Shown here: positions 1 to 64,000 of the stretch, piece by piece
How positions within the stretch are numbered: the stretch's first letter is position 1
How the letters are laid out: the number at the start of each line of letters is the position of its first letter
Assembly (NCBI GenBank): GCA_016188865.1
Contig: JACPGX010000001.1
Location: forward strand, 141,197 to 205,196
Length of the DNA: 64,000 nucleotides
Source of the DNA: Candidatus Nealsonbacteria bacterium
GTDB taxonomy: Bacteria > Patescibacteriota > Minisyncoccia > Minisyncoccales > MHMH01
Direction of reading: 5' to 3'
The notes under the pieces: generated by a model
The model's database searches: none
Told to the model about the DNA's origin: nothing
The model's input: the letters and a program-made list of their open reading frames with translations, nothing else
Program-made: the position numbers and the translations under genes

Positions 1-1370
1 ACGGCAAAATTGTCGCCGTCTTTTAGGCGATTTTCAATGCGCCTTAAGGCCCTTAAAACAACGGCTAATGGTTCAGCCAAACAAGCAATTTTTGAATCCA
101 ATTTTTCTGGAATTTTATGAAGATGGATTCCAGGCATAACCATAAATTGGCTGTATGCTCCATTACAATTAATAACCCCGACTTCTTTCCTTTTTTTATC
201 ATCCCTGGACAAAATGCACTCTCCAACAACCCTGTCACCGACCCTAAACAGTTCGCGGCACTTATTATTGGCCCCGATCTTGATAATTTTTCCGGAAAAC
301 TCGTGGCCGGGAATAATGGGATATTTTGCCTGGCCATTTTTATAATAACCCAGCGAGCCATCATAAATCTCCAAATCAGTCCTGCAAATACCGACATAAT
401 CAACCTTTATTAAAATATCTCCGGGATTTATTTTCGGCAAAGGCATTTCTTCAATAACCGCCTTCTGCTTATTTTTTATCACCACTGCCTTATTGACGGT
501 CGGATAAAAAATATCGTATTTATCGCGGTTAAAATCAAGTTGCCGGTCTTTATACCAGCCCTGCCTCGTGCCTTTCCATTGGTAATAGCGAAATCGCGCA
601 ATTTCTTCCAAACGGCCCGGATAAACATTCGGCAAAGAAGCTAATAAGTCCCTGAATAAACTGCTAGCGAACCAAACTAAACCGGGCCTTGCTTGTGGCG
701 GATGGGGCAAGCCAATCCTGGAGGCAGCTATAGCCTCACGCCTATAACGGTTAAAAACTTGATGCCATTTTTCATTGTGAACGTGGCAAACAACGGCTCT
801 CGATTCGTAATATGTCAAAAATCCAAGTCCCCGCATGCGTTTTGCCCATTCAATGTCTTCCAGGCCAAATAAGTATTCATCGAAAGGATGATTTTGCCAG
901 AGATTTTTCTTGACAGCCGAATTGGCATTATTGGGATAAGCGGAGAAATCACTAAAAATTCTCTCAAAATCTTTTTTTTCGGAAAACTTTGAAGTCTCGC
1001 TGCCAATCTGTTTCCCGTACGCCATGGCAACTTTTTCGTCTTGAAGCGGTTTCAAAATACTTCCCAGCCAATGATTATCGGCAGGAACTGCGTGGGCGGA
1101 AACGAAAACCAAATACTTTCCCCCAGTCTTTTGGCAGCCGATATTAAGGGAATAACCAAAGGTAAAATCGCGGCTTTCTATTTTCAAAATATGATTGCAT
1201 CCCCAATCTTTGGCGATTTTCAGGGTATTATCAGTGGAGCCGGAATCAACAATAATTATCTCATAATCTTTATAATCTTGTTTTTTGATGGCCCGCAAAA
1301 GATTGCCGATGTGCTTTTCTTCATTGAAAGTTCTGATGATAATGCTTGTTTCAGGATTTTTTTTATACAT
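1..1370 (-). CDS. Fusion protein: N-terminal family-2 glycosyltransferase plus C-terminal zinc-type medium-chain (GroES-like) alcohol/polyol dehydrogenase; 3' end lies beyond the window
   Basis: Absent from the supplied ORF track because there is no stop inside the window. My own translation from the ATG at 1370-1368 gives MYKKNPETSIIIRTFNEEKHIGNLLRAIKKQDYKDYEIIIVDSGSTDNT (GT2 pattern). It runs without a stop into PGDILIKVDYVGICRTDLEIYDGS...YPIIPGHEFSGKI (Zn-ADH GHE motif) down to position 1. Confidence 0.8.
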   Translation of the reverse strand, partial: MYKKNPETSIIIRTFNEEKHIGNLLRAIKKQDYKDYEIIIVDSGSTDNTLKIAKDWGCNHILKIESRDFTFGYSLNIGCQKTGGKYLVFVSAHAVPADNHWLGSILKPLQDEKVAMAYGKQIGSETSKFSEKKDFERIFSDFSAYPNNANSAVKKNLWQNHPFDEYLFGLEDIEWAKRMRGLGFLTYYESRAVVCHVHNEKWHQVFNRYRREAIAASRIGLPHPPQARPGLVWFASSLFRDLLASLPNVYPGRLEEIARFRYYQWKGTRQGWYKDRQLDFNRDKYDIFYPTVNKAVVIKNKQKAVIEEMPLPKINPGDILIKVDYVGICRTDLEIYDGSLGYYKNGQAKYPIIPGHEFSGKIIKIGANNKCRELFRVGDRVVGECILSRDDKKRKEVGVINCNGAYSQFMVMPGIHLHKIPEKLDSKIACLAEPLAVVLRALRRIENRLKDGDNFA

Positions 1371-2250
1371 AATCAAAATCTCGATGCTTAATTAGTTCAA
1401 ATTGTTTTTCCAAGCTTCCGATTCTCTCGATTGTGCCTGGGTTGGGATAAAAAACTTCTTGGGCTGATAATTCTATAAATTTTCCATCGGCTACGTCTTT
1501 TCTAACGAAAAAGGCGTCATGGCCATAGCAGTCGCATCCGACTAAAATATAACCTTTCTCTTTGGCCAGCTTCGCTAAAGCTGCCAAAGATGCTCCAAAA
1601 TATGAATCTCTTTGATAATGAAAATCTGAATTGTATTTTATAGTTATCGGCCTAAGACCGAAAGCGGCATTATATTCAGCAACGACTACCCGCGGCTTAA
1701 TGGCTGTAATGGCGCGCCAAACCCAATAATCATTGCTGTCAATGTCGAGGGAAAATAAATCAATTTCTCCTTGAAAATTATTGCCCAGCAGCAATTTATT
1801 AATATTTTCCGCATTAACAAAACAATGAACTGGTTTTACTTTTTTATCCTGATAATAAATTTTGGCATTTTCTATCAATTCCTTATTGGCGTCAACAATC
1901 ATCCCCTGCCAGCCGAAATTTATAGATAGGTTGGCGGTATTGCATTCTCTGCCATCTTCAACGCCAATCTCCACAAAAGTGCGATCGGTTACGCCAACTT
2001 TTGAAAAAATATAAAGCAGTATGCCGTCGCCGCCGTTTTTGGAAAAAACCTTGAACTCGGAATTTCTAATGACTGTTTTTTGTGATAAATCTGGGGCGGC
2101 TATCTTCTGATAATAAGTTTTGAACAAAGAATTTAAATTTTCATCAACAATATATATTTTTTCAGGGTAAATCGCCTTTCTAAAAAAGGCGATAATGGAT
2201 CGGGGTAAAATTTTCTTAATTAACTTTTTTTCTCTAGAAGAAACTAGCAT
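1363..2250 (-). CDS. Putative FkbM-like SAM-dependent methyltransferase
   Basis: 295-aa ORF. FVEIGVEDGRECNTANL and GEIDLFSLDIDSNDYWVW recall FkbM-type methyltransferases found in glycan clusters. Its stop overlaps the next start by 8 nt (ATGTATAA). Confidence 0.4.
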   Translation of the reverse strand: MLVSSREKKLIKKILPRSIIAFFRKAIYPEKIYIVDENLNSLFKTYYQKIAAPDLSQKTVIRNSEFKVFSKNGGDGILLYIFSKVGVTDRTFVEIGVEDGRECNTANLSINFGWQGMIVDANKELIENAKIYYQDKKVKPVHCFVNAENINKLLLGNNFQGEIDLFSLDIDSNDYWVWRAITAIKPRVVVAEYNAAFGLRPITIKYNSDFHYQRDSYFGASLAALAKLAKEKGYILVGCDCYGHDAFFVRKDVADGKFIELSAQEVFYPNPGTIERIGSLEKQFELIKHRDFDYV

Positions 2251-2256
2251 ATATTA

Positions 2257-3465
2257 TTAAGCAATAAATTTTTGATAAAAAGCAAAAGTTTGGCGTACTT
2301 GCGATTCCAGACTAAAATGCTCTTGCACCATTAGGTAGCCGGCTTCGCCGAACTGCTTGGTTTTTTCGGGGTTTTTTAATAAATCAACGATTTTCTCCGA
2401 TGTCTGATTAATATCCAAAGGATTAATGACATAGCCAGTTACACCGTCTGCAATATTCTCGGAGGCGTAGGCAATGCAAGAGCCCACTACTGGCTTCTTG
2501 CAGGCCAGGGCCTCCACTAAAATAATGGGCGCAGCGCAAAAATAAATATCAAGCACTGTCACCAGATTAGCGGAATGATAAGCAGATTTCATGTCGTCTC
2601 TCGTCAGCCAGCCGGTAAAAACCACGTTCTCTTTTAAATCGAGCCTCTCAATTAATTTCCCTGCCTCCCCCGAAGAAACATCGGTCCCGACTGCCAATAA
2701 AATCACGTCGGGAATTTCTTTTTTTACTTCTGCCAAAACTTTAATGGCCTGCTCAGCTCCTTTTAAATAGCTCAATCTACCGCCAAAAAAAATAACAGGT
2801 CTTTCACCGAGATTGTATCTTTTTTTAAATTCTTCAATTTTTTGTGGTTCTACTCTCCAATCTGAAACATCTATTCCGTTATAAATAAGCGCAACATTGT
2901 TAATTTTATTTTCTTTAAGCGATCTTTCCAGTTCCTGGCTCACGGCAAATATCTTATCAACATATCTTAAATAATAACGAATAATAATATTACGAAAGGG
3001 GTTGTATCTTTTTTTTGCCTGTTTCACCAAATCCCACCAGGTTATTTTGCCGGAATTGGCCGTTTTGCCGCAGCTATAGAGCATGGTATCGTGAGCTGTT
3101 AAAAAAACTGCCCGGCTATATCTCTTGGCCATTTTTAGACAATGATAAGAAAGCCAGTAATGAATATTCTGAACATGGGTAATATCCGGCTTAATCTCTT
3201 TAATCAACCGCCTGACCTTCCCCACTGTCTGGGGATTATAAAGACTTAAATAATTTCGCCATCTTCCCTTATAATCAGAGCGGATTCTAAAAATATTTAA
3301 ATCCTGATATTGAAAATTCCCTTCATCTTTTTTCTCTCGGCAGGCGGTAATAACAAAAATTTCGTTTCCCATCTCTTTTAATCTTTTCGCTAAATTAAAA
3401 GTGGTCGTGCCGGCTCCCCCAAATACTTGGGGCGGAAACTCATCTGAGAGAATTAATATCTTCAT
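2257..3465 (-). CDS. Glycosyltransferase, GT-B fold, family 4-like
   Basis: The N-terminus MKILILSDEFPPQVFGGAGTTTFNLAKRL and the C-terminal region VEALACKKPVVGS are typical of group-1 glycosyltransferases. 4-nt overlap with the upstream gene. Confidence 0.8.
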   Translation of the reverse strand: MKILILSDEFPPQVFGGAGTTTFNLAKRLKEMGNEIFVITACREKKDEGNFQYQDLNIFRIRSDYKGRWRNYLSLYNPQTVGKVRRLIKEIKPDITHVQNIHYWLSYHCLKMAKRYSRAVFLTAHDTMLYSCGKTANSGKITWWDLVKQAKKRYNPFRNIIIRYYLRYVDKIFAVSQELERSLKENKINNVALIYNGIDVSDWRVEPQKIEEFKKRYNLGERPVIFFGGRLSYLKGAEQAIKVLAEVKKEIPDVILLAVGTDVSSGEAGKLIERLDLKENVVFTGWLTRDDMKSAYHSANLVTVLDIYFCAAPIILVEALACKKPVVGSCIAYASENIADGVTGYVINPLDINQTSEKIVDLLKNPEKTKQFGEAGYLMVQEHFSLESQVRQTFAFYQKFIA

Positions 3466-4592
3466 AATAAAATTTCTAAGACATTTTTGATTATGAAATC
3501 AATCTCTTGATTTTTTAACTTTGGATAAAGGGGCAGAGTAATAGTTCTTTTACTGATTGCTTCGGCATTGGGAAAATCTCCCGGTTTATAACTGTATTTT
3601 TTACGATAAAAAGTCATCAGATGAACCGGCAACGACCATTGATTGGTGGTTGGGATTCCTTTCTTTTTTAATTTTTCTTGTATTTCATTTTTTTGGGATG
3701 GATTTACCCAAATAGTAAACGACCATCGAGCATTTTTTACTCCCGGCAGGGTCTTGGGAAAATTAAGCGCCGGGATGTTTTTAAAAGCTTTCTCATATCT
3801 GCGGCAAATCTCCTGCCTTCTTTGCCAAAATTTTTCTATGCGATCAAGTTGACCCACCAGCAAAGATGCCTGAAGATTGTTCATATTATATTTCCAGCCA
3901 TCAATCGTCATGTCAGGAGAAGAAAACTTTTTTTCGTAGCGCTCGTAAGCTGACTGTTCCAATCCCTGCAAGCGCATTTTTTTTAAGGTTTTGGCGGTTT
4001 GCTCGTCGTTCAAGGCAATAGCCCCTCCCTCACAGCAGGTTATATTTTTTGTGGCATAAAAACTGAAACAGGCGGCATCGCCCAATTGTCCGGGCCTGAC
4101 GCCGTCTCTGTTCCCTTCTACGCAATGAGCGGCATCTTCTATAACTTTTAACTTGTATTTATCGGCTATTTTCCTGATTTTTTTCATATCGACCATCTGG
4201 CCGTACAAATGAACGGGCAGAATAGCTTTGGTTCTCTTGGTAATGGCTTTTTCTATCAAATCAGCATCCATATTGCCGGTTGCAGGTTCAATGTCAACAA
4301 ATACTGGTTTGGCTCCTGTATGAAAAATGGCATTGCTGGTCGCAACAAAAGTAAGGGGCGTAGTGATAACTTCGTCTCCTGAGCCAACGCCAAACGCCAT
4401 CAAAGCCAAATGCATTGCCCCGGTGCAGGAAGTTGTTCCAACGGCATATTGGCAACCTAAATACCGGGCAAGTTTTTTCTCAAAATCATCAACTATTTTA
4501 CCGGTCGATAGAAAAACTCCCCTTAAAACTTTTATAGCACTATTTATATCGCTTTCTGAAATATTATGGCGATAAAATTCTATATGAGGCAT
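3462..4592 (-). CDS. DegT/DnrJ/EryC1/StrS-family PLP-dependent sugar aminotransferase (paralogue 1)
   Basis: Motifs GDEVITTPLTFVATSNAI, VIEDAAHC and SFYATKNITCCEGG (Schiff-base Lys). Close paralogue of 7386-8519. Confidence 0.85.
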   Translation of the reverse strand: MPHIEFYRHNISESDINSAIKVLRGVFLSTGKIVDDFEKKLARYLGCQYAVGTTSCTGAMHLALMAFGVGSGDEVITTPLTFVATSNAIFHTGAKPVFVDIEPATGNMDADLIEKAITKRTKAILPVHLYGQMVDMKKIRKIADKYKLKVIEDAAHCVEGNRDGVRPGQLGDAACFSFYATKNITCCEGGAIALNDEQTAKTLKKMRLQGLEQSAYERYEKKFSSPDMTIDGWKYNMNNLQASLLVGQLDRIEKFWQRRQEICRRYEKAFKNIPALNFPKTLPGVKNARWSFTIWVNPSQKNEIQEKLKKKGIPTTNQWSLPVHLMTFYRKKYSYKPGDFPNAEAISKRTITLPLYPKLKNQEIDFIIKNVLEILL

Positions 4593-4596
4593 AATT

Positions 4597-6075
4597 TTAA
4601 TTGCTGAGGTTCATTTCCAGCCAGCTTGAAAAAAAATTAATAATAATTTTAATCCTCTTAAACAGTTTTTTCCAGCCGTCAACCGTAATAAGAGATTTAA
4701 GCCCAAATCTAACAAGACGCCAAAACCCGTGCCCAAATTGGAAAACAAGAAACTTATAATATTTTTCTATTTCCGCTGAAGTCAATTCTTCGGTATGAAA
4801 ATTAATGTAGCGCCCCGCCGGAGAAAGCTTGTAATAATCCTCGAGATTTTCCAATTTATTATCCAACAAATTGCGTTCTTGGAGATATTGTCTTAATCGA
4901 GAGCCGGGAAGAGGCACAGTAACGTGGAGGCTCACCTCGTCGGGCTTGATCTTCCTTACCAATTGGGCTGACATTTTAATATCTAAAGGCGTTTCTTTGG
5001 GAAAACCCACCATAATAAACATTAAAGATTTAAGGCCGGCCTCTTTAGCTAATCTGAAAGTTCTATAAACGTTCTCTATTGTAATATCCTTATGGATGAC
5101 TTCATCTAAAATCTTCTGGGAGCCCGATTCAACGCCCCACCAAATCCAGGCAAAACCGGCTTCTTTCATTTTTTTCAATGTTTCCAAGTCAATATAGGGA
5201 CTGCAGCGGCCTTGCGTCAAAAACTTCAAATTCAATTTTCTTTTAATGATCTCACTGCAAATATCTTTAACCCACTCATTTTGTTTTGGAGTCATACCGA
5301 CCAATTCGTCATCGTAAAAGGCTACCGATTTGAGCCCAAACTTATTCTTGTAATACTCTATTTCATCTACTATATTTTTAGGATTGCGGGGGCGATAAAG
5401 CTTCGATCCCAAACTACAGAAAGTACACCGGTGCGGACATCCCCGCGAAGCCAATATGGTGATTATCGGCTTTTTGATTTCGTAATGACTCTTGGCGATG
5501 GGCTGACCTGGGTATTTCGAAAAATCGGATGTAAGCAGATGTAAAGCCGGCCAGGGGATGGAATCAATGTCTTTGATATATTCTCGGGTCTTGGTAAGAA
5601 TTAATTTGCCATCCCGTAAAAAAGCTATTCCGGCAATATTTTCTAAATCCTTGATTTTCCCGTCATGCCATTGGACTAATTCCAAAAACGTTATCTCCCC
5701 TTCTCCTAAAACAACGAAATTAATCGCTCCGTCGCTTATTTTCAAAACCTTTTCCGGTTCATTGGTCGGTCCAAACCCTCCGACAACGATCAAGGCTTTG
5801 GGTAAAACCTGCCGAGCTATTTTGGCAGTTTTTATCAGAGCCGGCAACACTATTGAAGTTCCTCCTATCCCGACGATATCGGGATTTTCTCTGGCGAATA
5901 AATCGCCCAAATCCTGCCAGCTCATTTTTTCTATGTCGGCATCAACAACCTTAATGTCAGAATAGCCGTATTTTTCCAGATAACCTGCCAAATAAAGCAA
6001 ACTCAAAGGCGCTGACTCCGATTTACACCTGCCCAAGTCGTTAAAAACCGGCGGGTTAATTAGAAGAATTTTCAT
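4597..6075 (-). CDS. Radical SAM enzyme with cobalamin-binding-type N-terminal domain (class B-like)
   Basis: CxxxCxxC motif in SRGCPHRCTFCS. The N-terminal MKILLINPP...GIGGTS...VVGG flavodoxin-like region matches the B12-binding/radical SAM architecture. Confidence 0.75.
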   Translation of the reverse strand: MKILLINPPVFNDLGRCKSESAPLSLLYLAGYLEKYGYSDIKVVDADIEKMSWQDLGDLFARENPDIVGIGGTSIVLPALIKTAKIARQVLPKALIVVGGFGPTNEPEKVLKISDGAINFVVLGEGEITFLELVQWHDGKIKDLENIAGIAFLRDGKLILTKTREYIKDIDSIPWPALHLLTSDFSKYPGQPIAKSHYEIKKPIITILASRGCPHRCTFCSLGSKLYRPRNPKNIVDEIEYYKNKFGLKSVAFYDDELVGMTPKQNEWVKDICSEIIKRKLNLKFLTQGRCSPYIDLETLKKMKEAGFAWIWWGVESGSQKILDEVIHKDITIENVYRTFRLAKEAGLKSLMFIMVGFPKETPLDIKMSAQLVRKIKPDEVSLHVTVPLPGSRLRQYLQERNLLDNKLENLEDYYKLSPAGRYINFHTEELTSAEIEKYYKFLVFQFGHGFWRLVRFGLKSLITVDGWKKLFKRIKIIINFFSSWLEMNLSN

Positions 6076-6092
6076 ATTAATTTTTATAAAGG

Positions 6093-7319
6093 CTATCTGT
6101 AATTTTCTAAAAAATCCACGAAAGTCTTTTTAAGATATCTAAGGTGTTTTTTTTCCAGACCCTGATGGCATCCGATAAGAAAAGCGTTCTTCATAACCTG
6201 GTTGGCAACTGGATAGCCATTTTCTAATCCCCCGTGTTCAATCTTTTGGAATGCGGGCTGTTTTAGAATGTCACCGGTAAAAACCGGCCTTGTCTGGATG
6301 TTGTTTTCTTCAAGATATTTTGTTAATTCATAACGCGAAAACGGAGCTCCTTCCCTTATCAGAAGCGGAAAGATCAACCAGTTGGTTTTAACTCTCGTGT
6401 CTTGCTTGGGAAGCATAAAAAAGCGTTGATATGGCTTAAAAAAGTTTATCAGTTCAGAAAAATTTGACTGCCGGCGTTTGATAAACCCTTTTAATCTATT
6501 TAATTGCTGAAGTCCGAAAGCGCCGTTCAGTTCAGCTGATTGGAAATTGTATCCAATCTCGCTGAAAATAAACTTGGCATCATATCGCCCTCCTCCCAGC
6601 ATTCCGCTAAATCGCTTTTTAATATCCTCGGATTTTTCATAAGTACCAAAAAGAGTTGATTCTCTTCCCCAGCTGCTCATAACCAGCGCCCTCCTTGCCA
6701 ATTGGGGATCATTGAAACAAACCATGCCCCCTGCCCCGGCTGTAGTAATAATGTGGGAAGCATAAAAACTGGTTACGGAAATGTCGGTGTAGTATCCTGT
6801 TGGTTTACCTTTAAATGTAGCTCCGATGGTATCGCATGAGTCCTCAATAAGGTATAACTTGTGTTTTCTGGCGATCTCTTGAAGCCGAGATAAATCAGGA
6901 ATATTTCCAATAAGGGAAGGAATCATAAGGGCCTTGGTCTTTTTGGTGATCAAAGATTCTATCTGGTCAATATTTGCCAAATACGTTCCCTCTTTTACGT
7001 CAACAAAAACGGGTATCAGCCCCTTCTGAACAATGGGGGCCACTGTTGTTGCAAAGGTTAAAATAGGAGTAATCACCTCCGAACCTCTGGGCAAATCGAG
7101 AACCGACAGGGCAAGGAGGTTGGCCGAAGATCCCGAATTTACCATTACCCCATACTTCTTGCTGAAAAGACGCGCTATTCTGCGCTCAAATTCTTTAACG
7201 GCATTACCGGGAGCAATTCTGGTGGGATTGCTCAAAACTTCGTTAACTGCCCGTATTTCTGGCTTGCCGAAAACAGCTAAGGCAGTTGGTACCCGAAGTT
7301 TTGTTTGTGTTTTTTTCAT
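6093..7319 (-). CDS. DegT-family PMP-type NDP-4-keto-6-deoxyhexose 3-dehydratase-like enzyme (RfbH/ColD type)
   Basis: SFYASHIITTAGAGG aligns with SFYATKNITCCEGG of the neighbouring aminotransferases. His replaces the catalytic Lys, as in the E1/ColD dehydratases. Confidence 0.6.
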   Translation of the reverse strand: MKKTQTKLRVPTALAVFGKPEIRAVNEVLSNPTRIAPGNAVKEFERRIARLFSKKYGVMVNSGSSANLLALSVLDLPRGSEVITPILTFATTVAPIVQKGLIPVFVDVKEGTYLANIDQIESLITKKTKALMIPSLIGNIPDLSRLQEIARKHKLYLIEDSCDTIGATFKGKPTGYYTDISVTSFYASHIITTAGAGGMVCFNDPQLARRALVMSSWGRESTLFGTYEKSEDIKKRFSGMLGGGRYDAKFIFSEIGYNFQSAELNGAFGLQQLNRLKGFIKRRQSNFSELINFFKPYQRFFMLPKQDTRVKTNWLIFPLLIREGAPFSRYELTKYLEENNIQTRPVFTGDILKQPAFQKIEHGGLENGYPVANQVMKNAFLIGCHQGLEKKHLRYLKKTFVDFLENYR

Positions 7320-7385
7320 ATATTTATTAATTAATTATATACCTATTATCTTATTATGCTCCTCAAAAAAATCAAGTTAAAATAA

Positions 7386-8519
7386 TTATAATTTGATTAC
7401 ATCTAAAACATTGGCGATAATAAAATCAACTTCCTTATTCGTTAATTTCGGATAAAAAGGCAGGGTGATGGTTTTTTCTGAAATCGCTTCGGCCACGGGG
7501 AAATCACCCGGTTTATAGCCATACCTTTTCCGATAATAAGTCATTAGGTGGACAGCCGGCCAATAATTAACAACATTTGCCACGCCTCTTTTCTGAAGCT
7601 CCTCTCTGATTTGAGATCGTTTTCCGGAATCAACCCAAATAGTAAAAAGATGGCGAGCGTGTTTAACTCCGTCCAAGGTCTTCGGCAAATTGATGCCGGG
7701 AACATTTTGAAAGGCTTTTGTATATCTTTTGCAAATTTCCTCCCTTCTCCGCCAAAGTTTTTCAATGCGTGAGAGTTGGCCGGCTAAAAGGGATGCCTGG
7801 ATATTATTCATGTTGTATTTCCAACCATAAAAGGCCATATCGGAATGGGTAAATTTTTTTTCATAGCGTTCGTAAGCCGACTGCTCTAAGCCGTGAAGCC
7901 TTGTCTTTTTCAAAAGAGAAGCGGTCTTTTCATTGTTCAGGGAGATGGCGCCTCCCTCCCCGCAGGTTATATTTTTAGTGGCATAAAAACTGAAACAAGC
8001 GGCATCGCTCAACTGGCCCACTCTTGCGCCGTCTCTTGCCCCCTCCATGCAATGAGCAGCATCCTCTATAACTTTCAATTTGTGCTTATCGGCAATCTTT
8101 CTTATTTTTTTCATGTCAGCCATCTGCCCGTATAAATGCACCGGCAGTATCGCCTTAGTTTTTTTGGTAATAGCCCTCTCAATCAAGTCGGCGTTAATAT
8201 TGCCGGTTTCTTCTTCTACGTCAACGAATACAGGATCGGCCCCCGTATGCAAAATGGCATTGCTGGTAGCAACAAAAGTAAGAGGCGTAGTGATAACCTC
8301 GTCTCCCAAACCCACGCCAAAAGCCTCTAGGGCCAAGTGCATGGAAGCCGTGCAAGATGTAGTGCCTACGGCGTATTTGCAGCCGAGATACCCGGCAAAG
8401 GAATTTTCAAAATCGGCCACGTTTTTGCCGGTGGAAAGAAAAATGCCTTTTAAAACCTTTGCGATGTTTTTTATGTCTTGTTCGGAAATATTATGCCTAT
8501 AAAATTCTATGTGAGTCAT
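7386..8519 (-). CDS. DegT/DnrJ/EryC1/StrS-family PLP-dependent sugar aminotransferase (paralogue 2)
   Basis: MTHIEFYRHNISEQDI..., GDEVITTPLTFVATSNAI, SFYATKNITCGEGG. By eye about two-thirds to three-quarters identical to 3462-4592. Confidence 0.85.
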   Translation of the reverse strand: MTHIEFYRHNISEQDIKNIAKVLKGIFLSTGKNVADFENSFAGYLGCKYAVGTTSCTASMHLALEAFGVGLGDEVITTPLTFVATSNAILHTGADPVFVDVEEETGNINADLIERAITKKTKAILPVHLYGQMADMKKIRKIADKHKLKVIEDAAHCMEGARDGARVGQLSDAACFSFYATKNITCGEGGAISLNNEKTASLLKKTRLHGLEQSAYERYEKKFTHSDMAFYGWKYNMNNIQASLLAGQLSRIEKLWRRREEICKRYTKAFQNVPGINLPKTLDGVKHARHLFTIWVDSGKRSQIREELQKRGVANVVNYWPAVHLMTYYRKRYGYKPGDFPVAEAISEKTITLPFYPKLTNKEVDFIIANVLDVIKL

Positions 8520-9550
8520 ATCAATGCAGTTTTAGTTTTTTGCTGCTCCATTAAATGAAGATGCCATTTATCGTTATAATGTATTATATTTTGGGCAATA
8601 TCCGGAGATTTTTCCAAATGTTCCCAAATTTCAAAAACGATTTCTTCCAAAGAACGACTCGGAGTAAACTGGAATGTTTCTTTGAATAAAGTATTGTCCG
8701 CTTTATAATTGCGGCTAATATTCACCGGCCTGGTATTGATTCCGATATCGATTCCTTTGTTTTTTTTCACTATTTCTTTAACCTTTTCGGCTAATACTCC
8801 GGCATTCCAATTGTCGCTGCTGATGTTAAAGATCTTGCCGCCGATTTTTTCCAAAGGCAATTCCAAGGCTTTGGCATAAGCCGAGATGACATCATGGATA
8901 TCGATTATCGGCCTCCAAACCTGGCCGCCCGCATCCACGGTAAGCAATTGCTTGGAAAAAGCATCTTTGGTAAAAGCATTTAATATCAAATCGAATCTCA
9001 TTCTTGGCGACCAGCCGCAAACGGTGCCTTTCCTGAAGATTGTCGGCTGGAAACTGTCATCAGCTATTTCCAAAAGGGCTTGCTCGGCCGATCTCTTGGA
9101 AAGCGAATAAGCGGAAATCGGATTGATATTATCAGTTTCTTTGCTGGGAGCGGGGTCGGGAGGAGTATTATAGGTGAAGTAAACGGAGCAGGAAGAAGAG
9201 AAAATAAATCTTTTTATGCCTCTTTCCTTGGCAAATCTGGCCAACCTTTCCGTGGCCAGATGATTCAATAAATCGGTGTATCTCGGATTATACTGGGAAA
9301 CCGGCTCGGTAGAAAAGCCGGCCAGATGAATCACTCCGTCAATGCCGTCTAAAATTTCAGAGCCGACAGTGCAGACATCTCCTTTAATTAATTCAATCCG
9401 GTTCAGGATTTCTTTTATGGGCTCATCGGTAAAAATCAGCTGGTCCAAAACCCTGACTTTATATCCTTTCTCCAGCAGGGTTTTTACTAAAACGCTTCCT
9501 ATGTAGCCTGCTCCGCCTGTTACCAGAATTTTTTGATTTTTTTCTGACAT
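8516..9550 (-). CDS. NAD-dependent sugar epimerase/dehydratase (extended SDR)
   Basis: Rossmann motif ILVTGGAGYIGS and YxxxK in YSLSKRSAE. 4-nt overlap with the upstream gene. Confidence 0.8.
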   Translation of the reverse strand: MSEKNQKILVTGGAGYIGSVLVKTLLEKGYKVRVLDQLIFTDEPIKEILNRIELIKGDVCTVGSEILDGIDGVIHLAGFSTEPVSQYNPRYTDLLNHLATERLARFAKERGIKRFIFSSSCSVYFTYNTPPDPAPSKETDNINPISAYSLSKRSAEQALLEIADDSFQPTIFRKGTVCGWSPRMRFDLILNAFTKDAFSKQLLTVDAGGQVWRPIIDIHDVISAYAKALELPLEKIGGKIFNISSDNWNAGVLAEKVKEIVKKNKGIDIGINTRPVNISRNYKADNTLFKETFQFTPSRSLEEIVFEIWEHLEKSPDIAQNIIHYNDKWHLHLMEQQKTKTALI

Positions 9551-9556
9551 ATTTAT

Positions 9557-10213
9557 TTAAATTGATTTTAATTCTAAAAATAAGTTACCCTTGGGATTTC
9601 CTTTCGGTCCATAAAACCAGTTATCCTTTATGCCTTCCACTCTGTATTTGGCTTGACTTATGTCAAAATTGCTTTTTTTAAACATTTCAATCCACCATCC
9701 TGAAGGTTGTCTTATAATGTGAGAGGGATCTTTTTCATAGGCGGGAATGATGAAGTGCTCCTCAAAACCTACCGGCACCACAACAAACCACCTGTCTGCC
9801 AAGCTTCTCATTTCTGCAAGCACCGATTTTAAAAAATCTTCGTTTGCGAAAGAGTGCTCCAAAACATCTTTCGTAAAGCCAATATCGTAATGTCCGTCTG
9901 CCAAAAGAGAAACATACTGTTTTATTTCTGGGTCGGCATTTTCAATAGCATACTTGCTGATATCAACTCCGTAAGCCTGATAACCCATTCTTCTTAATGC
10001 TTTAACGAAAAAACCCTTGGCGCAGCCATAATCTATGATGGTTTCTGTCTTTTTGGGATTCATTTCACTTACAAATGCTTTTGCCGCCCTAAGGGTCGTT
10101 TTCGGCATCCAATGATAATTTGTATACATGGATTTGCCGGTTTCAATTCCCCTTTCAAAATAATCACCGTCAAACATTTTGGCTAATTTTTGTTTGGTGT
10201 ATTTCGTTTCCAT
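9557..10213 (-). CDS. Class I SAM-dependent methyltransferase
   Basis: Motif I-like IIDYGCAKGFFVKALRRMGYQAYGVDIS. Confidence 0.7.
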   Translation of the reverse strand: METKYTKQKLAKMFDGDYFERGIETGKSMYTNYHWMPKTTLRAAKAFVSEMNPKKTETIIDYGCAKGFFVKALRRMGYQAYGVDISKYAIENADPEIKQYVSLLADGHYDIGFTKDVLEHSFANEDFLKSVLAEMRSLADRWFVVVPVGFEEHFIIPAYEKDPSHIIRQPSGWWIEMFKKSNFDISQAKYRVEGIKDNWFYGPKGNPKGNLFLELKSI

Positions 10214-10222
10214 TTTTAAAAA

Positions 10223-11224
10223 TTAAGAAAAATCTTTATCGTCAACCTCTTTCAGCAGGGAATATAAAATCTGGTTCTGTTTGGCATACTTGCAGTAAGA
10301 ACAAGCGTGATGAAATACCTGAAAATTATTTTTATAATAATTTTCTATCTCGCTTGCATGGCAAACTCTAAACTTTGTCTGCATGGTTCTATTGTTCTCA
10401 ATGGCCAGCTCTGACGAAGGACAGGCATAAACATAGCCGTCGGTGTATAAGAACGGTTTCCACATGTGCATCAAGCAAGCGTTATCTTCCCTGTCGAATA
10501 AATAAACATTGAAGTCCGAAAGATAAATATATTCGTGATTTTCGTATTTTTCAAGCTCTTTTTTGATTTGATTTATCTGGTTTTTTATGGCTTCCTTGGT
10601 TTGGATGCAATCCGGCGCCAATCTTGAAAGAATTTTATGCTTATTCGTAAATTCTATAACCCTGCCGATATTCTTGCATCCTATTTCTTGGGATACTATA
10701 TAACAAGCGGTGATTTTTGTTTTATCTTGCAGGTATTTTACGTTTTCCTCAAATTTTTTAATGCGGGCCTCGTCATCGCCGTCAAAAACATTCAAGGCAA
10801 CCCTGACCCACTGGAATTTTCCCCAATTTTCTTCCTTAACGTTGTCGATAGACAAGGCATTGGTATTCATGCCCAATTTCATTTTCTTTTCAGCTACGTA
10901 TTCTGTGGCCTCATTGATGTAATGATACAGGGTTGGCTCGCCTCCGCCCGTCCATTCAACAGCCCTAATCCCTAAATTGTAGCTCTGATCCAAGGCGCTC
11001 TTTAGCAATCCAAAATCCAAACTTATCGTTCTTTCTCTTTCGCTAAAACAGCAATGCGCGCAGTTTTGATTGCAAACATTAGTTGGAGCTATATGAATCA
11101 TTACCGGACTTACTCTCCCCTGCTGAATGGCTGCCATTTTATCAAGATGTTTAAACATTTTAACCTCATTTGAGGTCACGCTGTATATAGGAGGCGCTTT
11201 AAATGATTTTTCTATCTTAACCAT
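10223..11224 (-). CDS. Radical SAM enzyme
   Basis: CxxxCxxC in IAPTNVCNQNCAHCCF, followed by a GGGEPT-type motif (WTGGGEPTLY). Confidence 0.75.
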   Translation of the reverse strand: MVKIEKSFKAPPIYSVTSNEVKMFKHLDKMAAIQQGRVSPVMIHIAPTNVCNQNCAHCCFSERERTISLDFGLLKSALDQSYNLGIRAVEWTGGGEPTLYHYINEATEYVAEKKMKLGMNTNALSIDNVKEENWGKFQWVRVALNVFDGDDEARIKKFEENVKYLQDKTKITACYIVSQEIGCKNIGRVIEFTNKHKILSRLAPDCIQTKEAIKNQINQIKKELEKYENHEYIYLSDFNVYLFDREDNACLMHMWKPFLYTDGYVYACPSSELAIENNRTMQTKFRVCHASEIENYYKNNFQVFHHACSYCKYAKQNQILYSLLKEVDDKDFS

Positions 11225-11225
11225 A

Positions 11226-11951
11226 TTACTTCAAAAACCTTTTATTATTCTCGTGCCACTTGCTGTAAAGCTCGAGGAAAAAATTAATAGTCCTTGTGGT
11301 CTCAAGATGACCCGCCATTATCTTAAAAATAGATGGGGGAGCGGTCACAATGTGGGCACCGGCTAAAAAGCAATCAACCACGTCTTTGGGAGTCTTGATG
11401 CTGCCAACGATAATTTCCGTTTTGTTTCCTTCCAGTAATTTACGGCTATTGCGAATAACGGCAAAGGGATCTCCTCCCAGCTCTTTGATATGGCCGCAGA
11501 AAATCGAAAAATAAGCGGGGTTGGTGGAAGCGGCCATTGCCACTTGGGCTTCATTCATGCCCACTGTCACGTTAACCTTAATACCCGCGTCTTCAAGTTT
11601 TTTAATGATGCCCACTTCTCCCCAGCCGATAGGTACTTTAATGTTTAAATTATTATAATTAATCTGCTGGACGAATTCCTTGGCCTGCTCAAACATTTTT
11701 TCGGGGTCGGTTTCCGTAACCATTATGCTTATTGGCACCTCCTGACCGTATTTCTTGCATAATTCAGCCATTTTCTTAACATGATTCACGTAATCAACTT
11801 TCGGGCTTAAGGTCGGCATGGGTTCTTGGGCTATGATAACCGGGTTTGTGGTAATGCCTGACATAATTCCCAGCTTTAAGCCGTCTTCCAGCTCATTCAG
11901 GTTGGCCGTGTCCCAAAATAGCTTTGGATATTGTTTTTGAGAATTGCTCAT
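11226..11951 (-). CDS. Transaldolase / fructose-6-phosphate aldolase family protein (class I aldolase)
   Basis: FWDTANLNELEDG...GITTNPVI and NIKVPIGWGE (Schiff-base Lys context) match the short TalC/FSA-type transaldolases. Confidence 0.75.
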   Translation of the reverse strand: MSNSQKQYPKLFWDTANLNELEDGLKLGIMSGITTNPVIIAQEPMPTLSPKVDYVNHVKKMAELCKKYGQEVPISIMVTETDPEKMFEQAKEFVQQINYNNLNIKVPIGWGEVGIIKKLEDAGIKVNVTVGMNEAQVAMAASTNPAYFSIFCGHIKELGGDPFAVIRNSRKLLEGNKTEIIVGSIKTPKDVVDCFLAGAHIVTAPPSIFKIMAGHLETTRTINFFLELYSKWHENNKRFLK

Positions 11952-11958
11952 AGTATTT

Positions 11959-12735
11959 TTAATTATTATTAATTTTAATTCTTTCTTTTAATTCCGGCAT
12001 TTCAGCAAATTCGCTTTCTACTATAAAGCTGTCCGAATCTTCGTCGTGGGTGGAAGATTCAATTATCACGGGATTGTCCAGACCAGCGGCCTGATGCATC
12101 AACCCCGGAGTAATTTTAATCGTCTGGCCCGGCTCTAACACGTAATATCTGTCTTCGGCATTGTCAGCCCTCAAGCGCAGCAATAATTTACCCGAATGCA
12201 TAAAATAAGTTTCCGTCTTTTTGCAGTGGAAGTGCAAACCGTGGTGATTGCCGGTCTTGAAAAATATCTTCTTGCCGGTAAAGTCCCGATTAATAATCGT
12301 TTCTATTGAATTTTCGGCGTAATCCTTGTGGCGGATATCAAAAGTGGTTGCCTTTTTGATTGTTTTTTCTCTGTCTTTTTGAGGCCAACCGAAAAAAACG
12401 TAAAGAATGCTGTCTTTTCTCGTCTCTATGTTAGAATAATTGGGAAAAGCGCCCAAGGGCAAAAATAAAGTGTCTTCCGGAACCAAATTATATGCTCCTG
12501 CTTGAATTTCGCCTGATTCCAAATAAAATAATACTTCTCTGCCTTGATAATCTTTTGAATCTAAAATAGCGATTTTCCTCTGGCCAATAATAATCTGATC
12601 CATACCATAAATTTCTTCATTAACCGCTCGGCAAAAATAACCCCATGGCTTTTCCTGACGTTCGGGTTTAGAAATCTGCTTTTCAATATCGTCAAAACTA
12701 TAACCGTATTTATAAAGTTGTTTTTGCTGCGGCAT
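11959..12735 (-). CDS. Bicupin protein, type II phosphomannose-isomerase-like
   Basis: EKPWGYF (the RPWGxY-like motif of ManC-type cupin isomerases) and a second cupin core HHGLHFHCKKTETYFMHSGKLLLRL. Confidence 0.5.
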   Translation of the reverse strand: MPQQKQLYKYGYSFDDIEKQISKPERQEKPWGYFCRAVNEEIYGMDQIIIGQRKIAILDSKDYQGREVLFYLESGEIQAGAYNLVPEDTLFLPLGAFPNYSNIETRKDSILYVFFGWPQKDREKTIKKATTFDIRHKDYAENSIETIINRDFTGKKIFFKTGNHHGLHFHCKKTETYFMHSGKLLLRLRADNAEDRYYVLEPGQTIKITPGLMHQAAGLDNPVIIESSTHDEDSDSFIVESEFAEMPELKERIKINNN

Positions 12736-12742
12736 AATATAT

Positions 12743-13681
12743 TTATTTTATTGTATTTATCAGGTCCTGCTTCTTTGGGGGCTCGGTGCCTTGAACGGTA
12801 ACGGCCAAGGCTGCCCAGATATTGGCGATATTTAAACTCTCTTGAGGATATCTCCTATCTCCACAGCTAAAGGCCGCCAAAAAAGCGTCTCCAGCGCCGC
12901 AAGGGTCAACAACCTTTACTTTATAAGGCACGCTTTCAATATAGCTGCCGTTAAACAGGGCCCTGGCTCCTTTGGCCCCGAGTTTGATGACCACATTAGA
13001 TACGCCTAACTTATCTTTTATTTTATTAATATCAATCTTTGGGTCCACGGCCTTGGCCTCCCTTCTATTCAAAAACATGCAGTCAGCTCCCTTGTAAAGA
13101 TGGTGCTTGCCCGGCTTATAGCCGATCTGAGAATCCACATATAAGGGTTTATGATATTGCTTGCTTAATTTTATCAAGTTATCAATTAAATTCTTGGTTA
13201 AAAGGCCGTGCTGATTATCGGCAACCACCGCTAAATCAGCTTCTTTGATAAGCGGCTTTATGGCATTGATTAATTTTTTCTCAATATCAGAATTAATTTC
13301 CCCGTCGGTCACTTGATTCAGCCAGAGCATTTTCTTCCCATCTGCAAAAATTCTGGATTTTGTGGTCGTTTTGCGGTCTTTATCAACTATAAAAAACTTT
13401 TTTAATTTTGGGCGGACAAAATCATTATAATATTCGGCATTCTTATCTGCTCCCATAACAGAAACAAAGAAAACTTTTGCCCCAAATTCCAGCATATTGG
13501 CTGCCACTAAACTGGCTCCTCCAAATGTCCGGAAAACATCTATTTCTTTAACTTGCGGCACTAGGGGGTAGTCAAGGTCTTTACCGACTTTTCTCCCATA
13601 AATATAAGCATCTATAATGGTGTCGCCTACTAGCAATACTTTTTTGTCTTTAAATGATTTTATGATATCTAATTTATCCAT
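12743..13681 (-). CDS. PfkB-family sugar kinase, RfaE/HldE domain I-like (heptose-7-phosphate kinase candidate)
   Basis: VLLVGDTIIDAYIYG at the N-terminus and DPCGAGDAFLAAF at the C-terminus (PfkB signature). Sits next to the adenylyltransferase gene. Confidence 0.7.
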   Translation of the reverse strand: MDKLDIIKSFKDKKVLLVGDTIIDAYIYGRKVGKDLDYPLVPQVKEIDVFRTFGGASLVAANMLEFGAKVFFVSVMGADKNAEYYNDFVRPKLKKFFIVDKDRKTTTKSRIFADGKKMLWLNQVTDGEINSDIEKKLINAIKPLIKEADLAVVADNQHGLLTKNLIDNLIKLSKQYHKPLYVDSQIGYKPGKHHLYKGADCMFLNRREAKAVDPKIDINKIKDKLGVSNVVIKLGAKGARALFNGSYIESVPYKVKVVDPCGAGDAFLAAFSCGDRRYPQESLNIANIWAALAVTVQGTEPPKKQDLINTIK

Positions 13682-13688
13682 TTATTGT

Positions 13689-14096
13689 TTATTTTTTGCT
13701 TATTTTTTTAATAATATTGGTTGTTGAATAATCTCCCAAATGCGGGCAAAATCTAATCTCAACATCTTCTGGCAATCCATCTATTTTCCTAACTTCTTCC
13801 GGAGTATATCCCTCTGCTCCTTTAACCACAATATTAGGTTTTATTTTCTTGACTATATTTCCGGCTCTCAACTCATCAAAAATCACCACCTCGTCCACAA
13901 AACGCAAAGATTCTAAAAGTGCCTTTCGGTCTTCTTGGCTGTTAATGGGCCGGCCTTCTCCTTTCAGCATCTTAATAGTTTTGTCGGAATTAATGCCCAC
14001 AATCAGCTTATCGCCTAAAGACTTGGCGAATTTTAATACTTCAAGGTGCCCTCGATGCAAAATGTCAAAACATCCGTTAGTAAAAACAACTACCAT
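13689..14096 (-). CDS. Cytidylyltransferase-fold nucleotidyltransferase, RfaE/HldE domain II-like (heptose-1-phosphate adenylyltransferase candidate)
   Basis: VVFTNGCFDILHRGHLEVLKFAK carries the (H/T)xGH motif. 135 aa is the typical size. Confidence 0.8.
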   Translation of the reverse strand: MVVVFTNGCFDILHRGHLEVLKFAKSLGDKLIVGINSDKTIKMLKGEGRPINSQEDRKALLESLRFVDEVVIFDELRAGNIVKKIKPNIVVKGAEGYTPEEVRKIDGLPEDVEIRFCPHLGDYSTTNIIKKISKK

Positions 14097-14347
14097 TTTT
14101 CAAGTATTTTTTTAGCTTTATCTTTAAACTTCTTGTAGGTATAGTACACTTCATTTTCAACATGCGGCGAAACCAATCTTAAAATTTCAGCGCCCCAAAT
14201 GCGATATTGACCTCCGACCTTGTAAGCTTTAATGATTCCTTTTTTCAGCAATCTCTTGGAAGTGCTGTCCGATATCTTCAAAAAATCCCTAGCTTCGGCA
14301 GTCGTATAAATTTGATTTGGTTTTATTTCTTCTTGATTTATGGGCAT
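14090..14347 (-). CDS. Small excisionase-family helix-turn-helix DNA-binding protein
   Basis: YTTAEARDFLKISDSTSKRLLKKGIIKAYKVGGQYRIWGAEI fits the excisionase/MerR-type HTH pattern. It is the first gene after a consensus promoter and overlaps the next gene by 7 nt. Confidence 0.65.
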   Translation of the reverse strand: MPINQEEIKPNQIYTTAEARDFLKISDSTSKRLLKKGIIKAYKVGGQYRIWGAEILRLVSPHVENEVYYTYKKFKDKAKKILEKW

Positions 14348-14364
14348 ATTATAATTCTATTTCC

Positions 14365-14393
14365 ATTGTAGAAAGACCAAGCAAGGGTGTCAA
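14365..14393 (-). promoter_or_regulatory. Sigma-70-type promoter, TTGACA-17-TACAAT
   Basis: The minus strand reads TTGACACCTATTGACACCCTTGCTTGGTCTTTCTACAATGG. The -35 is at 14388-14393 and the -10 at 14365-14370. A duplicate TTGACACC lies 10 nt upstream. The -10 is 17 nt from the ATG of the HTH gene. Confidence 0.6.
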
Positions 14394-14474
14394 TAGGTGT
14401 CAAAACGGTTCAAAAACAAAGAGGCGAGTTATCTTAACCTGCCCCTTAAAGTTTTAAAGTATTTATTTCTACGG

Positions 14475-14692
14475 CTAGTTTCTTTCCGAAAAGTACTTAC
14501 GCACGAGAATGATGTCACAGATAATATTAGCCAGCACATTAGTCGCGATTACCTCGTAGAGGCCGTTCCAAACACCATACAGCGTCCAGATGATACTACC
14601 GTCACCCAGCCGAGTATTTCTCTTAACGGGGGCATAACTATCGCTGCTATTATCAAGACCGCCAGAGCAACAGCAACTATCGCGATGGTCAT
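14475..14692 (-). pseudogene. Possible frameshifted small multi-pass membrane protein gene (PQ-loop/SemiSWEET-like remnant?)
   Basis: Frame A from the ATG at 14692 gives MTIAIVAVALAVLIIAAIVMPPLREILGW... and stops at 14549. A second frame reads ...GSIIWTLYGVWNGLYEVIATNVLANIICDIILVRKYFSERN, stops at 14475-14477 and has no start of its own. Together they look like one gene split by a frameshift. Confidence 0.3.
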
Positions 14693-14781
14693 TCTTGCCG
14701 AGGAAGAAAATACCAATCGAATATCAATTTTCGGTCTCTCAATGGAATACTTTGTCGCTAAAATCGCGATGCAGTTAGACG

Positions 14782-14806
14782 ATGTTAGACGTCCGACGTC
14801 TAACAT
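14782..14806. repeat. 25-bp perfect palindrome (REP-like hairpin), copy 1
   Basis: ATGTTAGACGTC-C-GACGTCTAACAT. It is preceded by a partial direct copy, GTTAGACG, at 14774-14781. Confidence 0.9.
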
Positions 14807-14809
14807 CTA

Positions 14810-15496
14810 TTATTCCAAGAGAAAATCCTTGGTGATTATTTTTTTTGGCTTAAGCTTTGCTGTGCTCGTTTTTATAAATTTATAATAACTATTATTATCA
14901 GAGAATTGATTGAGGATAATGTCTGGTTTTAAAAGTTCACCCCAGCGATTATTTTTGACTAAATCTTGACAGCTTGACCATGGATATTTTTCTTCTTTGT
15001 CTTTCCATGCTTCTAATGCTCTTGGATTACGATGGATATATGCTGAAAGATAGAGAAGTTGTTCATCTGTTTCTACTGGAATGGCCCGGAAAGCGCCCTG
15101 GAAAAGATGACCATGTTTTTTATATTTTGTGTTGAAATATTTTGCGTAGCCAGTTTGTATTCTTTGGAGATAATGTGAGATGCCATTACTGTTATCGGTT
15201 TTTTCTTGGACTAAAAGATGAAAATGATTTGGCATAACGGTAAATATATTCAATTCTACAATTCTTTTATCCGCAATTTGGCGTACAGTCTCCTCGGGTA
15301 TATTGAATTGCGAATACTTAAGAAAATATGAACTTTGACGGCCGATATTATAGAAAGATAACGGAGCTTGATACGCAAAAATAAAAAAGAGAAAACGGCT
15401 GTAATCTCTTTCGTCAATAAATATTGCTGATTCGTCGTTGCTGCGATTACAAATATGGTAATAGTTATTTTGCGCAAATTTAAATTTCCTTATCAT
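14810..15496 (-). CDS. IS200/IS605-family Y1 (HUH) transposase, RAYT-like
   Basis: YYHICNRSNDESAIFIDERDYSRFL, HUH motif in MPNHFHLLV, GHLFQGAFRA, and the Tyr region YIHRNP. The start is moved to the ATG at 15496 (MIRKFKF...). The tracked start at 15535 lies inside the palindrome. Confidence 0.8.
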   Translation of the reverse strand: MIRKFKFAQNNYYHICNRSNDESAIFIDERDYSRFLFFIFAYQAPLSFYNIGRQSSYFLKYSQFNIPEETVRQIADKRIVELNIFTVMPNHFHLLVQEKTDNSNGISHYLQRIQTGYAKYFNTKYKKHGHLFQGAFRAIPVETDEQLLYLSAYIHRNPRALEAWKDKEEKYPWSSCQDLVKNNRWGELLKPDIILNQFSDNNSYYKFIKTSTAKLKPKKIITKDFLLE

Positions 15497-15509
15497 GATT
15501 ATAATATAA

Positions 15510-15536
15510 CATGTTAGACGTCCGACGTCTAACATG
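15510..15536. repeat. 27-bp perfect palindrome (REP-like hairpin), copy 2
   Basis: CATGTTAGACGTC-C-GACGTCTAACATG. Its inner 25 bp are identical to 14782-14806. Confidence 0.9.
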
Positions 15537-15540
15537 TTCT

Positions 15541-16845
15541 CTATCTGGTTTTCCGGGCGCTTTCTTTGTCTAAGTTATACATTTCATCGTACAAATTGCT
15601 TTTGGTGATTTTATAAAAATCCTCCATAGTGCAGTCGGTTTCCATCAGCTCCTCCCCCATTTCATAGCCCCTTGGCAAATGAGCCAAAATAGTAAAGACT
15701 TTATTCAAAACGGCTATCTGTTTTTTCCTTTTTTCCGGAAAATTTAAAACGGAATGACTGAATAAATTATCGGCAATATCGTCGTTGTTGCCGTCATAAT
15801 ATCCTTCCTTGGCGCAAAATTCGCCTATGGGAGTTCCTCGAAGCGGTGAAAAAATTGACGTCCAAGCAACCAGAGGATTTATCTGACAATTCATTTTAAG
15901 CAGATCGAGGTCATCCTGAATGGTCGTAGTAGGAAGGCCCAGCATCTGCTGGGTCCTGAAAGTTATGCCGTATTTTCTTAAAACTTCTATGCCGGCGAAT
16001 ATCTGCTCGTTGGTCATATGCCTATTGAGCAGCTCTTTCCTTATTTTCTCGCTGGCTGATTCTATGGAAAAGGTCACGCTCAAGCAGCCTGCTTCCTTAA
16101 AAAGCTTTATTCTCTCATCGGTAGCAAGCTCTATGCGTATATTGCAGTGGAAAGGAAGGTTAATTTCTCTTTTGTATCTTTCGGTAAACTCTTTCATCCA
16201 TTCCAAATTAACGCCAAACGTATCATCCTCAAAAGCGATTAACTTCAAGGGATACTTCAATAGGGTCTTGCATTCTTTTATGACGGAATCTACCGGCCTC
16301 GGATTATATCTATAATTCGTAAATTCTTTCTGAACGATCGAGTTGTAGCAATAAGTGCACTGATAGGGGCAGCAAAAACCGGTGATGATGTTTTTGATGG
16401 GATTATTTCTCCTTTTTTCATTTTGATAAAACGTTTCCCTGCTCGATATGAATAAATCTTGGGGAGCTATGCTTTCCGAATAAATGCCTCCATCCTTTAT
16501 TTCTCCTTCGACTATTTTAAGCAAAATTCTCTCGCCAAAACCCCTGACTACAAAATCGGCATGCTTTTTGCATTCCTCGGAAAATGAAATGGTATATGGT
16601 CCGCCGATGACTATTTTTGCCTTATTTCTTATCTGGTCGGCTATCTTAAGCATTTGGTTGTGAGAGCCGGCTAAAATGCTGAAGCCCACGAAATCATAAC
16701 TTCCAAAATTAAAATTTTGCCTTTCTAAAGATTGGTAGTCGCTTATATCAACCTGGTGTCCCCTCTGTTGGAGATAATCAGTCAGGACCAAAATGCCCAA
16801 GGGTTCTACGACCGTATAATTATAAATTAATAATATTTTTTTCAT
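15541..16845 (-). CDS. Radical SAM enzyme with cobalamin-binding-type N-terminal domain (class B-like)
   Basis: CxxxCxxC in GFCCPYQCTYCYN. The N-terminal MKKILLIYNYT...FVGFSILAGSH...VIGGPY region is typical of B12-binding radical SAMs. Confidence 0.7.
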   Translation of the reverse strand: MKKILLIYNYTVVEPLGILVLTDYLQQRGHQVDISDYQSLERQNFNFGSYDFVGFSILAGSHNQMLKIADQIRNKAKIVIGGPYTISFSEECKKHADFVVRGFGERILLKIVEGEIKDGGIYSESIAPQDLFISSRETFYQNEKRRNNPIKNIITGFCCPYQCTYCYNSIVQKEFTNYRYNPRPVDSVIKECKTLLKYPLKLIAFEDDTFGVNLEWMKEFTERYKREINLPFHCNIRIELATDERIKLFKEAGCLSVTFSIESASEKIRKELLNRHMTNEQIFAGIEVLRKYGITFRTQQMLGLPTTTIQDDLDLLKMNCQINPLVAWTSIFSPLRGTPIGEFCAKEGYYDGNNDDIADNLFSHSVLNFPEKRKKQIAVLNKVFTILAHLPRGYEMGEELMETDCTMEDFYKITKSNLYDEMYNLDKESARKTR

Positions 16846-16862
16846 CTTTTAACCATAACAAA

Positions 16863-17897
16863 TTATTTTGTTCTGAACAAGACAAAATCTCTAGCGGCAT
16901 TAAAAACATTTTCCGGAGTGATTCCTTGAAGCTGATTAGCCAGCCAGCTCTTGCGAGCGGAATCCATAGCGTCGGTAAATGAATACAAATCGCTATTTTT
17001 TTGGGGTAAAATTATGGAATTTTTACCCGTCGGAGACTGCTCCCTGAAATCAAGGCAGCCGCCAATGTTAATTACGGGCGTCTGCACCGCATTGGCGATA
17101 TAAAGAGGTCCTGTATCTACGCTGATAAATAAGCTTAATTTTTTAAGTAAAGCCGGCAATTCGGAAAGCGCAAAACAACCTGCGGAATTAACGCTGCCGC
17201 CCACCATTAAATCTCGAACCCTTTCAATCGCCGGCTGGTCATTGGAGCCGCCGATAAAAATTATTTTAGCTTCCAGCTCTTTTGTCAATCTGTCGGAAAC
17301 TAAGGCAAATCTGCTATCTCCCCAATTTTTAAATCCGACTCCGGCAGTAACGCTAATGCCCACCAATAAATCCTCACTGCTTAAATTTTGCCTGCCTAAA
17401 AAATCCAAAGCTTTCTTCTCTTCTCTTTCACCCCAAAAAAGCTCTTTCTCGTCAGAACCGTCTTTAACACCGATGAATTTTAATAAATTCAGATAATGGC
17501 CCATAAGCCATGTATGGCTTTTGTATTCCAAACGATAATTATTAAAAACGGAGAGAAGCTGGGTTATTCGCCCGGCTTTCCTATGCGTGGTCGCCACCCT
17601 GCTGGGAATCAAGGACCAAAAAGCAATAATATTATTAAAGGAACCGAGCAATAAATTGAACGCCCAATCATATCTTTCTTCTTTTAATTTTTTAATAAGC
17701 CCGAACCTCGAATAATCGTTAATTATTATTATCTCATCTAAATGCGGATTATATTTCAAAAGATCGTGAGTTTGATGAGTAACTAAGGCTGCAAGATGGG
17801 AATCGGGAAATTTCTTTTTAATTTCCCGAAAAACCGGCGTTGTGCAAACTATGTCCCCTATTTTAGCGGTAGAAATAACCAATATTTTGAGATTCAT
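16863..17897 (-). CDS. Glycosyltransferase family 9 (heptosyltransferase-like)
   Basis: MNLKILVISTAKIGDIVCTTPVFREIKKKFP and ISVDTGPLYIANAVQTPVINI match the GT9 pattern. The start is moved to the ATG at 17897. The tracked 36-aa extension is encoded by a GC-rich hairpin. Confidence 0.7.
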   Translation of the reverse strand: MNLKILVISTAKIGDIVCTTPVFREIKKKFPDSHLAALVTHQTHDLLKYNPHLDEIIIINDYSRFGLIKKLKEERYDWAFNLLLGSFNNIIAFWSLIPSRVATTHRKAGRITQLLSVFNNYRLEYKSHTWLMGHYLNLLKFIGVKDGSDEKELFWGEREEKKALDFLGRQNLSSEDLLVGISVTAGVGFKNWGDSRFALVSDRLTKELEAKIIFIGGSNDQPAIERVRDLMVGGSVNSAGCFALSELPALLKKLSLFISVDTGPLYIANAVQTPVINIGGCLDFREQSPTGKNSIILPQKNSDLYSFTDAMDSARKSWLANQLQGITPENVFNAARDFVLFRTK

Positions 17898-17927
17898 CCC
17901 GCCTTCGCCCTTCGGGCTTCGGCGGGC
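17898..17927. repeat. GC-rich imperfect hairpin directly upstream of the GT9 start codon
   Basis: CCCGCCTTCGCCCTTCGGGCTTCGGCGGGC. It shares its first 10 nt, CCCGCCTTCG, with 54965-54998. Confidence 0.6.
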
Positions 17928-18009
17928 AAGCAAAAAATACAGCCAAGGAGCGAAAAAATAAGTCAAAAACAGCCAAAAAAAATTATTGAAATAAGCCTTT
18001 AGCAAGTGT

Positions 18010-19752
18010 TTAAGACCCGAGGTTAAACAAGTAAACTTTAATTTTGTTTTCCTTGTCCTCGTAGGTCTCTTTTAAAAACGGGTATTTATCCAAAGCCCAC
18101 TCGGGCTCTTTTTTCATATCCCAGACAGCGTATTTTATGCTAAATCTTTGGAATAATGCTTGAACCGGAATATTGTAAAGAGCCCTGTAATATTCAATAA
18201 GAGGATAAAAAGCTTCATCGGGGGCGTTTTCCCACTCTCCGAATTTTTGACGGTAATACTCTCCGAAAATTTTCCAGGAAACGAAGCCTCTTTCTCCTGT
18301 TAAAAATATTTTTGAGGCGTCATCTGGCTTTACTCCCTGCAAACGATATTTTAAAAACATTCTCTCGACTAGCTCCTGCCGAGGAACTAAATATTGATTA
18401 ACCCACTTAGAATCGTAAGCATTAAGCGAAGTATAGATGGGAATTAAAACAGAAAAATTGCCGTTTGCTAAAACGACCTCTTCTTTTTTGGCATTTTTAT
18501 CGAGCCAACCCAGAACTGGCCCGTATTTCTGCCTATAAACGATGGAATCATAATCCTGTCCGAGGGTGTAAAAATAATCGATAAAACTCGTGGTAATGCC
18601 GTTTAAAATAAAAGCTGATATGATTGTCCCGGCTGCTAATTTTTTAAAAAATCCGGATGATGTTATCTTTTCCAGCAAATAGAAAAAGATGATGGTCATA
18701 AAAATTAAAGACAAGGGCTTGGAATAATACCAATGGTAATGGTCGTTAATGAGCACCTTGCCCGTAATAATCTGCTGATTCAGGGCTATCAATGGAGAAG
18801 CCAACAAAGCTGCGCAAAATACGTATCTTTTCTTCCAAGCTCGGGGGAAAATAACCAAAAAAACAAGAAATACCGCGGGAATCAGTAGGGCCTGGGTTGG
18901 CTTGTGACTCTCAATAAGGCCCATTCGTCCGGCCGACTCAAAGTATTCGGGGTATTGCATCGATTGGAGGGTGTTTAGAAAATAGGGAATTGCCACTAGC
19001 AGGGATACGGCTGCCACCAAGAGAATCTTTCTAAGGTCTGCCCAGTCTTTCCTAAACAGAAGAAACAGTCCAAATATTCCCATAAAAGCGTAGATCAAAC
19101 TCCAGGTATAGAAGAAGACGTAAAACGACATGCCCAGCAATATACCGCTTATAATACCGAAAATCTTTCTTTCCCTAATTAAAAATAGCCACAAAAACAA
19201 AAGGGAGCTGAAAAACAAAAGAGAACTGATTTGAGGAATAACCGGCCTGGCATAGCCCAAGGACTGGTAAGGAACGATATCTCCTTTGAGCAGATTAAGA
19301 ATAAAAGGACGGGAAAAAACATTGTCAGTAAGCAATAAACCCAATGGAGCAATCAAAGCAACGTATTTCTTTTTAACCAAAAGATAAACAAGTCCGTAAA
19401 CTGACAAGAAAATCAAAGACGGAAAAATAATCCGCGATAAAACAATGGTATCGTTTATGCCCAAGCCAAAAATCTTTCCCGGGAAAGCTGTTATGATTTC
19501 ACCTAAAGGCGGCTGGATATAGGGCCTGTCTTTATATTCTGCAAGCCAAACATTGCCCAAAAAAGCGTGCCCGTCTCTTACTTCCTGAATTCTTCCCCAA
19601 TAGAAATGCTCTGCTCCAGTAAGAGGCATGTCGATCCCCTGATAAGAATCATCGGAGCGAAAATATAATTGGGGGAAGACGATAATCAAGCCTGCTAAAA
19701 ACGCCAGAATAACCGCCCATTTGTGATTTTTTAATATGGTTATTATTTTCAT
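18010..19752 (-). CDS. Large polytopic membrane protein with C-terminal soluble domain (GT-C-like glycosyltransferase/polymerase candidate)
   Basis: 580 aa. There are more than 10 hydrophobic segments in the first ~400 aa, followed by a hydrophilic ~180-aa tail. It sits in a glycan operon. Confidence 0.45.
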   Translation of the reverse strand: MKIITILKNHKWAVILAFLAGLIIVFPQLYFRSDDSYQGIDMPLTGAEHFYWGRIQEVRDGHAFLGNVWLAEYKDRPYIQPPLGEIITAFPGKIFGLGINDTIVLSRIIFPSLIFLSVYGLVYLLVKKKYVALIAPLGLLLTDNVFSRPFILNLLKGDIVPYQSLGYARPVIPQISSLLFFSSLLFLWLFLIRERKIFGIISGILLGMSFYVFFYTWSLIYAFMGIFGLFLLFRKDWADLRKILLVAAVSLLVAIPYFLNTLQSMQYPEYFESAGRMGLIESHKPTQALLIPAVFLVFLVIFPRAWKKRYVFCAALLASPLIALNQQIITGKVLINDHYHWYYSKPLSLIFMTIIFFYLLEKITSSGFFKKLAAGTIISAFILNGITTSFIDYFYTLGQDYDSIVYRQKYGPVLGWLDKNAKKEEVVLANGNFSVLIPIYTSLNAYDSKWVNQYLVPRQELVERMFLKYRLQGVKPDDASKIFLTGERGFVSWKIFGEYYRQKFGEWENAPDEAFYPLIEYYRALYNIPVQALFQRFSIKYAVWDMKKEPEWALDKYPFLKETYEDKENKIKVYLFNLGS

Positions 19753-20381
19753 AATTTTTCACAAATCAATATAATATCAGGAAAAGGAAGGTCTTTTTGC
19801 GCTTTAGCTATCGCAACCCTAAAGCCGAAGTCCTCAAGAGTTTTTTTCCATTCAAAAGCTGAACGATAATAAAGGGGTTTCCCAATGTTCAACGAAGTAT
19901 CAACCAACAGGGAACAAAAGTATTTCCAACGGGGAAAATTATCCGCATCTTGAATTACCAATGTTCCGTCAGAAGCAAGTTTTTCATAAATAATCTTAAA
20001 AAGATTTTTAGAAACGGCCAAGGGGATATGGTGCAGAAAATCGGTCATTACCGCTCCCCGGCAGGATCCCGGGGCCACATCTTTTATGTCTTGGCTGAAG
20101 AACTGAATATTTTTTCTATCGCCTATACTTAATTTTGCGACGGCAATTCTTTCGGCAGAACCATCAATGCCCAGAACCTCTCTTTCTTTTGATTTTAAGG
20201 CCATCAAATTAGCCAGAATGCCGTAGCCGCAACCCAAATCCAAAATTTTGCCTTTTCGAGGAACATACTTTTCAACTTCTTCAAAAGGACAAAGCCGCCA
20301 CCTTAATTTCACGTATAATTTCTGCCTCAAGTTAGCCTTATCATAAAGGTTTTCCAAATCTTTTGGTATGGGGCCTATCAT
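19749..20381 (-). CDS. Class I SAM-dependent methyltransferase
   Basis: Motif I in KILDLGCGYGILANLMA; DFLHHI lies downstream. Confidence 0.7.
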   Translation of the reverse strand: MIGPIPKDLENLYDKANLRQKLYVKLRWRLCPFEEVEKYVPRKGKILDLGCGYGILANLMALKSKEREVLGIDGSAERIAVAKLSIGDRKNIQFFSQDIKDVAPGSCRGAVMTDFLHHIPLAVSKNLFKIIYEKLASDGTLVIQDADNFPRWKYFCSLLVDTSLNIGKPLYYRSAFEWKKTLEDFGFRVAIAKAQKDLPFPDIILICEKL

Positions 20382-20384
20382 ATT

Positions 20385-21812
20385 TTAAGTTAACCTCTTT
20401 ATAATCAACCACTTGATAAATTCTATCCCAGTTTTGAACCAATAGCGAGCTTCTTCTAAATTTCTGATTTTGGAAAGCATATGAATAATATAATCTGGCC
20501 TAAGATAAAAAGAGCGGGTAATTTTTCTTTGCAGATCCATAAGCTGTTTTGGCGTGAAATGCTCCGTCCGCCAATAAGGCAGCTTGTCGAGCATAACGAA
20601 CTTTTCCCAATCTTCCGTAAAAATATAACCTCTCTCTTTCATAAGATTGTAAACTTCTGTGCCGGGATATGGGACCACCCAATTAACGGCGATCAAATCC
20701 GGTTTAATTTCTTTAATCAAATCAACGGTTTCCTCCACATCTTTTATGGTTTCTGAAGGATGGCTGCCGATGATAAACGTTCCTTCAATATATTTAAAAC
20801 CAGCCTGCCTCGCCCACTTAAAGGCATTTTTCACCTGTTCCACTGTAATGTTTTTCTTGATCGATTCCAATATCCTCGGACTGCCCGACTCCACTCCGAA
20901 AACTATTTTTTTGCATCCGGTTTTAACCATCAATTTAAGAAGCTCGGGAGAAACGGTATTGACCCTGGCTCCTTCGCAATGCCATGATTTAACTCCCAGT
21001 TTTTGAAGCCCTTGGCAAATTTTAGCCGCCCTATCTTGATTAATGGTGAAAGTATCATCGCCAATTGCAATGTGGTTAAAATGATATTTATTCAAACATT
21101 CTTCAGCTTCAGCTAAAACATTTTCCGGACTTCGCAAGCGCACCCTTAAACCATTAATTACTTTGCTCGCGCAAAAGATGCAAGCAAAGGGACATCCCCG
21201 GGAAGTAAAAATCTGGGTATTTCTCAAACGATTGCTTATTCCACGAGAAATATGGCCCTTGCGTTTCAAATTAAGGTTGAACAAATTGCGGCTGGGAAAA
21301 GGAAGCTCGTCCAAATTTTCAATTAAAATCCTTCTTTGTTCTTCCTTGATGCCATCGTGGCTCCTCCAAACTAAACCCTTGATTCCCTGCCAGCCTTTAT
21401 TATTTTCTACAGCCCGACAAACCTCCAAAAGGGTTTCCTCGCCCTCCCCCACTGCTGCCAAATCAAAATAAGGAAATTCCTCCAAAGTTCCCTTAGGAAA
21501 AGCCGCAGAATGAGGACCGCCAACTATAGTAATTATTGAAGGAAAATTTTCTTTTACTATTCTCGCCAGTTTGTGACCGATCACAATGGTGGGCGTAAAG
21601 CAGCTGAAGCCAATTATTGCAGGACTTAAAGTCCTTATTCTACTGATAAAACTTTCCGAAAAAAACTGCTCCGCTTCGTAATCCCAGAGTTCTACGGAGT
21701 AACCTTTTTTAATTAAGAAAGCTGCTAAATATCCCAAATTCATCGGGGCGGCATGAGAAAGTATGGAAACCCCTCCTCTCGGGTCAGGCGGCCTAATTAA
21801 AACAATTTTCAT
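20385..21812 (-). CDS. Radical SAM enzyme with cobalamin-binding-type N-terminal domain (class B-like)
   Basis: CxxxCxxC in SRGCPFACIFCAS. The N-terminal MKIVLIRPP...IIGFSCFTP...IVGGPH region is B12-binding-like. Confidence 0.75.
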   Translation of the reverse strand: MKIVLIRPPDPRGGVSILSHAAPMNLGYLAAFLIKKGYSVELWDYEAEQFFSESFISRIRTLSPAIIGFSCFTPTIVIGHKLARIVKENFPSIITIVGGPHSAAFPKGTLEEFPYFDLAAVGEGEETLLEVCRAVENNKGWQGIKGLVWRSHDGIKEEQRRILIENLDELPFPSRNLFNLNLKRKGHISRGISNRLRNTQIFTSRGCPFACIFCASKVINGLRVRLRSPENVLAEAEECLNKYHFNHIAIGDDTFTINQDRAAKICQGLQKLGVKSWHCEGARVNTVSPELLKLMVKTGCKKIVFGVESGSPRILESIKKNITVEQVKNAFKWARQAGFKYIEGTFIIGSHPSETIKDVEETVDLIKEIKPDLIAVNWVVPYPGTEVYNLMKERGYIFTEDWEKFVMLDKLPYWRTEHFTPKQLMDLQRKITRSFYLRPDYIIHMLSKIRNLEEARYWFKTGIEFIKWLIIKRLT

Positions 21813-21814
21813 AA

Positions 21815-22840
21815 TTAATGCATTTCAATTTTGCCATCTTTGGTTTTAATGGGCACCAACCTCATGTCTTTCTGTTTTTCCCACCAACTTTCATTATTCT
21901 TGTACCACTCGATGGTCTTTTTCAAGCCATCCTTAAAGGGTATTTCTGCCTGAAAACCGAGCAATTCTTTAGCTTTTTGGGTAGAAGCCAAATGTCTGGC
22001 AACTTGACCGGGCCGGTCACTGATGTATTCAATCAAGGTTTCTGGTTTGCCCAAATTCTCTAAAACCATTTTAGCTATTTCAATATTGCTCAAATCTTTT
22101 CCGTAGGCAATATTAATAATTTCAAACTTAATCTTTTCTAAATCGGCGTGAAGGGCCCTATCAATGGCCCGGCAAGTATCCTCTACGAAAATCCAATCAC
22201 GCAAATATTCACCTCTGCCATGAATGGTTAAGGGTTCATTTTTTAAGGCAGAGGTAATGAATCTGGGAATAACTTTTTCCAAGTGCTGATTGTAGCCGTA
22301 ATTATTAAAAGGCCTTAAAATTATCGCTGGAATTTCGTAAGTTAGCATGTAAGAACGCACCAAACGATCGGCTCCTGCCTTGGCTGCGGCATATGGGCTT
22401 CTGGGTTCTAGGGGATGGCCTTCAGTCATCGGCGCCTCGCGAGAGGTGCCGTAAACCTCTGAACTGGAAATATGAATAAAACGTTCAATATTTTTATTAG
22501 CTACCACCGCATTGCTTATAACTTGGGTGCCAATGACATCTGTTTCAAAAAACTTGGAATCGTCGAAAATAGAGCGGGAAACATGCGTTTCTGCAGCCAA
22601 ATGCACGATTGCATCGGCTCTTTTAGCCAGCTGATTTACAATAGCCGGATCACAGACATTTCCGTGCCAAAACTCGTATCTGTCGCTCTTTTTTATCTCC
22701 TCAGGAATATTATCCAAAGTTCCGGCATAAGTAAGAGCATCCAGAACTATAAAGTGATATTCAGGATATTTATTGAAAAGAAGTTTTAACAAGTTGCTGC
22801 CGATGAAACCGGCCGCTCCCGTAATTAAAATAGTCCTCAT
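21815..22840 (-). CDS. rfbB: NDP-glucose (dTDP-glucose-type) 4,6-dehydratase
   Basis: ILITGAAGFIGSNL, LDALTYAGTLDNI, HLAAETHVSRS, YAAAKAGADRLVRSY and RPFNNYGYNQHLEKVIPRF closely follow the RmlB pattern. The start is moved to the ATG at 22840, 1 nt after the upstream stop. Confidence 0.8.
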   Translation of the reverse strand: MRTILITGAAGFIGSNLLKLLFNKYPEYHFIVLDALTYAGTLDNIPEEIKKSDRYEFWHGNVCDPAIVNQLAKRADAIVHLAAETHVSRSIFDDSKFFETDVIGTQVISNAVVANKNIERFIHISSSEVYGTSREAPMTEGHPLEPRSPYAAAKAGADRLVRSYMLTYEIPAIILRPFNNYGYNQHLEKVIPRFITSALKNEPLTIHGRGEYLRDWIFVEDTCRAIDRALHADLEKIKFEIINIAYGKDLSNIEIAKMVLENLGKPETLIEYISDRPGQVARHLASTQKAKELLGFQAEIPFKDGLKKTIEWYKNNESWWEKQKDMRLVPIKTKDGKIEMH

Positions 22841-22841
22841 G

Positions 22842-23774
22842 TTACCAAATTTTTTCCTTAATAATATAAAGCGGCCTTCCCTTGGTTTCAATATAAATCC
22901 TTCCGACATATTCTCCGACGATCCCTAAAATTATAAGCTGGATTCCGCCCAGGAAAAAAACCGCGAGAATTATTGAAAAATATCCCGACGCAGATGAACC
23001 GTGCGCTGTCATGTCCCAAACAAAATATAGGCCCATCAAAAAAGCGATGGCCGAGATGAAAAATCCTATAACGCTTGCTATTTTAAGAAGGCGGTTTGAA
23101 AAAGAAAACGTTGCGTCCAAAGCTAATCTAAAAAGCTTGCCTATGGTATATTTGGATTTTCCGCGGAATCTTGCCTCGTGGGGAACCCAAACAAAAGCTT
23201 GCGGGAAACCTAACCAGTTTATTAAGCCAATAACGTATCTATTTCTTTCCTGGCATTGTCGAAGATTTTCTACAACCCGACGGGCCATTGCCCGAAAAAC
23301 AATCGTGTCTATTTCGGTCTCTTCATCGACTAATCTTCTCATCAAAAAATAGAAGACCCTCGAAATAATTTTTCTAAATAAGGGGTCTTTGCGGCTCATT
23401 CTTTTGCCGCAAACCATATCGTATCCCTCTCCCATTTTATCGAGCAGTTTGGGAATGTCTTCAGGCCGGTCCTGCAGGTCACCATCCATGGTCAGAACGA
23501 TATCACCGGAAGCGAAATCCAAGCCGGCCGAAAAAGCGATGTGCTGGCCGAGATTGCGGGCAAACTGAAGAATCTTTACTGCGTCATCCTTGGCATGTAG
23601 TTCCCTTAAAATCAAGGGAGTCTTATCTTTACTGCCATCGTCAACGAAGATAATCTCGTAAATTTTAGCAGATTTCAAGAGGACAGCCCTGAGGCGTCGA
23701 TACAATTCTTCAACGTTCTCTTCTTCATTATAAACAGGTATTATGACAGATAAATCAATATTTTTTGACTCCAT
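22842..23774 (-). CDS. Family-2 glycosyltransferase with C-terminal TM helices (polyprenyl-phosphate sugar synthase, ArnC/GtrB-like)
   Basis: LSVIIPVYNEEENV, FVDDGSKDKT and MDGDLQDRPEDI (DxD), followed by two C-terminal hydrophobic helices. Confidence 0.75.
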   Translation of the reverse strand: MESKNIDLSVIIPVYNEEENVEELYRRLRAVLLKSAKIYEIIFVDDGSKDKTPLILRELHAKDDAVKILQFARNLGQHIAFSAGLDFASGDIVLTMDGDLQDRPEDIPKLLDKMGEGYDMVCGKRMSRKDPLFRKIISRVFYFLMRRLVDEETEIDTIVFRAMARRVVENLRQCQERNRYVIGLINWLGFPQAFVWVPHEARFRGKSKYTIGKLFRLALDATFSFSNRLLKIASVIGFFISAIAFLMGLYFVWDMTAHGSSASGYFSIILAVFFLGGIQLIILGIVGEYVGRIYIETKGRPLYIIKEKIW

Positions 23775-23797
23775 AAAAATACTATAAAATAAATCTA

Positions 23798-24205
23798 CTA
23801 ATTTTTCAAGCCGGGAGCTGGCCTTTTGAAAAACATCAAAAATATGCCGGAAATTACGACCACAATGCCGAAAACCTGGGGTAGGGACAAATTTTCCTTA
23901 AAAATAAATGAGGAGGCTATGGCCACGAAGATAATCGTACCGCTAATCATCACCGGGTAAACAATATTGAGCTGGGTTCGCGAGAGAATCAAAAGGTATA
24001 AAAGAAAAGTTAAAACCATAAAAAATAATCCTGCTACCAGCCAATAATTGCTGATGATGCGTAAAAATAAAAAAAACGTATTTGACAGAGAAAATTCAAA
24101 GTCTGTCAGATCAAGATTCAAAACTCCCCTCTTCTGTAAAACTTGTCCGCTAGTGGAAAATGAAATTAAAATCAGAACTGACAAAAATTTGGCGATAATA
24201 GACAT
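23798..24205 (-). CDS. Small 4-TM DMT/SMR-like membrane protein (ArnE/ArnF-like flippase subunit candidate)
   Basis: 135 aa with four hydrophobic segments. It is paralogous in layout to 25446-25844. Confidence 0.5.
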   Translation of the reverse strand: MSIIAKFLSVLILISFSTSGQVLQKRGVLNLDLTDFEFSLSNTFFLFLRIISNYWLVAGLFFMVLTFLLYLLILSRTQLNIVYPVMISGTIIFVAIASSFIFKENLSLPQVFGIVVVISGIFLMFFKRPAPGLKN

Positions 24206-24210
24206 TTGAG

Positions 24211-25449
24211 TTAAAAGCCGGACAAATAATAATGAAAATCGTTGTAATTGAAAATCTGATAAATATTAATGCTGGAAATAAGCATTATTATTCCGATAAT
24301 TATTGCCTGAAAAATGCTGGATTTATTCAATCTTTCCATGCCCAGAACGGCCGTTGGATAAATGATGGGAAAAAGCAGAAAGACATGGCGGATGAAGTAA
24401 GCGCCCATGATGAGGCCCAAAAGGAATACGGAGGAAAGAGAACCAAAATAAATCGCATTTTTATGTTTGAAGGGAAGCTTTCGAAAGCCCAAAACCGATA
24501 AAATTACCGGTATCACCAGAAAACTGAAGGTAAGAGCGGTAACAAAATCTGGCAAAACATTAACGAAAATCTGAAAAGTTTTCTGCCAGGGCCAATAAAA
24601 TATTTCAAAAAACCAAACTCCAAAATGCCAATTTTGGACTTCGTTGACAAAATAAGGAATATGCCAAACCTGTCTCACCCATAAATACCACAGAAAAAGT
24701 GGCGCCAAATGAATCATTAAAAAAATAACTCCTTCTTTGCAGCGTTTAAAACAAATTGCCAAAAGTAAAATAAAAATCGACAGGGCAAAAAACATTTTCC
24801 CCAACATGAATATCCCGACAATCAAAGAAAAAAGTACCAGCTTAAAGACCGATGATTTTTGAATGTAATTGTGAAGTAAAAAGCAACTAAGCACAACAAA
24901 GAAAGCCATGAGCATTTCGGCTAATGGTTGATTGATGTAACCGTGAACGTATGGAGAAAAAATCAGCAATAAAGAAGACAACCAAGCCACCTTCAAAGAG
25001 AATAATTTTCGGAGAAGAAAGAAAAACAGAATAACCGTTGCGCTTATTAAGATAAAATTAAGCAGAATGGACAAGCCGAAAATTACGCCATAAGAAGTAG
25101 GAATAAAAAATTTGGTCGGCAGAGAAGCTAAAAAAATCAAAAAGGGATGAAGGGGCCGCTGTAAAAATGGGCTGCCCGCGAAATACTCTTTAGAAAAATT
25201 GCGGCCGAGTTCCAGATAATGGCCGACATCGGAATTCAAACGGTATTGAGGAGAAATCAGAGGATAAATTTTACTTAAAAGAAAATTATCGGAACTTTCA
25301 GACGAAAATTTCTCCAAGTATTGGCTTATCGGCAGCCAAGCTGAAGTCTGGCCGTTAGAGGGAAACAAAAAACTGTAAATTAATTGAAAAATAATAAAAG
25401 AAATCAAAACAAAAAAAACAAACCATTGTTTTTGAAATATATTTGTCAT
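24211..25449 (-). CDS. Polytopic membrane protein, GT-C (ArnT/PMT-like) glycosyltransferase candidate
   Basis: 412 aa with about 10 or more TM segments. The first loop, SDVGHYLELGRNF, resembles the D-x3-Y-x-E loop motif of ArnT/PMT enzymes (from recollection, not verified). Confidence 0.45.
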   Translation of the reverse strand: MTNIFQKQWFVFFVLISFIIFQLIYSFLFPSNGQTSAWLPISQYLEKFSSESSDNFLLSKIYPLISPQYRLNSDVGHYLELGRNFSKEYFAGSPFLQRPLHPFLIFLASLPTKFFIPTSYGVIFGLSILLNFILISATVILFFFLLRKLFSLKVAWLSSLLLIFSPYVHGYINQPLAEMLMAFFVVLSCFLLHNYIQKSSVFKLVLFSLIVGIFMLGKMFFALSIFILLLAICFKRCKEGVIFLMIHLAPLFLWYLWVRQVWHIPYFVNEVQNWHFGVWFFEIFYWPWQKTFQIFVNVLPDFVTALTFSFLVIPVILSVLGFRKLPFKHKNAIYFGSLSSVFLLGLIMGAYFIRHVFLLFPIIYPTAVLGMERLNKSSIFQAIIIGIIMLISSINIYQIFNYNDFHYYLSGF

Positions 25450-25844
25450 TTAATTACTAAAAGTAAAATACCGAAAATTATAATCACGATTCCGGAAATT
25501 TGATAAAAAGTCATTGTTTCTTTCAATAGAAAGCGGGAGGCAAAAAACACTAAAATGACGCTGCCGCTGACTGCGACGGGATAAGCAATATCAAGCTGCA
25601 AATTAGCTAAAGCAAAGATATAAGAGAGAAAACTTATCACGTATAAAATTATACCGGACAGCAGCCAGCGATTTTTTAAAATCCGCGAAATTAAATAAAA
25701 AACATTGGAGAAAGAAATTTCTAAATTTCCCAATCGCAACATTCCCTTTTTTAAAAAAACCTGGGCAGAACTGGACGTTAGAATGGAAACGAGCAGAAAC
25801 AAAAAAGTCATTATCTTAACAAATTGAATTTCATTATGTACCAA
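25446..25844 (-). CDS. Small 4-TM DMT/SMR-like membrane protein (ArnE/ArnF-like flippase subunit candidate)
   Basis: 132 aa with four hydrophobic segments. It overlaps both neighbouring genes. Confidence 0.5.
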   Translation of the reverse strand: MVHNEIQFVKIMTFLFLLVSILTSSSAQVFLKKGMLRLGNLEISFSNVFYLISRILKNRWLLSGIILYVISFLSYIFALANLQLDIAYPVAVSGSVILVFFASRFLLKETMTFYQISGIVIIIFGILLLVIK

Positions 25845-26509
25845 AGCGCGGCTAAGCCGTCTTTGGCGCGCACTTTTTTACCTTCTTTAGCTGTGCGAAG
25901 AATACCCTGAAAAGAAAGAGGGACTTCACAAATTCGATATTTTTTCTTAGCGATAAATGCAGTTAATTCTGGTTCGATTTCAAATCTATTGCCGGTCAAG
26001 TATGGCCCAATTTGCTCGATAACCTCTTTTTTAAAAGCTTTATGGCAGGTAAGCATGTCGGTTAAATGAAATCCTGTAAGTAAATTGGAAAAACCGGTCA
26101 AAACTTTGTTGGCTAAATGATAAAGCCTAGAAAGATGGCGGTATTCCGGATTCAAAAACCTAGATCCAAAAACAACATCCGCCTCGTCTTGCAAGATTGG
26201 CCTTAATAAATTGGGGTAATTTTCCGGGTTATATTCTAAATCGGCATCTTGAATCAAAATTATGTCGCCCGTAACATGGGTAAAACCCGCTCTAATGGCA
26301 GCTCCCTTGCCCTGATTTTTCGGCTGATAAATAATTTTGTATTTACTTTCCAATTTTTTTAAAATATCTCTCGTGCCATCAGTGGAACAGTCGTCAACTA
26401 AAATAATTTCTTTTTTAATTTCTTTTAAATCGATTCTTTCCACTTTTTCCAAAATATCTAAAATTGTATTTTTCTCGTTGAAAATTGGGATAACTATAGA
26501 GAGTACCAT
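25811..26509 (-). CDS. Family-2 glycosyltransferase (dolichyl/polyprenyl-phosphate sugar synthase-like, soluble form)
   Basis: LSIVIPIFNEKNT, LVDDCSTDGT and IQDADLEYNP (DxD). Confidence 0.75.
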   Translation of the reverse strand: MVLSIVIPIFNEKNTILDILEKVERIDLKEIKKEIILVDDCSTDGTRDILKKLESKYKIIYQPKNQGKGAAIRAGFTHVTGDIILIQDADLEYNPENYPNLLRPILQDEADVVFGSRFLNPEYRHLSRLYHLANKVLTGFSNLLTGFHLTDMLTCHKAFKKEVIEQIGPYLTGNRFEIEPELTAFIAKKKYRICEVPLSFQGILRTAKEGKKVRAKDGLAALWYIMKFNLLR

Positions 26510-26513
26510 AATT

Positions 26514-27395
26514 TTATATTATCTTCTTTTCCTTAAATTCCCCTATCACTGATTTTATCCCCTCTTTAATATTAGTCTTGGGATTAAACGATAAAACTTC
26601 TTTTGCTTTTTTAGGGTCGGCATAACACTTATTCGTGCTGTAGGAGGGGCCAGTAATATATTTAATCTTACTTTTGCTTTTTAATTCCTTAACAATTATT
26701 TTAGCTAAATCTTTTAAATAAACTGGCTTGCCGAAAGAGAGAATAAAATCGTCATGCAATTTTTGCGACTTTTCTACTTCTTGCATGCATTTCCAAATGC
26801 CATCTAAAATATCATCTATGTGAGTGAAATCAAATATCTCATGACCTGTCCCATAAATAGTCAGGGTGTCATTTTTTGCGGCTAAAATAATAAATTTTGG
26901 AATTATTCTCTGCAATTTATCGTCTTGCCCCCCATAAACGCTGGTAAAACGGAGAATCCTCGTTTTCAAACCGTAACTTTCTGAATAAGCTCTGCATAAT
27001 TCTTCTCCGGCAAATTTAGTTATTCCATAAATACTCACTGGTTTTCTGGGAGTCTTTTCGGTTATGGGAAGAATTTTAGCTTGACCAAATACCTCTCTAG
27101 AGGAAATGAAAATTACCCAGGGACATCCTGCCTGCCTTGCTGCCTCCAAAATATTAGCGGTTCCCCCTATATTTATATTTACACAACCTAGGGGATTATC
27201 AAAGGTTGATTTTGGCTGACTCATGGCAGCTAAGTGCACGATTCCCGTCGCTCCTTTCATTTTAGATTTTAAATTTTTAAAATTTAGTATATTATCCTTC
27301 TGATCGTAAGAAATTGCTTGAACTCTTTTTTTTTCTAAAAAATTCTTGAGAGAGCTGCCGATAAAGCCGGAACTCCCTGTAAGCAAAATTTTCAT
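26514..27395 (-). CDS. NAD(P)-dependent sugar epimerase/reductase (extended SDR)
   Basis: MKILLTGSSGFIGSSL and YxxxK in YGITKFAGE. Confidence 0.75.
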   Translation of the reverse strand: MKILLTGSSGFIGSSLKNFLEKKRVQAISYDQKDNILNFKNLKSKMKGATGIVHLAAMSQPKSTFDNPLGCVNINIGGTANILEAARQAGCPWVIFISSREVFGQAKILPITEKTPRKPVSIYGITKFAGEELCRAYSESYGLKTRILRFTSVYGGQDDKLQRIIPKFIILAAKNDTLTIYGTGHEIFDFTHIDDILDGIWKCMQEVEKSQKLHDDFILSFGKPVYLKDLAKIIVKELKSKSKIKYITGPSYSTNKCYADPKKAKEVLSFNPKTNIKEGIKSVIGEFKEKKII

Positions 27396-28402
27396 AGGTT
27401 AATCCATCTTTTATTTTGGTCGATTACCATCCATTTTATCATTTTGTCAAAACTTTCTTCGAAAGACAGCTTAGCTTCCCAGCCTAATTCTTTCGCCTTG
27501 GTCCCATCGAGGGCATATCTTTTATCATGCCCCGGCCGGGCTGTATGAAATTCGATATATTCTATCTCGTCTTTCAGGAGCGGCCTCCCCTTAATAATTT
27601 GGGAAATTCTGTTTGCCAGATCCAGAACGTTTCTTTCTTCCCCCTTAATGTTATAAATTTCTTTAGAATGTCCCTTATCCATTAAAAAAATTAAAAAGTC
27701 GGCAACATTCCTGGCGTGGATCCAACAACGCGAGCTTAATTCACTCTCCGAGCCATGAATAATGACTTTTTTATTCTCTAAAATAGCTTTGACTGTCTTG
27801 GGAATGAATTTCTCCGGATATTGCCTCTCCCCGAAAACATTCATGCATCTGGTAATAATAACGGGGATGCCAAAAGCATGCGCAAATGAATAAGCCATCA
27901 TATCGGCCCCAGCCTTTGAGGCAGAGTAAGGATTAGAGGGCCTTAAATGAGCGTCTTCGGTATAAAATATGCCGTCGGGAGCTGCGCCATAAACTTCATC
28001 TGTCGAAAATTGAATAAATTTTTTTAAATTCGGCTGATGACATTTTACGTGCTCCAGCAAATTGGCTGTTCCTAGAACATTATTGGTGACAAAAGGAATG
28101 GCATCCTCCAGGCTTTTATCAATATGACTTTCAGCAGCCAAATGCCAGATATAATCAACCGGGCCGATCATTTTATTGGTGGTTTCCGAAATTGGAGATT
28201 TCAAATCATGCCAAATAAATTTAACTCTGTGTTTTTGGCTTTCCCATGGACCGATGTCTGTCAGTTTGTTCAGATTTCCGGCATAAGTCAAACTATCCAA
28301 ACCAATCACATTCCAATCGGTCTGCTTGAGTACGCCCTCCAAAATGTGGTGGCCGATAAAACCGGCCATTCCGGTGATTAAAACTGTTTTTTTATTATCC
28401 AT
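27392..28402 (-). CDS. Second NDP-hexose 4,6-dehydratase-like SDR
   Basis: VLITGMAGFIGHHI, LDSLTYAGNLNKL, HLAAESHIDKS and YSASKAGADMMAYSF (RmlB-like). Confidence 0.7.
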   Translation of the reverse strand: MDNKKTVLITGMAGFIGHHILEGVLKQTDWNVIGLDSLTYAGNLNKLTDIGPWESQKHRVKFIWHDLKSPISETTNKMIGPVDYIWHLAAESHIDKSLEDAIPFVTNNVLGTANLLEHVKCHQPNLKKFIQFSTDEVYGAAPDGIFYTEDAHLRPSNPYSASKAGADMMAYSFAHAFGIPVIITRCMNVFGERQYPEKFIPKTVKAILENKKVIIHGSESELSSRCWIHARNVADFLIFLMDKGHSKEIYNIKGEERNVLDLANRISQIIKGRPLLKDEIEYIEFHTARPGHDKRYALDGTKAKELGWEAKLSFEESFDKMIKWMVIDQNKRWINL

Positions 28403-28787
28403 AAAAATTATACTTTACAGTATCTTCCGGCTTAAAACGCTTCTTTGAAAATTCAATGGCGTGGCCAGCCTTAATGGTTTTAAGCCTATGAGCGAATTTT
28501 GGAGGGATTGAAATGAGGTCTCCGTCTTTCACCTTGATTTTTTCTATTACTCCGGTATCTGAATCAACCATTTCCATTTCCATTATCCCCCGAATAATAT
28601 AAAAATATTCGTGGCGGGTATGGTAATGCCCGCCCCTGGTTTTTCCTTTAGGAAATTCAATGTAAGCAATATGCCTGATGGGTTCCGGCGAATTATATAT
28701 TTCAGCCAGCTCGCCTTTTTCAAGAAAAATCCTCTTCGGCTCCCATATTTTGACCTTTCCCCTAAATAACTTCTTCACTAAACCCAT
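28395..28787 (-). CDS. Small cupin protein (NDP-sugar isomerase/epimerase candidate)
   Basis: 130 aa. Cupin core GGHYHTRHEYFYIIRGIMEM...PPKFAHRL. Confidence 0.5.
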   Translation of the reverse strand: MGLVKKLFRGKVKIWEPKRIFLEKGELAEIYNSPEPIRHIAYIEFPKGKTRGGHYHTRHEYFYIIRGIMEMEMVDSDTGVIEKIKVKDGDLISIPPKFAHRLKTIKAGHAIEFSKKRFKPEDTVKYNFYG

Positions 28788-28793
28788 ATATAC

Positions 28794-28822
28794 TTTTTAC
28801 ATCATGATTTCTCTTGAGTCAA
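28794..28822 (-). promoter_or_regulatory. Weak promoter candidate, TTGACT-17-TAAAAA
   Basis: It follows the terminator at 28826-28861. The -10 lacks the conserved final T. There are 6 nt between the hexamer and the ATG at 28787. Confidence 0.3.
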
Positions 28823-28825
28823 GAT

Positions 28826-28861
28826 GTAAATAAAAGGCAGAGTCTTCAAGAACTCTGCCTT
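28826..28861 (-). terminator. Rho-independent terminator
   Basis: The minus strand reads AAGGCAGAGT-TCTTGAAG-ACTCTGCCTT followed by TTATTT. The hairpin includes the stop codon of 28846-29805. Confidence 0.55.
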
Positions 28862-29805
28862 AATTCATCTAGCCAACCCACTGTCTTTTTGAGGCTGGTC
28901 TTTAAATTAGTAAGCTCAATCAAATTTTTGTCATTAATCTCCAGCACAATGCTCAAGTCTTGACCTAAGGAAAATTCCGAAAAATACCGGAGAAGCTCCT
29001 TAAAAATCTTTTCTCCAATCCTCCCCTCGCCCGGCACCACCCCCTCTTCGGCAAGGGAAACAAAAGGCTGCCAAACCCTCTTAATGTCGGTAAAGTGAAC
29101 GTGCTGCAATCCGCCGCCCAACTGCTTGATTTCTCCCAGCAATTGGGATGAATCGTAAACAGCGGCCAGATGGCAAGTATCAACGGTAGCAAAAATATTA
29201 TTTCCGGGATTAACTACGCTCAAAAAATCCTTCAAGTCGACAAAGCAGGTTTCATAAATCATGTCGTTGGGATCCGGAGCCAAATCGTGATCCCAGCAAT
29301 ACGGCATATTTTCCAAACAAATTTTCTGTTGAGGATATCTCGAATGAGCCTCCGCTAAGACCGCGCCCACTCTTTCTATCAGCTCTCTTTTGCGAATTTC
29401 TAGGTTGCCGGCAGCACTTATTTTTCTTAATTCATCATTCGTGCAGAATAAGGAAGCGTGAAGGTTCACCAAATGAACCCCGAAAAAATCGGCCAAATAA
29501 AAAACATGGAGAAGATTGGTAAATCCTTTATCGGAACTGAAAAAATTCCTTTTCCAGTTGACTCTCGCGTCGTAAGGAGCGTGCAACGAAAGATACAAAG
29601 ATTCGGGCAAACTGCGCAGGCTTTTCTGAATAACTTTAACATTTTTGAGAGAGAAAAAATCATTCCAGGGCCCGACTATTTCAATCCCAAATTGATAACC
29701 CGTATCTTTGTAATCCTCCAATAATCCTAACTTTGCTCTTAATTGCTCTCCATCAGTCACCCTGCAGGGGACTTGCAATGCCAGCATTCTGCTGCCTCCT
29801 TCCAT
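28846..29805 (-). CDS. Xylose-isomerase-like TIM-barrel protein (sugar-phosphate isomerase/epimerase family)
   Basis: VNLHASL, CLENMPY, VDTCHLAAV and HVHFTD form a metal-ligand-like pattern typical of the AP-endonuclease-2/xylose-isomerase-like fold. Confidence 0.5.
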   Translation of the reverse strand: MEGGSRMLALQVPCRVTDGEQLRAKLGLLEDYKDTGYQFGIEIVGPWNDFFSLKNVKVIQKSLRSLPESLYLSLHAPYDARVNWKRNFFSSDKGFTNLLHVFYLADFFGVHLVNLHASLFCTNDELRKISAAGNLEIRKRELIERVGAVLAEAHSRYPQQKICLENMPYCWDHDLAPDPNDMIYETCFVDLKDFLSVVNPGNNIFATVDTCHLAAVYDSSQLLGEIKQLGGGLQHVHFTDIKRVWQPFVSLAEEGVVPGEGRIGEKIFKELLRYFSEFSLGQDLSIVLEINDKNLIELTNLKTSLKKTVGWLDELRQSS

Positions 29806-29838
29806 ATCTAAATTTAAAAAAACTCTTGATTTATGACT

Positions 29839-29867
29839 ACCTTATCATAAATTTAAAATAATGTCAA
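29839..29867 (-). promoter_or_regulatory. Promoter candidate, TTGACA-17-TAAGGT with TG at the extended -10 position
   Basis: The minus strand reads TTGACATTATTTTAAATTTATGATAAGGT, upstream of 28846-29805. Confidence 0.3.
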
Positions 29868-29875
29868 CTTATTTT

Positions 29876-30955
29876 CTAACGATTGAGTAAAAAATTATAG
29901 ATTATATCCACGAAAAGTATTTTTTGGTTTACTGAAACGAAAAAATAATTTAAAACTATGACAGCCGAGATAACTAAAACCATCGCCCATGGTTTTATTT
30001 TTTTAAAGCCGTGGCTGGCAAGCAATATTCCCAGAGGAGCAAAGATAAAAACTGCTCTGGCGCTGCCGGTCGTTGACCAGACAAAAAAAGAAAATGAAGC
30101 CGGCAGCAGGGCCAAATATATTTTAATTCTTTCCCAATTTCTCTCCCGCCACTCTTTTGTGATTCCCATAAAAATGAAAATCCAGAGAATTCCCAGAATC
30201 CTGAATAATTGGCCAAAGTATCTTAACAACGACAGAAAAATGCTTTCCCCGCGGCTGCCCGGCGGATTTCTTAAGTACCAATCCAAAGAAGTGTAATTAA
30301 AATAATGGTAGACAAAAACCTGTATTACTATAGTGGGGATTAAAAACAATGTCCCGAAGTAAATCAATTTTTTAATCTTTTCTTTGGCGCTGAATTCTTT
30401 TGAAAGAAAAATCATCAAGCCGAAAAACAAAATTCCCAATCCCCCGTTTTCTTTTATAAGAACGGCCAGCCCGGATATTAGAGCATTTACGGTGATTAAC
30501 CAATCCTCTCTTCTTTTAAAATAAAGCAGAGTTAAAAATATGGAGAACAAATAGAAAAACCAGGCTCCTGTGTCAGTCAAATAAGCCAATCCTGATTCAA
30601 TCACCGGGGTGGCCGTAACAAAAAACAAAGAGGCGAAAAATGCCTGCTTTTTGTCGTGATAAATTATTTCAACAATTTTAAATACGAGAAAGGCGCAGAG
30701 CAGATAAAAAAATATGTTTTGGACTACCAGTCCGGCTCCTTCTCCCAAAAATTCAAAAGGCAGAGCCAAGAAGGGTCCCAGGGGCCTCAAAATTCTAGCC
30801 ATTTCGGCTTGACCCCCCTCCCCCTGCAACCAATTGATTAAAGCAATGTTTTCGCCTGTGTCCCCGTATTTTTGCGGCCCGAAAATACCAAAAACAGCTC
30901 CCATGTTCAAAAGAGCAAAAATTATAGCTAAGATTAAAAATTTGCGGGTTTTCAT
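29876..30955 (-). CDS. Polytopic membrane protein (GT-C-like / glycan polymerase candidate)
   Basis: 359 aa with about 10 hydrophobic segments, inside the glycan island. Confidence 0.4.
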   Translation of the reverse strand: MKTRKFLILAIIFALLNMGAVFGIFGPQKYGDTGENIALINWLQGEGGQAEMARILRPLGPFLALPFEFLGEGAGLVVQNIFFYLLCAFLVFKIVEIIYHDKKQAFFASLFFVTATPVIESGLAYLTDTGAWFFYLFSIFLTLLYFKRREDWLITVNALISGLAVLIKENGGLGILFFGLMIFLSKEFSAKEKIKKLIYFGTLFLIPTIVIQVFVYHYFNYTSLDWYLRNPPGSRGESIFLSLLRYFGQLFRILGILWIFIFMGITKEWRERNWERIKIYLALLPASFSFFVWSTTGSARAVFIFAPLGILLASHGFKKIKPWAMVLVISAVIVLNYFFVSVNQKILFVDIIYNFLLNR

Positions 30956-32347
30956 TTAAGAGATTAATTTATAAATGGGCCTGCCTTCTTCTGAATTGCC
31001 AATAAATTCGGCCTTCTTAAAACAAGAATTTTCAATAATAAAATTAACAAATTGATCCGGGGCATAACTCTTGTAAAATGGCCTGGAGCCGAATTCTTTC
31101 GGCAAATAAGACTCAAAAAACAATTCCCTAACCTTGAGTTTTTGCAAAAATTTAATCAGATTTGAATAACTATCCTTACTTTCCAGAAAATGATGGAAAA
31201 TGCTTAAAGCCAATACCACGTCAAAAACTACCTCCTGATTACTTTTGTATTCAAAGAGTGATTCGGGGATTATCTCAAATCTTCTGTTTTCTGCTTTTTT
31301 TAATTTTCTTAAGAAATAAAGGCACATTCGATTTTCTTCTAAAGCGTAGCAATGGAATCCCTCCTCTTCGAATTTATGGCAGAAATATCCCAAATTAGCT
31401 CCGATATCCAGCAGGGTTTTATTTTCCAGAGAAAGATTGTCTTTAATTATTTTAAAGCGCAAATCTTCCCTGCGATGCGGTATATCCTGCAAGTCGGGAT
31501 GCGTCAAGGGCTGGTAAAGCTGTCCCCCTTGATAATTTTTGGAAAAAGTAATCAATTCTCTTTTGAAATTCATCCATTCAGCATGGCGAGCGATAATTCT
31601 GACTGGAATTTCGGGAATATTAAGCAGCTTGGCTATGGCAAGCCTATGCCTTCCGTCAATAAACAAAAGTTGCCCGGTTCTCCCTACGGCAACGGACACA
31701 TCATCTAAAACAGCTGAAGATTTTTCCAATTTACCAAGCCATCCTTCTGGAGAATGAAGTTCTTCCTTGGATTTGTACCCGTTCTTCTTTATCCGGCTAT
31801 ACAGTAAATCTATATTCTTGAATCTCTCATCCAGCTCTTCTTTATTTTTGCACCCCCTGTTTACTTCCCCATTTGCTATATAACCGAGAATTCTTTTGTA
31901 AAACTCTGTCTCTTCCCATTTTTTACCCTCAAGAAATCTCTGCTGAATCGCCTTATATGAATCTAATTCTTCAAACTTGGGACCGAGCTTATCCCAGTCT
32001 CCCGCCAATATTTTTCCGTAATTACGCCACTTGTTAAACGGCGCACTCAAACAAAATTCTATTTTTTGCGGACTGACCAAATAAATTTTATCTAAATCCG
32101 GAGCATTGCTTCCGTAATCAATTTTAGCCTTTATTTTCAATGCTCTTTTTTCTGTTATAAATTTTAAGGCGCAAAGCAGCCTCCAAACCGCAACCAGTGG
32201 TTTTCCGATAATGGGAAACCTCTTTTCCAAACGGAAAATAAACTGCCTGGCGCTGAAAATAATTTTATTTTTTATTTTTCTCAAGAAAGCAATTCTCATA
32301 AATCTTCTGGGCTCGTTTCTGCCAAGTAAATTCCTTGACGTCTTCAA
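30956..32347 (-). CDS. Fusion: ParB/sulfiredoxin-like nucleotide-binding domain plus class I SAM methyltransferase
   Basis: LLFIDGRHRLAIAKLLNIPEIPVRII fits the ParB-N/Srx DGxHR pattern. It is followed by LLDIGANLGYFCHKFEEEGFHCYALE (methyltransferase motif I). The start is uncertain because the ORF overlaps the upstream gene by 83 nt. Confidence 0.55.
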   Translation of the reverse strand: MKTSRNLLGRNEPRRFMRIAFLRKIKNKIIFSARQFIFRLEKRFPIIGKPLVAVWRLLCALKFITEKRALKIKAKIDYGSNAPDLDKIYLVSPQKIEFCLSAPFNKWRNYGKILAGDWDKLGPKFEELDSYKAIQQRFLEGKKWEETEFYKRILGYIANGEVNRGCKNKEELDERFKNIDLLYSRIKKNGYKSKEELHSPEGWLGKLEKSSAVLDDVSVAVGRTGQLLFIDGRHRLAIAKLLNIPEIPVRIIARHAEWMNFKRELITFSKNYQGGQLYQPLTHPDLQDIPHRREDLRFKIIKDNLSLENKTLLDIGANLGYFCHKFEEEGFHCYALEENRMCLYFLRKLKKAENRRFEIIPESLFEYKSNQEVVFDVVLALSIFHHFLESKDSYSNLIKFLQKLKVRELFFESYLPKEFGSRPFYKSYAPDQFVNFIIENSCFKKAEFIGNSEEGRPIYKLIS

Positions 32348-33386
32348 AGGCTTTCGCTAAAATTTTATCAGATAAATTATGATCCTGCAAAACAATTTTA
32401 ATGCCCTCAGCCAACTTTTCCGGACTATCTGGTTCCACTAAAACCGCATTATCTTCGTTTAAAACTTCTCTTATCGAAGGCAGGTCAGAGGCAACGATTG
32501 GTATTCCAGAAGCCATATATTCAAACATTTTTAGCGGCGAAGTCCACTTTCTGGAGATCTCTTCTTTGCCGGAATTCGGCAAAACCAAAACATCAGCCGC
32601 TTGCAGCCAAAGAGGAATCTCTGGATATGGCCGATGACCAACTACATTTAAATTTTTAATTTTAAATTTTTCTACATCTTCTTTGGTGCCACCCACGAAA
32701 TAAACATCGACATTTTCTGGCAAATACTGCGAAGCTTCAGAGAGGGTTTGGACTCCTTTCCACTCGTACAAATGACCGGCATACAGCACTATTTTTTTAT
32801 CCAACGGCAAATTTAGCATTCGTCTGGTTTCGGATTTCGTGCTTCGGATTTCGAATTTCGTTAAGTCTACTCCATCCGGAGCTACTAAAATTTTTTCCGG
32901 ACTAATCCCATTCTTAACAAACAAATTTTTAAGTCCATGAGTTATAACTACCATTCCCTTCAATTTTTTCAAAAATGGAAAATATAAAAAATAACGTTTA
33001 GGAAAGGTATGGGCTTCAAAAATAATATTTTTTTTAAAAAAACTAAAGGGCAGAAGAAACTTGTCTCGGCTGTAAATTATATCGGCTTTTTTAAAAATTA
33101 TATAAATTAAGGCTGGGAAGAAAAAAGTCAAACCCTCCAGCCATAATCCAAAATGGCCGATATGCTTATGGAAACGAATCAAATCTAAACACGGAAGTTT
33201 TTTTATCCTAAAAGTTTCGGCTATCCCGTAATAATCAAAGGGTCTCTCCTTAATCCAGTTATACCTCTCCGGGACAACCAGCTCCACATTTGATTCTTTA
33301 GCCAATGCTTCGCACATTTTCATTACCTGAATACCATGAGCTTTTTCCGTGGGGATTCTGCTGTTTGTAATGTAGAGCAATGTCAT
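32265..33386 (-). CDS. Glycosyltransferase, GT4-like
   Basis: GVDLTKF...KKIVLYAGHLYEWKGV and FEYMASGIPIVASD (EX7E region). Confidence 0.8.
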   Translation of the reverse strand: MTLLYITNSRIPTEKAHGIQVMKMCEALAKESNVELVVPERYNWIKERPFDYYGIAETFRIKKLPCLDLIRFHKHIGHFGLWLEGLTFFFPALIYIIFKKADIIYSRDKFLLPFSFFKKNIIFEAHTFPKRYFLYFPFLKKLKGMVVITHGLKNLFVKNGISPEKILVAPDGVDLTKFEIRSTKSETRRMLNLPLDKKIVLYAGHLYEWKGVQTLSEASQYLPENVDVYFVGGTKEDVEKFKIKNLNVVGHRPYPEIPLWLQAADVLVLPNSGKEEISRKWTSPLKMFEYMASGIPIVASDLPSIREVLNEDNAVLVEPDSPEKLAEGIKIVLQDHNLSDKILAKAFEDVKEFTWQKRAQKIYENCFLEKNKK

Positions 33387-34480
33387 AATAAAACTTCTAA
33401 TTTTCTAATATTTTCTTTAATATCGTATTTTTGAGCTGTTACTTTGCAATTTTCAGAGAAATAAGCCTGCCCCCTGCCTGCAATTTCCTGCATTTTCCGA
33501 GAAACATCTTCTTTATCCCCTTCAACCAGATATCCATTCAGGCCGTCAATAACGTACTCGTCGGGGCCGGCTACCTTAGTTGAAACCACAGGCAAACCCA
33601 AGGACATGGCCTCAATGCAAGCAATAGCGAATCCTTCAATTTTTGAGGTAAGAACAAAAAATTCAGAAATAAACATATACTCAAAAACGTTTTTCTTGCG
33701 GCCCAGCAAAAATATTTTATCTTCTAAATTTAATTCTTTTACGTACCCGGTCAAAAAATCCAACATCGGTCCCTGGCCCAAAATAATTAATTTATAGCCG
33801 CTGTTTCTTTTAATAAATTCGGCGAAGCCGTCAATCAATAATTTATGATTTTTTTGCGGCCACAATTTTGCCACGTTAATTATGAATTTATCTTCTTTTT
33901 TAAAGCCGAGTTTTTCCTTCAGATCGTCCTTGTTATAATTTTTAATCTTTGCCTGTATATCACTATAATCTATGGCGTCGGGAATAACCGCAAATTTATT
34001 TTGATTGATTTTTTCCTGATCTGCCGTAAACAGTTTAACTGTTTCCGATACGGCGACTATTTTGTAGGTGAAATAAGAAAAAATTTTGTCAGCCATTATT
34101 TGCCATTTCTTTTTTTTAGTATAAGTATTGTGCTCATAAATAATAACTTTATAACCAAAAAATGGCTTCAAGGCCCTTAAAACCGTATTGCTAAAAAACA
34201 AATTAGATAAAATGATATCTGGCCTATACTCCCTCAAAATACGGCAGGTTTCCAGCCAGTTTTTAATGTCGCAAAAACCCTTAAAATTCAATCTATAGTT
34301 TTTAAGATTTCCCGGGAGTAAATCAAAAAAATTATTATCATCTTTGGGCTGGAAAAAACTCAATAAGGCGAGCTCGTATTTGTTTCTATCAAGATTATTA
34401 ATTATGTCGGCTGCCAATTTAGGAGCTCCAGACATATCAAATTCCGTAATGCCTACCAATAATTTAATTTTTGGATTCAT
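33383..34480 (-). CDS. Glycosyltransferase, GT4-like
   Basis: GFAIACIEAMSLGLPVVSTKVAGPDEYV and the typical two-domain length. Confidence 0.75.
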   Translation of the reverse strand: MNPKIKLLVGITEFDMSGAPKLAADIINNLDRNKYELALLSFFQPKDDNNFFDLLPGNLKNYRLNFKGFCDIKNWLETCRILREYRPDIILSNLFFSNTVLRALKPFFGYKVIIYEHNTYTKKKKWQIMADKIFSYFTYKIVAVSETVKLFTADQEKINQNKFAVIPDAIDYSDIQAKIKNYNKDDLKEKLGFKKEDKFIINVAKLWPQKNHKLLIDGFAEFIKRNSGYKLIILGQGPMLDFLTGYVKELNLEDKIFLLGRKKNVFEYMFISEFFVLTSKIEGFAIACIEAMSLGLPVVSTKVAGPDEYVIDGLNGYLVEGDKEDVSRKMQEIAGRGQAYFSENCKVTAQKYDIKENIRKLEVLL

Positions 34481-35489
34481 ATATAGAACAAGTTTTACAC
34501 AAAGGATACCCTCTTTTTTGGGCTATTTTGCGTCTTTCTCTGACGACTGGATCAAACCAAATATCTTTTAATTTCTGCGATAAAACATTGCCGTAAAAAT
34601 ATCGACCGTTTAAGTCATAACAGCACATCGACACTGACCCGTCTGCCAAAACTACCAAATGTGACTTGGCCAAGGGACATTTATCGGGGGGATTTTTTAT
34701 TTTCAGTTTGCCATCTTCTTTTTTGTATCTTACGGACCTGTCGTTTTCTGACTTGTCAGGAAAAAACTTTCTAGATAATTCCTCTCTTTCTTTTTCGGAA
34801 TAAGCATACTCTCCCAGATTAAAAGATCTTATGGAGAGTCTGTCGACTTTTAAATCTTTTGCTATTTTTTTGACATCTTCCAACTCATTTTGATTTAATT
34901 TATTAAAAACAAACTGCAATTCAATAAACGGTCTTCTCAGCTTTAGGGCCTGCTTCTGTCGGCAGAAATAAGTAATATTGCCCAAAACCTGCTCGAAATT
35001 GGCTCCCACTCTAAATTGCTCATAAGATTCCTTGGAGGTTCCATCTAAATCAAGAATGATCCTGTCTAATTTTGAACGAAATAAATCATTCGTCATCTCC
35101 CTATTCAGCAAAACCGCATTAGTGCTTATTTCAGTATATAAGCCATTTTGGTGGGCATACCCTGCCATTCTAGAAATATCGGGGTTGAGCAAGGGCTCAT
35201 TGGTAAAATATAAAAGTACGACCTGTACCGAATCTTTGATGTTATCAATGACTTTTTTGAAATTATCGAAAGACATCAGTTCTCTTTTTCTGCAGATTTT
35301 ACCGGCTGGCGTAGGGCAGGTGGGGCATCGCAAATTACAATAATTCCCCACCTCAATCAGGGCAGCATAGGGATGCCCAAAAAGCCGATATTTAATATTG
35401 GCTTTTATAAAATGCCATGGCTTAGAAAAATTTCTTTCTAATATATTGATTAAAATATGCTTCTTAAAAGCCGGGTAAATGCGATTCAT
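34464..35489 (-). CDS. Radical SAM enzyme with Cys-rich C-terminal (SPASM-like) extension
   Basis: CxxxCxxC in VGNYCNLRCPTCPT. C-terminal cysteines occur in CPLAKSH...SMCCYD...PLCKTCSIY. Confidence 0.7.
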   Translation of the reverse strand: MNRIYPAFKKHILINILERNFSKPWHFIKANIKYRLFGHPYAALIEVGNYCNLRCPTCPTPAGKICRKRELMSFDNFKKVIDNIKDSVQVVLLYFTNEPLLNPDISRMAGYAHQNGLYTEISTNAVLLNREMTNDLFRSKLDRIILDLDGTSKESYEQFRVGANFEQVLGNITYFCRQKQALKLRRPFIELQFVFNKLNQNELEDVKKIAKDLKVDRLSIRSFNLGEYAYSEKEREELSRKFFPDKSENDRSVRYKKEDGKLKIKNPPDKCPLAKSHLVVLADGSVSMCCYDLNGRYFYGNVLSQKLKDIWFDPVVRERRKIAQKRGYPLCKTCSIYESKN

Positions 35490-36529
35490 TTAAATTCAAA
35501 GATTATTTTATCAATAAAATTGTTTAAATTATGGTTTTTGACAACTATTTCTCTTAGGGCGGGGTCTTCCGCGGCTCCCATTAAATTAAGCATCTTTTGA
35601 GCTAAATCTTTCTCATCTCCTTTTTTGAACATGTACTTTTGAGCCAAAATCTCTCGATATGCCTCATTGCAGGTAAGAACCAGGCAACCCGAAGACATGG
35701 CTTCTAAAACCACCTTATCCAGACTGCCGGTTGAGCTGGGATTAACGAAAAGGTCGGCCCAATTAAAGTATTCCGGCATTTCAGAAAAAGAAACTCCGCC
35801 GGCAAACTCAATATGGCTCTCCAAATTATAATTTTTAACCAAATTTTTCAAATCGGCTAAGTATTCTTCCTGAGATTTTAAAAGCGGCCGGCCGAGGATC
35901 CTCGCCTTTAAATTATTAATGTTCTTTTGATTGACTAAGATATTAACTGCCTCAATTAAAGTTTTGTGGTCTTTCACCGGCACAAGTCGGGCGGCGTACA
36001 GAATTTTGATTACGCGAGGTTTGACCTCCTCGGGGGGTCGAACCTCTTTAATTGGTTTAAAAAATTCCGTATCTATCGCCTGTCCGACTACTTCAATTTT
36101 TTTACTTTTTAACCGGCAGCCGGCAGAAGATGAGGTAACAATAACATTCACTAATTTTTCTGCTAATTTCAGCTTCCAGGGAAGAGCGCCGTGGGCATAC
36201 CATAAAACCAGTTTTTTGCCGAAAAGCTTAGCCAAAGGAAAAGCGGCTATAGCGAAAATAGAACCCATGTGGCAATAAACGCCGTCTGATTCCGGCAGGC
36301 ATTTAAATAGAATTTTCTGCATTCTAAAAAACTGCCTTATTTTGGAATAGCCCTTTTCTTTGCCCAAAGAAAAAACCTCAACGTTTTCCGGCAAATGATG
36401 CTCTCCAACCTGCAACCCTACAACAAAAACTTTTTCCAGTTTTTCTGAAAATTTTTCCAAAATCCTATGAAAAAAACTTAAGTTATCATCGTTAAAATCT
36501 ACTCTTTGAACGATAATTAAGAGTTTCAT
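35486..36529 (-). CDS. Glycosyltransferase, GT4-like
   Basis: GSLDKVVLEAMSSGCLVLT and ILYAARLVPVKD. It carries the 31-nt palindrome at 36016-36046 in its interdomain linker. Confidence 0.75.
   Translation of the reverse strand: MKLLIIVQRVDFNDDNLSFFHRILEKFSEKLEKVFVVGLQVGEHHLPENVEVFSLGKEKGYSKIRQFFRMQKILFKCLPESDGVYCHMGSIFAIAAFPLAKLFGKKLVLWYAHGALPWKLKLAEKLVNVIVTSSSAGCRLKSKKIEVVGQAIDTEFFKPIKEVRPPEEVKPRVIKILYAARLVPVKDHKTLIEAVNILVNQKNINNLKARILGRPLLKSQEEYLADLKNLVKNYNLESHIEFAGGVSFSEMPEYFNWADLFVNPSSTGSLDKVVLEAMSSGCLVLTCNEAYREILAQKYMFKKGDEKDLAQKMLNLMGAAEDPALREIVVKNHNLNNFIDKIIFEFK
36016..36046. repeat. 31-nt palindromic element (type B, degenerate copy) inside a GT4 gene
   Basis: GAGGTTTGACCTCC-TCG-GGGGGTCGAACCTC. 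Translated on the minus strand as EVRPPEEVKP. Confidence 0.75.
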
Positions 36530-36576
36530 TCTTTATTTACCATCCTAACAAAAAACTGCCTTTTTGGCAATTGTCC

Positions 36577-36597
36577 GGGAGTCCGACTCCCCCCCCC
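36577..36597. repeat. Intergenic GTCCGAC-centred hairpin followed by a C9 tract
   Basis: GGGAGTC-C-GACTCCC (36577-36591) runs into a run of 9 C (36589-36597). It lies between two GT4 genes. Confidence 0.8.
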
Positions 36598-36629
36598 AGA
36601 AATTGAATGTCTTTAATGGCGTTCGCTAG

Positions 36630-37631
36630 TCAGCCCTGTGGATAATTTATCATTCTCAAATAATTATCTGTGTATTTTTCGTTGGAAAATTTGTTTTGAA
36701 CTAACTCGCGGCCGCGCCTGCCCATTTCAACGGCTATATTTTTATTCCTTAATAAAGTTCTTAATTTTTCAGCTAGTTGCTCGACATTACCAACTTCAAA
36801 TAAGAAACCGGTCTGGCCATCTTTGACCAAATCGGGTATACCCCCCACATTGCTGGCAATTACCGGTTTCCCTAAGGCCATGGCCTCTAATATAACTCTT
36901 GGCAAACCCTCCGATAAAGATGGAACAATCAAGCAATAACAATCCCTCATTCTTTCCCTAACTTCTATCAGAGACAATTTACCATCGGGCAAACCTTCGC
37001 CCGCTAAAACCAATTTAAAATCTAAAAATTCCTGCTTAATCTTATCAAATGCTTCCACCAAATATTTTACCCCCTTAACCGGATCATTCCTTCCCACCAA
37101 TAAAACAAAATTATTGAATTTTATATCGCTTTCAGTCAAAAAATCGTCTAAATCGGTAAAGGTCGGAAAAATAAAATATGGTTTGTCGGGAGCAATTTTC
37201 TCTGCCTTATCGATAAGATATTGTGCCACTCCCCTAATCTTATCTGCGTTGCGAAAACTAAACGGAGCTAAAAAGGCAATACTCTTTTTGACTTCCCAGT
37301 CGCCGTGCATTTCAATAATCAGCTCTTTACCTAATATCTTCTTCAAAATAACTCCGACAAAACCCTCCATTAATGGCGATTGAGCCACAATAACGTCAAT
37401 TCTTTTAAACAAACACAGCCAAAAAGACAAACAAAAAGCCGAGGGCCAGAAAAAAACATTTCTGGGCAAAAGATAAAATTCTGCACCCCAAAGCTTTTTG
37501 CCAAAAGTCATTTTCCCCCGAGCCAAAACATAGGACTTTATTCCTCTGGCCAGCCCTTCGAACTTTTTTCTCAAATGGACGTCCTTTTCTAAATCATATT
37601 TAGTTACGCTGATGAATAGAACGTTTTTCAT
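36630..37631 (-). CDS. Glycosyltransferase, GT4-like
   Basis: EGLPRVILEAMALGKPVIASNVGGIPDLV. Confidence 0.8.
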   Translation of the reverse strand: MKNVLFISVTKYDLEKDVHLRKKFEGLARGIKSYVLARGKMTFGKKLWGAEFYLLPRNVFFWPSAFCLSFWLCLFKRIDVIVAQSPLMEGFVGVILKKILGKELIIEMHGDWEVKKSIAFLAPFSFRNADKIRGVAQYLIDKAEKIAPDKPYFIFPTFTDLDDFLTESDIKFNNFVLLVGRNDPVKGVKYLVEAFDKIKQEFLDFKLVLAGEGLPDGKLSLIEVRERMRDCYCLIVPSLSEGLPRVILEAMALGKPVIASNVGGIPDLVKDGQTGFLFEVGNVEQLAEKLRTLLRNKNIAVEMGRRGRELVQNKFSNEKYTDNYLRMINYPQG

Positions 37632-37647
37632 GGTTTTATGATATCCG

Positions 37648-37702
37648 ACTTAGGACTTAGGAACTTAGTTTCTAAGTAAACTTAGAAACTAAGTTCCTAA
37701 GT
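37648..37702. repeat. 48-bp perfect palindrome (22-bp arms, 4-nt loop) preceded by an extra ACTTAGG unit
   Basis: ACTTAGGAACTTAGTTTCTAAG-TAAA-CTTAGAAACTAAGTTCCTAAGT at 37655-37702, with an extra ACTTAGG at 37648-37654. It covers the stop codon of 37697-38689. Confidence 0.9.
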
Positions 37703-38689
37703 TCGTTTTAATATCCGTAACGTTTTCTCCACTAAATTATCCCAGCTAAAATCTTTTAATTTCTCTCTAGAATTGCGGATAAATTTTTCCTGCAAACTCT
37801 TGTCGCTCCACAACTTCAAAATAGCTTGCTTTATCTGTTCTTTATTCTTGTATTCTACCAAAAAACCATTAAAATTATCTTCAATTAATTCCGGATTGCC
37901 CCCTTCACTGCTGGCTATCACCGGCACTCCAAAACTCATTGCTTCCAATATGACATGAGACAGACCCTCATAGCCTGAATTTAAAACAAACATATCGGCA
38001 GCCTTAAAGTAAAAAGGCATTTCTTCATGGGGAACTTTTTTATCCTCTCCGACAATTACTAATTTGAAATTTGGATTTTCTTTAAGCAAGTCTGGCATAA
38101 TGGCCCTTAAGTCGTCGAAGCCCTTCCATGGCACAGGACGTCCAACTGATAAAATAATATTTCCGTCAATGCCAATATTTTTTTTGGCATCCTCCTTAGA
38201 AATATCCGGTCGAGAACCGTTCTCGACCGCATTATAAATAACCTCTATTTTGTTCTCCGATACGCGCCAAGAAGCCACCATTTTTTTAACATACCTGCTG
38301 GGAACAATAATTTTATCAGCTCCTCTGGCAACATAAGCCTGAATACTTTTTAAATAATTCTTCTTCTGCTCCCAGGCTGCATCCCCGACAACCTTTAAAA
38401 CAAATTTTTTTCTTAATAATTTTGCCGCCCAGAAAGCCGGCAATCCTGCGCTAGTCGGATTTTGAGCATAAATAACATCAGCCTCTTTTGCCAGCCGAAG
38501 CAAACCCAAGAAATATAAAAAATGCTTTAAACCTTTAGGGTATTTTTTCAATCTTCCTGAATAACTAATAACTGGCTGATTCAATTCTTTGGCCAGCCTT
38601 TTAACATATGTCGCTGGCCCGCCAATGTCAGGCGGATATATGCCGGTGGCTAAGACAATTTTCATATATTTTAAATACCTCTTGGGCAA
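37697..38689 (-). CDS. Glycosyltransferase, GT4-like
   Basis: MKIVLATGIYPPDIGGPATYV and EGLSHVILEAMSFGVPVIASSEGGNPELI. The likely true start is the ATG at 38665. Confidence 0.8.
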   Translation of the reverse strand: MPKRYLKYMKIVLATGIYPPDIGGPATYVKRLAKELNQPVISYSGRLKKYPKGLKHFLYFLGLLRLAKEADVIYAQNPTSAGLPAFWAAKLLRKKFVLKVVGDAAWEQKKNYLKSIQAYVARGADKIIVPSRYVKKMVASWRVSENKIEVIYNAVENGSRPDISKEDAKKNIGIDGNIILSVGRPVPWKGFDDLRAIMPDLLKENPNFKLVIVGEDKKVPHEEMPFYFKAADMFVLNSGYEGLSHVILEAMSFGVPVIASSEGGNPELIEDNFNGFLVEYKNKEQIKQAILKLWSDKSLQEKFIRNSREKLKDFSWDNLVEKTLRILKRT

Positions 38690-39740
38690 TATTCTGCCAA
38701 TCGTATCTCGTTAATCCTGCAATAGCAAAATTAACGAGGCGCTCTCTTAATTCTGGATTATTATAAATTCTTAATATGGCTTTGGCAATCTCCTCTGGAT
38801 TTCCCGGCGTCACCAAAAGACCATTTTTCTCATTTTCGATAATATCTAAAATTCCGCCAACCTTGCTTGCAATAACCGGGACCCTAGCTGCTATGGCTTC
38901 CAAGATAGCTATGCCGAAGCCCTCTTTCAGGGAAGGCAAAACGAAACAGTCCGCCATAGCCAGATATTCTGGAATGCCTTCTGGAGGAATCGGTCCCAAA
39001 AATTTTACTTTCTTCACTAAGCCGAGCTCTCTGGTCAAATTTTCTAAATTTTTTCTTTCAGAACCATCGCCGATAATGAATAATTGGAGATCCGACCCCG
39101 CCAAGGCGAGATCGGATCTTGTAAAAGCCCTAATCAAATATTCTATCCCCTTTACTTTTTCCAACCTCGCCACCGTCATCACCACAAAACCATCTTTTTG
39201 TTGTTTCTTTAAATTCTCAAATCTTTTTAAATCAACGCCGTTAGGTATTACCTCAATATTTGAGCATCCGATTTCTTTAAAATATTCTTTGATGGCGGAA
39301 CTTGCAGCAATGCAGACTTTAGCGTTTCTATAAACTATTTTTTTTAAGAAATTATTCCCCTCCAACCTCTGAACGGTCACAATGTAGGGTATGTTGACAA
39401 TTTTTGAAATATAATATCCTATGCAGGCCCCCAGAAATCCTTGGCAGTGTAAAAGATTAATTTTCTGTAATAATATTAGAAAAAAAGAGCGCGAAAATAT
39501 GAATGGCATAGCTGTCAAAATGTGAAAGAACGAAGAATAGGAAAGGTCTTTCAGGGCAAATAAAGATGTCCGAAAAATTTTAACTCCATTTTTAACTTCG
39601 TGTTTGGCGCTATCCCCAACCCTAGCTGTAACAACAAAAATTTCGGCTTTATTCGCAAGCTTTTCGGCAATATTTTGCGTCCAGGTCTCTAATCCTCCGA
39701 TCACGGGATAATAATGTAAAACCGGCATTAAAATTCGCAT
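38628..39740 (-). CDS. Glycosyltransferase, GT4-like
   Basis: MRILMPVLHYYPVIGGLETW and EGFGIAILEAIAARVPVIASKVGGILDII. Confidence 0.8.
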   Translation of the reverse strand: MRILMPVLHYYPVIGGLETWTQNIAEKLANKAEIFVVTARVGDSAKHEVKNGVKIFRTSLFALKDLSYSSFFHILTAMPFIFSRSFFLILLQKINLLHCQGFLGACIGYYISKIVNIPYIVTVQRLEGNNFLKKIVYRNAKVCIAASSAIKEYFKEIGCSNIEVIPNGVDLKRFENLKKQQKDGFVVMTVARLEKVKGIEYLIRAFTRSDLALAGSDLQLFIIGDGSERKNLENLTRELGLVKKVKFLGPIPPEGIPEYLAMADCFVLPSLKEGFGIAILEAIAARVPVIASKVGGILDIIENEKNGLLVTPGNPEEIAKAILRIYNNPELRERLVNFAIAGLTRYDWQNIAQEVFKIYENCLSHRHISA

Positions 39741-40828
39741 AGTACATTTTTTATTGATTCCAACATCGTTCTAATATCTTTTTCCGCGTAGTAATTCTGC
39801 AAGGGGAAATTGATGATTCTCTTGGCGACTTCAAAGGTGTTGGGGAATTCTTCCCGGCTTAAAACAATAGGCGTGTGCCAAATGCGGGTGCAGAAAACTC
39901 GGTACCTTCTCAATCCCGCCACAATTTCATCTCTTTTATTTTCCAAATTTTTGGGGACTAAAGCGGAAAGATAACAAAAAACGTTGTTTTCGTGCTCTTG
40001 AACTTCAAAACCTAAATTTTGAAGCTCTTGCTGAAAAAACTTAGCAAGCTTTATCCTGTTTTGCATAGATTTTTCAAAATCTTCCAGAGAATAATAGAAA
40101 AGGGCCAAAGATAACTTATTGAGGCCTGCGGGCTCCGGTAATTTTTCCTTTCTTAGCATCTTCGGAGCGATATCGTTGCCAAACTTTTTAAAAATAAAGG
40201 CGAAAAAAGGAAGGCAATTCAGTAAAGAAATGAAATCCCTGAAATTAAAATTGGTTTTTGGCAGAGAGATTTGCCAATCCTTGGGACAAACTAACAATCC
40301 GCCTCTTAATGCCGGGAATTGCTTGTAAAGACTGAAAAATGCAATATCACTTTTCGGCTTAACCCCGAAAGCATGAGCGCAATCTTCAATAATCGCAATA
40401 TCGGAGGTCCGACCTCCCGACAAATATGACGGGAGGTCGGACCTCAATCCATCAACATCGAACGGGAGACCGTAGGTGTGGCACACTAAAATCGCCTTTG
40501 TCCGGGGAGTAATCTTCCTAAAGATTTCTTCTCTTTTAATATGAAAAGTTTTCAAATCAATATCCAAAAAAATCGGTTTTATATTATATTTCTCTAAAAT
40601 TGGCTGGAATATATCGCAAATATAAGCCGGCATCATTATTTCTGAATTTTGAAGATTCAACTTTCCAATAATAATTTTGAAAGCAGACCGGCCCATGTCG
40701 GTGAAAATAAGCTGTTTACTCGGAAAATATGACTCAAGTTTTTGAGCTAAATTAATCTTCTTGAAATTATTAAGTTTTATTTGCGGGTGGACGAAAAACA
40801 TACTAGTCTTACTCTGGCTAGGCACCAT
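39728..40828 (-). CDS. Divergent DegT-family PLP-dependent aminotransferase carrying an in-frame palindromic element
   Basis: HTYGLPFDVDG, IIEDCAHAFG and FFSLYKQFPALRGG (Lys retained). The residues LRSDLPSYLSGGRTSD are encoded by the repeat at 40403-40445. Confidence 0.65.
   Translation of the reverse strand: MVPSQSKTSMFFVHPQIKLNNFKKINLAQKLESYFPSKQLIFTDMGRSAFKIIIGKLNLQNSEIMMPAYICDIFQPILEKYNIKPIFLDIDLKTFHIKREEIFRKITPRTKAILVCHTYGLPFDVDGLRSDLPSYLSGGRTSDIAIIEDCAHAFGVKPKSDIAFFSLYKQFPALRGGLLVCPKDWQISLPKTNFNFRDFISLLNCLPFFAFIFKKFGNDIAPKMLRKEKLPEPAGLNKLSLALFYYSLEDFEKSMQNRIKLAKFFQQELQNLGFEVQEHENNVFCYLSALVPKNLENKRDEIVAGLRRYRVFCTRIWHTPIVLSREEFPNTFEVAKRIINFPLQNYYAEKDIRTMLESIKNVLCEF
40403..40445. repeat. 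42/43-nt nested double-hairpin element (type A), copy 1, inside a DegT-family gene
   Basis: GGAGGTCCGACCTCC-CGACAAATATGAC-GGGAGGTCGGACCTC. Its reverse complement matches 46914-46955 at 40 of 42 positions. Confidence 0.9.
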
Positions 40829-41475
40829 CCAAACGGCCTGCCAAAAATATTTTCAAATGATAAAAAAAATTTAGGAGATAAATTCAAATTTAATGGAGGA
40901 TAAGTATTAAAAATCTTCTGTTTCCTGAAAACGAAGCCTTCTTTTTTAAACTCTCGTTTGATGCCGGAGAGTGAAAGATAGTAAGGGGAGTTTCTGTTGA
41001 TAAGCCTTTTCAGGCTGCCAAAAATCTTATAAAAAGACAGGCAATTTATAAAGTCGCAGATTAAAGTGCCCCCTGGCTTTAAAACTCTGACAATCCCTCT
41101 TTGAACTCCCGGATAGGTAGCGGCCGAAACGTAGCCGAAGCTGGTCACAACATCAAAATAATTATCTGGATATTTAAGATTATAAACATCTCCCTCTTCT
41201 ATATTAATTCTGTTTTCGAGGCCGGCTTTTCTAACTTTTTCCCTGGCGGTCTCAATCGCTTTTTTTGAAATATCAAACCCGATTATTGCAAAATCAGTGT
41301 TCTTGGCCAAAAGAATATCAATTTCGCCTAAGCCGCAGCCGATATCCAGCAGTCTGCCGCTTTTTTTCTCGCCCAAAAGCGCCAAAGTATTTTCTAAGGT
41401 TAAGGTAATTGTAGCCTGCCGCGCTGAATTTAATCTGTAATTTTTTTGACTATATTGCTCCCACTTTTCGCTCAT
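40777..41475 (-). CDS. Class I SAM-dependent methyltransferase
   Basis: Motif I in RLLDIGCGLGEIDILLA; LKPGGTLI lies downstream. Confidence 0.75.
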   Translation of the reverse strand: MSEKWEQYSQKNYRLNSARQATITLTLENTLALLGEKKSGRLLDIGCGLGEIDILLAKNTDFAIIGFDISKKAIETAREKVRKAGLENRINIEEGDVYNLKYPDNYFDVVTSFGYVSAATYPGVQRGIVRVLKPGGTLICDFINCLSFYKIFGSLKRLINRNSPYYLSLSGIKREFKKEGFVFRKQKIFNTYPPLNLNLSPKFFLSFENIFGRPFGWCLARVRLVCFSSTRK

Positions 41476-42458
41476 AATTTATATTTTAATAAATACGGGC
41501 TTAATTTTTTAATTAAAAATGGCGGTAAAAGGCCGAAAATATTTCTGAGGGTTTCGAAGTCCAGCTTCCCTGGAAGGCCGGACTTCATCGTTCCTCCGCA
41601 ATTCGTTAATTCAAAAATCGGATATTCCCTGCCTCCCCAGCCCTGTTTGAAAATTTGCAAAGGAGAACCAATTCTTGTCCCTCCAAAATCGAAAATTTTA
41701 TTATCCTGCAAACTCTTTTGAATTTGTTCCCATAGTATTAAATAATTGGCTCCCAAATTTTTATACTTTTCATCGATGGCATTTTGAAAATAATGGACGA
41801 ATTTTTCATAAAAGAGAAAGGCGCTTCCGGCTATAACAAGGTTATTCTTTTTGGCTAAAATAATCTCCGATTCATTGGAGTTAAAAAAATAATCAAAAAA
41901 AGAAAATGGATATGCCGGAATTTTGTGTCTTTTAGCGCTTTTAAGATATAAATTATAAAAATTTTTAAGGTCTTTCTGGCTTTGACATTTCTCAACTTGA
42001 ATATTATTGGCCTTGGCTTTTTCTATTTCGTGGCGCGTAGTTTTCCTTAAATCAATATCCTCCAAAAAATAACTTACCCTGCCCGACTGGTCGAGAACGC
42101 TTCTCGCCCCATCGAGAGCGAGAAACGTTCTCGCTAGTTGGGGGTGGAAGTTGATTCTGACGCGATTCTTGAATTCAGACAATAAATCCTGCTTAAATTT
42201 TTCGGCATCAATATTTTCCAGCAAAGGCAATGGCCCGCCGTATTCGCAAAATGGATGAGAAATCAATTTATCCCCCACTCTGGCCATGCTTAATAATGCC
42301 TTATCATCGTACATATACCTTTCAAATTTCAACCATTTAAATTGCCTTTCAAGGAATTCCTCCCATTCCATATAATGAAAAAAAGTCTTGAATAAGACTT
42401 TTCCCAACAAATCCTGCCATTCATTTTTGTTTGTAATTTTGGTAAATTTGTTCTCCAT
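41472..42458 (-). CDS. FemAB/GNAT-like acyl- or aminoacyl-transferase family protein
   Basis: The HPFCEYGGPL, LYLKSAKRHKIPAYPFSFF and AGSAFLFYEKFVHYFQNA pattern resembles FemAB-type (Acetyltransf_6-like) proteins. It contains two in-frame palindromes. Confidence 0.45.
   Translation of the reverse strand: MENKFTKITNKNEWQDLLGKVLFKTFFHYMEWEEFLERQFKWLKFERYMYDDKALLSMARVGDKLISHPFCEYGGPLPLLENIDAEKFKQDLLSEFKNRVRINFHPQLARTFLALDGARSVLDQSGRVSYFLEDIDLRKTTRHEIEKAKANNIQVEKCQSQKDLKNFYNLYLKSAKRHKIPAYPFSFFDYFFNSNESEIILAKKNNLVIAGSAFLFYEKFVHYFQNAIDEKYKNLGANYLILWEQIQKSLQDNKIFDFGGTRIGSPLQIFKQGWGGREYPIFELTNCGGTMKSGLPGKLDFETLRNIFGLLPPFLIKKLSPYLLKYKL
41557..41585. repeat. 29-nt imperfect palindrome (type C) inside the FemAB-like gene
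   Basis: AAGTCCAGCTTCCCTGGAAGGCCGGACTT. Translated on the minus strand as KSGLPGKLDF. Confidence 0.55.
42092..42133. repeat. 42-nt nested palindrome (16-nt arms, 10-nt spacer) inside the FemAB-like gene
   Basis: CGAGAACGCTTCTCGC-CCCATCGAGA-GCGAGAAACGTTCTCG, with one arm mismatch. Each arm is itself a CGAGAA..TTCTCG hairpin. Translated as ARTFLALDGARSVL. Confidence 0.8.
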
Positions 42459-43146
42459 TTAAAAATTGGTAATTTTTGCTTTCTAGTAATTTTATGATTT
42501 TTTTGAAATTTTTCAAACTATCCCAGGAGTGAATGCTTAAAGTTATAAAACCCGGACAATAAATAAAAAATAAAATTTTATATAATAAATATGGCAATCT
42601 GCTAATCCATGCGCCGGCTAGAGGAATGCCAAACATTTGCCCTCTAACCGGAATTTCGAGTAATCTAGGTAATTTCAGGTGGTAATAAGGAATTAAGGGA
42701 AATCTGCCCTTATAGCCGCGGTATTTCTTAAATGGCGGGTAATGCGGGACAATACTGCTGTCGTATAAAAACCCATTTTTCTCTAAAATTTCCAGGCCAT
42801 GCTCATCAATAATGTGAGAAGGAGCGCGGAAACCCAGCGGTAACCTTTTGAAAAAACGCCGGTAAAGATCAATAAAATTATCTAATTCTTTTTTTCTTTC
42901 TTCATGGCTTAGAGTATTCCAGAAACGATGAGTAAAGCTATGACAGGCAATTTCATAATCTTCGGCCCATTTCAAAATTTGTAATTGATATTTTTCTAGG
43001 ATTTGGCCGGTTGCAAAAAGAGTGGCAACGACTTTATTCTCTTTGAAAATATCGATAATCTCCTCCATCTTTTCTATGTCGCGCTCGACGTCAACGGAAA
43101 CAAAGCAAACTTTATCTGGCATCTTGCTTTTTACCGTAATAATCAA
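42421..43146 (-). CDS. Polysaccharide deacetylase (NodB/CE4 family)
   Basis: FVSVDVERD, ATLFATGQILEKY and EIACHSFTH (metal-binding His motifs). Confidence 0.7.
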   Translation of the reverse strand: MIITVKSKMPDKVCFVSVDVERDIEKMEEIIDIFKENKVVATLFATGQILEKYQLQILKWAEDYEIACHSFTHRFWNTLSHEERKKELDNFIDLYRRFFKRLPLGFRAPSHIIDEHGLEILEKNGFLYDSSIVPHYPPFKKYRGYKGRFPLIPYYHLKLPRLLEIPVRGQMFGIPLAGAWISRLPYLLYKILFFIYCPGFITLSIHSWDSLKNFKKIIKLLESKNYQFLNGEQIYQNYKQK

Positions 43147-44098
43147 TAATTCTCTTGAGGCTTTCTTCTAACGAAATTTTCGGCTCGTAACCTATAAATT
43201 TTTGGATCTTTGAAAGATCGGGTTTTCTGCGGGCCATATCGTCAAAATCCTCGCCGTAAACTTTGGCGTAAGGAATAAAAGCAATGCTTGATTTGCTGTT
43301 TGCCAATTTTTTGATTTTTTGGGCTAATTCTTTTATCGAAATTTCCTCGTCAGAACCCAAATTAAAAATATGGCCTATCGCTTTGGGGTTATCCGCAAGT
43401 TTAATTAAGGCATCTACCACATCGTCGATATAGCCGAAGCACCTCGTCTGGTAGCCGTCTCCGTAAATGGTTATTGGTCTCCCGGCTAAAGCTTGCTGCA
43501 CGAATCTGGGAATGACCATACCATACACTCCTGTTTGCCTGGGACCTATTACATTGAAAAGTCTGACGGTGATGGCGGGAAGCCCTTTTTCTCTGTAATA
43601 AGCTAAAGCTAAAAATTCATCTGCTCCTTTGGACATGGCATACCCCCAGCGATTATGATAAGCAGAACCGTAAACCCTATCTGATTCTTCGGTAAAGGGC
43701 AACTTATCGTTTTTCCCGTAAATTTCAGAGGTAGAAGCAACAAGAACCGGAACTTTATATTGTAACGCAGCGTTTAGAACAATTTCCGTCCCCCTGATAT
43801 TTAAAAGAAACGAATCTAACGGCTTATCGATAATTGTTTTCACGCCAACGGCAGCGGCTAAGTGATAAATCTGATTAACTTTTTTTGCTAATTTTTCTAT
43901 TTTTTGGCTATCAAGAATTGTGCCTTTTATAAAATGAAAATTTTTGTTTTTCTTTAAATGCGCGATGTTTTTTAAGCTGCCGGTTGATAAATCGTCAATT
44001 ACAAAAACCTCTTCGCCTGATTTGAGAAGTTTTTCTACAAGATGAGAGCCGATAAACCCCGCGCCACCCGTGACTAATGTTTTATTGGTTTTTGTCAT
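43112..44098 (-). CDS. NAD-dependent sugar epimerase/dehydratase (extended SDR)
   Basis: TLVTGGAGFIGSHLVEKL and YAMSKGADEFLALAYY. Confidence 0.8.
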   Translation of the reverse strand: MTKTNKTLVTGGAGFIGSHLVEKLLKSGEEVFVIDDLSTGSLKNIAHLKKNKNFHFIKGTILDSQKIEKLAKKVNQIYHLAAAVGVKTIIDKPLDSFLLNIRGTEIVLNAALQYKVPVLVASTSEIYGKNDKLPFTEESDRVYGSAYHNRWGYAMSKGADEFLALAYYREKGLPAITVRLFNVIGPRQTGVYGMVIPRFVQQALAGRPITIYGDGYQTRCFGYIDDVVDALIKLADNPKAIGHIFNLGSDEEISIKELAQKIKKLANSKSSIAFIPYAKVYGEDFDDMARRKPDLSKIQKFIGYEPKISLEESLKRIIDYYGKKQDAR

Positions 44099-44997
44099 TT
44101 TTCTGATTCTAGCAATCTTTTAATGCCTTCTTCTAGGGCTATTTCCGGTTGCCAGCCAAGCAATTCTCTGGCTTTGGCAATATCAGCTAAAGTATCGCGC
44201 ATTTCTCCCACGGGCAGGGGAATATATTTTTTCTCTCCACCAATAAGATTGGCTATTTCATTCATGCTGTGATTGTGACCCCCTCCGACATTAATTACCT
44301 CTCCCTTGCCAGTTTTCTCTGATTCCATGGCTAAAATATTCGCTCGTGCCACATCGTAAACATTGGTAAAATCACGAGTTTGCTCGCCATCGCCGCTGAT
44401 AGTCAATGGTTTCCCTTCTTTTTTTTGTGTTAAAAAAATCCCGATTACCGGAGTGTAGGCTCCCTCCCTTGGCTGGCGTAGCCCGTAAACATTAAAGTAT
44501 CTCAAAGAAACAGTTTTGAGTCCATAAATATCAAAGAAAATTTTACAGTAAAGCTCGCCAACATATTTTTGCAAAGCATAGGGATTTAAGGGAGAACATG
44601 GCATATCCTCACGCATGGGAAGCGATGCTTGATGGCCGTAAGCCGAAGAAGATGCGGCGTAAATAAATTTTTTGACTCCGGCCTCTTTTGAGGCAATCAA
44701 AGCATTGAGTGTTCCACCGATATTTACATCATTGGTTTCTTTTGGCTTAGCAATCGACAAAGGAATTCTCGGCAAGGCCGCCTCGTGAAAAACAAAGTCA
44801 GCTCCTTCAAAAATTGGACGGATTCTTTCAAAATTACGCAAATCTTCTTTAAAAAACTTAACTCGTGTGTTAAGATTTTCTTTTTTGCCTGTGCTTAAAT
44901 TATCAATAACAAAAACTTCGTGCTCCTTTTTAATAAGGGCGTCTATTATGTGAGAACCAATAAATCCGGCGCCGCCGGTAACGATTATTTTTGGCAT
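44095..44997 (-). CDS. NAD-dependent nucleotide-sugar 4-epimerase-like SDR
   Basis: IIVTGGAGFIGSHIIDAL and YALQKYVGELYCKIF. Confidence 0.8.
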   Translation of the reverse strand: MPKIIVTGGAGFIGSHIIDALIKKEHEVFVIDNLSTGKKENLNTRVKFFKEDLRNFERIRPIFEGADFVFHEAALPRIPLSIAKPKETNDVNIGGTLNALIASKEAGVKKFIYAASSSAYGHQASLPMREDMPCSPLNPYALQKYVGELYCKIFFDIYGLKTVSLRYFNVYGLRQPREGAYTPVIGIFLTQKKEGKPLTISGDGEQTRDFTNVYDVARANILAMESEKTGKGEVINVGGGHNHSMNEIANLIGGEKKYIPLPVGEMRDTLADIAKARELLGWQPEIALEEGIKRLLESEK

Positions 44998-44999
44998 AA

Positions 45000-45836
45000 T
45001 TAAAATGTTTTTCTCACGCCGTATTTTTCGGGGTCGTCAATGTTCTGCTGCTTCATCAATTCGGCATTAATAGACTCGGCGGCTTTGTGAAGCTTGAGGT
45101 CAACGCCTTTTACGTCTGCCAGCTGAATAAAAGCCTTAATGTCTTTCGGCAGGCATTTCCCCCCATATCCCCTGTAGCCTTTGTGAAAAACATTAAGATG
45201 AGTTCGGCCGATTCTTTTATCGGCAGCTGCAGCCTCCACCATTCTATCGTAGTCTGCTCCCAAGGCCTGGCAAACATCATACATCTGATTGGCGAAGCTA
45301 ACCTTAATTGAAAACCAGGTATTGCCAAAATACTTTACCAATTCCGCTTCGGTGGCGGGTACGATTCTTTCGAAAGGAGCTAAGGGTAATAATTGCATTA
45401 AATCGCCGGCCACATCGTGGCTTTTTTCTGTATAACCCACAATCTGACGGTCGGGATACATCATATCCTGATCAGCGGTTTCTTCGGTTAAAAATTCGGG
45501 ATTCATTAAAAGCTTATGCTGGTGATATTTTTTCTGGAGCATTTCAGTGGTACCCGGCAAAACTGTTGATTTAATAACAACTACTTTCTCGCCCGAAAGC
45601 CAAGAAAGAGTTTCTTCAACATAAGACAAATCAAAACCGGTGCCATCTTTTAAGTAGGGAGTTGGCACGCAAATAAAAACGACTTCGGCTTTATTCACTT
45701 CTTCCGGCGAACCCAAATTCTGTCCCTTATCATACACAAAAAGCCCAAGGCCCTCCTTTTTCTCGCAGTATCTCTTCATCGCTCCTCCCACCATCCCAAC
45801 TCCTACAACGCCTACTTTGGTAAATCTTTTATACAT
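45000..45836 (-). CDS. Short UDP-glucose/GDP-mannose dehydrogenase-family protein (lacks the usual C-terminal nucleotide-sugar-binding domain)
   Basis: VGVVGVGMVGGAM Rossmann motif and the catalytic-Cys motif GGKCLPKD. It is only 278 aa, whereas this family is usually about 390-450 aa. Confidence 0.65.
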   Translation of the reverse strand: MYKRFTKVGVVGVGMVGGAMKRYCEKKEGLGLFVYDKGQNLGSPEEVNKAEVVFICVPTPYLKDGTGFDLSYVEETLSWLSGEKVVVIKSTVLPGTTEMLQKKYHQHKLLMNPEFLTEETADQDMMYPDRQIVGYTEKSHDVAGDLMQLLPLAPFERIVPATEAELVKYFGNTWFSIKVSFANQMYDVCQALGADYDRMVEAAAADKRIGRTHLNVFHKGYRGYGGKCLPKDIKAFIQLADVKGVDLKLHKAAESINAELMKQQNIDDPEKYGVRKTF

Positions 45837-45847
45837 ACCTATAATTT

Positions 45848-45876
45848 ATTATTAGGCAACCCAAAAAATAAGTCAA
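45848..45876 (-). promoter_or_regulatory. Promoter candidate, TTGACT-17-AATAAT
   Basis: It lies directly after the terminator at 45884-45917 and upstream of the dehydrogenase-family gene. Confidence 0.4.
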
Positions 45877-45883
45877 CCCCAAT

Positions 45884-45917
45884 AAAAAAGCCCGAGGCGT
45901 TAGCCTAGGGCTTTTTT
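45884..45917 (-). terminator. Rho-independent terminator with bidirectional shape (A6 and T6 flanks)
   Basis: AAAAAAGCCC-T-AGGC-TAAC-GCCT-C-GGGCTTTTTT. It includes the stop codon of the YdcF-like gene. Confidence 0.6.
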
Positions 45918-46526
45918 GATTAGTTGTTCTTGCTCTTCTTTGGGCAAGGACATAAGTTTTTGAAAAACAGGATAAAGCCTGCTGGGAGACTCGACTACAA
46001 CTGGCCATTTGCCTTTTTCTCCGTAAAGGATTTGGCTGGGCCATACCGAGAAATTGCCGAAATAAGATCTAAAATCTGTGATTTCAGAAAAAATATTCAT
46101 GGCATCTCTCATGCATCGCGAGGCGTGATCGGGACTGGAAACGGAAACAATCATTTCCATCCCGGCATCTTTGAAAATCCTAGTGGAGTATAGTATTTCC
46201 TCAAAAGTATTTTTTGACCTAGTTTCCAAACGGGAAATCTCGGCGATTCTCTTTCGGAGTTTCTCTAAATCAATACCCAAAAAATCAGGCAATACCGCCA
46301 ATTCATCAACATATTCCAACAAATAATCTCTCATGATTTCGGCCTCGACTTTGCCGTCTTTGATGCTGGCTCCAGTGCCAAAAACTATTAACTCCGGTTT
46401 TATCAAAGAAACTACTCTTGCTCCCTGCGGCAGCCTTCCAATTAGCTCTGGGCTTTTCCGCCAGACTACCTCTTGCCAATTTGGCGAATTGACATTATAG
46501 CCATGAATCAAAACTCCCGTCTTCAA
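45900..46526 (-). CDS. DUF218/YdcF-like protein
   Basis: The VSVSSPDHASRC region resembles YdcF/ElyC-family proteins. TTG start at 46526 is preceded by AAAGGAGGTAAAAA (SD 7 nt upstream). Confidence 0.45.
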   Translation of the reverse strand: MKTGVLIHGYNVNSPNWQEVVWRKSPELIGRLPQGARVVSLIKPELIVFGTGASIKDGKVEAEIMRDYLLEYVDELAVLPDFLGIDLEKLRKRIAEISRLETRSKNTFEEILYSTRIFKDAGMEMIVSVSSPDHASRCMRDAMNIFSEITDFRSYFGNFSVWPSQILYGEKGKWPVVVESPSRLYPVFQKLMSLPKEEQEQLIKKALG

Positions 46527-46570
46527 TTTTTACCTCCTTTGCTATATACTAGAACTGCATATCAAATTTT

Positions 46571-47713
46571 ATGGAAACTGTCAATACCGCAAAACGCAAA
46601 ATACTCTTTCTGGTCACCCAATCTGAAATGGGCGGCGCGCAGAGGTATATTTATGAAGTATCAAAAATACTGTCAGAAAGACACGAGATTTTGGTTGCGG
46701 CCGGAGAGGGAGATGGAGAGTTCTTCCAGAAACTAAAAAATACACCGGTTGAACCGGTGTATCTGAAACATCTGCAAAGAACTCCTGAACCGCATTCAAT
46801 TATCATGGCTATCGTTGAAATAATAAAACTTCTCAAGGCAGAAAGGCCGGATGTTTTGTTTTTGTGTTCTACTACTGCTGGGCTACTCGGCTCCATTGCC
46901 GCCCGAATTTACAGAGGTCCGACCTCTCGTCAGATTTGTCGGGAGGTCGGACCTCGCGTAATCTATCGTATTGGCGGCTGGGCCTTCAACGACCCTCGCC
47001 CATTCTGGAAAAATTGGCTTATCCTGCTGGCGGAGAAATTAACCGCCCGATTTAAAGATATAATCGTAGTGAACTCCGAATATGACCTGCGGATTGCGTT
47101 AGAAAAACGAATCGTTTCTCCGGAAAAAATAGTGAAAATCTATAATGGGCTTGATCGAAATTCTTTGAATTTCTTGCCCAAAGACGAAGCCCGTGGTCTG
47201 TTGACATCCGATGTCAACAGACGAATGATTGGGTGCGTGGCGAATTTTTATAAGACTAAAGGGCTAAAGTGCCTTATTGACGCTTTCGATTTTCTGATGT
47301 CCGGCTTCCCGAAGAAGTCGGACATCAAGCTATTCGTCATCGGCGATGGGAAACTGCGGTCGGAACTTGAAGCTCAAATAAAAAAACTCGACTTAGAAGA
47401 CAGGGTGATTTTAGCCGGCAGAATGCCCGACGCCTATAAATATCTAAAGGCATTTGATGTCTTCGTGCTTCCCTCTCTTAAGGAGGGTTTTCCATGGGTC
47501 ATACTGGAAGCTGCGGTAGCTGACGTTCCGATTGTCGCCACAAAAGTAGGAGCCATACCAGAAATATTGCCGGAAGAATTTTTAGTAAAACCAGGCGATG
47601 CCCAAGCTTTGGCAAAAAAAATTGGCTGGATGCTTGAACATCCAGCCGTACCAAAACTCAAGCAGAACTTCTCTCTGCAAAAAATGGCAGAGGAAACCGA
47701 GAGGCTACTCTAA
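46571..47713 (+). CDS. Glycosyltransferase, GT4-like (only plus-strand gene) carrying in-frame palindromic elements
   Basis: SEMGGAQRYIYEV and EGFPWVILEAAVADVPIVATKVGAIPEIL. RGPTSRQICREVGPRV is encoded by the repeat at 46913-46955. Confidence 0.8.
   Translation: METVNTAKRKILFLVTQSEMGGAQRYIYEVSKILSERHEILVAAGEGDGEFFQKLKNTPVEPVYLKHLQRTPEPHSIIMAIVEIIKLLKAERPDVLFLCSTTAGLLGSIAARIYRGPTSRQICREVGPRVIYRIGGWAFNDPRPFWKNWLILLAEKLTARFKDIIVVNSEYDLRIALEKRIVSPEKIVKIYNGLDRNSLNFLPKDEARGLLTSDVNRRMIGCVANFYKTKGLKCLIDAFDFLMSGFPKKSDIKLFVIGDGKLRSELEAQIKKLDLEDRVILAGRMPDAYKYLKAFDVFVLPSLKEGFPWVILEAAVADVPIVATKVGAIPEILPEEFLVKPGDAQALAKKIGWMLEHPAVPKLKQNFSLQKMAEETERLL
46913..46955. repeat. 42/43-nt nested double-hairpin element (type A), copy 2, inside a GT4 gene
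   Basis: AGAGGTCCGACCTCT-CGTCAGATTTGTC-GGGAGGTCGGACCTC. Confidence 0.9.
47297..47325. repeat. 29-nt imperfect palindrome (type C) inside the plus-strand GT4 gene
   Basis: ATGTCCGGCTTC-CCGAA-GAAGTCGGACAT. Translated as MSGFPKKSDI. Contains GTCGGAC. Confidence 0.55.
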
Positions 47714-47717
47714 TATT

Positions 47718-49247
47718 TTACTTCCCTAAGAGAGAGTTTAATTTTGCGCGGGTGGCGGAACCAATCAGGCCGGTTCCTTTGGTAAGACCCGAGGGAGTTA
47801 GAATATCTGAAGCATACTTTTCCTGAAATTTAATCACAGCAGTTTTAGTCAGAGGACCAAACATGCCGGTATCTAATCCTTCTGATAAAAGTCCCTGACT
47901 AATCAAAATAATCTGTAAATATTTAACTGCACTGCTAGAATGACCCTGCTTAAGAGTGCCGGTAAAAGCAAAGTCAGATGGTACCCCGGCAATACCTTCT
48001 GCGGCAGTTAATTCAGTTAATTGGACCCGCAATTGCTGAACTGCGGCCAATATCTCTATAATTTTGGCCTCCAATTCTGCTTTAGTCATTTGAGAAATTG
48101 GTTTTTCCGCTGGAATGGCCGGCGTTGCGGGAGTCGCAGGAGTTGCAGGAGTTGCTGGAACTGCGGGAGTTACTGGCGTTGCCGGCGTTGCCGGTATCGC
48201 TGGCACTGCTGGAACCGCCGTAGTTGCAGACGCCGGCGCCTCGGTTTTTAAAGTAATGGTGTCGGAAACAGCAGCCGAATTTATTCCGTCAGCGCTGACA
48301 AATTTAGCATAAACTGTTTTTACTTCGTCACCCTCGGTTAATGTCCAAGTTTTGGTTGCTGCATAATTTTCCAAAGAACAATTAAGGAAATCTGAACGGT
48401 TGCAAATAGTCATCAAACTGGCGTCTCCTGCTTTTAAAGCAAGGGTAACTGCCCTGGTATTAACAACGGCAGCTCCCGCATTGATAACCAAAGAATCAGA
48501 ATAGGTGGTTGGCGCTACCCTGTTTACTCCGCCCGCTATAGCGGCTGTGGTAGCGGCTTTGATGGTGGCATAACTTGCGCTTGTCGTGGATAGGTTAGCG
48601 ACAGTGGTAGAAGCCCATAAACTGAAATAGTAAGTATGCTCCTTAGGCAAATTATTAAAAGTTATAAATGCCACAGAAGGAAGATCTCCCCATGAACCGC
48701 TTGAAGTCGCAGTGGGATAATCAGTGCCGTCATTGTATCTAATCGCGGTTTTTATAGATCCGGTGCCTGCTGTCCATATTATTTTTATACTATCTTCCGT
48801 GCTTTTTGACGATAAACTGGTTGGCGTATCTACGCCAGTCAAAAATGTCAGCTCACTGCCATACTTTAAGTCTAGGCTGACTGCGCCATCCCCACTTGCG
48901 GAAGTGGAAGAAGCGGCGTAAGCCCTAAAATAATAGACTGTGCCGGCAGACAAACTGGTGGTTGCATGGCTAAAATTTCCGTCTCCTGAAAAAGCTCCGC
49001 TTTCCGTAGAACTCCCCATGTTGTAATTTCCTGCGCTGGCACTAGCCGTACCTAAATTAAAACCCCTTATATCATATTTTTCGGTGGCTCCGGAGATATC
49101 TATTGTTCCGCTCAAAGTAACTGAAGTAAGGCCGGTTGAGGCAGCATTAGAAGTGACACTAGTGATGGCAGCCAAAGAAACCGCTGGGGAAATTAAAAAA
49201 AACCCCCCGATAAATAATAAAGAAAGTATTAAAAAACTATTCCGCAT
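47718..49247 (-). CDS. Secreted surface protein: FN3-like repeats, Pro/Ala/Thr linker, coiled coil, C-terminal peptidoglycan-binding (PG_binding_1-like) domain
   Basis: Signal/anchor MRNSFLILSLLFIGGFFLISPAVSLA, then PATPATPVTPAVPATPATPATPATPA. The C-terminus GHSSSAVKYLQIILISQG...FGPLTKTAVIKFQEKYA fits the PG-binding repeat pattern. Confidence 0.7.
   Translation of the reverse strand: MRNSFLILSLLFIGGFFLISPAVSLAAITSVTSNAASTGLTSVTLSGTIDISGATEKYDIRGFNLGTASASAGNYNMGSSTESGAFSGDGNFSHATTSLSAGTVYYFRAYAASSTSASGDGAVSLDLKYGSELTFLTGVDTPTSLSSKSTEDSIKIIWTAGTGSIKTAIRYNDGTDYPTATSSGSWGDLPSVAFITFNNLPKEHTYYFSLWASTTVANLSTTSASYATIKAATTAAIAGGVNRVAPTTYSDSLVINAGAAVVNTRAVTLALKAGDASLMTICNRSDFLNCSLENYAATKTWTLTEGDEVKTVYAKFVSADGINSAAVSDTITLKTEAPASATTAVPAVPAIPATPATPVTPAVPATPATPATPATPAIPAEKPISQMTKAELEAKIIEILAAVQQLRVQLTELTAAEGIAGVPSDFAFTGTLKQGHSSSAVKYLQIILISQGLLSEGLDTGMFGPLTKTAVIKFQEKYASDILTPSGLTKGTGLIGSATRAKLNSLLGK
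48110..48240 (-). repeat. Coding low-complexity 9-nt-periodic tract (Pro-Ala-Thr linker)
   Basis: Repeated GGNGTTGCN units on the + strand also generate the spurious antisense GVAGVAG ORF at 48115-48312. Confidence 0.8.
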
Positions 49248-49259
49248 ATTTTTATTTAT

Positions 49260-49298
49260 CCCCCCACCTTTCAGAATACCCCACCGAAAGGTGGGAGG
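49260..49298 (-). repeat. Structured 5'-leader element with two mutually exclusive hairpins
   Basis: On the + strand, CCCCCCACCTTTC (49260-72) can pair with GAAAGGTGGGAGG (49286-98). Alternatively CCCACC (49280-85) pairs with GGTGGG (49290-95) through a 4-nt loop. Confidence 0.6.
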
Positions 49299-49335
49299 AT
49301 TTAATTAATTATTTTTAATTGCAATTGCTAAGTTT

Positions 49336-49362
49336 ATTGTACCATATGGGGGGGGCAGTCAA
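49336..49362 (-). promoter_or_regulatory. Promoter candidate, TTGACT-15-TACAAT, with extended -10 (TGG) and a C8 tract in the spacer
   Basis: The minus strand reads TTGACT G CCCCCCCC ATATGG TACAAT, about 90 nt upstream of the 509-aa surface protein ATG. Confidence 0.45.
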
Positions 49363-49414
49363 AAGAAAAGTTATCCACAGGCCTTCGCTAAAGCTATGGC
49401 CCGCAATGCACCCC

Positions 49415-50452
49415 TTAAAAACGCGATTCAAGCCAATTGGCAAAAGATTCGAATGCACTGAAAAGACTGGCTTGGGCTGCGGAAATTTGCTGCTGCAAAA
49501 GCTGAATTAATTGCGCAAGCAAATTAATGATTTTTTGCTGGAGTTCTTGAATTAAAGCCCGGAGTTCTTCTGGAGAAAGAGGACCACCGGTGCCGGTGGG
49601 AGCGGGTTCTTCTTCCTTTATTTGTTGAGGTTCGACCTCCTCGGGAGGTCGAACCTCTTCGATTTCGGGCAGTGGCAGAGTTTTAACGTCCGGGAAAACC
49701 GTTAAAGCAGAAACTAAATTTTGCCCTCGGTCGTTAAAAGCTTTTATCTGCCTTCCAGAATATTCCGTATCAGGCCTTAAGCCTGTTTCGTCAAGATAAG
49801 AAATGTTTGCTCCGCCCGAAGCTACCGTATTCAGATTCTCATCTAAAATTTTAAAGCCGAACTCATTATTGGATAAATCCGTAAAATGCCACCTGATTGT
49901 TGAAGTGGATATTGCCTCGCCTGACTTTGCCAAGGGAGAAACAGGAGCAGAAGGAGTGTCGCTTCCTGCCAGAATCATTCTTTCAAGGCCAATAATTTTT
50001 TTGTCAGTGGGACCCTTAAGACTGACGTCAGGAAAAACTGCTGAATTTATTTGTATTTCCGGTTTAATTGTTTTTCCAGTATAGGTAGTAGAAGCGATGT
50101 CTACGGTAATAAAAATCCTTTGCTTTGTAAAAGTTCCATTGAGAGTTGTGTCAAAAAAAGGAGAAAATGATTTCCTCAATTTTTCAGATTCATCGCCGTC
50201 CCAACCCGGCGAAACGCCGTCTTCATAAATTGAAAGCTGGGAAATATCATATTGCTGAACAGTTCCGGTGTTATCAATTTTTATTGAAGTTAAACCGGCG
50301 CCGGGAAGAGTCAAATCTAAAATCAAGAGGTTAGTAGTGCCAGCCGGCACAGCGTAAGTTGACTGCGGGTTGACTATAAAATCATTGGCTGTTGAAGCAA
50401 AAGAAAAACCAGGCGCTAAAACAAAAACTAAAACTAAAATAATTTTCCTCAT
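49415..50452 (-). CDS. Secreted protein with FN3-like domain and C-terminal coiled coil
   Basis: Signal peptide MRKIILVLVFVLAPGFSFAS. STIRWHFTDLSNNEFGFKILDENLN...TEYSGRQIKAFNDRG is FN3-like. The C-terminus is LRALIQELQQKIINLLAQLIQLLQQQI. Confidence 0.6.
   Translation of the reverse strand: MRKIILVLVFVLAPGFSFASTANDFIVNPQSTYAVPAGTTNLLILDLTLPGAGLTSIKIDNTGTVQQYDISQLSIYEDGVSPGWDGDESEKLRKSFSPFFDTTLNGTFTKQRIFITVDIASTTYTGKTIKPEIQINSAVFPDVSLKGPTDKKIIGLERMILAGSDTPSAPVSPLAKSGEAISTSTIRWHFTDLSNNEFGFKILDENLNTVASGGANISYLDETGLRPDTEYSGRQIKAFNDRGQNLVSALTVFPDVKTLPLPEIEEVRPPEEVEPQQIKEEEPAPTGTGGPLSPEELRALIQELQQKIINLLAQLIQLLQQQISAAQASLFSAFESFANWLESRF
49584..49599. repeat. 16-nt palindrome inside the 345-aa secreted protein gene
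   Basis: CCACCGG-TG-CCGGTGG, translated as PTGTGG. It lies 27 nt from the type B element. Confidence 0.6.
49627..49657. repeat. 31-nt perfect palindromic element (type B) inside the 345-aa secreted protein gene
   Basis: GAGGTTCGACCTCC-TCG-GGAGGTCGAACCTC (14-bp arms). Translated as EVRPPEEVEP. Confidence 0.85.
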
Positions 50453-50458
50453 TATTAA

Positions 50459-50467
50459 ATTATATCA
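50459..50467 (-). promoter_or_regulatory. Extended -10 promoter TGATATAAT, 6 nt from the ATG
   Basis: The minus strand reads GTTATGATATAAT-TTAATA-ATG, immediately after the terminator of the giant gene. Confidence 0.45.
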
Positions 50468-50469
50468 TA

Positions 50470-50496
50470 ACAAAAACGCCCCGAGAAGGGGCGTCT
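50470..50496 (-). terminator. Rho-independent terminator of the giant surface protein gene
   Basis: The minus strand reads ACGCCCC-TTCTC-GGGGCGT followed by TTTTTG. Confidence 0.65.
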
Positions 50497-50518
50497 TTGC
50501 GTTTCCACAAGGATGAAA

Positions 50519-53500
50519 CTATTTGCTCAAACTAAGCGTGGCTGTCGGGAAAGTAGCAATTTTGTACTCGTTACTCCAGTCGGTGCTGACGTAATTATGA
50601 GTAGCGCCAGAGCCAGATTGGTCTGACCAGACAAAGGTCGGAGCGGTAGAAGTGACATAGTTGTGAGCGTTCGGCGAAGCCATATCGGTGGAAGTAGCAA
50701 ATGAGGCAGCTGTGAAGAAGTTAACGGTAGAAGTAGCAGTAGCTCTCTTGGCAATCTTGGTAGAAATTGAGTCGCCGGCTTTTCCGCCGTACAAAATGTC
50801 TCCCCTTAACTCATAAGTCTTGGTTGCGCCAGCAGAAACAACTTGTTCTGTTTTTGCAACAAAGGCTACTCTGGCCCCTCCTGCGTAATAGTTGTAAACA
50901 CTAACACCTGCATCCGTTTGAACGTCAGTAGTCGTGCCGAGAATCTGATCGCCAGTGGCCACGTCGTAAACCTTGAGCGTGCTGCTGGATATCAATAGTT
51001 TGGCTACAGCGTTAAAGCTTCCTGAATCGCCCGGAGTAGTGGTGGTACCCATGTAAATACCAAAGGTAGTGGTAGCTCCACCAGCGCCGATGGTATAAGT
51101 ATCAGAACCAATCTGAACGGAACCAGACACATCAAAGATCACCTTTACCCAACCGATTGCGCCCTCTGGGCCAGCAGTCACTGTCCATCTATAGAGCGTC
51201 TTTTCGCCGGCAGAAAAAGTGGTGCTCGGCAGAGAAGACGCGGCTATTGTAGGTTTGGACTTATGAATAAGCTGCCAGTTGCCGCAAAGTTTCCCTGCAT
51301 CAGTAGTGCCGGAAGGATTAATTACAACTCCAGAGCTTACTCCTTTAACAGTGCTTGTCGCATAGCAAAGCGCAGGAGTGTCTCCGGTGGTAGCGCCCGC
51401 CTGATCAGCTGATTTTACTCCATAAAGATCTGCCTTAATGGTCAAGACCTTAGTGGTGTCTTTAGGAACTACCCAGAAAGAACCAGCTGAAAAATTAAAG
51501 GTGGTTGATGAGTTAGCTAGACCGTAGTTAACCAAAACCTGGTCTGTCCCCAATTGAGTAGTGCCATCCCACAAACTAACATTGACAAAATCAGAATCTG
51601 CAGTGGTGGTTCCGGTTCCAAATTTCCTTTCTATGACAATGGATTGTACGCTGATATCTTCTCTAGCGGCAGTAAAGTTGACTTTCGTAAAGACAACATC
51701 CTGCTTGATACTGCCAGTTGGACCAACAGTTACGATAGTTGAATCCGGAGTATCGGCTGCGCTAGTTATAGCTAAAGTACCAGAACTTTGTAAGGTAATA
51801 TAGCTTAGCGAGCTCTCGGTAGAAGTGGCAAAGTTAGCTGTGCCATGCACGCCGGTGATAGTAGTAGTCGGGGTTGTATTGGAAGAAAGACCGGTAAAGG
51901 TTACATCTCTTGTCCCATTCAATCCGCTCATGCCGGAAGCCAAATCAGAAGAGCTGGCAATACCAATAGCAACGATATCGCTCGCATTGCCGGTTGAAAG
52001 AAAATCACTTTTTACGGTAATCGTCTTCTGGGCTCCTTTGGTAATGGTAATGCCTTGCGCGTTCAAGAAGTCAGAAGCTGAAAAGGTAACGGTGGTAGCT
52101 GAAGTGGAATCCCAGCCTTTTACTGAAGTTAATCTGGTGGCTCCATCGTAAAGGGCGAAATTGGAGAAGTCTGCTTGGAATTCTGTTGCTGAAGGAGTAC
52201 CGCCTCCTTGAGAACCGGTTAATTTAATTCTGGTTATTCTGACATCTTCAGCTGAACCGGCCGTAAAGACCAAACCAACTACTGGAACCGCATCGGAGCC
52301 AATAATTATATTTTGGTCGCCGGGATTAGCTGCAGCAGAAACAGTTAAGGCACCCTGTCCAAAGGTCATGGTTTTGCCATAAACCGATGTAGCTGTTTCG
52401 GTAATGGTGGCAGTTGAAGCAGATCCTTGAGTGGTTATCTTGGTGGCATTAGTCACCTGAACGCTGCCGGTGCTCAAAGCTGTATTGCTGGGAATATCGG
52501 CCACCACTTTCAGGGTTATTGTTTCTGAAGCAGGTACTGTTAAATTAAAACTGAAAGAAGCGTTGGTAGTCGGAGAAGGGACAGTAGAACCCAACTGAGT
52601 GCCATCTAGCTTCAAAAGTTTGACATTGGTGTAATCTCCTGAAGCAGCGTTGGTGGGCGAAGACGCCGCATCGCCGCTATTCAGGTTTACTTCCAAAGAC
52701 GATACAAGCATATCTTCCCCAGAATCAGCCGTTAAATTGATTCTCATCATTTCAATGCCCGATGCTCCCTTAATAATGGTTTGAGCTGCCGGGGTATTGG
52801 CTGATAAAGCTAACGTTAAGGCTCCGCTGGCTGTAACCGTATGAAGGTTGCCATTACCGGAAGTCAAAACAATGTTAGTTGTGCTTTGGGTAATATCGTA
52901 CTTTGACTCTAAACCGTCAATCCAGATATCGCTATAAGTATCAATATCTAGATCAAGCGTGTTATTGGTCGTAGCGCCGCTCGGAACGTCAGCTTTAACT
53001 TGCAAAGTCTTGTTGCTTGACTTCGCTATATCAATGATGCCCGGGTCATCCCAGCCAATGGTGTTTGAACCAAAGGTTGCATATGAACCGATCAAAGATA
53101 CTGGGCCGCCTACCTGAGTAGTTCCGTCCCAAAGGGTGATATTGGAAATATCAGTAGCTGAACCGCTTCCATTACTGAGCTTAAGCCTTAGCTTAACCAA
53201 TCTTACGCCCTCTCTTGAACCAGCGGTAAACTTAAATGCCGAAATTAATCGGTTAGAAGTTCCCTTAACATAGTTCTGGGCAGCAGGATTGTAAGCTGCG
53301 TCAACATTAACGGTTAATGAACCCTGCCCAATAGTCATGGTGTTACCGGTTGATTTCTGATAGGCTTGGGTATCATTGTGAGAAGCTTCAATTTGCCCAC
53401 CTGAATTGGCGCCATAAGCAGTCACATCATTGAATTGAGTGATTTCAAAGATGACTGTTCGGTTTGTCCAGATTCCGGGAGCAATATCAGCGTAAGCGTA

Positions 53501-54796
53501 AACTGTCTTAGATTGGCTGGCTAAAAGTGCCAATGGGCTGGCTGATAAATCAAAAGTGGCCTGATTTTGAGCGTCCAAAGCAGTTACTGTTGCGCCAATC
53601 TGCGCGCCGGCATACTTCAACTTAATGTTGGAAATGTCGGTGGCGGCAGCTGAACCAGTATGAGTAATAGTAATTGAGTGGACATCAGTAGCTTCAGTTG
53701 AAGAAGCTTCAAAGGTAAAGCCAGCTATTTCCTGATCGACAGATCCTGATAAAATCGTAGCGGCAGCCGGAGAAGTTGAAGTGGCAACAAACAACTCGCC
53801 AACTGAAGTTCCTGCTATTGTTAAGGCTTTTCCGTTTATCGGGAAAACGCCCGTAGGAGCAACAGTGGAAGTAATGTCGCCCGCCGCTTCAATGCCTAAC
53901 TCTAAACCGTCGCCAACTGTGGCAACTCCTTTAGCCGCAATGCTCACTTTCACGGTCAAGTACTTGGTTTCTCCTGCTGGGATTATCCAGCTAAGGCCGG
54001 AAAAAGTGGCTTTGTGCGTGTTGGTGTTTAAAGCTTGCGATGAACCGAGTTGTTTTGCGCCATCATAAAGTTTGATGGCGGAAACATCGGCATCAGTCGA
54101 AACTCCGCCTCGCTTTATAATTATTTTGGAAACCGTGTAATCAGAAGCGCCAGCAGTGAATTGAATCTTAGTAGCAACACTATTGACTGCTCCCAAGGCT
54201 ATTTGTTTAGCCGCAGACGTGTCGGCAGCCAAAGAAACTGAAGCTACAGTTGAAACTGGCGTAGTCGGGGTTGTTGGTGTAGTTGGAGTTGTCGGGGTGG
54301 TTGGAGTTGTTGCTCCTAACATAGAGTTTAATTTAGCTCTTGTTCCCGAACCGACAAAACCAGTGCCCGAAGTTAAACCAATGGGCGTTAAAACATCAGA
54401 AGCGTATTTGTTCTGAAATTTGACAACTGCCGCTTTGGTTAAAGCGCCAAAGAAAGTGGTTTCACTTCCTTTAGAACCTACTCCCGAAGCAGCAATCTGC
54501 GTTGCAGAATCCGAGTTCAAAACAATCTGCAGATATTTCACTGCATTGCCTGAACTGCCCTGCTTCAAGTTGGCTGTAAAGCTGAAATCAGCCGGAACGC
54601 CTGTAATAGCGCCTCCAGCTGCTGGTGTTTCTACAGTAGCTAACTGGGACTGCAAAAGAGCCAATTGAGCCATTAGGGCGTCAATTTGCGTTTGCAATTC
54701 AGCAGCTGTCAAAGCAAAAGCAGAACCCGGAATCATCCAAGCAGCTACAGTCATAGTCGTCACAACCGCAATAATCTTTTTCTTTAAGTTATTCAT
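50519..54796 (-). CDS. Giant (1425 aa) surface protein: N-terminal anchor, coiled coil, PG-binding domain, (TTP)n linker, six tandem Ig-like modules and a distinct C-terminal domain
   Basis: MNNLKKKIIAVVTTMTVAAWMIPGSAFA; AELQTQIDALMAQLALLQSQL; GSSGNAVKYLQIVLNSD...FGALTKAAVVKFQNKYA; TTPTTPTTPTTPTTPTTP. There is a recurring motif of the form D(I/F)SN(I/F)xL(W/Y)DG(T/A)xQ(L/V)G. Confidence 0.75.
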   Translation of the reverse strand: MNNLKKKIIAVVTTMTVAAWMIPGSAFALTAAELQTQIDALMAQLALLQSQLATVETPAAGGAITGVPADFSFTANLKQGSSGNAVKYLQIVLNSDSATQIAASGVGSKGSETTFFGALTKAAVVKFQNKYASDVLTPIGLTSGTGFVGSGTRAKLNSMLGATTPTTPTTPTTPTTPTTPVSTVASVSLAADTSAAKQIALGAVNSVATKIQFTAGASDYTVSKIIIKRGGVSTDADVSAIKLYDGAKQLGSSQALNTNTHKATFSGLSWIIPAGETKYLTVKVSIAAKGVATVGDGLELGIEAAGDITSTVAPTGVFPINGKALTIAGTSVGELFVATSTSPAAATILSGSVDQEIAGFTFEASSTEATDVHSITITHTGSAAATDISNIKLKYAGAQIGATVTALDAQNQATFDLSASPLALLASQSKTVYAYADIAPGIWTNRTVIFEITQFNDVTAYGANSGGQIEASHNDTQAYQKSTGNTMTIGQGSLTVNVDAAYNPAAQNYVKGTSNRLISAFKFTAGSREGVRLVKLRLKLSNGSGSATDISNITLWDGTTQVGGPVSLIGSYATFGSNTIGWDDPGIIDIAKSSNKTLQVKADVPSGATTNNTLDLDIDTYSDIWIDGLESKYDITQSTTNIVLTSGNGNLHTVTASGALTLALSANTPAAQTIIKGASGIEMMRINLTADSGEDMLVSSLEVNLNSGDAASSPTNAASGDYTNVKLLKLDGTQLGSTVPSPTTNASFSFNLTVPASETITLKVVADIPSNTALSTGSVQVTNATKITTQGSASTATITETATSVYGKTMTFGQGALTVSAAANPGDQNIIIGSDAVPVVGLVFTAGSAEDVRITRIKLTGSQGGGTPSATEFQADFSNFALYDGATRLTSVKGWDSTSATTVTFSASDFLNAQGITITKGAQKTITVKSDFLSTGNASDIVAIGIASSSDLASGMSGLNGTRDVTFTGLSSNTTPTTTITGVHGTANFATSTESSLSYITLQSSGTLAITSAADTPDSTIVTVGPTGSIKQDVVFTKVNFTAAREDISVQSIVIERKFGTGTTTADSDFVNVSLWDGTTQLGTDQVLVNYGLANSSTTFNFSAGSFWVVPKDTTKVLTIKADLYGVKSADQAGATTGDTPALCYATSTVKGVSSGVVINPSGTTDAGKLCGNWQLIHKSKPTIAASSLPSTTFSAGEKTLYRWTVTAGPEGAIGWVKVIFDVSGSVQIGSDTYTIGAGGATTTFGIYMGTTTTPGDSGSFNAVAKLLISSSTLKVYDVATGDQILGTTTDVQTDAGVSVYNYYAGGARVAFVAKTEQVVSAGATKTYELRGDILYGGKAGDSISTKIAKRATATSTVNFFTAASFATSTDMASPNAHNYVTSTAPTFVWSDQSGSGATHNYVSTDWSNEYKIATFPTATLSLSK
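51400..54250 (-). repeat. Six divergent tandem protein modules (~110-140 aa each) inside the 1425-aa gene
   Basis: Module anchors: VSAIKLYDGAKQLGS, DISNIKLKYAGAQIGA, DISNITLWDGTTQVGG, YTNVKLLKLDGTQLGS, FSNFALYDGATRLTS, FVNVSLWDGTTQLGT. Each is preceded by an FTA(G/x)S..E motif and followed by a KT(L/I)xVKAD motif. Boundaries are approximate. Confidence 0.6.
54255..54312 (-). repeat. Coding 9-nt tandem repeat encoding (Thr-Thr-Pro)6
   Basis: GGNGTNGTN units on the + strand are translated on the minus strand as TTPTTPTTPTTPTTPTTP. Confidence 0.8.
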
Positions 54797-54964
54797 TTTT
54801 TGTTAATTTTTATTTTATTTTCGACTATTTATGGTGAATTTATTGAACCATTTTAATAATCGATTTAATTTAATTCTTATTTAATTTAATGATTATTTTT
54901 GGCCTCGTTTGTCGACCGGACCATCGCCTTTTGAATATCAATAATTATTAATTTGGGAGCTCCC

Positions 54965-54998
54965 CCCGCCTTCGTCCCGTTAAGCGGGACTACTGCGG
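54965..54998. repeat. GC-rich nested hairpin in the region upstream of the giant surface protein gene
   Basis: CCCGCCTTCG-TCCCG-TTAAG-CGGGA-CTACTGCGG. The inner stem is GTCCCG/CGGGAC. It shares CCCGCCTTCG with 17898-17927. Confidence 0.6.
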
Positions 54999-55011
54999 AC
55001 ACAAGCATATT

Positions 55012-55037
55012 CAAAAAGTGAGGTTAAAAACGACCTC
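55012..55037 (-). terminator. Weak terminator-like hairpin after the anti-sigma-like gene
   Basis: The minus strand reads GAGGTCGTTTTTAACCTC followed by ACTTTTTG. The stem is only 5 bp. The arms resemble the GAGGTCGAACCTC arm of the type B element. Confidence 0.3.
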
Positions 55038-55055
55038 TAAATTCAAAATTAATTA

Positions 55056-55751
55056 TTATTTATTTGATAAGAACCAAAGTTTTTCCAAAGCTAGAGTATA
55101 TGCGCCCGCTTCAAAAGATTCTTTGGCTTCTGCTAATAATTGCTGGCCTTGTTCGTCTAGGGTTCTATTCTCTAAATCGGCAATAAGATAGCCTGCTAAT
55201 TGTTTTTCCAATTTTTCTGTTTCACCGCCAATCTGTACGCCCAAAACGCTTTCCACTTTCTGTTTGTTTGCTTCCAATTTTTGAGTTTCTGCCACTAGTC
55301 CTTTGAGCGTTGCCGAATTCATTTGAGATAAGCCATCCAAGGCTCCTGTTATATTATCTTGAAATGCCTTAATGGTCGGAGACAAGCTTCTTACTTTATT
55401 GGCCTCGGCTATTCCATTTAGCTCTTCTAGGCGCTTGTTGGCTAATCTTAAATGAACTTCTGACTTTTCTCCTGTCAAAGAAAGGCCAATTTCCATGGTT
55501 TCGGTAACTTGCTTAACCGGAAAAAGAAAATCTCCCGGCACCGTATTGCTGGCAAAACCGAAGAGCCCGATTACAACCACAAGAGAAATTACTGGAGCAA
55601 ACGCCATCTTCCAATGAAATATGTTAGACACCGAGTACCCAACAATTTCTTCTTCTGGTAAAATCTGGCGTTTAGTCAAAAGCACCCAGTCTTTTCCGGG
55701 CTTGATTGCCTTAAGTTCTTTGAGTTGCTTTATGAGGTCTTTTTCCGTCAT
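55056..55751 (-). CDS. Single-pass membrane protein, anti-sigma-factor-like (DUF5667-like ectodomain)
   Basis: TM helix MAFAPVISLVVVIGLFGFA is followed by PGDFLFPVKQVTE and a helical ectodomain. It lies immediately downstream of the sigma factor gene. Confidence 0.5.
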   Translation of the reverse strand: MTEKDLIKQLKELKAIKPGKDWVLLTKRQILPEEEIVGYSVSNIFHWKMAFAPVISLVVVIGLFGFASNTVPGDFLFPVKQVTETMEIGLSLTGEKSEVHLRLANKRLEELNGIAEANKVRSLSPTIKAFQDNITGALDGLSQMNSATLKGLVAETQKLEANKQKVESVLGVQIGGETEKLEKQLAGYLIADLENRTLDEQGQQLLAEAKESFEAGAYTLALEKLWFLSNK

Positions 55752-55775
55752 TCTATAGTTATGACGGAATTTAAG

Positions 55776-56273
55776 CTATTTTATTACACCGCGAAGAGCG
55801 TTTATGGCGCGATGAATCTGTACCCTTACTGCTTCCTCTGACTTGCCGAGAATTTTAGCTATTTCCGGCGCTGATAGCTCATCTAAATAATACCAAATAA
55901 TTATCTCACGATAATCGTCGTTTAGGTTGGCCAAAGCCGCTTTCACGTTGTTGACATCTGATTTTAGCATTGATTTCTCTTCTAAACCCATACTGGAATC
56001 GATCAAGGGAAGAGCGTCGGTAGAAACCAACTGGGCTTGGCCTTTTTGTCGATAATGGTCGACAACTAAATTACGGGCTATTTGGTACAAAAAGGCTTGA
56101 AGATTCTTAATGTCGCATTTATTTTTTTTAAAGCTTTCCCAACCTCTGGTAAAGACCTCAGAAGTTAAATCTTCGGCTATTTCTTGCGAATTTACTTTTA
56201 AAAAAACAAAACGATAGATTTTTTCTATATATTTGTCGTAAATTTCGCCGAATTGTTTCTGTAATTGCGACAT
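55776..56273 (-). CDS. ECF-type sigma-70 family RNA polymerase sigma factor
   Basis: Region 2 is IYDKYIEKIYRFVFLKVNSQEIAEDLTSEVFTRGW. Region 4 is YREIIIWYYLDELSAPEIAKILGKSEEAVRVQIHRAINALR. Confidence 0.85.
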   Translation of the reverse strand: MSQLQKQFGEIYDKYIEKIYRFVFLKVNSQEIAEDLTSEVFTRGWESFKKNKCDIKNLQAFLYQIARNLVVDHYRQKGQAQLVSTDALPLIDSSMGLEEKSMLKSDVNNVKAALANLNDDYREIIIWYYLDELSAPEIAKILGKSEEAVRVQIHRAINALRGVIK

Positions 56274-56280
56274 GTCTTAT

Positions 56281-56835
56281 TTAATGTGTCCCATTTTTAA
56301 CATAATATACTCCCCTGCCGGCGCCATTCCTTACCATTATGCCGGTTTGACAAAGCTTATCTAAATCTCGGAGAACGGTTCTCCGATTAATTTCTGGGAA
56401 AAGCCCAACCACATCGCCTATTCTAAATCGGCCGTTTCCGTTAATGTATGCAATAATTTTCTCCTGTCGCCCCGCCTTTGCCAAGGCTTCGGTAGGCAGA
56501 TAGTTATCCACAGTTTTTCCAGAGTCGTGTTGCCCAACATCCGATGTTTGACATAGCTGACTCAACTTATTATATTCTCTCCTTAGGACCTCAAAATTCC
56601 TCGAATCCACCCAATTATTCTGCTTGGCTAAATCAAAAAGCCCAAAAATCTCTGTAATCTTACGAGAACACATCTCGTCCTGACGAGAAATGTTCTCGTA
56701 AGATTCCACCATTATTCTATCAGCTAATTCTCTTATTTTAGAAGCCAAATCCTCTCCAACGGGAAAAAGAGCGGTCACTTTATAGACCGCTAAAGTCAAT
56801 TTTAGAAGATGTTCTTTGTCCAGATTTTGCCGCAT
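56281..56835 (-). CDS. Putative transcriptional regulator: N-terminal four-helix-bundle domain plus C-terminal winged HTH
   Basis: HLLKLTLAVYKVTALFP...IRELADRI is four-helix-bundle-like. INRRTVLRDLDKLCQTGIMVRNGAGRGVYY is a DeoR-like wHTH. Confidence 0.5.
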   Translation of the reverse strand: MRQNLDKEHLLKLTLAVYKVTALFPVGEDLASKIRELADRIMVESYENISRQDEMCSRKITEIFGLFDLAKQNNWVDSRNFEVLRREYNKLSQLCQTSDVGQHDSGKTVDNYLPTEALAKAGRQEKIIAYINGNGRFRIGDVVGLFPEINRRTVLRDLDKLCQTGIMVRNGAGRGVYYVKNGTH

Positions 56836-56841
56836 TTCTCC

Positions 56842-56869
56842 ATTTTATAATTGCGACATCATCTGTCAA
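56842..56869 (-). promoter_or_regulatory. Promoter candidate, TTGACA-16-TAAAAT, 6 nt from the ATG
   Basis: The minus strand reads CTTGACAGATGATGTCGCAATTATAAAATGGAGAAATG. It heads the regulator / sigma / anti-sigma-like operon. Confidence 0.45.
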
Positions 56870-56884
56870 GTGTGAATATCTTAA

Positions 56885-56918
56885 AATAAAAATGCGACAC
56901 CCTTACGGCGCCGCATTT
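56885..56918 (-). terminator. Imperfect terminator-like hairpin after the PP2C gene
   Basis: The minus strand reads ATGCGGCGCC-GTAA-GGGTGTCGCAT followed by TTTTATTTT. Confidence 0.35.
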
Positions 56919-56929
56919 AATTTTGTTGA

Positions 56930-57754
56930 TTATCTAAAAAAATCAATCCCGATTGCCGCCATATCGTCATGCTGTTTGAGTCTGGGATATTTCCAGCAAT
57001 AAGGATCTGTCTTCTCCAGTTCTCTTATATAGTCAGCCAAACCTTCTAAGCCGCCACTTTGATAAAGTTTAACAAATAGCGGCCATTTTTCCGGTTTCTC
57101 AACATCTCTTTTTGGTATAAGCAACCCATCAGTGAAAAGCACCAATGATCTCACGTTCGCCAGCGGAATCTTGCCGAGCTCAAAGAATCGTTCCGCTTCC
57201 TTTTCTCCGGTCAAAAAACCATAGGTCACATTCGCTTCTCGTCTTACTTTAATAATTTGTTCAATTAATTCCGCTCTAATGTTCTTTACTTTTTGAGCCG
57301 CTAAATTTTTGCACAAACGAAGATTTTCCAAGTCATGATTGACGATTACATCAGGAAATTGCCTGAAAGAACCATCCTGGAATATGGCCAGGATAAAACA
57401 GTCGCTAATTTGGAAAAAATCGGCTTCATGATCAAGCAATCTGAACGCTGCCACCCCCACCATCCAGAGTCCTTCTTTTTGTTGTAAATCAACGCCCTCG
57501 CTTGCCATCGCTTTCCCGAGCCGCTGATTCGCCTCAATCGCTAATTCTTTCAATGGTTTATCATTCTGGGCAAAAGTTTCTTTAACAATCTCGGCGCCAA
57601 TTCTACCGCCCGTCTTGCCCTCTTTGTTTTTAAATGGCACTATACTGGTTGCTCCGTCAAAAACAGCGAAAAGATTATCTCCAATAAGCAATTCGTCTTC
57701 GCTTATTTCTTTAGTTCCCTTCCGATAAATTTTTTGGACTTTAATTTTGGACAT
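56930..57754 (-). CDS. PP2C-family protein serine/threonine phosphatase-like protein
   Basis: LFAVFDGATS, LVLFTDGLL and DDMAAIGIDF fit the PP2C/SpoIIE metal-binding Asp motifs. Confidence 0.55.
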   Translation of the reverse strand: MSKIKVQKIYRKGTKEISEDELLIGDNLFAVFDGATSIVPFKNKEGKTGGRIGAEIVKETFAQNDKPLKELAIEANQRLGKAMASEGVDLQQKEGLWMVGVAAFRLLDHEADFFQISDCFILAIFQDGSFRQFPDVIVNHDLENLRLCKNLAAQKVKNIRAELIEQIIKVRREANVTYGFLTGEKEAERFFELGKIPLANVRSLVLFTDGLLIPKRDVEKPEKWPLFVKLYQSGGLEGLADYIRELEKTDPYCWKYPRLKQHDDMAAIGIDFFR

Positions 57755-57765
57755 TTCTTTCCTCC

Positions 57766-58509
57766 CTACCTATAGATGTTGTCAGGCCATAAGTCTGGAT
57801 GGCAACAAAAGAAAATAAACCACAAGGAGTTTGATATGCCCATCCGATAAACAGCCCCATCTGCTTTTCCGACGCCTACTCTTCTAATCAATTCTCTGAC
57901 GGAAATATATTCGGCTTTATATATGGGTTCCGTAGCGTCTTTTTTCCTTTCCACTATCTTCTGCAAATCCACTTCAACAAAACACAGGTCAGTCCAGGAA
58001 CGCACAAAACTAGGACATGCATTCTGGTATGGATATGGCGGAACTTCGATGGCGAGGATTACGGAAGCACCTGCTTCTTCGGCCGTCTCCCTTTTGGCCG
58101 CATCCGTAAAATGCTCCATTTCTTCTTTCCCTATGAGTTTATCCATAAAACCCATGGGAAGCTGGCCGAATACCATTTCTTCGGTGGAGCTGCGATCCTC
58201 AGGGTCGTCAGCATGCGGCCTGGGTTGATGGATTACGGCGATTTTAACCTCGCCTGTCACGGCATCGCGGCCCCAAGCAACAATACTAACGCCCGGAGCT
58301 TCAGAATAGCTAGGCCTGTCAAATAATGGCCTGCCCTCTTTGTCTACCACCACGGCCGCCTCAACGCTGCCAAACCTGCTTTTTACTTTCCAGTCCGTTC
58401 CCGGAGGAAACCGTTTCCCATCAACCTCAAGAATCCAATTATTTTCTCCCTTGTCCTCGCAAAATTTTTCAAAGTTATTTACTTCGATCGGTCTTTTCGT
58501 CGCCGCCAT
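57766..58509 (-). CDS. NUDIX hydrolase (ADP-ribose pyrophosphatase-like)
   Basis: NUDIX box core AAKRETAEEAGA. It is preceded by a consensus promoter and an AAGGAGGG SD 6 nt before the ATG. Confidence 0.65.
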   Translation of the reverse strand: MAATKRPIEVNNFEKFCEDKGENNWILEVDGKRFPPGTDWKVKSRFGSVEAAVVVDKEGRPLFDRPSYSEAPGVSIVAWGRDAVTGEVKIAVIHQPRPHADDPEDRSSTEEMVFGQLPMGFMDKLIGKEEMEHFTDAAKRETAEEAGASVILAIEVPPYPYQNACPSFVRSWTDLCFVEVDLQKIVERKKDATEPIYKAEYISVRELIRRVGVGKADGAVYRMGISNSLWFIFFCCHPDLWPDNIYR

Positions 58510-58537
58510 CTAATCCCTCCTTCTTATTTGATTTGAT

Positions 58538-58566
58538 ATTATATTATACTACCTCAAATCAGTCAA
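58538..58566 (-). promoter_or_regulatory. Consensus sigma-70 promoter, TTGACT-17-TATAAT
   Basis: The minus strand reads CTTGACTGATTTGAGGTAGTATAATATAATATC. It is followed by the AAGGAGGG SD and the NUDIX ATG. Confidence 0.6.
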
Positions 58567-58567
58567 G

Positions 58568-58595
58568 AAAAAAAACGGACGATTTATCGTCCGCT
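58568..58595 (-). terminator. Rho-independent terminator
   Basis: The minus strand reads CGGACGA-TAAA-TCGTCCG followed by T8. Confidence 0.7.
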
Positions 58596-58605
58596 CTTGT
58601 TTTTG

Positions 58606-58971
58606 TTATAAAATAACTTCAAATGTTACTGCGTATAGCTTTGTTCCAGCTGCGGGAGAATCCTTTAATTCTTCTCCAGCAAAGGTAGTTTTACTGCGTC
58701 CTTGCTCAATGCCAGCAAGCACATTCCAACAGCAATAACCTTCCACGACAAACTTATCTTCCGTGCCTTCCGCAGCTACGGTAACGCGATACTTCGCGCA
58801 AGCTAAATAATCAGGCGTATCATTAAGAAGGTATCCGGCGAGGACCATACCCTCAAAAGTGCGGCCATCCGGAACGGGAGTCCAGCCAGCTCTTTCCAGC
58901 CGCTTAATCAGATGAACAGAACCATAACCTTCATAAATTTCTTGGCAGCCTTTGACGGGTTTCTTTCTCAT
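58606..58971 (-). CDS. Hypothetical protein (121 aa)
   Basis: The start is moved to the ATG at 58971 (MRKKPVKGCQ...). GAGGAGGAGCAGA lies directly upstream (SD GGAGG, 6-nt spacing). I recognised no family. Confidence 0.55.
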   Translation of the reverse strand: MRKKPVKGCQEIYEGYGSVHLIKRLERAGWTPVPDGRTFEGMVLAGYLLNDTPDYLACAKYRVTVAAEGTEDKFVVEGYCCWNVLAGIEQGRSKTTFAGEELKDSPAAGTKLYAVTFEVIL

Positions 58972-59029
58972 TCTGCTCCTCCTCTTTGTCAAGGTCTCTA
59001 TTTTATCCTATAAAATACCAAAATAAAAA

Positions 59030-59836
59030 TCAATCCCTGTTATTTTTCAAACGTTCACGGATATCGCCAATGAGGCCGCCAACTTTTAAGAGTTCTTCAA
59101 AGGCAAGAAACATAATACTTAATCCGCCATAAAAAAAGAAATGACTGAAATAAACAATTTGATACTCGGGAATCCCTGCCCCGTCTTCTATAAATTCATA
59201 AAAAATATTAAAAAGCATGGAAACCGTCACAAAAATAAGCATAGCTTTAAGAGAGCGGAAAAAACCGACAAATGAAGGATTTAAAGATTTTCTAAGGCGT
59301 AAAAGGCGCCTCCAGAATAAAAATGCCAAAAGCAATGACGCTGCCCCATAAAGATAAGGAGTAATGCCTTCGGGCTCCAAAGAAATAGCTTCTGGCCTCA
59401 CGGAAAAAAGGAAAGAAAGATAGATGAATATGGCGATAAGGATGCCGCCGATTATAATAAAAATTCTTGAACGGCGATATCCAGAATATGCCCGGATAAA
59501 TATTTCTGAACCCAGTATCATAAAAAGTATGCTTGTCAGATAAAAATTAACCGTAATCGCGAAAATGTGGTCATTATATCCTCCGGAAAAATGAAACTGA
59601 ATAAATTCAGAAATATGAGAAGCTGAAAACAAAATAAAGGCAAATATGCTGGCTATTAAAAATTTTTTAAATATGGGGTCGGCCAGATAATAATTTCTTG
59701 CCAAAGATATGCCTGCCGTAATCACAAAAAGTAAGGCGATAATATGAATTATGCCCTCGTCAAAAAACAAGGTACCGAACAACTCGGTAGTTAAAATAAT
59801 CAAGGCGTTAATTAATATAAAAATATAGGCCTTCAT
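59030..59836 (-). CDS. Polytopic membrane protein, unknown function
   Basis: 268 aa with about 8 hydrophobic segments. An extended -10 (TGGTATAAT) lies 11 nt upstream of the ATG. Confidence 0.55.
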   Translation of the reverse strand: MKAYIFILINALIILTTELFGTLFFDEGIIHIIALLFVITAGISLARNYYLADPIFKKFLIASIFAFILFSASHISEFIQFHFSGGYNDHIFAITVNFYLTSILFMILGSEIFIRAYSGYRRSRIFIIIGGILIAIFIYLSFLFSVRPEAISLEPEGITPYLYGAASLLLAFLFWRRLLRLRKSLNPSFVGFFRSLKAMLIFVTVSMLFNIFYEFIEDGAGIPEYQIVYFSHFFFYGGLSIMFLAFEELLKVGGLIGDIRERLKNNRD

Positions 59837-59847
59837 GGGTTTATTTT

Positions 59848-59856
59848 ATTATACCA
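59848..59856 (-). promoter_or_regulatory. Extended -10 promoter candidate, TGGTATAAT
   Basis: It lies 11 nt upstream of the ATG at 59836. The -35 would fall in the end of the protease gene. Confidence 0.4.
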
Positions 59857-59861
59857 ACAAA

Positions 59862-60557
59862 CTAAAACCCAATAAACTGGCGAATTTTGGTGACAGGAAC
59901 CGCCCAAACCCTACCCGTCTCGCCAATTACGCTTAAACCAACCACATTTCCCTCGATATTGAAAAGCGGCGAACCATTAACTGCGGAGGTATCAAGAATA
60001 TTAGTCTGAATTATATCTTTATCAAAAGTTTTAATAATGCCCTCATTAACTGCTAATTTCGGGGTGCTGGAGCTGAATTCAAACCCCAATAAAAAAACTC
60101 TCTCTCCTATTTTTATTTTCTCTAAATCGGCAAATCCGGCGGTGGCGAATCCTCCGCCATCAACTTTAATCAATGCCAAATTATTCCTAAAATCTCTCTT
60201 TAAAATTTCGTAATTCGGCCATTTGGCATCGACATAAAAAGCAAAATCAGACCCTTGAGGCACAAGCTCGGCTAAAGTAACAAAAAAGCCATCATTGGTG
60301 ACCATTAGGCCGGAGCCTTTTGAATTTTTAACTCCGACAACTGTCCGGGCAACTTTTTCCGCTGCTTCTCTTAAGGCAACATTTTCTTGAATATAATTAG
60401 TTATTTCTCTTCTCTCGGTTACATAAACCGGCGTCTGCTCCAATCGATACTTTAAAAAAAGCGGCCTTTCCACAAAATAAGGCCACAAAATCTGGTCGGC
60501 AAAAATCCCGCCAACTGTCCCAATAATAAAAATGGCTAAAAATTTAAACAGAAACAT
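59862..60557 (-). CDS. Membrane-anchored trypsin-like serine protease (HtrA/S1C-like, no PDZ domain)
   Basis: N-terminal TM helix, then [19 protein letters not shown] and [19 protein letters not shown] (Ser-containing GxSGxP-like site). Confidence 0.6.
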
Positions 60558-63228
60558 TTGAATCGCTGGGAGTTCTAAAAATCACTTTTTCTCCATCGGC
60601 GTCAATAACCACCCTGTCTTTCTCTGTAATCTGGCCGGTAACAATTCTCAAGGCTAAAGGATCCAAAACTAATTTTTGGATAACTCTTTTCAAGGGCCTT
60701 GCTCCCAAATTTTGGTCAAAGCCTTTTTCTGCTAGAAGTTCTTTAGCCGGCTGGCTAACTTTAATTTCAATTCCTTTTTGTAAAAGCCGATCTGCCACTT
60801 TCTTCAGCTCGAGTTCAACAATTTCTCTGATTTCCGGTTTGCCCAAATGATTAAAAATAACAATTTCATCTATTCTATTTAAAAATTCCGGCTTAAAGTT
60901 ATCGCGCAAAGCTTCCATAACTTTATCTCTTAAATCCTGTTTTTCTTCTTCGGCTTTATTGTTGCCTAAAAATCCCAAAGAGCTCATTTTGGCAATATGT
61001 TCTGAGCCAAGATTGGAAGTCATAATCAAAATAGTATTTTTAAACGAGGCTGTTCTGCCTTTAGCGTCTGTTAATCTGCCGTCTTCCAAAATCTGCAAAA
61101 GAATATTAAAGACTTCGGGGTGAGCCTTTTCAATTTCATCAAAAAGAATAACAGCATAAGGCCTTCTTCTTATTTTTTCAGTCAGCTGGCCGCCTTCCTC
61201 ATAGCCCACATAGCCGGGCGGAGAGCCTATAATTTTAGAAACCGTATGCTTTTCCATATATTCTGACATATCCAGCCGAACTAAGGCCTTCTCATCGTTA
61301 AATAAAAACTCAGCCAAGGCCCTGGCGGTTTCAGTTTTGCCCACTCCTGTCGGGCCCAAAAAGATGAAAGAGCCCATTGGTTTTGATTCTTCAGAAATAC
61401 CTGCCCGCGACCTGCGAATAGCGTTAGAAACTGCCATAATTGCCTCTTTTTGGCCGATAACTCTCTTTGCCAAGATATCCTCCATTTTCTCCAATTTTCT
61501 TGCTTCCTCCTCTATAAGCCGCATTACTGGAATGCCTGTCCAGCGAGAAACAACCCTGGCTACATCTTCTTCTGACACTTCTTCTTTTAAGAGACGATTC
61601 TTTTTCTGAAAAGCAGTCAGCTCTTTTTCTTTTTTCTGAATATCTTTTAAGAGCATGGGCACTTTGCCGTATTTAATTTCGGCCACTTTCTGCAAATCTC
61701 CTTCTCTTTGCAGGGCCTCTGCTTGAAAATTCACATCCTCCATTTCTTTTCTCATAGCTCTTATGCTTTGAATCAAATCTTTTTCGGTTTTCCACTTAAG
61801 TTCTAAATTTTTTGCTTTTTCTCCTAAATCAGCTAAAGACCTGTCAATGATAGTAATTTTTCTTTTTAACAAAGGGGACGGCTTCTCTGATTTTAAAGCC
61901 GCTTTTTCAATTTCCAATCTTTGGATTTCCTGCTTTAATTCTTCCAATTCCGAGGGCTCTGATTCAATTTCCAAACGCAAGGCAGAAGCAGCTTCATCCA
62001 TTAAATCTACGGCTTTATCCGGCAAAAATCTGTCGGTGATATAGCGCGAGGCAAGCTCGGCGGCTGCCACAATGGCTGAATCTTTTATTTTTACGCCGTG
62101 GTGAACTTCGTATTTTTCTTTTAAGCCCCTTAAAATGGCGATGGCGTCTTCTACTGACGGTTCTGAAACATAAATTGGCTGAAATCTTCTTTCCAGAGCC
62201 GGATCTCTTTCGATATATTTTTGATATTCTTTGAGCGTAGTGGCTCCAATGGCCTTTAATTCGCCTCTGGATAAAGCCGGCTTCAGCAAATTAGAAGCGT
62301 CAATAGCGCCTTCAGCGGCTCCTGCCCCCACTAAGGTATGAAGCTCGTCAATAAATAAAAGATAACGGCCGCCAGCCCTGCTTAGCTCTTTTAAAAGGGC
62401 TTTTATTCTGTCTTCAAACTCCCCTCGGTATCTGGTGCCAGCTATCATAGCACCCAAATCAAGGGCAATAATTTCTTTGTTTCTAATGGATTCCGGAACG
62501 TCTCCCTTGATGATTTTCTGAGCCAAACCTTCGACAACGGCTGTTTTGCCCACGCCAGCTTCGCCGATTAATACAGGATTATTTTTAGTTCTACGAGAGA
62601 GCACCTGCATTAATCTGCGAATTTCGTTGTCTCTGCCGATAACCGGATCTAATTTTCCTACCCTTGCCAATTGAGTGAGATTTCTGGCATACCTTTCAAT
62701 GACCTGATATTTTGATTCTGGCTCAGGATCGGTAATTCTTGTTCCGCCCCTGATTTGAGATAAAATTCTAAGCGCTTCTTGATAATTTAACCTGCCCGAT
62801 TCTAAGGAAGCTATTCCTCCGCCAGATTGCAAAAAATTGGCTTTTTCTAAAATTTCCTTAGCTTTGGTATCGGTATCCAATAATGCTAAAAACATATGCT
62901 CTACCGAAATAAACTCGTCGGACATTTTCATTGATTCTTGACGGGCTCTGTCTAAAACTTTAGCCATATCTTGAGTCAGGTAAAACTGGCCGAAAGTTTG
63001 CGGAGTGGCGATGACGGGAAGCCTTTCTAGCGCTGATTGAGCTTTCCTCTTTAATCCTTCAACGTCAACTCCTAATTTCTGGAGCAATGTTAAAACCACG
63101 CTTCCTTCCTGCGACATTAAAGCCAAAAGCAAATGCAGGGCGTCAATTTGCTGCTGCCCCCTTTCTCTGGCTATGTCTTGCGCCACCAAAACAGCTTCCT
63201 GCGCTTTGTGAGTAAAATTGCCGTTCAT
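60544..63228 (-). CDS. clpB: ATP-dependent chaperone ClpB (two AAA+ modules plus coiled-coil M-domain)
   Basis: Clp N-domain [37 protein letters not shown]. Walker A motifs [15 protein letters not shown] and [15 protein letters not shown]. There is a long coiled-coil middle region. Confidence 0.9.
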
Positions 63229-63235
63229 ATTTTTT

Positions 63236-63244
63236 AATTTAACA
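63236..63244 (-). promoter_or_regulatory. Extended -10 candidate, TGTTAAATT, 7 nt from the clpB ATG
   Basis: The minus strand reads TTTTATGTTAAATTAAAAAATATG. Confidence 0.35.
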
Positions 63245-63252
63245 TAAAATAT

Positions 63253-63612
63253 TTAAAAAATCAATGGCCAAAATATCAAAACTCCTATAATAACTGACGC
63301 AATGGAAGCAATCAACACAATGCCTGCCAGCATGTCTTTAATGATTTTAATCCGGCCGTCTATATTGGGATGAATAAAATCCAAAAATTTTTCAACTATT
63401 GAATTAACCACTTCCAAAGTCAAAACCAAGGTAATTATCATAAACAAAACGGCTTTTTGCGTCAGCGACAAATTAAAATAAAACATAGCGGCTGTCACCA
63501 AAGCCGCGATATAAAGCATAATACGAAAAGGCTGTTCTTCCTTGAAAATCGTTTTTATGCCCGAAAAAGCAAATCTAAAACTCGCAACTAACTTTTTAAA
63601 ATTAATAAACAT
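63253..63612 (-). CDS. dgkA: Diacylglycerol kinase family protein (DgkA-like)
   Basis: FRFAFSGIKTIFKEEQPFR and LTLEVVNSIVEKFLDFIHP fit the prokaryotic DAGK pattern. The start is moved to the ATG at 63612 because the tracked ATG at 63660 lies inside a terminator-like hairpin. Confidence 0.65.
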   Translation of the reverse strand: MFINFKKLVASFRFAFSGIKTIFKEEQPFRIMLYIAALVTAAMFYFNLSLTQKAVLFMIITLVLTLEVVNSIVEKFLDFIHPNIDGRIKIIKDMLAGIVLIASIASVIIGVLIFWPLIF

Positions 63613-63639
63613 ATTCAAATATATCTTAGTCTTTTTGTG

Positions 63640-63675
63640 GAAAAAAATAAAGAAGCTCATTTTATATGAGCCCCT
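63640..63675 (-). terminator. AT-rich terminator-like hairpin
   Basis: The minus strand reads GGGGCTCAT-ATAAA-ATGAGCTTC followed by TTTATTTTTTT. Confidence 0.45.
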
Positions 63676-63696
63676 TGATAATGAACGTCTACGAAC

Positions 63697-64000
63697 TCAA
63701 TCTTTTCTTAACCGATGATCTACCCAGATACCGAATATGTAATTTGACGTGATATATGCCTTCTGTTGTTTCTCAATATACCAAGATACTATCTCTAATT
63801 CCGGATGCGCATTTTCAAATGCGGTGAGAACGCCAAGGATTGTTGAAATATGTTCAGAAGGATTTCCGCTAATATTGAGTGGAATATAAGAACGATTGCC
63901 GATAGTTTGCACGACACTCATGTCATATTGCTGCTCACCAGGCTCAAGCTCAACCGGCGGTTTTAACGTCGACGGCCCGCACCCGGTAAATGCAATCAAC
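63697..64000 (-). CDS. Probable lipoprotein, 5' end beyond the window
   Basis: The ORF is open to the window edge. A lipobox-like AFTGC occurs near the visible N-terminus. I recognised no family. Confidence 0.45.
   Translation of the reverse strand, partial: LIAFTGCGPSTLKPPVELEPGEQQYDMSVVQTIGNRSYIPLNISGNPSEHISTILGVLTAFENAHPELEIVSWYIEKQQKAYITSNYIFGIWVDHRLRKD

What the first reader, a model, noticed from the sequence alone, without database searches (positions are those of the whole stretch)
40403..40445. A 42-nt nested double-hairpin element sits in-frame inside a DegT-family aminotransferase gene
The segment reads GGAGGTCCGACCTCC-CGACAAATATGAC-GGGAGGTCGGACCTC. It has two 16-nt arms that are reverse complements of each other, separated by a 10-nt spacer. 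Each arm is itself a small hairpin around GTCCGAC/GTCGGAC. It is a GC-rich island in an AT-rich gene and is translated as LRSDLPSYLSGGRTSD. The two in-window paralogues (3462-4592 and 7386-8519) read VDMKKIRKIADK(Y/H)KLKVIEDAAHC at the equivalent site. This gene reads VDGLRSDLPSYLSGGRTSDIAIIEDCAHA, so the element replaces or extends the segment before the conserved IEDxAH strand without breaking the frame. A 40/42-identical copy lies in an unrelated gene at 46913-46955. In-frame palindromic repeats in ORFs are classically known from Rickettsia (RPE elements), whereas REP/BIME-type repeats are normally intergenic.
Basis: partly seen in the sequence, partly recalled or inferred. Interest (0 to 1): 0.8.

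Follow-up and report, generated by a model that had tools for sequence, protein, structure and literature searches.

The report
Transposase-linked palindromes inside bacterial protein genes
The 42-base palindrome is real: it is one copy of a family of small hairpin repeats, linked to a hairpin-recognising transposase, that in these tiny-genome (CPR/Patescibacteria) bacteria sit mostly inside protein-coding genes and appear to be read through as extra amino acids.

Summary
A 42-nt near-perfect palindrome lies at 40404-40445 inside a DegT-family gene. A 40/42 copy lies at 46914-46955 inside a GT4 glycosyltransferase gene. Both are in frame, but in different frames.

It is one member of a set of palindrome families in this Candidatus Nealsonbacteria genome. 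The unit is GAGGT-YSR-ACCTC, mostly found as inverted doublets.

- The same design occurs in at least 119 loci of species-representative genomes, about 75% of them CPR by record title.
- About 61% of copies lie deep inside long ORFs, and all three reading frames are used.
- In relatives, identical units directly flank genes for REP-associated tyrosine transposase (RAYT)-like HUH/Y1 enzymes.
- The window holds such a gene (14810-15496). It is flanked by palindromes that share the 7-nt tip GTCCGAC.
- Orthologues of both host genes carry the element at the same codon. The arms are 26/26 identical although the genes are only 66-74% identical. The spacers resemble other copies in the same genome.

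Best reading: a REP/REPIN-type non-autonomous element, mobilised or homogenised by RAYTs and translated in frame, as in Rickettsia RPEs and the intragenic REPs of Opitutus. This is a new variant of a known kind. Mobilisation and translation are inferred, not shown.

The parts
40404..40445 (-). The finding: a 42-nt REP doublet (REPIN-like). Sense-strand sequence: GAGGTCCGACCTC-CCGTCATATTTGTCGG-GAGGTCGGACCTC. It is read in frame as LRSDLPSYLSGGRTS.
39728..40828 (-). Host gene, DegT/DnrJ/EryC1-family aminotransferase. The longest ORF is given; the public annotation P0001 starts 9 codons downstream. The element encodes aa 128-142.
   Evidence: Pfam PF01041, E = 1.6e-25, full length. P0001 is 100% identical and named Candidatus Nealsonbacteria. 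AF2 model: helix 125-135, loop 136-144, strand 145-149.
46914..46955 (+). Second copy, 40/42 identical: GAGGTCCGACCTC-TCGTCAGATTTGTCGG-GAGGTCGGACCTC. It is read in another frame as RGPTSRQICREVGPR.
   Evidence: Orthologous copies in L165 and L208; a single unit at the same site in L207.
46571..47713 (+). Host gene of copy 2, a GT4 glycosyltransferase. It carries three palindromes of three families (46740, 46914, 47196).
46740..46762 (+). 23-nt perfect palindrome ATACACCGGTT-G-AACCGGTGTAT (peptide NTPVEPVY). It belongs to a family that flanks RAYT genes in L187, L204 and L205. The family is kept at this orthologous site with compensatory changes.
47196..47222 (+). 27-nt perfect palindrome GTCTGTTGACATC-C-GATGTCAACAGAC (peptide GLLTSDVNRR). 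It is a relative of the palindromes that flank the window's RAYT gene.
49627..49657 (-). 31-nt short doublet GAGGTTCGACCTC-CCGAG-GAGGTCGAACCTC inside ORF 49415-50452 (peptide EVRPPEEVEPQ).
36016..36046 (-). Degenerate 31-nt short doublet inside GT gene 35486-36529 (peptide EVRPPEEVKPR).
14810..15496 (-). RAYT-like HUH/Y1 tyrosine transposase gene. Motifs: YYHICNR, MPNHFHLL, AYIHRNP. The likely start is M at 15496; the ORF is open to 15535.
   Evidence: Pfam Y1_Tnp 39.7 bits. NCBIfam REP_Tyr_transpos is the only hit, 45 bits, below the cutoff of 80. Foldseek top PDB hit is 4er8, TnpA_REP bound to a REP hairpin, E = 1.3e-5.
14781..14807 (.). 27-nt perfect palindrome GATGTTAGACGTC-C-GACGTCTAACATC, 3 nt past the RAYT stop codon.
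15508..15538 (.). 31-nt perfect palindrome AACATGTTAGACGTC-C-GACGTCTAACATGTT, just upstream of the RAYT start codon.

Best explanation
The 42-nt element is a doublet of two inverted 13-nt REP-type units, which is the REPIN layout. It belongs to a family of small non-autonomous palindromic repeats that are partnered with REP-associated tyrosine transposase (RAYT)-like HUH/Y1 enzymes in CPR/Patescibacteria.

Proposed mechanism, with the status of each step:
1. On single-stranded DNA the element folds into a hairpin whose tip is GT-Y-S-R-AC. The fold is predicted in silico; formation in the cell is inferred.
2. A RAYT recognises that hairpin, cuts next to it, and copies it or exchanges it between sites without target-site duplication. 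This is inferred from what is established for IS200/IS605 TnpA and for E. coli TnpA_REP.
3. These genomes have almost no intergenic DNA, and the units contain no stop codon in any frame. Copies therefore survive mainly in tolerant surface segments of proteins. There they are transcribed and translated as 5-15 extra or replaced residues. The location in open frames is shown; translation is inferred.
4. Once a site is occupied it stays a hot spot. It can hold a single unit, a short doublet or a long doublet, and its sequence is kept like the other copies in the same genome. This concerted evolution is shown. Whether it comes from re-insertion or from gene conversion is unknown.

No host function is needed to explain the data.
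For: Repeat family.
- There are two 42-nt copies and two 31-nt copies in the window.
- A degenerate pattern found at least 119 loci in species-representative genomes, about 89 of them CPR by record title.
- In 120 of 138 doublets the arms are exact reverse complements, although the pattern did not require this.

Link to RAYT.
- RAYT homologues abut GAGGT..ACCTC units in L036 (both flanks, 3 nt from the ATG), L003 and L111. In L060 a RAYT lies about 150 nt from a 42-nt copy.
- The window's own RAYT is flanked on both sides by a palindrome (GACGTC-C-GACGTC) that matches the element's arm at 11/13 positions. The two differences form one compensatory swap, and the 7-nt tip GTCCGAC is identical.
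- Orthologues of this RAYT at 59-80% identity are each flanked by TGTTAGAC...GTCTAACA palindromes with covarying tips. Six of 13 pairs change on both sides, and 0 of 500 shuffles reach the observed covariation score.
- The predicted RAYT fold has 4er8 as its best PDB match.

Inside genes.
- 73 of 120 doublets lie deep in ORFs of at least 150 codons.
- Frames 0, 1 and 2 are used 28, 23 and 22 times.

Selection on DNA rather than on protein.
- The arms are 26/26 identical between orthologues whose genes are 66.5% and 74% identical, with 47% and 54% identity at third codon positions.
- The two window copies encode different peptides.

Turnover at one site.
- The DegT site is empty, or holds a 31-nt, 42-nt, 44-nt or family-B element, or a decayed relic, in different orthologues. 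These states are patchy on the tree.
- GT site 2 holds a single unit, a 39-nt doublet or a 42-nt doublet.

Concerted evolution.
- Spacers are 14/16 and 15/16 identical within a genome, against 7/16 and 10/16 between orthologous sites.

No target-site duplication is seen at the junctions. This fits Y1 transposition.
Against: - No RAYT directly flanked by GAGGTCCGACCTC was found in this genome. Only 64 kb of it could be read, and the in-window RAYT has a related but different stem.
- The RAYT-like proteins score below NCBIfam's RAYT cutoff (45 against 80 bits).
- Many RAYT genes sit on very short contigs and in non-syntenic places. They may therefore behave more like IS elements than like the domesticated single-copy RAYTs.
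- Classical REP tags (GTAG or CGTC at one end) are absent.
- Some occupied sites show no net length change against palindrome-free orthologues. Simple insertion does not predict this.
- Core lengths are not multiples of three.
- Spacer covariation within the 42-nt family is not significant: 92 of 500 shuffles reach the observed score.
- Neither transposition nor translation was observed.
Confidence: 0.72

Rival explanations
1. The palindromes are made and kept perfect in place by a mutational process. Candidates are intrastrand template switching (snap-back synthesis) or gene conversion between arms and between copies. Under this view the Y1 genes are ordinary IS200-like elements that happen to have hairpin ends, and they do not mobilise the short elements.
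For: - Occupancy is length-neutral at GT site 1 and in L136.
- The palindromes are perfect, with a single central base, and compensatory changes preserve the symmetry.
- There are many unrelated perfect palindromes: 84 against 4 after shuffling in 939 kb.
Against: - The same 13-nt unit and the same 42-nt layout recur in unrelated genes and in many phyla-level CPR lineages.
- Dispersed copies are identical to the palindromes that flank RAYT genes. For example, the L207 GT site-1 palindrome equals the L205 RAYT flank 23/23.
- A purely local process does not explain family identity across loci.
Confidence: 0.12
2. The hairpins are kept because they serve the host, at DNA or RNA level. Possible roles are mRNA stabilisation or RNase sites, translation or transcription pausing within glycan-synthesis genes, or recombination hot spots that diversify surface-polysaccharide enzymes. 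RAYTs would only seed them.
For: - The arms are invariant at orthologous sites despite saturated synonymous divergence.
- Covariation is seen at an orthologous intragenic site.
- In the window the elements cluster in glycosyltransferase and aminotransferase genes.
Against: - Presence is patchy among close orthologues, with empty and decayed alleles.
- Elements also occur in intergenic DNA and inside RAYT genes themselves.
- There is no consistent position in genes and no consistent strand energy bias.
- Concerted evolution alone can explain the invariant arms.
Confidence: 0.1
3. The 13-mer is a DNA-uptake signal, like DUS or USS. Those motifs also occur inside genes and as inverted pairs.
For: - The motif is short, conserved and tolerated in all reading frames.
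- CPR bacteria are thought to depend on DNA uptake. This point is background knowledge, not tested here.
Against: - In 939 kb of unbiased Nealsonbacteria-like DNA the motif occurs 12 times as a doublet and only twice as a true singleton. That is about 1 per 60 kb, not about 1 per kb.
- Many different palindrome families coexist in one genome.
- The families are associated with RAYT genes.
Confidence: 0.02
4. The element is either a conserved protein motif, with palindromic DNA only as a by-product, or an assembly artefact.
For: Peptides such as LRSDL..GR[ST]DL recur in DegT orthologues.
Against: - The same DNA is read in three frames, giving unrelated peptides.
- The element occurs in unrelated proteins and in intergenic DNA.
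- Identical elements are present at orthologous sites in independent assemblies from ENA, JGI, Logan and NCBI.
Confidence: 0.02

Closest known systems
REP / REPIN elements with their RAYT (TnpA_REP) in Proteobacteria (E. coli, Pseudomonas, Stenotrophomonas)
   Same: - Short GC-rich palindromes occur singly and as inverted doublets that form a larger hairpin.
- The same palindromes flank a Y1/HUH transposase gene, sometimes in inverted orientation (L204).
- Several RAYT paralogues occur per genome, each with its own palindrome.
- There is no target-site duplication.
- Copies persist at orthologous sites.
- The predicted fold of the window enzyme is closest to 4er8.
   Different: - The units are much shorter (13-15 nt) and the doublets are 29-55 nt.
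- There is no GTAG or CGTC end tag.
- Most copies are inside ORFs (61% deep in long ORFs), not extragenic.
- The host is CPR/Patescibacteria.
- The enzymes fall below NCBIfam's RAYT threshold and are not syntenic between genomes.
Intragenic REPs and REP dimers of Opitutus terrae, Thauera, Xanthomonas, and the CGTC-type RPE-4/RPE-6 of Rickettsia conorii (Di Nocera et al. 2013, PMC3733652)
   Same: REP units and dimers are inserted in frame in known proteins and encode up to 20-30 residues. Different REPs can occupy about the same site in orthologous genes.
   Different: In those species the intragenic copies are a minority of a mainly intergenic population, and they carry GTAG or CGTC tags. Here the intragenic location is the rule, and the family core is GT-Y-S-R-AC.
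Rickettsia palindromic elements (RPE-1 and others). This comparison rests on my own knowledge plus PMC3733652.
   Same: They are palindromic repeats inserted in frame into ORFs of a reduced genome. They are translated and sit at tolerant surface positions.
   Different: RPE-1 is about 100-150 bp. No transposase partner is known for RPEs. The lineage is unrelated (Alphaproteobacteria). Sequence similarity was not tested here.
GC-cluster / double-hairpin elements of fungal mitochondria. This comparison rests on my own knowledge and was not tested.
   Same: They are GC-rich nested palindromes in AT-rich genomes, and some lie inside coding regions.
   Different: They are organellar, have no Y1 transposase partner, and some are bypassed during translation rather than read.

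Membership tests
REP (repetitive extragenic palindrome) | Short (about 20-40 nt) GC-rich imperfect palindrome, repeated in the genome | tested here: met
   The palindromes are 31-42 nt and the units 13-15 nt. The window holds 2 + 2 copies. The family recurs in at least 119 loci elsewhere. The genome-wide copy number in the source genome could not be counted.
REP (repetitive extragenic palindrome) | Extragenic location | tested here: not met
   73 of 120 doublets lie deep in ORFs of at least 150 codons. Only 23 of 120 lie in no ORF of at least 100 codons.
REP (repetitive extragenic palindrome) | Conserved GTAG (or CGTC) tetranucleotide at one end | tested here: not met
   The flanks of 19 GAGGTCCGACCTC doublets are variable and carry neither a GTAG nor a CGTC end tag. 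CGTC occurs only inside the stem of the window RAYT's own palindrome.
REP (repetitive extragenic palindrome) | The same palindrome flanks a RAYT gene | tested here: met
   For the GAGGT..ACCTC family this holds in relatives: L036 on both flanks, L003 and L111. For sister families it holds in the window (14781/15508) and in L187, L204, L205 and L206. It was not found for this exact family in the 64 kb of the source genome.
REPIN | Two REP units in inverted orientation, separated by a short spacer, folding into one hairpin | tested here: met
   120 of 138 doublets have exactly inverted arms. The ssDNA hairpin energy is -22.3/-23.4 kcal/mol, z about -7.7. Single-unit and doublet states occur at the same orthologous site.
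REPIN | One cognate, vertically inherited, single-copy RAYT per REPIN population | not testable with these tools
   Only 64 kb of the genome was available. Relatives have at least 2 diverged RAYT paralogues within 10 kb. Orthologous RAYTs are not syntenic.
RAYT / TnpA_REP (for ORF 14810-15496) | HUH and catalytic Tyr motifs; Y1_Tnp domain | tested here: met
   The motifs MPNHFHLL and AYIHRNP are present. Pfam PF01797 scores 39.7 bits, above its cutoff of 23.
RAYT / TnpA_REP (for ORF 14810-15496) | Passes the curated RAYT model (NCBIfam NF047646) | tested here: not met
   It is the only NCBIfam hit for all 7 proteins tested, but the window protein (the best scorer, E = 8.6e-12) reaches 45 bits against a cutoff of 80.
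RAYT / TnpA_REP (for ORF 14810-15496) | Fold of TnpA_REP / IS200-IS605 TnpA | tested here: met
   AF2 model: pLDDT 69 overall, 80-90 in the core. Foldseek top hit 4er8_A, E = 1.3e-5, then ISDra2 and IS608 TnpA. A PDB profile search gave 2xm3 at E = 0.019 and 4er8 at E = 0.13.
Rickettsia palindromic elements (RPE) | Palindromic repeat inserted in frame in ORFs | tested here: met
Rickettsia palindromic elements (RPE) | Sequence homology to an RPE family consensus | not tested
The length (42 nt) differs from RPE-1.
MITE | Terminal inverted repeats plus a target-site duplication | tested here: not met
   No direct repeat is seen at the junctions, either in filled versus empty comparisons or in filled versus filled comparisons.
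DNA uptake sequences (DUS/USS) | Very frequent short motif, mostly as singletons, about 1 per kb | tested here: not met
   12 doublets against 2 true singletons in 939 kb.

The most novel reading that the evidence does not exclude
CPR bacteria may carry a distinct class of RAYT-hairpin systems whose elements live mainly inside coding sequence. They would be propagated by overwriting, not by plain insertion. An occupied or hairpin-like site would be rewritten to the genome's current master sequence. That rewriting is sometimes length-neutral, and both arms are re-symmetrised each time. If so, a transposase-like enzyme continuously edits short stretches of protein-coding genes. The window's examples are mostly in surface-glycan enzyme genes. 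The result would be lineage-specific peptide cassettes at fixed positions.
Probability: 0.15. Interest if true: 0.85.

Novelty: new variant of a known kind. Interest (0 to 1): 0.6.

Why it matters
REP/REPIN-RAYT systems are known mainly from Proteobacteria, as intergenic repeats. In-frame palindromes are known mainly from Rickettsia, where no enzyme partner is known.

Here both features occur together in the Candidate Phyla Radiation. Hairpin repeats are tied to RAYT-like enzymes, lie mostly inside genes, persist at orthologous codons, and evolve in concert within each genome.

If this holds, three things follow.
- It explains many odd lineage-specific inserts in CPR proteins, and some of the assembly breaks in CPR MAGs.
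- It gives a natural system for asking how non-autonomous hairpin elements persist when there is no intergenic DNA.
- It offers simple testable substrates for CPR Y1 enzymes: 13-nt units with the tip GT-Y-S-R-AC.

I found no paper in the searchable library that describes REPs or RAYTs in Patescibacteria. That library does not cover most subscription journals.

Tried and rejected
- Rfam at gathering thresholds and a tRNA scan of the window found nothing.
- An exact look-up of the longest DegT ORF found no record, because the public gene starts 9 codons later.
- A direct phmmer search of the RAYT against PDB gave no hit. A profile search and a fold search were needed.
- The test for covariation in the spacer of the 42-nt family was not significant: 92 of 500 shuffles reach the score, and the arms are invariant and so uninformative.
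- The idea that intragenic copies have core lengths that are multiples of three is not supported: 20, 29 and 24 copies have lengths of 0, 1 and 2 modulo 3.
- The idea that stop-free variants are more often genic shows only a weak trend: 27/37 for variants open in all six frames, against 31/57 for variants with four or fewer open frames.
- Walking beyond the window with the edge proteins returned only short contigs that overlap the window. No genome-wide census was therefore possible.
- BLAST of the window against the 119 pattern loci found no near-identical genome among those loci.
- The readings as a uptake signal, a protein motif or an artefact were considered and rejected (see the rival explanations).
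Full report
**1. What is in the window**

At 40404-40445 the plus strand reads GAGGTCCGACCTCCCGACAAATATGACGGGAGGTCGGACCTC.
- It has two perfect 16-nt arms and a 10-nt spacer.
- Each 13-nt arm core is itself a palindrome around a single central base.
- A second copy at 46914-46955 equals the reverse complement at 40 of 42 positions.
- None of 100 shuffles of the window gave a match to the 42-mer.
- GC is 0.62, against 0.36-0.39 around it.

Copy 1 lies in the minus-strand ORF 39728-40828, a full-length DegT/DnrJ/EryC1 aminotransferase (Pfam E = 1.6e-25). Copy 2 lies in the plus-strand GT4 glycosyltransferase 46571-47713. Relative to the sense strand both copies have the same orientation. They are read in different frames, as LRSDLPSYLSGGRTS and RGPTSRQICREVGPR. 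As single-stranded DNA each folds into one long hairpin (-18.7 to -23.4 kcal/mol, z = -5.8 to -7.9), not into two small ones.

**2. It is not alone in the window**

The window holds many other perfect palindromes.
- Two 31-nt doublets, GAGGTTCGACCTC-CTCGG-GAGGTCGAACCTC, at 49627-49657 and, degenerate, at 36016-36046. Both lie inside ORFs and both encode EVRPPEEV[EK]P.
- A 23-nt palindrome at 46740 and a 27-nt palindrome at 47196, in the same GT gene as copy 2.
- A 23-nt palindrome at 38207 in another GT gene.
- A 50-nt nested palindrome at 56656 in an HTH gene.
- A 48-nt intergenic palindrome at 37655.
- Two palindromes of 27 and 31 nt with the core ATGTTAGACGTC-C-GACGTCTAACAT, at 14781 and 15508.

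The last two bracket ORF 14810-15496.
- It has the motifs YYHICNR, the HUH motif MPNHFHLL, and AYIHRNP.
- It matches Pfam Y1_Tnp at 39.7 bits.
- Its only NCBIfam hit is REP-associated tyrosine transposase, at 45 bits, below the curated cutoff of 80.
- An AF2 model of it finds 4er8, the E. coli RAYT bound to a REP hairpin, as the best PDB match (E = 1.3e-5), followed by ISDra2 and IS608 TnpA.

The flanking palindrome's core, GACGTC-C-GACGTC, differs from the finding's arm, GAGGTC-C-GACCTC, only by one compensatory swap. Both have the 7-nt tip GTCCGAC.

**3. Source and distribution**

The host proteins are 100% identical to proteins of a Candidatus Nealsonbacteria MAG, on a 271-kb contig.

- By record title about 89 are CPR lineages: Saccharibacteria, Paceibacterota, Moran-, Nealson-, Jorgensen-, Levybacteria and others.
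- The rest are Omnitrophota, Thermodesulfovibrionia, Elusimicrobia and a few others.
- In 120 of 138 doublets the arms are exact reverse complements, although the pattern allowed eight variants per arm.

**4. Genic or intergenic**

- 63-77% of doublets lie in open frames of at least 200 or at least 100 codons. Random positions in the same loci give 76-91%.
- 73 of 120 lie at least 15 codons from both ends of an ORF of at least 150 codons.
- Only 23 lie in no ORF of at least 100 codons.
- The three frames are used 28, 23 and 22 times.
- The CCG/CGG and TCG/CGA units have no stop codon in any frame.

The family is therefore mainly intragenic and is not selected for one peptide.

**5. Link to the transposase**

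A tblastn search with the window RAYT found homologues next to the elements in several loci.
- In L036 (Taylorbacteria) the gene is bracketed by GGTGAGGTCGGACCTCCAGATCTGGAGGTCCGACCTCA(CC), 3 nt from its ATG and inside its 3' end.
- In L003 and L111 single units and doublets lie at both ends. In L111 one doublet lies in frame inside the RAYT gene.
- In L060 (Nealsonbacteria) a 42-nt copy lies about 150 nt from a RAYT that is itself flanked by another palindrome.

Orthologues of the window RAYT were then examined.
- L204 is 80% identical, L205 70% and L206 59%.
- Each is flanked on both sides by TGTTAGAC...GTCTAACA palindromes.
- The tips differ: GTC-C-GAC, G-CCAGA-C, GCT-G-AGC and CTC-C-GAG.
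- In L204 the two loops are inverted relative to each other.
- On an alignment of these flanks, 6 of 13 pairs change on both sides, 95.7% of cells pair, and no shuffle reaches the covariation score.

Second RAYT paralogues in L204, L205 and L187 are flanked by ATACA[CG]-NGGT... palindromes. This is the same family as the window's 46740 palindrome.

**6. Orthologous sites**

DegT gene.
- Orthologues at 76% protein identity (L120, L128) have a 42-nt element at the same codon and in the same frame, with a different spacer.
- Others (L121, L122, L137; 62-79% identity) have a 31-nt form, GAGGTCCGACCTC-CGCGG-GAGGTCAGACCTC, giving the peptide LRSDL-RG-RSDL.
- L135 has a 44-nt variant.
- L136 has the TCG-type doublet at a slightly different junction.
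- L149 and L133 keep a similar peptide with decayed DNA.
- Many, such as L123-L126, are empty.
- On a neighbour-joining tree these states are patchy among close relatives.

GT gene.
- The site of copy 2 holds a 42-nt doublet in L208, a 39-nt doublet in L165, and a single unit within TTACAGAGGTC-C-GACCTCTGTAA in L207.
- More distant orthologues hold unrelated heptamer repeats there.
- The 46740 site holds a perfect palindrome in six or seven lineages. Seven of 12 pairs change on both sides, and no shuffle reaches the score.

Arms and spacers.
- The arms are 26/26 identical between window and L165, where the GT genes are 66.5% identical (47% at third positions).
- They are also 26/26 identical between window and L120, where the DegT genes are 74% identical (54% at third positions).
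- Spacers are 14/16 identical between the two window copies and 15/16 between the two L208 copies.
- Between orthologous sites of different genomes they are only 7/16 and 10/16 identical.
- Copies therefore evolve in concert within a genome.

**7. Effect on the protein**

In an AF2 model of the DegT protein (pLDDT 83.5), residues 125-135 (VDGLRSDLPSY) form the helix that canonical relatives encode as D-I-E-K-I-K-x-I. Residues 136-144 form a lower-confidence loop before the conserved AIIED strand. So the first arm encodes the native helix position and the rest extends the loop. The PLP-fold core is intact.

**8. Interpretation**

The best-supported reading is a REP/REPIN-type non-autonomous hairpin element partnered with RAYT-like Y1 transposases, tolerated in frame inside genes.

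Shown:
- family identity;
- hairpin potential;
- adjacency to RAYT genes;
- intragenic location;
- orthologous persistence;
- concerted evolution;
- absence of target-site duplications.

Inferred from knowledge of IS200/IS605 TnpA and E. coli TnpA_REP:
- recognition of the hairpin on single-stranded DNA;
- cleavage next to the hairpin.

Also inferred: translation of the insert.

Unexplained:
- Occupancy is length-neutral at some sites.
- All families share the tip GT-Y-S-R-AC although their RAYTs are only about 30% identical.

**9. Comparison with what is known**

[quoted passage not shown] (PMC3733652). There they are a minority of mainly intergenic families that carry GTAG or CGTC tags. Here the units are shorter and untagged, mostly intragenic, and found in CPR. 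I found no paper on REPs or RAYTs in Patescibacteria in the library. I therefore rate this a new variant of a known kind.

Rival readings are weighed in the rival explanations:
- in-place palindrome formation;
- a host-functional hairpin;
- an uptake signal (12 doublets against 2 true singletons in 939 kb);
- a protein motif;
- an artefact.

Noticed in passing
window 37655-37702: A 48-nt perfect palindrome (23-bp arms: ACTTAGGAACTTAGTTTCTAAGT AA ACTTAGAAACTAAGTTCCTAAGT) lies in the short gap between two glycosyltransferase genes. Related CTTAG...CTAAG palindromes occur in L204 14269-14307 and L205 12424-12444.
   Followed up: partly
window 56656-56705: A 50-nt nested palindrome (15-bp outer arms plus an inner TCTCGTC-CTG-ACGAGA hairpin) lies in frame inside ORF 56281-56835, a DeoR-type HTH protein. 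It encodes ESYENISRQDEMCSRKI.
   Followed up: no
window 38207-38229: A 23-nt perfect palindrome, CGGTCGAGAAC-C-GTTCTCGACCG, lies inside GT gene 37697-38689. The same GAGAAC-S-GTTCTC family recurs in L124 11864, L125 4844 and 8071, L165 2457 and L205 3647.
   Followed up: partly
L208 281-322 and 6574-6615; L165 11763-11804; L124 4017-4064: A parallel doublet family, 42 nt in L208 and L165, with the same 13+16+13 layout but a different unit: GCAGTTGAACTGC-CATCAATATAATGATG-GCAGTTCAACTGC. One copy lies inside the GT orthologue.
   Followed up: no
L111 2191-2225; L187 about 3660-3680; L204 18991-19016: RAYT-like genes themselves carry in-frame copies of their own palindrome family inside the coding sequence.
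   Followed up: partly
GT orthologues L137, L134, L168, L171 (site of window 46914) and L207 (site of window 47196): In other lineages the same protein loops hold in-frame heptamer tandem repeats, (AAACTAC)n, (AAATACA)n and (ACCAGAT)n, instead of palindromes. These loops are therefore general hot spots for repeat accumulation.
   Followed up: no
A2 alignment of GT orthologues: Recurrent insert peptides appear at different sites in non-sister orthologues: DAHCSH, PAFAKASAGK/PAYAKATAGK, NPSTSLGIDGERSRTI and LTSDFNRLLKSEVNK. These are probably further repeat families. Their DNA was not examined.
   Followed up: no
window 50519-54796 and 49415-50452: A 1425-aa ORF and a 345-aa ORF have no Pfam or NCBIfam match. 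The 345-aa ORF has a signal-peptide-like N-terminus and hosts the 31-nt doublet.
   Followed up: no
RAYT homologues P0245, P0257, P0264, P0331, P0337: Many RAYT-like genes sit alone on contigs of about 0.8-2 kb, with many member sequences. This suggests that assemblies break at the flanking palindromes or that the unit is multicopy.
   Followed up: no
window 1-48000: Nearly all genes are on the minus strand and GC skew is uniformly negative. The region is one long cluster of sugar-modifying genes, with three DegT paralogues, radical-SAM enzymes, epimerases and many GT4 genes. Most intragenic palindromes of the window lie in this cluster.
   Followed up: no

Follow-up and report, generated by a model that had tools for sequence, protein, structure and literature searches.

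REP and REPIN elements are named and defined as extragenic sequences. Rickettsia palindromic elements (RPE) were reportedly described by Ogata et al. in 2000 as selfish palindromic repeats that lie in-frame in protein genes and are translated as extra loops; they are ~100-150 bp long, occur in Rickettsia and lose their repeat identity over time, and we know of no transposase associated with them. The small dispersed repeats (SDR) of cyanobacteria, the subject of Elhai et al. 2008, are said to be hairpin-forming, mobile and ~21-27 nt long. In mitochondria, the DHE of Allomyces and the byps of Magnusiomyces are double-hairpin or hairpin elements. Yeast mitochondria contain GC clusters, GC42 among them (PMC4478555), and the mitochondrial genomes of Nematomorpha contain coding palindromes with a mean arm length of 43 bp, reaching 284 bp, located in conserved protein regions (PMC6649704). 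One account of REP sequences describes a conserved tetranucleotide, GTAG or CGTC, that marks one of their ends (PMC3733652). Here we compare with these systems a 42-nt element in a 64-kb stretch of DNA, hereafter the window, from Candidatus Nealsonbacteria, an ultra-small bacterium (Patescibacteria) whose genome is ~94% coding.

The element, at 42092-42133 (Table 1), is a nested palindrome whose 16-nt arms, CGAGAACGCTTCTCGC (42092-42107) and GCGAGAAACGTTCTCG (42118-42133), pair at 94% complementarity (one mismatch) across a 10-nt spacer, a 16+10+16 geometry for which a preliminary description of this DNA had given the exact sequence and coordinates. Every arm is in turn a perfect CGAGAA-NNN-TTCTCG hairpin with a 6 bp stem and a 3 nt loop, and the extra hairpin at 42119-42133 repeats its neighbour in inverted orientation, with 1 mismatch. 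The 42 nt are a multiple of three, are free of stop codons in all six frames and are read, as described before, within the uninterrupted ORF of a FemAB-like gene, where they encode residues 109-122 (ARTFLALDGARSVL). The sense RNA is predicted to fold into a 19-bp stem at -31.6 kcal/mol (z -6.7), the antisense RNA at -22.5 kcal/mol; folded as DNA, the element has a z of -5.6.

Table 1. Positions of the hairpins, doublets and genes discussed in the text
Feature	Position	Strand	Remarks
REP-like hairpin GATGTTAGACGTC-S-GACGTCTAACATC	14781..14807	.	directly past the Y1 stop codon
Y1/HUH transposase gene, RAYT-like	14813..15496	-	228 aa
REP-like hairpin AACATGTTAGACGTC-S-GACGTCTAACATGTT	15506..15540	.	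end 11 nt upstream of the Y1 start codon
31-nt doublet, glycosyltransferase gene	36016..36046	-	sequence family of 49627-49657
Intergenic perfect doublet, CTTAGGAACT-N-AGTTTCTAAG family	37653..37704	.	
Single type-B hairpin, gene sense GGTCGAGAAC-G-GTTCTCGACC	38204..38232	-	
Doublet, GT4 gene	39087..39120	-	
Type A doublet, 42 nt, DegT-family aminotransferase gene	40404..40445	-	peptide RSDLPSYLSGGRTS
FemAB-like / GNAT (Acetyltransf_6) gene	41472..42458	-	328 aa; Candidatus Nealsonbacteria
31-nt double hairpin, FemAB-like gene	41556..41586	-	peptide KSGLPGKLDF
Type-B hairpin doublet	42092..42133	-	15+12+15 nt; in-frame peptide ARTFLALDGARSVL
Resident hairpin, gene sense CGAGAA-GCG-TTCTCG	42092..42106	-	peptide ARSVL
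Second hairpin, gene sense CGAGAA-CGT-TTCTCG	42119..42133	-	peptide ARTFL
Intragenic palindrome ATACACCGGTT-G-AACCGGTGTAT	46738..46764	+	
Type A doublet, 42 nt, GT4 glycosyltransferase gene	46914..46955	+	peptide GPTSRQICREVGP
Palindrome TGTTGACATC-C-GATGTCAACA, GT4 gene	47194..47224	+	
33-nt doublet GATGTCCGGCTTC-CCGAA-GAAGTCGGACATC, GT4 gene	47295..47327	+	
Perfect 31-nt doublet GAGGTTCGACCTCC-TCG-GGAGGTCGAACCTC	49627..49657	-	L036 orthologue 7 codons shorter there
Single GGAGAACGGTTCTCC hairpin	56370..56384		same ORF as doublet 56653-56708
Longer type-B-related doublet CGAGAACA.. / CGAGAAATGTTCTCG	56653..56708	-	

We confirm that the nested palindrome of 42 bases exists and lies well outside chance expectation. 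By calculation, 64 kb should contain ~0.01 palindromes with a 16-nt arm, no more than 1 mismatch and a spacer not exceeding 16 nt. Palindromes with arms of 13 nt or more number 15 in the window, compared to 4.2+-1.0 after synonymous-codon shuffling and 3.9+-1.0 after codon permutation, and GC-rich palindromes 10, compared to 2.2 in shuffles. The double hairpin itself withstood the comparison with shuffled sequence already envisaged in the preliminary description: by the strict count, on which this comparison rests, there is one in the window, namely this element, and none in 80 shuffles.

The preliminary description had also set this element (here type B) beside a second one of the same architecture (type A), considering their sequences unrelated. 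The architecture does recur with different stems, but the stems share a module, GAG..C-N-G..CTC, in which type A (GAGGTC-C-GACCTC) and type B (GAGAAC-S-GTTCTC) agree at 9 of 13 positions, the differences being two compensated pairs. The module is in ~20-fold excess in related DNA. Palindromes of the wider class GA....N....TC numbered 33 in 334 kb of Patescibacteria DNA, where 1.6 were expected, and perfect GC-containing 6-N-6 palindromes numbered 81 in the same DNA against 26.7+-5.3 in shuffles; GAGGTCCGACCTC-like sites were found 19 times, against an expectation of 0.39. The exact type-B stem, by contrast, gave only 7 loose matches against 2.6 expected in the 64 kb of this genome that the analysis covered. 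Nor did the idea of a fixed 42-nt unit hold, as type-B doublets at other sites have spacers of 5, 8 or 12 nt and the type A site at 40404-40445 takes forms of 0, 13, 31 and 42 nt across orthologues; the equal length of the two elements is largely coincidental. What recurs is a hairpin of 13-15 nt and a doublet of 31 nt. Fifteen 31-nt doublets, taken from various genes and genomes, could be aligned gap-free, with G1, A2, C14, G19, A20, T30 and C31 invariant, the loop bases of the two units (column pair 7/25) being reverse complements in most of them; pairing reaches 95.7% in the outer and 93.3% in the inner stems of these sequences, which were selected for being palindromes.

Unrelated genes and genomes carry the same doublets. 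In the window, both type A copies, which lie in different genes, on opposite strands and in different reading frames, agree at 40 of 42 positions in sense orientation, and the copy in the DegT gene is closer to the GT4 copy than to its own L038 orthologue (36/42). The type-B mismatch (loops CGT/GCG) is identical in the window, in L036 and in the MurC gene of L148, which suggests that the pair was inherited or copied as a whole. Furthermore, a doublet of the form TCCGCC-CAAG-GCGGA followed by TCCGCC-TCTG-GCGGA is shared, at 29 of 31 nt, by a FemAB-like gene of one organism and a class I aaRS (IleRS-like) gene of another. Most related copies are intragenic, and in-frame doublets were found in genes for FemAB, peptidase A24/prepilin peptidase, TsaD, class I aaRS (IleRS-like), MurC/Mur ligase and GT4; in the MurC gene of L148, a 50-nt inverted doublet of TGTTAGAC hairpins lies in-frame next to the type-B doublet.

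The host protein matches Pfam FemAB (3.6e-9) and Acetyltransf_6 (2.3e-6), and its AlphaFold2 model has a mean pLDDT of 90.3, with residues 111-120 averaging 65 and residues 290-297 below 50; as modelled, its low-confidence coil loops are only the two palindrome-encoded stretches. The other palindrome that had been reported in this gene, at 41557-41585, is real and forms part of a 31-nt double hairpin, the site of which is occupied in orthologues by 31-nt doublets with co-varying stems, by one hairpin or by none. At the site of the 42-nt element, orthologue comparison, including a MAFFT global alignment, revealed in the closest orthologue (L031) a 15-nt gap at 42116-42130 that corresponds to exactly one hairpin, the ARTFL unit. 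A clean indel of 14 codons, for which the preliminary description had proposed to look, was not found among the FemAB-like homologues, in which this loop is variable. The resident hairpin is intact or decaying in L031, L036, L037, L038, L039 and L041, and other FemAB-like orthologues carry a single hairpin, another hairpin or none. The second hairpin is identical in the distant orthologue L036; indeed, between the window and L036, whose FemAB-like genes hold distant positions in the tree, the hairpins are identical at 30 of 30 positions, compared to 6 of 12 in the spacer and 72% over the gene (P ~6e-5). Around the elements, neither target-site duplications, nor a target-site signature, nor clean empty sites could be delimited, the surrounding loops being too diverged, which counts against a REPIN-like reading.

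A Pfam scan of the ORF adjoining the palindromes at 14781 and 15506 detected a Y1/HUH transposase gene in the window (PF01797, 39.7 bits, cut-off 23), with the motifs MPNHFHLL (HUH) and YLSAYIHRNP (Tyr). Its best NCBIfam match is the REP-associated tyrosine transposase, at 45 bits under the cut-off of 80, and its profile matches in the PDB are weak (ISDra2 TnpA, E 0.007; TnpArep 4ER8, E 0.28), both of which count against a REPIN-like reading. A profile search was needed, as direct phmmer of the protein against the PDB gave no match; tblastn with YafM and IS608 TnpA queries yielded at best a hint in the window (E 0.7). The protein has 1767 homologues and, among those listed, the matches with a named source are mostly from Patescibacteria or unclassified-bacterium MAGs; none of the family was found in viral contigs.

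The hairpins on either side of this gene have 25 identical nt in common, and their core, GACGTC-S-GACGTC, is identical to type A at 11 of 13 positions. They are of the TGTTAGACGTC type, not of the GAGAAC stem, and have outer TGTTA/TAACA arms that the element at 42092-42133 does not have. Orthologues of the gene in four Patescibacteria contigs (L164-L167), which lie in differing gene neighbourhoods, have on both sides hairpins with the outer stems TGTTAGAC and GTCTAACA, a single mismatch occurring in one of eight copies, and an inner part that is variable and self-complementary. Related hairpins flank Y1 genes in five genomes in all. Two more Y1 paralogues are flanked by hairpin families that are also present in the window, a second paralogue (L164, L165) by that of the palindrome at 46738-46764 and a third (L165) by that of the doublet at 37653-37704; copies of the Y1-flanking families are also scattered elsewhere, in part within genes. 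When all compared loci were searched with an HMM, no Y1 genes beyond those of L164-L167 turned up, and none that had GAGAAC- or GAGGTC-type hairpins at its sides. As the outer arms differ and no such Y1 gene was found, transposase and element are linked by family resemblance and co-occurrence, which likewise weighs against a REPIN-like reading. Structure-specific mobilisation, at which the preliminary description had hinted, gains a candidate enzyme flanked by hairpins of the same module class, but not one flanked by the GAGAAC stem, and the earlier interpretation as a whole is partly supported.

Compared to the systems introduced above, the likeness to REP/REPIN and their RAYT transposases is seen in short palindromic units arranged as inverted doublets, able to form one long hairpin or two small ones ('clover'), in singlets beside doublets, in several families per genome, and in Y1/HUH genes flanked by putatively cognate hairpins, apparently with a hairpin family of its own for each paralogue. 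The elements described here differ in being intragenic, in-frame and translated, in their much smaller size (units of 13-15 nt, doublets of 31-42 nt) and in the lack of a GTAG-type 5' tag; neither GTAG nor CGTC is present at the ends of the 42092-42133 hairpins, although CGTC is contained in the GACGTC of the Y1-flanking hairpin. The transposase, too, differs from RAYT, with 228 aa, a conserved extra C-terminal region and its score below the NCBIfam cut-off. With IS200/IS605 and their miniature derivatives, the locus shares a Y1/HUH transposase of a type that acts on subterminal ssDNA hairpins, ISDra2 TnpA being among its profile matches, whereas here the Y1-flanking hairpins are identical perfect palindromes instead of distinct left and right ends, tnpB is absent and the dispersed copies are bare hairpin doublets.

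Like RPE, the elements are palindromic repeats found in-frame in protein-coding genes, but at 13-42 nt they are far shorter and their palindromy is maintained. SDR, by description, are likewise very small mobile hairpin repeats found within genes and within one another, but belong to another phylum, have other sequences and have an unresolved link to a transposase. The mitochondrial GC clusters, DHE and byps resemble them as GC-rich, hairpin-forming mobile repeats of ~30-50 nt in AT-rich compact genomes, with merged and shuffled hairpin units, compensated stem changes and interspecies exchange, but are organellar and mostly intergenic. Furthermore, byps break the frame and are skipped by the ribosome, unlike the elements here, which are stop-free and leave the frame intact; a translational bypass element of the byps or T4 gene 60 type was rejected for 42092-42133 on account of its 3n length, the absence of stops in any frame and the continuous ORF. 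The palindromes of Nematomorpha are also perfect inverted repeats in coding sequence that are translated, gained and lost between species and actively maintained; unlike the elements here, they are not dispersed families of one sequence and no transposase is linked to them.

On balance, we consider it somewhat probable that the element at 42092-42133 belongs to a REPIN-like, non-autonomous family of hairpin repeats and is translated in a tolerant loop; it looks like 'extragenic' REP/REPIN selfish DNA that now resides inside coding sequence. It would be made up of a REP-like hairpin of 13-15 nt, present twice in inverted orientation and built on the GAG..C-N-G..CTC module; as single-stranded DNA, the element could form two small hairpins or one long one. 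Y1/HUH tyrosine transposases (RAYT / IS200-like), which recognise ssDNA hairpins, would spread the doublets and keep their sequence uniform, and we infer that such a Y1 enzyme mobilises the GAGAAC stem class. In a genome with so little non-coding sequence, copies would survive mainly where they are in-frame in tolerant surface loops, and because the minimal module is stop-free in every frame it would simply be translated. After insertion, arms may be re-matched and extended by fold-back or template-switch copying, with hairpins lost or duplicated and stems drifting through compensated changes; template switching would presumably carry out this in-place maintenance.

Alternatively, the palindromes might be the product of local mutation alone, in which fold-back or template-switch errors make, extend, double and re-match them in loops under weak constraint. 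They would then persist in a genome with few hairpin-removing nucleases, no dedicated transposase would be involved, and like stems at separate loci would reflect convergence or rare ectopic copying. Template switching is able to create and repair perfect stems (PMC8794818) and, like conversion, has been proposed for the coding palindromes of Nematomorpha mitochondria (PMC6649704). Several sites in the window fit such a process. The hairpin at 38204-38232 shows no indel compared to its orthologues, with the 13-nt core alone in L038 and nothing in L036, and so clearly grew in place from that core, through substitutions and an equal-length multi-base change; such growth without insertion speaks against a REPIN-like reading. 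At 39087, the L031 orthologue has GAGACCCGGTCTC-CTTGG-GAGACCGGGTCTC, all four half-stems having changed in concert, and concerted change of four half-stems between orthologues is also seen at 41556. The codons of the 47194-47224 palindrome hold another perfect palindrome in L043 and a nested GAAACT-type palindrome in L036; unrelated perfect palindromes at the same codons of distant orthologues are likewise found at 46738 and 47295, and L043 and L038 there carry direct 7-mer repeats instead. Such unrelated palindromes and AT-rich direct repeats also weigh against a REPIN-like reading, as a local mutational process explains them as well as transposition does, and the stepwise series of 0, 13, 31 and 42 nt at one site fits local mutation too. 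What it fails to explain is the 40/42 identity across genes and frames, loop and centre included, the conserved mismatch in three type-B doublets of different genes and genomes, the doublet shared at 29 of 31 nt by unrelated genes of different organisms, the invariant GA...TC ends and the Y1 transposases flanked by the same hairpin families. We thus regard local mutation alone as rather unlikely.

Less likely still is that the palindromes are a selected structural signal, be it for mRNA stabilisation or processing, for translational pausing at domain boundaries or as a DNA structure in replication or recombination. Palindromy is indeed kept at orthologous positions over ~25-40% divergence with compensated changes, and the sense RNA is the more stable strand in 12 of 18 genic window elements, the antisense in 3; at 42092-42133, the sense RNA is the more stable one. 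However, this G.U wobble bias, from which selection at the mRNA level had been considered, vanished over 63 genic palindromes of low-GC contigs, where sense-orientation mismatches were 20 G.T and 18 A.C (p = 0.87), equal counts that favour a constraint at the DNA level over one at the mRNA level; a looser mismatch tally that included weak palindromes was uninformative. The type-B doublet of L148 is reversed in orientation relative to its gene, and the elements sit in the least conserved loops of lowest confidence and are absent from close orthologues, hence dispensable. A scan of the whole window against Rfam 15 at the family gathering score gave no match.

It is very improbable that these are operator-type sites of a dimeric DNA-binding protein (6-N-6) that happen to be in genes. 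The 6-N-6 symmetry and the conserved outer GA/TC would fit, GAGAA..TTCTC palindromes can be operators elsewhere, and a metagenome pattern scan returned mostly Fur-box-like AATGAGAATCATTCTCATT sites, recognised by inspection and removed by eye and GC content; however, those are AT-rich, apparently intergenic and of other sequence, whereas the sites here are intragenic, in variable loops, present or absent among orthologues and free to co-vary in their stems, which is unexpected for a base-specific site. Chance or an assembly or sequencing artefact, supported by nothing but the fact that short palindromes are generally common in AT-rich DNA, can practically be discarded given the shuffle controls and the recurrence of the same structures at orthologous sites in independent assemblies from four sources (NCBI, ENA, JGI and Logan), which excludes an assembly artefact.

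In Patescibacteria, a major radiation of uncultivated bacteria, REPIN architecture, along with a matching transposase type, appears within coding sequence that ribosomes translate; in the literature searched, no paper connects RAYT or REPIN to these bacteria. If the REPIN-like reading is true, the REPIN-RAYT relationship would extend to Patescibacteria, and selfish hairpin DNA would be seen to adapt to genomes nearly free of non-coding sequence by means of stems that are stop-free in six frames. It would also account for many strange short inserts of low complexity in Patescibacteria proteins, such as RSDL..GGRTS, ENGSP..EPFS, RTVL..RTVL and SAQGGSASGG, which affect annotation, alignment and structure prediction, and would provide a natural system to study palindrome maintenance in coding DNA. 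More tentatively, Patescibacteria may harbour a guild of miniature translated REPIN-like doublets, in essential genes as well as others, driven by paralogous Y1/HUH enzymes with their own hairpin families and continually rewriting surface loops. Such a guild would parasitise the genome and at the same time generate loop diversity from within, chiefly in cell-envelope enzymes, through hairpin gain, doubling, loss and compensated drift. As a minor observation, the ORF that carries the doublet at 56653-56708 has a sub-threshold match to a DeoR-type helix-turn-helix domain.

The element reads CGAGAACGCTTCTCGC-CCCATCGAGA-GCGAGAAACGTTCTCG, and its sequence confirms the nested geometry of the preliminary description, i.e. 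16-nt arms with one mismatch and a 10-nt spacer, with a perfect CGAGAA-NNN-TTCTCG hairpin within each arm. It is translated in-frame as ARTFLALDGARSVL, residues 109-122 of a FemAB-like protein that is 100% identical to a Candidatus Nealsonbacteria MAG protein (87% of length covered), and both the element and the 31-nt form of the doublet are stop-free in all six frames. The host protein was modelled with AlphaFold2 at a mean pLDDT of 90.3; confidence is weak only in the two loops that the palindromes encode.

Positions in the window of the 42-nt element, its host gene, the type A doublets and the transposase gene
Feature	Position	Strand	Remarks
Type B doublet (42-nt element)	42092-42133		
Host gene of the element	ORF 41472-42458	minus	328 aa; FemAB/Acetyltransf_6
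Type A doublet	40404-40445	minus (gene)	DegT gene; sense-orientation comparison
Type A doublet	46914-46955	plus (gene)	sense-orientation comparison
Y1 transposase	ORF 14813-15496	minus	228 aa; Pfam Y1_Tnp above threshold

We compared the loop carrying the element across eleven FemAB-like orthologues (window, L036, L031, L037-L043 and L001). The doublet is present in the window and L036; L031, L037 and L038 have only the second hairpin, which is decaying, L039 and L041 have variants of it, L040 and L043 have different hairpins, and L042 and L001 have none. L031, a contig from Nealsonbacteria, shares synteny and 75% nucleotide identity with window 38498-45458. It is missing exactly 15 nt at 42116-42130, corresponding to one hairpin (ARTFL), and retains one diverged hairpin, AGAGAA-GTG-TTCTCT, at the other arm. 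The 14-codon indel anticipated earlier is thus absent, and the 42-nt element is modular. Between the window and L036 the hairpins are identical at 30/30 nt (P ~6e-5) and the 12-nt spacer between them at 6/12, in genes that share 72% identity and that neighbour joining places on distant branches.

The nested palindromes also withstood comparison with shuffled and codon-randomised genes, the refutation suggested earlier. The window holds 15 palindromes whose arms reach 13 nt or more, whereas randomising all 61 of its ORFs gave 4.2+-1.0 (synonymous-codon shuffles) and 3.9+-1.0 (codon permutations); GC-rich palindromes numbered 10 versus 2.2 in shuffles, and the strict double hairpin was observed once versus never in 80 shuffles. 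The 42-mer forms a much more stable fold than its shuffles, with z-scores of -6.7 (sense RNA) and -5.6 (DNA). Independent assemblies carry the same structures at the orthologous sites, which rules out an assembly artefact.

Many such elements occur in the window, concentrated at 36-50 kb in a glycosyltransferase and cell-envelope cluster, and they occupy all three reading phases. In sense orientation the two type A copies agree at 40/42 positions; their reading frames differ, and the DegT copy is nearer to the other window copy than to its orthologue in L038 (36/42). The sequences of types A and B had been called unrelated, which proved incorrect: GAGGTC-C-GACCTC and GAGAAC-C-GTTCTC share 9/13 positions and differ by two compensated pairs. 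In a census of 334 kb of Patescibacteria DNA, chosen independently of element sequence, there were 81 perfect 6-N-6 palindromes versus 26.7+-5.3 in shuffles, the excess being mostly of the GA....N....TC class (33 observed versus 1.6). The commonest doublet is 31 nt long, built 13+5+13; 15 of these, from different genes and genomes, align gap-free with invariant ends, and pairing in these sequences, picked for being palindromes, is kept at 95.7% (outer) and 93.3% (inner). Orthologues of the DegT site form a series of no element, 13-nt hairpin, 31-nt doublet and 42-nt doublet, and those of the second FemAB-like palindrome (41556-41586) a series of none, 13-nt hairpin and 31-nt doublet, with stem differences that are coordinated transitions. 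CCGGCG-N-CGCCGG (window 44966-44978 and orthologues), occurring eight times in the census, falls where NAD-dependent epimerase genes, paralogues as well as orthologues, begin (protein GGAGFIGS) and is probably a coding-motif by-product outside the repeat family.

Scanning metagenomes for pairs of GAGAA...TTCTC hairpins separated by 4-20 nt gave at least 120 loci (L044-L163). Many of them are AT-rich tandem AATGAGAATCATTCTCATT-type palindromes apparently unrelated to the element, which by inspection look like Fur-box-type operators of unrelated organisms. GAGAAC-N-GTTCTC doublets were found on about 25 low-GC contigs, several of them in-frame, in genes for FemAB (twice), prepilin peptidase A24, TsaD, a class I aaRS (IleRS-like), a GT4 glycosyltransferase and a Mur ligase. 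The type B doublet in the MurC gene of contig L148 has both hairpin variants and the mismatch of our element, with a 5-nt spacer and the opposite orientation relative to the gene; the same gene carries in-frame the TGTTAGAC hairpin as an inverted doublet of 50 nt (VRHSMSNTRVRHRMSN). A perfect 50-nt palindrome, TGTTGGATTTACGAAGTCCAACA-AGCT-TGTTGGACTTCGTAAATCCAACA, is also located within this MurC gene (L148 1241-1290), and this one essential gene thus holds three palindromic inserts. Another doublet, TCCGCC-CAAG-GCGGA followed by TCCGCC-TCTG-GCGGA encodes the peptide SAQGGSASGG; its copies in a FemAB-like gene and in a class I aaRS (IleRS-like) gene, from different organisms, agree at 29/31 nt. 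It is near-identical at these two genes and a third locus (L040 327-368, L133 7118-7159 and L036 14604-14643, organisms differing), and each unit opens with TC and closes with GA, in a register reversed relative to the main class.

The window also encodes a candidate enzyme. The best NCBIfam match of the Y1 ORF is the REP-associated tyrosine transposase (45 bits, short of the curated cut-off of 80), and its HUH and Tyr motifs read MPNHFHLL and YLSAYIHRNP. Among PDB entries, the family profile matches ISDra2 TnpA at E 0.007 and E. coli TnpArep 4ER8 at E 0.28. Homologues number 1767, and the source-named ones among the listed matches are mostly Patescibacteria or unclassified-bacterium MAGs. A ATGTTAGACGTC-S-GACGTCTAACAT hairpin lies on both sides of the window gene, one copy ending 11 nt before the start codon and the other following immediately on the stop codon; the copies have 25 identical nt in common, and 11 of the 13 nt of their core agree with type A. 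Orthologues on four other contigs (L164-L167) have differing gene neighbourhoods and, in 4/4, hairpins on both sides with outer stems TGTTAGAC and GTCTAACA and a self-complementary inner part that varies from genome to genome (GACCTC-S-GAGGTC in L167), with a single mismatch in one of the eight copies. Two further Y1 paralogues are each flanked by their own hairpins: ATACAC.GGTT-N-AACC.GTGTAT, of the family of the window intragenic palindrome 46738-46764, and CTTAGGGACT-N-AGTCCCTAAG, of the family to which the window doublet 37653-37704 and nested elements within L036 genes belong. On each strand, one frame of the full TGTTAGAC hairpin contains stops, which may explain the predominance of the stop-free minimal core inside genes. 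In L166, besides the two flanking copies, a third copy of the TGTTAGACAC-TCG-GTGT(T)TAACA hairpin lies within the Y1 ORF (10171-10193). L164, whose genome also has two Y1 paralogues, carries an intergenic doublet of the GA....TC class between recA and ssb (14269-14303, AGAAGCTTAGCTTCT-CACTT-AGAAGCTAAGCTTCT); the module is therefore found in classical extragenic positions too.

The best-supported reading is that of a REPIN-like, non-autonomous hairpin doublet: Y1/HUH transposases, which act on single-stranded DNA, would spread the copies, and these would be tolerated at in-frame positions in permissive loops and then remodelled in place. None of the Y1 genes in the DNA examined had a flanking hairpin of the GAGAAC or GAGGTC type, so that the assignment of this stem class to a Y1 enzyme is inferred. 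Remodelling in place is directly visible: the 38204-38232 hairpin has grown from a 13-nt core via a multi-base change without indel, and orthologous palindromes keep perfect arms though their sequences differ. Both observations match the template-switch mechanism described previously (PMC8794818) and proposed for coding palindromes (PMC6649704), and a purely local origin of the hairpins by template switching is the chief rival to spread by transposases. A function at the mRNA level is not supported, as G.T and A.C mismatches, counted in the sense orientation, occur about equally often (20 versus 18) and the elements are dispensable among close orthologues.

The doublet architecture and the transposase association resemble REPIN/RAYT systems (PMC3116915). 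In contrast to these, for which an extragenic location is a defining trait, the element here is intragenic, its units are far smaller and the enzyme is a divergent one. Selfish palindromes inserted in-frame are known from Rickettsia. GC-rich hairpin repeats occur in mitochondria (PMC4478555). We found no literature linking RAYT, REPIN or in-frame palindromic repeats to the Candidate Phyla Radiation, in a search whose incomplete coverage leaves novelty unproven.

At loops with GC-rich palindromes in the window, L043 (39087 site in the 38631-39740 orthologue, and GT4 46738 site) and L038 (39087) have AT-rich tandem direct repeats, e.g. TCAAATC four times (peptide SNLKSQISNL) and KTQNSKLQLKTQNLK; slippage products therefore accumulate there besides inverted repeats. 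Between two ORFs at 45884-45917, AAAAAAGCCCGAGGC-gtta-GCCTAGGGCTTTTTT looks like an ordinary bidirectional intrinsic terminator outside the repeat family. The window is ~94% coding, and the location of 58 of its 61 long ORFs on the minus strand, together with a steady negative GC skew of the plus strand, is consistent with one replichore with co-oriented genes.

What the first reader, a model, noticed from the sequence alone, without database searches (positions are those of the whole stretch)
46913..46955. The same element occurs in a GT4 glycosyltransferase gene but is read in a different frame
AGAGGTCCGACCTCTCGTCAGATTTGTCGGGAGGTCGGACCTC is translated here as RGPTSRQICREVGP. In the aminotransferase gene the near-identical DNA, in the same orientation relative to the coding strand, gives RSDLPSYLSGGRTS. 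In the first gene the first G of GAGGTCC is codon position 3; here it is codon position 2. Identical DNA with different peptides argues that the nucleotide element, not the protein segment, is the conserved unit. Other GT4s in the window show a short turn where this gene has about 14 extra residues between AARIY and RVIYRIGGW (compare ISKIVNIPYIVTV in 38628-39740). The core length of 42 nt equals 14 codons.
Basis: seen in the sequence. Interest (0 to 1): 0.8.

Follow-up and report, generated by a model that had tools for sequence, protein, structure and literature searches.

The report
In-frame palindromic repeat inside genes
A 42-base hairpin-forming repeat of a family that also flanks tyrosine-transposase genes sits in frame inside two unrelated sugar-pathway genes of a Nealsonbacteria (candidate phyla radiation) genome, where it most likely adds a floppy surface loop; this kind of element is known elsewhere, but we found no report of it in these bacteria.

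Summary
GAGGTCCGACCTC-N16-GAGGTCGGACCTC lies at 46914-46955 in a GT4 glycosyltransferase gene (first G at codon position 2, peptide RGPTSRQICREVGP). It also lies at 40404-40445 in a DegT aminotransferase gene (codon position 3, RSDLPSYLSGGRTS). The two copies differ at 2 bases.

It is a doublet of a 13-nt self-complementary unit, GAGGT-YCG-ACCTC, that folds into one long hairpin. Two 31-nt relatives sit in other genes of the window.

The same doublet, with variable spacers, occurs in at least 111 places in GTDB genomes. Most are Patescibacteria or Omnitrophota. It has no match in viral contigs. About 68% of copies lie inside long open frames, in all three codon phases. The core has no stop codon in any of the six frames.

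RAYT-like HUH/Y1 transposase genes in these lineages are flanked by doublets of this architecture. One is flanked by this exact family.

Orthologues of both host genes show none, single, 31-nt and 42-nt states at the same loop, so this is not a clean 14-codon indel.

Best reading: a REP/REPIN-like element tolerated in frame in a disordered loop. It is a new member of a known kind (intragenic REPs, Rickettsia RPEs). Interest is moderate.

The parts
46914..46955 (+). 42-nt doublet in the GT4 gene. Left unit GAGGTCCGACCTC (46914-46926), 16-nt spacer TCGTCAGATTTGTCGG, right unit GAGGTCGGACCTC (46943-46955). Read as RGPTSRQICREVGP.
   Evidence: arms of 19 nt, 89% complementary, 4 nt between them; the surrounding 72-nt segment folds at -37.7 kcal/mol.
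46571..47713 (+). Host gene, a GT4-family glycosyltransferase of 380 aa. The element encodes residues about 115-129, between helix 101-115 and strand 129-133.
   Evidence: Pfam Glyco_trans_1_4, Glycos_transf_1, Glyco_transf_4; 100% identical to a Candidatus Nealsonbacteria protein; AlphaFold2 model; pLDDT below 50 at residues 120-124.
40404..40445 (-). Second 42-nt copy, in the DegT/DnrJ/EryC1 aminotransferase gene (39728..40828, minus strand). The coding strand reads GAGGTCCGACCTCCCGTCATATTTGTCGGGAGGTCGGACCTC, translated as RSDLPSYLSGGRTS.
49627..49657 (-). 31-nt doublet of the same family, GAGGTTCGACCTC-CCGAG-GAGGTCGAACCTC on the coding strand. It lies in ORF 49415..50452 and reads EVRPPEEVEP.
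36016..36046 (-). 31-nt doublet of the same family, slightly decayed, in the glycosyltransferase ORF 35486..36529. It reads EVRPPEEVKP.
47197..47221 (+). Single perfect palindrome TCTGTTGACAT-CCG-ATGTCAACAGA in a second loop of the same GT4 gene (LLTSDVNR). Orthologues carry other hairpins at this site.
14810..15496 (-). RAYT-like HUH/Y1 transposase gene of 228 aa, with HUH motif PNHFHLLV and tyrosine motif YIHRNP.
   Evidence: PF01797, 39.7 bits against a cut-off of 23; NF047646 REP-associated tyrosine transposase, 45 bits, below the cut-off of 80; profile hits to ISDra2 TnpA and E. coli TnpA-REP.
15508..15538 (.). Palindrome AACATGTTAGACGTC-G-GACGTCTAACATGTT just upstream of the transposase gene. 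Its core GACGTCGGACGTC differs from GAGGTCGGACCTC by one compensated pair.
   Evidence: (inverted repeat I17, 100% complementary).
14781..14807 (.). Matching palindrome GATGTTAGACGTCGGACGTCTAACATC just downstream of the transposase stop codon.
42092..42133 (-). 42-nt doublet of a second family, CGAGAACGTTTCTCG-N12-CGAGAAGCGTTCTCG, in the FemAB-like ORF 41472..42458. It reads ARTFLALDGARSVL.
56653..56708 (-). 56-nt palindrome containing CGAGAACATTTCTCG and CGAGATGTGTTCTCG, the same second family, in ORF 56281..56835.

Best explanation
The 42-mer is one copy of a REP/REPIN-like miniature palindromic element. Its unit is a 13-nt self-complementary sequence, GAGGT-YCG-ACCTC, which can form a 5-bp stem with a 3-nt loop. 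Two units in inverted orientation, separated by a short variable spacer, form a doublet. The doublet can fold either as one long hairpin or as two small ones.

The family is spread through Patescibacteria and Omnitrophota. Doublets of this architecture flank the genes of a large family of RAYT-like HUH/Y1 (IS200-type) transposases in these lineages.

Inferred mechanism, by analogy with IS200/IS605 TnpA and E. coli TnpA-REP: the transposase recognises the hairpins on single-stranded DNA, for example at replication forks, then cuts and rejoins next to them, and this copies or moves doublets.

These genomes have very little intergenic space, and the core has no stop codon in any of six frames. 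Copies that land in frame in tolerant surface loops therefore survive and are translated. In GT4 the result is a 14-residue disordered loop between a helix and a strand of the N-terminal domain.

Once in place, an element is inherited and evolves in situ through spacer turnover, compensatory arm changes and decay to single units. That would explain why orthologues show several states at the same loop.

Shown here: the anatomy, the copy identity across frames, the distribution, the flanking of transposase genes, the indel series in orthologues and the loop location. Inferred: that the transposase mobilises the element, and that the element is translated.
For: 1. Near-identical 42-mers lie in two unrelated genes in different codon phases. 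Two 31-nt relatives lie in two further genes.

Of the first 80 loci, 57 are labelled CPR/Patescibacteria and 9 Omnitrophota. There are 0 matches in 2.9 million viral contigs.

3. In 114 copies the arms covary (T..A 66, C..G 47, one exception). The cores are open in 6 of 6 frames.

4. 77 of 114 copies lie in stop-free frames of at least 150 codons, against 84% for random positions, and all three phases are used. The nine hosts checked include LigA, UvrA, AcrB and ThrRS.

5. A Y1 transposase gene in the window is flanked on both sides by ATGTTAGACGTCGGACGTCTAACAT.

6. In L062 a homologous transposase gene has GGGGTCGAACCTCGA about 15 nt upstream of its start codon. It has ATCGAGGTTCGACCTCG-TTGCAA-CGAGGTCGAACCTCGAT starting 1 nt after its stop codon.

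7. Five further homologues were chosen by protein similarity alone. All carry nested palindromes within about 50 nt of the gene: perfect doublets beside four, and two imperfect copies of one 11-mer beside the fifth, L197. The cores are AAGGTCSGACCTT, GAGATCCGATCTC, CAGGGTTSAACCCTG, GGGTCRGACCC and CAGGGTSSCACCCTG.

8. The GACGTCGGACGTC variant occupies the GT4 loop in orthologue L159, at the position where others have GAGGTCCGACCTC.

9. Orthologue series: GT4 shows none, single, 42-nt and longer doublets. The aminotransferase shows none, 31-nt and 42-nt states at one site, with compensatory spacer changes between WIN and L192.

10. The AlphaFold2 model puts the insert in a low-confidence loop.

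11. There is precedent. REPINs are two inverted REPs plus a spacer (PMC3116915, PMC3337134). Intragenic REP dimers encoding 20-30 aa, often in repair genes such as uvrA and the DNA ligase gene, and in-frame Rickettsia RPEs, are described in PMC3733652.
Against: The transposase in this window is flanked by the GACGTC variant, not the GAGGTC variant. No GAGGTC-flanked transposase was seen in the 64 kb, and the rest of the genome could not be searched.

The transposase scores below NCBIfam's curated cut-off for REP-associated tyrosine transposase, 45 against 80 bits. It has only weak profile similarity to solved TnpA structures.

No transposition event, target duplication or empty-site/filled-site pair between near-identical strains was observed. 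The three independent assemblies all carry the element.

Spacers differ greatly between genomes while the 13-nt arms stay constant. That is unusual for a simple copy-and-paste element.

Repeated occupation of the same loops in orthologues (GT4, aminotransferase, LigA) can also be read as in-situ evolution rather than insertion.

At the FemAB-like site the doublet looks like an inverted duplication of native coding sequence.

The classical REP tag GTAG is absent.
Confidence: 0.68

Rival explanations
1. Palindromes arise in situ. Hairpins in tolerant loops form and grow locally by template switching or fold-back synthesis during replication (quasi-palindrome correction, inverted duplication), with no transposition. 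Similar sequences in different genes would then reflect gene conversion or a mutational bias towards certain stems.
For: The same loops carry many unrelated palindromes and heptamer tandem repeats in different orthologues. In the FemAB-like gene the window's doublet looks like an inverted copy of the native GARSVL-coding sequence that orthologue L192 has as a single unit. Compensatory arm changes are frequent. No target-site duplication is seen.
Against: This does not explain why the same 13-mer pair recurs in at least 111 places across many phylum-level lineages and in unrelated genes of one genome with near-identical spacers. It also does not explain why doublets of this architecture, in one case of this exact family, sit directly beside Y1 transposase genes.
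Confidence: 0.14
2. The hairpin is a host-selected cis element rather than selfish DNA. It might be a protein-binding or uptake signal on DNA, or an mRNA hairpin that slows translation or directs RNA processing.
For: The 13-nt arms are conserved across distant lineages while spacers vary. Arm complementarity is maintained in 113 of 114 copies. Flanks show a weak symmetric bias, T-rich upstream and A-rich downstream. Many copies sit in cell-envelope and DNA-repair genes.
Against: There is no Rfam match. The flank bias is the reverse of the A-tract-upstream, T-tract-downstream arrangement expected of a two-way terminator. Host genes are functionally unrelated. Many orthologues lack the element, so no gene-specific function is conserved. 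Association with transposase genes is the simpler explanation.
Confidence: 0.1
3. The conserved unit is a peptide module shared by the proteins, or the element is an assembly or sequencing artefact.
For: None beyond the initial resemblance.
Against: The two copies are read in different frames and give unrelated peptides. All three phases are used elsewhere. Independent assemblies and diverged orthologues carry the element.
Confidence: 0.01

Closest known systems
REP / REPIN elements with RAYT (REP-associated tyrosine transposase). Sources: Bertels and Rainey 2011, PMC3116915 and PMC3337134; Di Nocera et al. 2013, PMC3733652.
   Same: Short palindromic units are paired in inverted orientation with a short spacer to form a hairpin doublet. 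Several families coexist in one genome. HUH/Y1 transposase genes are flanked by the cognate repeats. Single units occur alongside doublets. Intragenic dimers, including some in uvrA and DNA ligase genes, are already reported.
   Different: Each unit here is only 13 nt and is itself self-complementary, so a doublet is both a direct and an inverted repeat. Whole doublets span 29-56 nt. There is no GTAG tag. About two thirds of copies are intragenic rather than extragenic. The hosts are Patescibacteria and Omnitrophota. The same core is shared across many phylum-level lineages, whereas known REPIN populations are lineage-specific. The transposase is about 216-228 aa and falls below NCBIfam's RAYT cut-off.
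Rickettsia palindromic elements (RPE). RPE-4 and RPE-6 are classed as CGTC-tagged REPs in PMC3733652.
   Same: Palindromic repeats are inserted in frame in functional protein-coding genes of a small, gene-dense genome. They are read in different frames and tolerated as extra surface segments.
   Different: RPE-1 is described in PMC3733652 as a longer palindromic insertion and is confined to Rickettsia. No sequence relationship was tested. PMC3733652 found no transposase association for CGTC repeats, whereas here Y1 transposase genes are flanked by the repeats.
TIRYT / 'TIRtron' elements with double-palindromic terminal repeats (PMC3733652).
   Same: A tyrosine transposase gene is flanked by self-complementary inverted repeats that also occur as dispersed, closely spaced copies.
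   Different: Those were described in Stenotrophomonas, Acidobacteria and others, with longer repeats, and are not reported as predominantly intragenic. Membership could not be tested because no reference sequences were available here.
IS200/IS605 family and their miniature derivatives (PATEs).
   Same: HUH/Y1 chemistry, and recognition of subterminal hairpins on single-stranded DNA.
   Different: The transposase gene here appears to be a single gene flanked by symmetric hairpins, not a multi-copy IS. The dispersed copies carry no IS ends beyond the hairpins. No tnpB partner gene was noted beside it.

Membership tests
REPIN (REP doublet) | Two REP units in inverted orientation, separated by a short spacer, able to form one hairpin. 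| tested here: met
   The arms are 13-19 nt, the spacers 3-30 nt, and the arms covary in 113 of 114 copies.
REPIN (REP doublet) | Many near-identical copies within one genome. | tested here: inconclusive
   Only 64 kb of the genome was available. It holds two 42-nt copies (2 mismatches between them) and two 31-nt copies. The Omnitrophota chromosome CP070780.1 has at least 5 copies in a truncated scan.
REPIN (REP doublet) | A cognate RAYT gene flanked by the same REP. | tested here: inconclusive
   Met for the family in L062: GGTCGAACCTC upstream and a full doublet 1 nt after the stop codon. Five further homologues are flanked by nested palindromes of the same architecture, perfect doublets in four. 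In this window the transposase is flanked by the GACGTCGGACGTC variant, not GAGGTC.
REP (repetitive extragenic palindrome) | Extragenic location. | tested here: not met
   All four copies in the window are inside ORFs. 77 of 114 copies elsewhere lie in stop-free frames of at least 150 codons, including LigA, UvrA, AcrB and ThrRS genes.
REP (repetitive extragenic palindrome) | A conserved terminal tetranucleotide tag (GTAG or CGTC). | tested here: inconclusive
   There is no GTAG. Units end in CCTC, or in CGTC in the transposase-flanking variant. PMC3733652 lists CCTC as a variant of the CGTC tag. However, the stem and loop dimensions described there (8-9 bp stems, 4-5 nt loops, a CCA tail) do not obviously fit.
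RAYT / HUH Y1 transposase | An HUH motif and a catalytic tyrosine in a Y-x-x-x-NP-like context; match to the Y1_Tnp domain. | tested here: met
   PNHFHLLV and YIHRNP are present. PF01797 scores 39.7 bits, above its cut-off of 23. These positions are invariant in 20 homologues. The profile matches ISDra2 TnpA and E. coli TnpA-REP 4er8.
RAYT / HUH Y1 transposase | Passes the curated RAYT model (NCBIfam NF047646). | tested here: not met
   45.2 bits against a cut-off of 80. It is a distant relative, not an equivalog.
Rickettsia palindromic elements | In-frame insertion into functional genes, read in different frames. | tested here: met
Rickettsia palindromic elements | Sequence family and the longer size of RPEs; Rickettsia host. 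| tested here: not met
   The elements are 29-56 nt and the hosts are Patescibacteria and Omnitrophota. Sequence similarity to RPEs was not tested.
MITE | Terminal inverted repeats of an IS plus a target-site duplication; 70-300 bp. | tested here: not met
   The element is too short, and no duplication is visible at either 42-nt copy.
Known structured RNA, intron or intein | A match to a curated RNA family, or self-splicing protein or RNA features. | tested here: not met
   Rfam gives 0 matches on the whole window. A 14-residue insert is far too short for an intein.

The most novel reading that the evidence does not exclude
Ultra-small, gene-dense bacteria (Patescibacteria, Omnitrophota) may host a RAYT-REPIN-type system that has shifted to a mainly intragenic niche. 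Its 13-nt core would be stop-free in all six frames because that allows 'stealth' in-frame insertion. The same core would be shared across phylum-level lineages. The hairpins would act as a standing source of loop-length variation in surface-polysaccharide, repair and housekeeping enzymes, with recurrent hot spots in GT4, DegT and LigA.
Probability: 0.25. Interest if true: 0.7.

Novelty: new member of a known kind. Interest (0 to 1): 0.5.

Why it matters
REPIN-RAYT systems have mostly been studied in Proteobacteria, as strictly extragenic and lineage-specific repeat populations. Here a related system appears to be common in the candidate phyla radiation and Omnitrophota, and it lives mostly inside genes.

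This has three consequences.
- It gives a simple DNA-level explanation for many short lineage-specific 'insertions' in CPR proteins, which can otherwise be mistaken for functional protein features.
- It warns annotators and structure modellers that such loops are repeat-derived.
- It offers a tractable pairing, hairpin core and flanking transposase, for testing how RAYT-type enzymes choose and copy their substrates.

It does not change what is known about the kind of element.

Tried and rejected
- **Peptide module.** Rejected: the copies are read in different frames.
- **Assembly artefact.** Rejected: three independent assemblies and diverged orthologues carry the element.
- **Known RNA family.** Rfam at gathering threshold gave no match on the whole window.
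- **Intrinsic terminator.** Rejected: the copies are inside ORFs, and the flank bias is the reverse of the A-tract-upstream, T-tract-downstream arrangement expected of a two-way terminator.
- **Clean 14-codon insertion.** Not supported: orthologues show a graded series of states.
- **Simple deletion between the two direct 13-mers to give the single form.** This would remove 29 nt and shift the frame, whereas the observed difference is 30 nt. So it is not a one-step relation.
- **Phage carriage.** 0 matches in viral contigs.
- **phmmer of the transposase against PDB.** No match. Only a profile search gave weak matches.
- **Literature.** Four full-text searches found no paper linking REP/REPIN/RAYT to CPR. 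That library is incomplete, so prior description cannot be excluded.
- **Third palindromic loop (TSDFN...KSEV).** Suspected from peptides in the protein alignment, but not found by a strict pattern in the fetched loci. A looser scan did confirm related hairpins at that loop.
Full report
**1. Observation**

It lies in a 380-aa ORF, 46571..47713 on the plus strand. That ORF carries the GT4-type glycosyltransferase domains and is 100% identical to a Candidatus Nealsonbacteria protein.

The 42-mer GAGGTCCGACCTC-TCGTCAGATTTGTCGG-GAGGTCGGACCTC starts at codon position 2 and reads RGPTSRQICREVGP. A second 42-mer at 40404-40445 lies in a DegT/DnrJ/EryC1 aminotransferase ORF, 39728..40828 on the minus strand. 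On that coding strand it differs at only 2 bases, both in the spacer. It starts at codon position 3 and reads RSDLPSYLSGGRTS.

The arms are self-complementary, so orientation is defined only by the spacer: 2 mismatches in the reported orientation against 5 in the other. The 13-mer with up to 2 mismatches gives 19 matches in the window against 0.39 expected. The identical gene with the 42-mer was assembled independently from three sequencing runs.

**2. Anatomy**

The unit is a 13-nt self-complementary sequence, GAGGT-YCG-ACCTC. Two units in inverted orientation flank a short spacer. Because each unit is itself a palindrome, the pair is also a near-direct repeat. The whole can fold as one long hairpin: the arms are 19 nt, and the surrounding 72-nt segment folds at -37.7 kcal/mol. 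It can also fold as two mini-hairpins.

Two 31-nt relatives, GAGGTTCGACCTC-CCGAG-GAGGTCGAACCTC, lie inside two further ORFs at 36016-36046 and 49627-49657.

A second family with the same architecture, CGAGAA-NNN-TTCTCG twice, lies in ORFs at 42092-42133 (again 42 nt) and at 56653-56708.

A generic scan for such nested doublets finds 7 in the window against 0-1 in shuffled sequence.

**3. Distribution**

Of the first 80 loci, 57 are labelled as Patescibacteria/CPR lineages: Nealson-, Jorgensen-, Moran-, Curtiss-, Zambryski-, Yanofsky-, Giovannoni-, Falkow-, Uhr- and Saccharibacteria, among others. Nine are labelled Omnitrophota. The same pattern has no match in 2.9 million viral contigs.

Among 114 copies:
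- spacers range from 3 to 30 nt, are very diverse, and often extend the stem;
- the variable arm position covaries (T..A 66, C..G 47, one exception);
- 77 copies (68%) lie in stop-free frames of at least 150 codons, against 84% for random positions;
- all three codon phases are used, 27/30/20.

The 13-nt cores have no stop codon in any of six frames, and the two 42-mers are open in five of six. Nine host ORFs were scanned. Among them are NAD-dependent DNA ligase (two lineages), UvrA, an AcrB-family transporter, threonyl-tRNA synthetase and O-antigen ligases.

**4. Orthologue comparisons**

The GT4 loop between S-I-A-x-x-x-Y and (V/I)IYRIGGW varies greatly in length.
- The shortest orthologues have 12 residues there.
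- Several carry a single palindrome: TACAGAGGTCCGACCTCTGTA (YRGPTSV), TGATCGAGGTCCGACCTCAATCA, or TGATCGACGTCGGACGTCAATCA.
- Some carry doublets with other spacers. L114 has CCTCATTAAGGGG, and L131/L133 have a 69-nt spacer; the 123-nt segment around that doublet folds at -55.5 kcal/mol.
- L118 has a different nested doublet, GGAGGCTTAGCCTC...GAGGCTAAGCCTCC.
- Many others have A-rich heptamer repeats.

The window's insert is therefore 10 codons longer than the single-palindrome state and 12 longer than the shortest state. It is not a clean 14-codon indel.

A second loop of the same gene is also a hairpin hot spot. The window itself has the perfect palindrome TCTGTTGACAT-CCG-ATGTCAACAGA at 47197-47221.

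The aminotransferase shows the same kind of series at one site:
- no element, with the canonical FDIEKIKRRGLLIIED (L194);
- a 31-nt doublet (L193);
- the 42-nt doublet in the window and in L192, whose spacers differ by compensatory changes.

In LigA, two lineages carry doublets with different spacers and frames at the same loop, after TIEAIPL.

**5. Link to a transposase**

ORF 14810..15496 (minus strand, 228 aa) has an HUH motif (PNHFHLLV) and a tyrosine motif (YIHRNP). It matches Pfam Y1_Tnp above threshold. It matches NCBIfam 'REP-associated tyrosine transposase' below threshold, 45 against 80 bits.

The gene is flanked on both sides by ATGTTAGACGTCGGACGTCTAACAT. The core of that palindrome differs from GAGGTCGGACCTC by one compensated pair. 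The same GACGTCGGACGTC core occupies the GT4 loop in orthologue L159.

A local tblastn search found homologues in L022 and L062. In L062 the gene has GGGGTCGAACCTCGA about 15 nt upstream of its start codon. A full doublet of the finding's family, ATCGAGGTTCGACCTCG-TTGCAA-CGAGGTCGAACCTCGAT, starts 1 nt after its stop codon.

The L062 protein has thousands of homologues of about 216 aa. I fetched five, chosen by protein similarity alone. All carry nested palindromes directly beside the gene: perfect doublets in four, and two imperfect copies of one 11-mer in the fifth.

| Locus | Flanking repeat |
|---|---|
| L195 | GTCAAGATCGGATCTCGA-CTCA-TCGAGATCCGATCTTGAC |
| L196 | ATGTCAGGGTTGAACCCTGA-TTGA-TCAGGGTTCAACCCTGACAT |
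| L197 | GGGTCGGACCC...GGGTCAGACCC (imperfect pair) |
| L198 | ACTCAGGGTCCCACCCTGA...AGGGTGGGACCCTGAGT |
| L199 | ATTAAGGTCCGACCTTA-CAT-TAAGGTCGGACCTTAAT |

A profile of the family weakly matches ISDra2 TnpA and E. coli TnpA-REP (4er8). The 4er8 alignment spans both catalytic motifs.

**6. Effect on the protein**

An AlphaFold2 model of GT4 has mean pLDDT 88.8. It places the insert between helix 101-115 and strand 129-133, and pLDDT falls below 50 at residues 120-124. This fits a tolerated, disordered surface loop.

**7. Mechanism**

The best-supported reading is a REP/REPIN-like element family cognate to RAYT-like Y1 transposases.

Shown: the doublet architecture, multiple copies in unrelated genes and frames, arm covariation, repeats of this architecture flanking transposase genes, indel series in orthologues, and location in a loop.

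Inferred from established IS200/IS605 and TnpA-REP biology: the enzyme recognises the hairpins on single-stranded DNA and cuts and rejoins beside them. In genomes with almost no intergenic space, only in-frame, stop-free copies in tolerant loops persist, and these are then translated.

Still open:
- why spacers turn over so fast while the arms stay fixed;
- whether shared hot spots reflect targeting or ancient insertions followed by in-situ change;
- the FemAB-like site, which looks like a local inverted duplication.

For these reasons I keep in-situ palindrome genesis as the main rival.

**8. Comparison with what is known**

REPINs are defined as two inverted REPs plus a spacer, mobilised by RAYTs (PMC3116915, PMC3337134). 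PMC3733652 reports intragenic REPs, often dimers encoding 20-30 aa and often in repair genes such as uvrA and DNA ligase. The same paper describes the in-frame Rickettsia RPEs and tyrosine transposases with double-palindromic terminal repeats.

The present family works like these. It differs in five ways:
- the units are 13 nt and fully self-complementary;
- there is no GTAG tag;
- most copies are intragenic;
- the hosts are Patescibacteria and Omnitrophota;
- one core is shared across many lineages.

Four full-text searches found no paper linking REP, REPIN or RAYT to these phyla. The library is incomplete, so an earlier description cannot be excluded.

**9. Verdict**

The element is a new member of a known kind, and interest is moderate (0.5).

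Noticed in passing
window 14781-15538: A RAYT-like HUH/Y1 transposase gene (14810-15496, minus strand) is bracketed by two copies of the palindrome ATGTTAGACGTCGGACGTCTAACAT, a REPtron-like arrangement.
   Followed up: yes
window 42092-42133 and 56653-56708: A second nested-palindrome family (CGAGAA-NNN-TTCTCG, twice) lies inside a FemAB-like ORF and a DeoR-HTH ORF. At the FemAB-like site, orthologue L192 has only the right-hand unit, so the window's doublet looks like an inverted duplication of native coding sequence.
   Followed up: partly
window 37655-37702: A perfect 48-nt palindrome (ACTTAGGAACTTAGTTTCTAAGT, 2 nt, then its reverse complement) lies between ORFs 36630..37631 and 37697..38689. 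It contains a third nested-doublet core, CTTAGTTTCTAAG.
   Followed up: no
window 47197-47221; L114, L115, L122, L123, L144 at the equivalent site: A second loop of the same GT4 gene (after EARxLL) is also a hairpin hot spot. The window has a perfect 11-bp stem with a CCG loop. Orthologues carry unrelated hairpins of up to 23 bp, including a CGAGAAC-type hairpin in L144.
   Followed up: partly
L113, L121, L122, L126, L139, L146 and others (the GT4 loop equivalent to window 46913-46955): Many orthologues have A-rich heptamer tandem repeats, (ATACAAA)n or (AAACTAA)n, in place of a palindrome. These give 21-nt-periodic peptides such as YKIQNTKYKIQ. A unit length that is not a multiple of three, kept in frame, is curious.
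   Followed up: no
L018, L029, L044, L065, L084, L095: A 46-49-nt doublet variant recurs in several Patescibacteria genomes, apparently between genes. Its spacer is conserved (about CCGAAATTAACGTAATGTTAG), and its ATGTTAG resembles the outer arm of the window's transposase-flanking palindrome.
   Followed up: no
115 doublets in the window and L001-L111: The flanks show a weak symmetric bias: A at -8/-7 and T at -6 to -2 upstream, mirrored downstream. This may be a target preference or an outer part of the element.
   Followed up: partly
L009 1193-3247 and L019 2300-4351: NAD-dependent DNA ligase genes of a Jorgensenbacteria and a Nealsonbacteria genome carry doublets at the same loop of the adenylation domain, after TIEAIPL. 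They differ in spacer and frame.
   Followed up: partly
L195, L196, L062, L199, upstream of the transposase start codons: The hairpin nearest the transposase start codon ends in (T/C)(T/C)GACAT. The TTGACAT form in L195 and L199 looks like a -35 box, so the repeat may overlap the transposase promoter.
   Followed up: no
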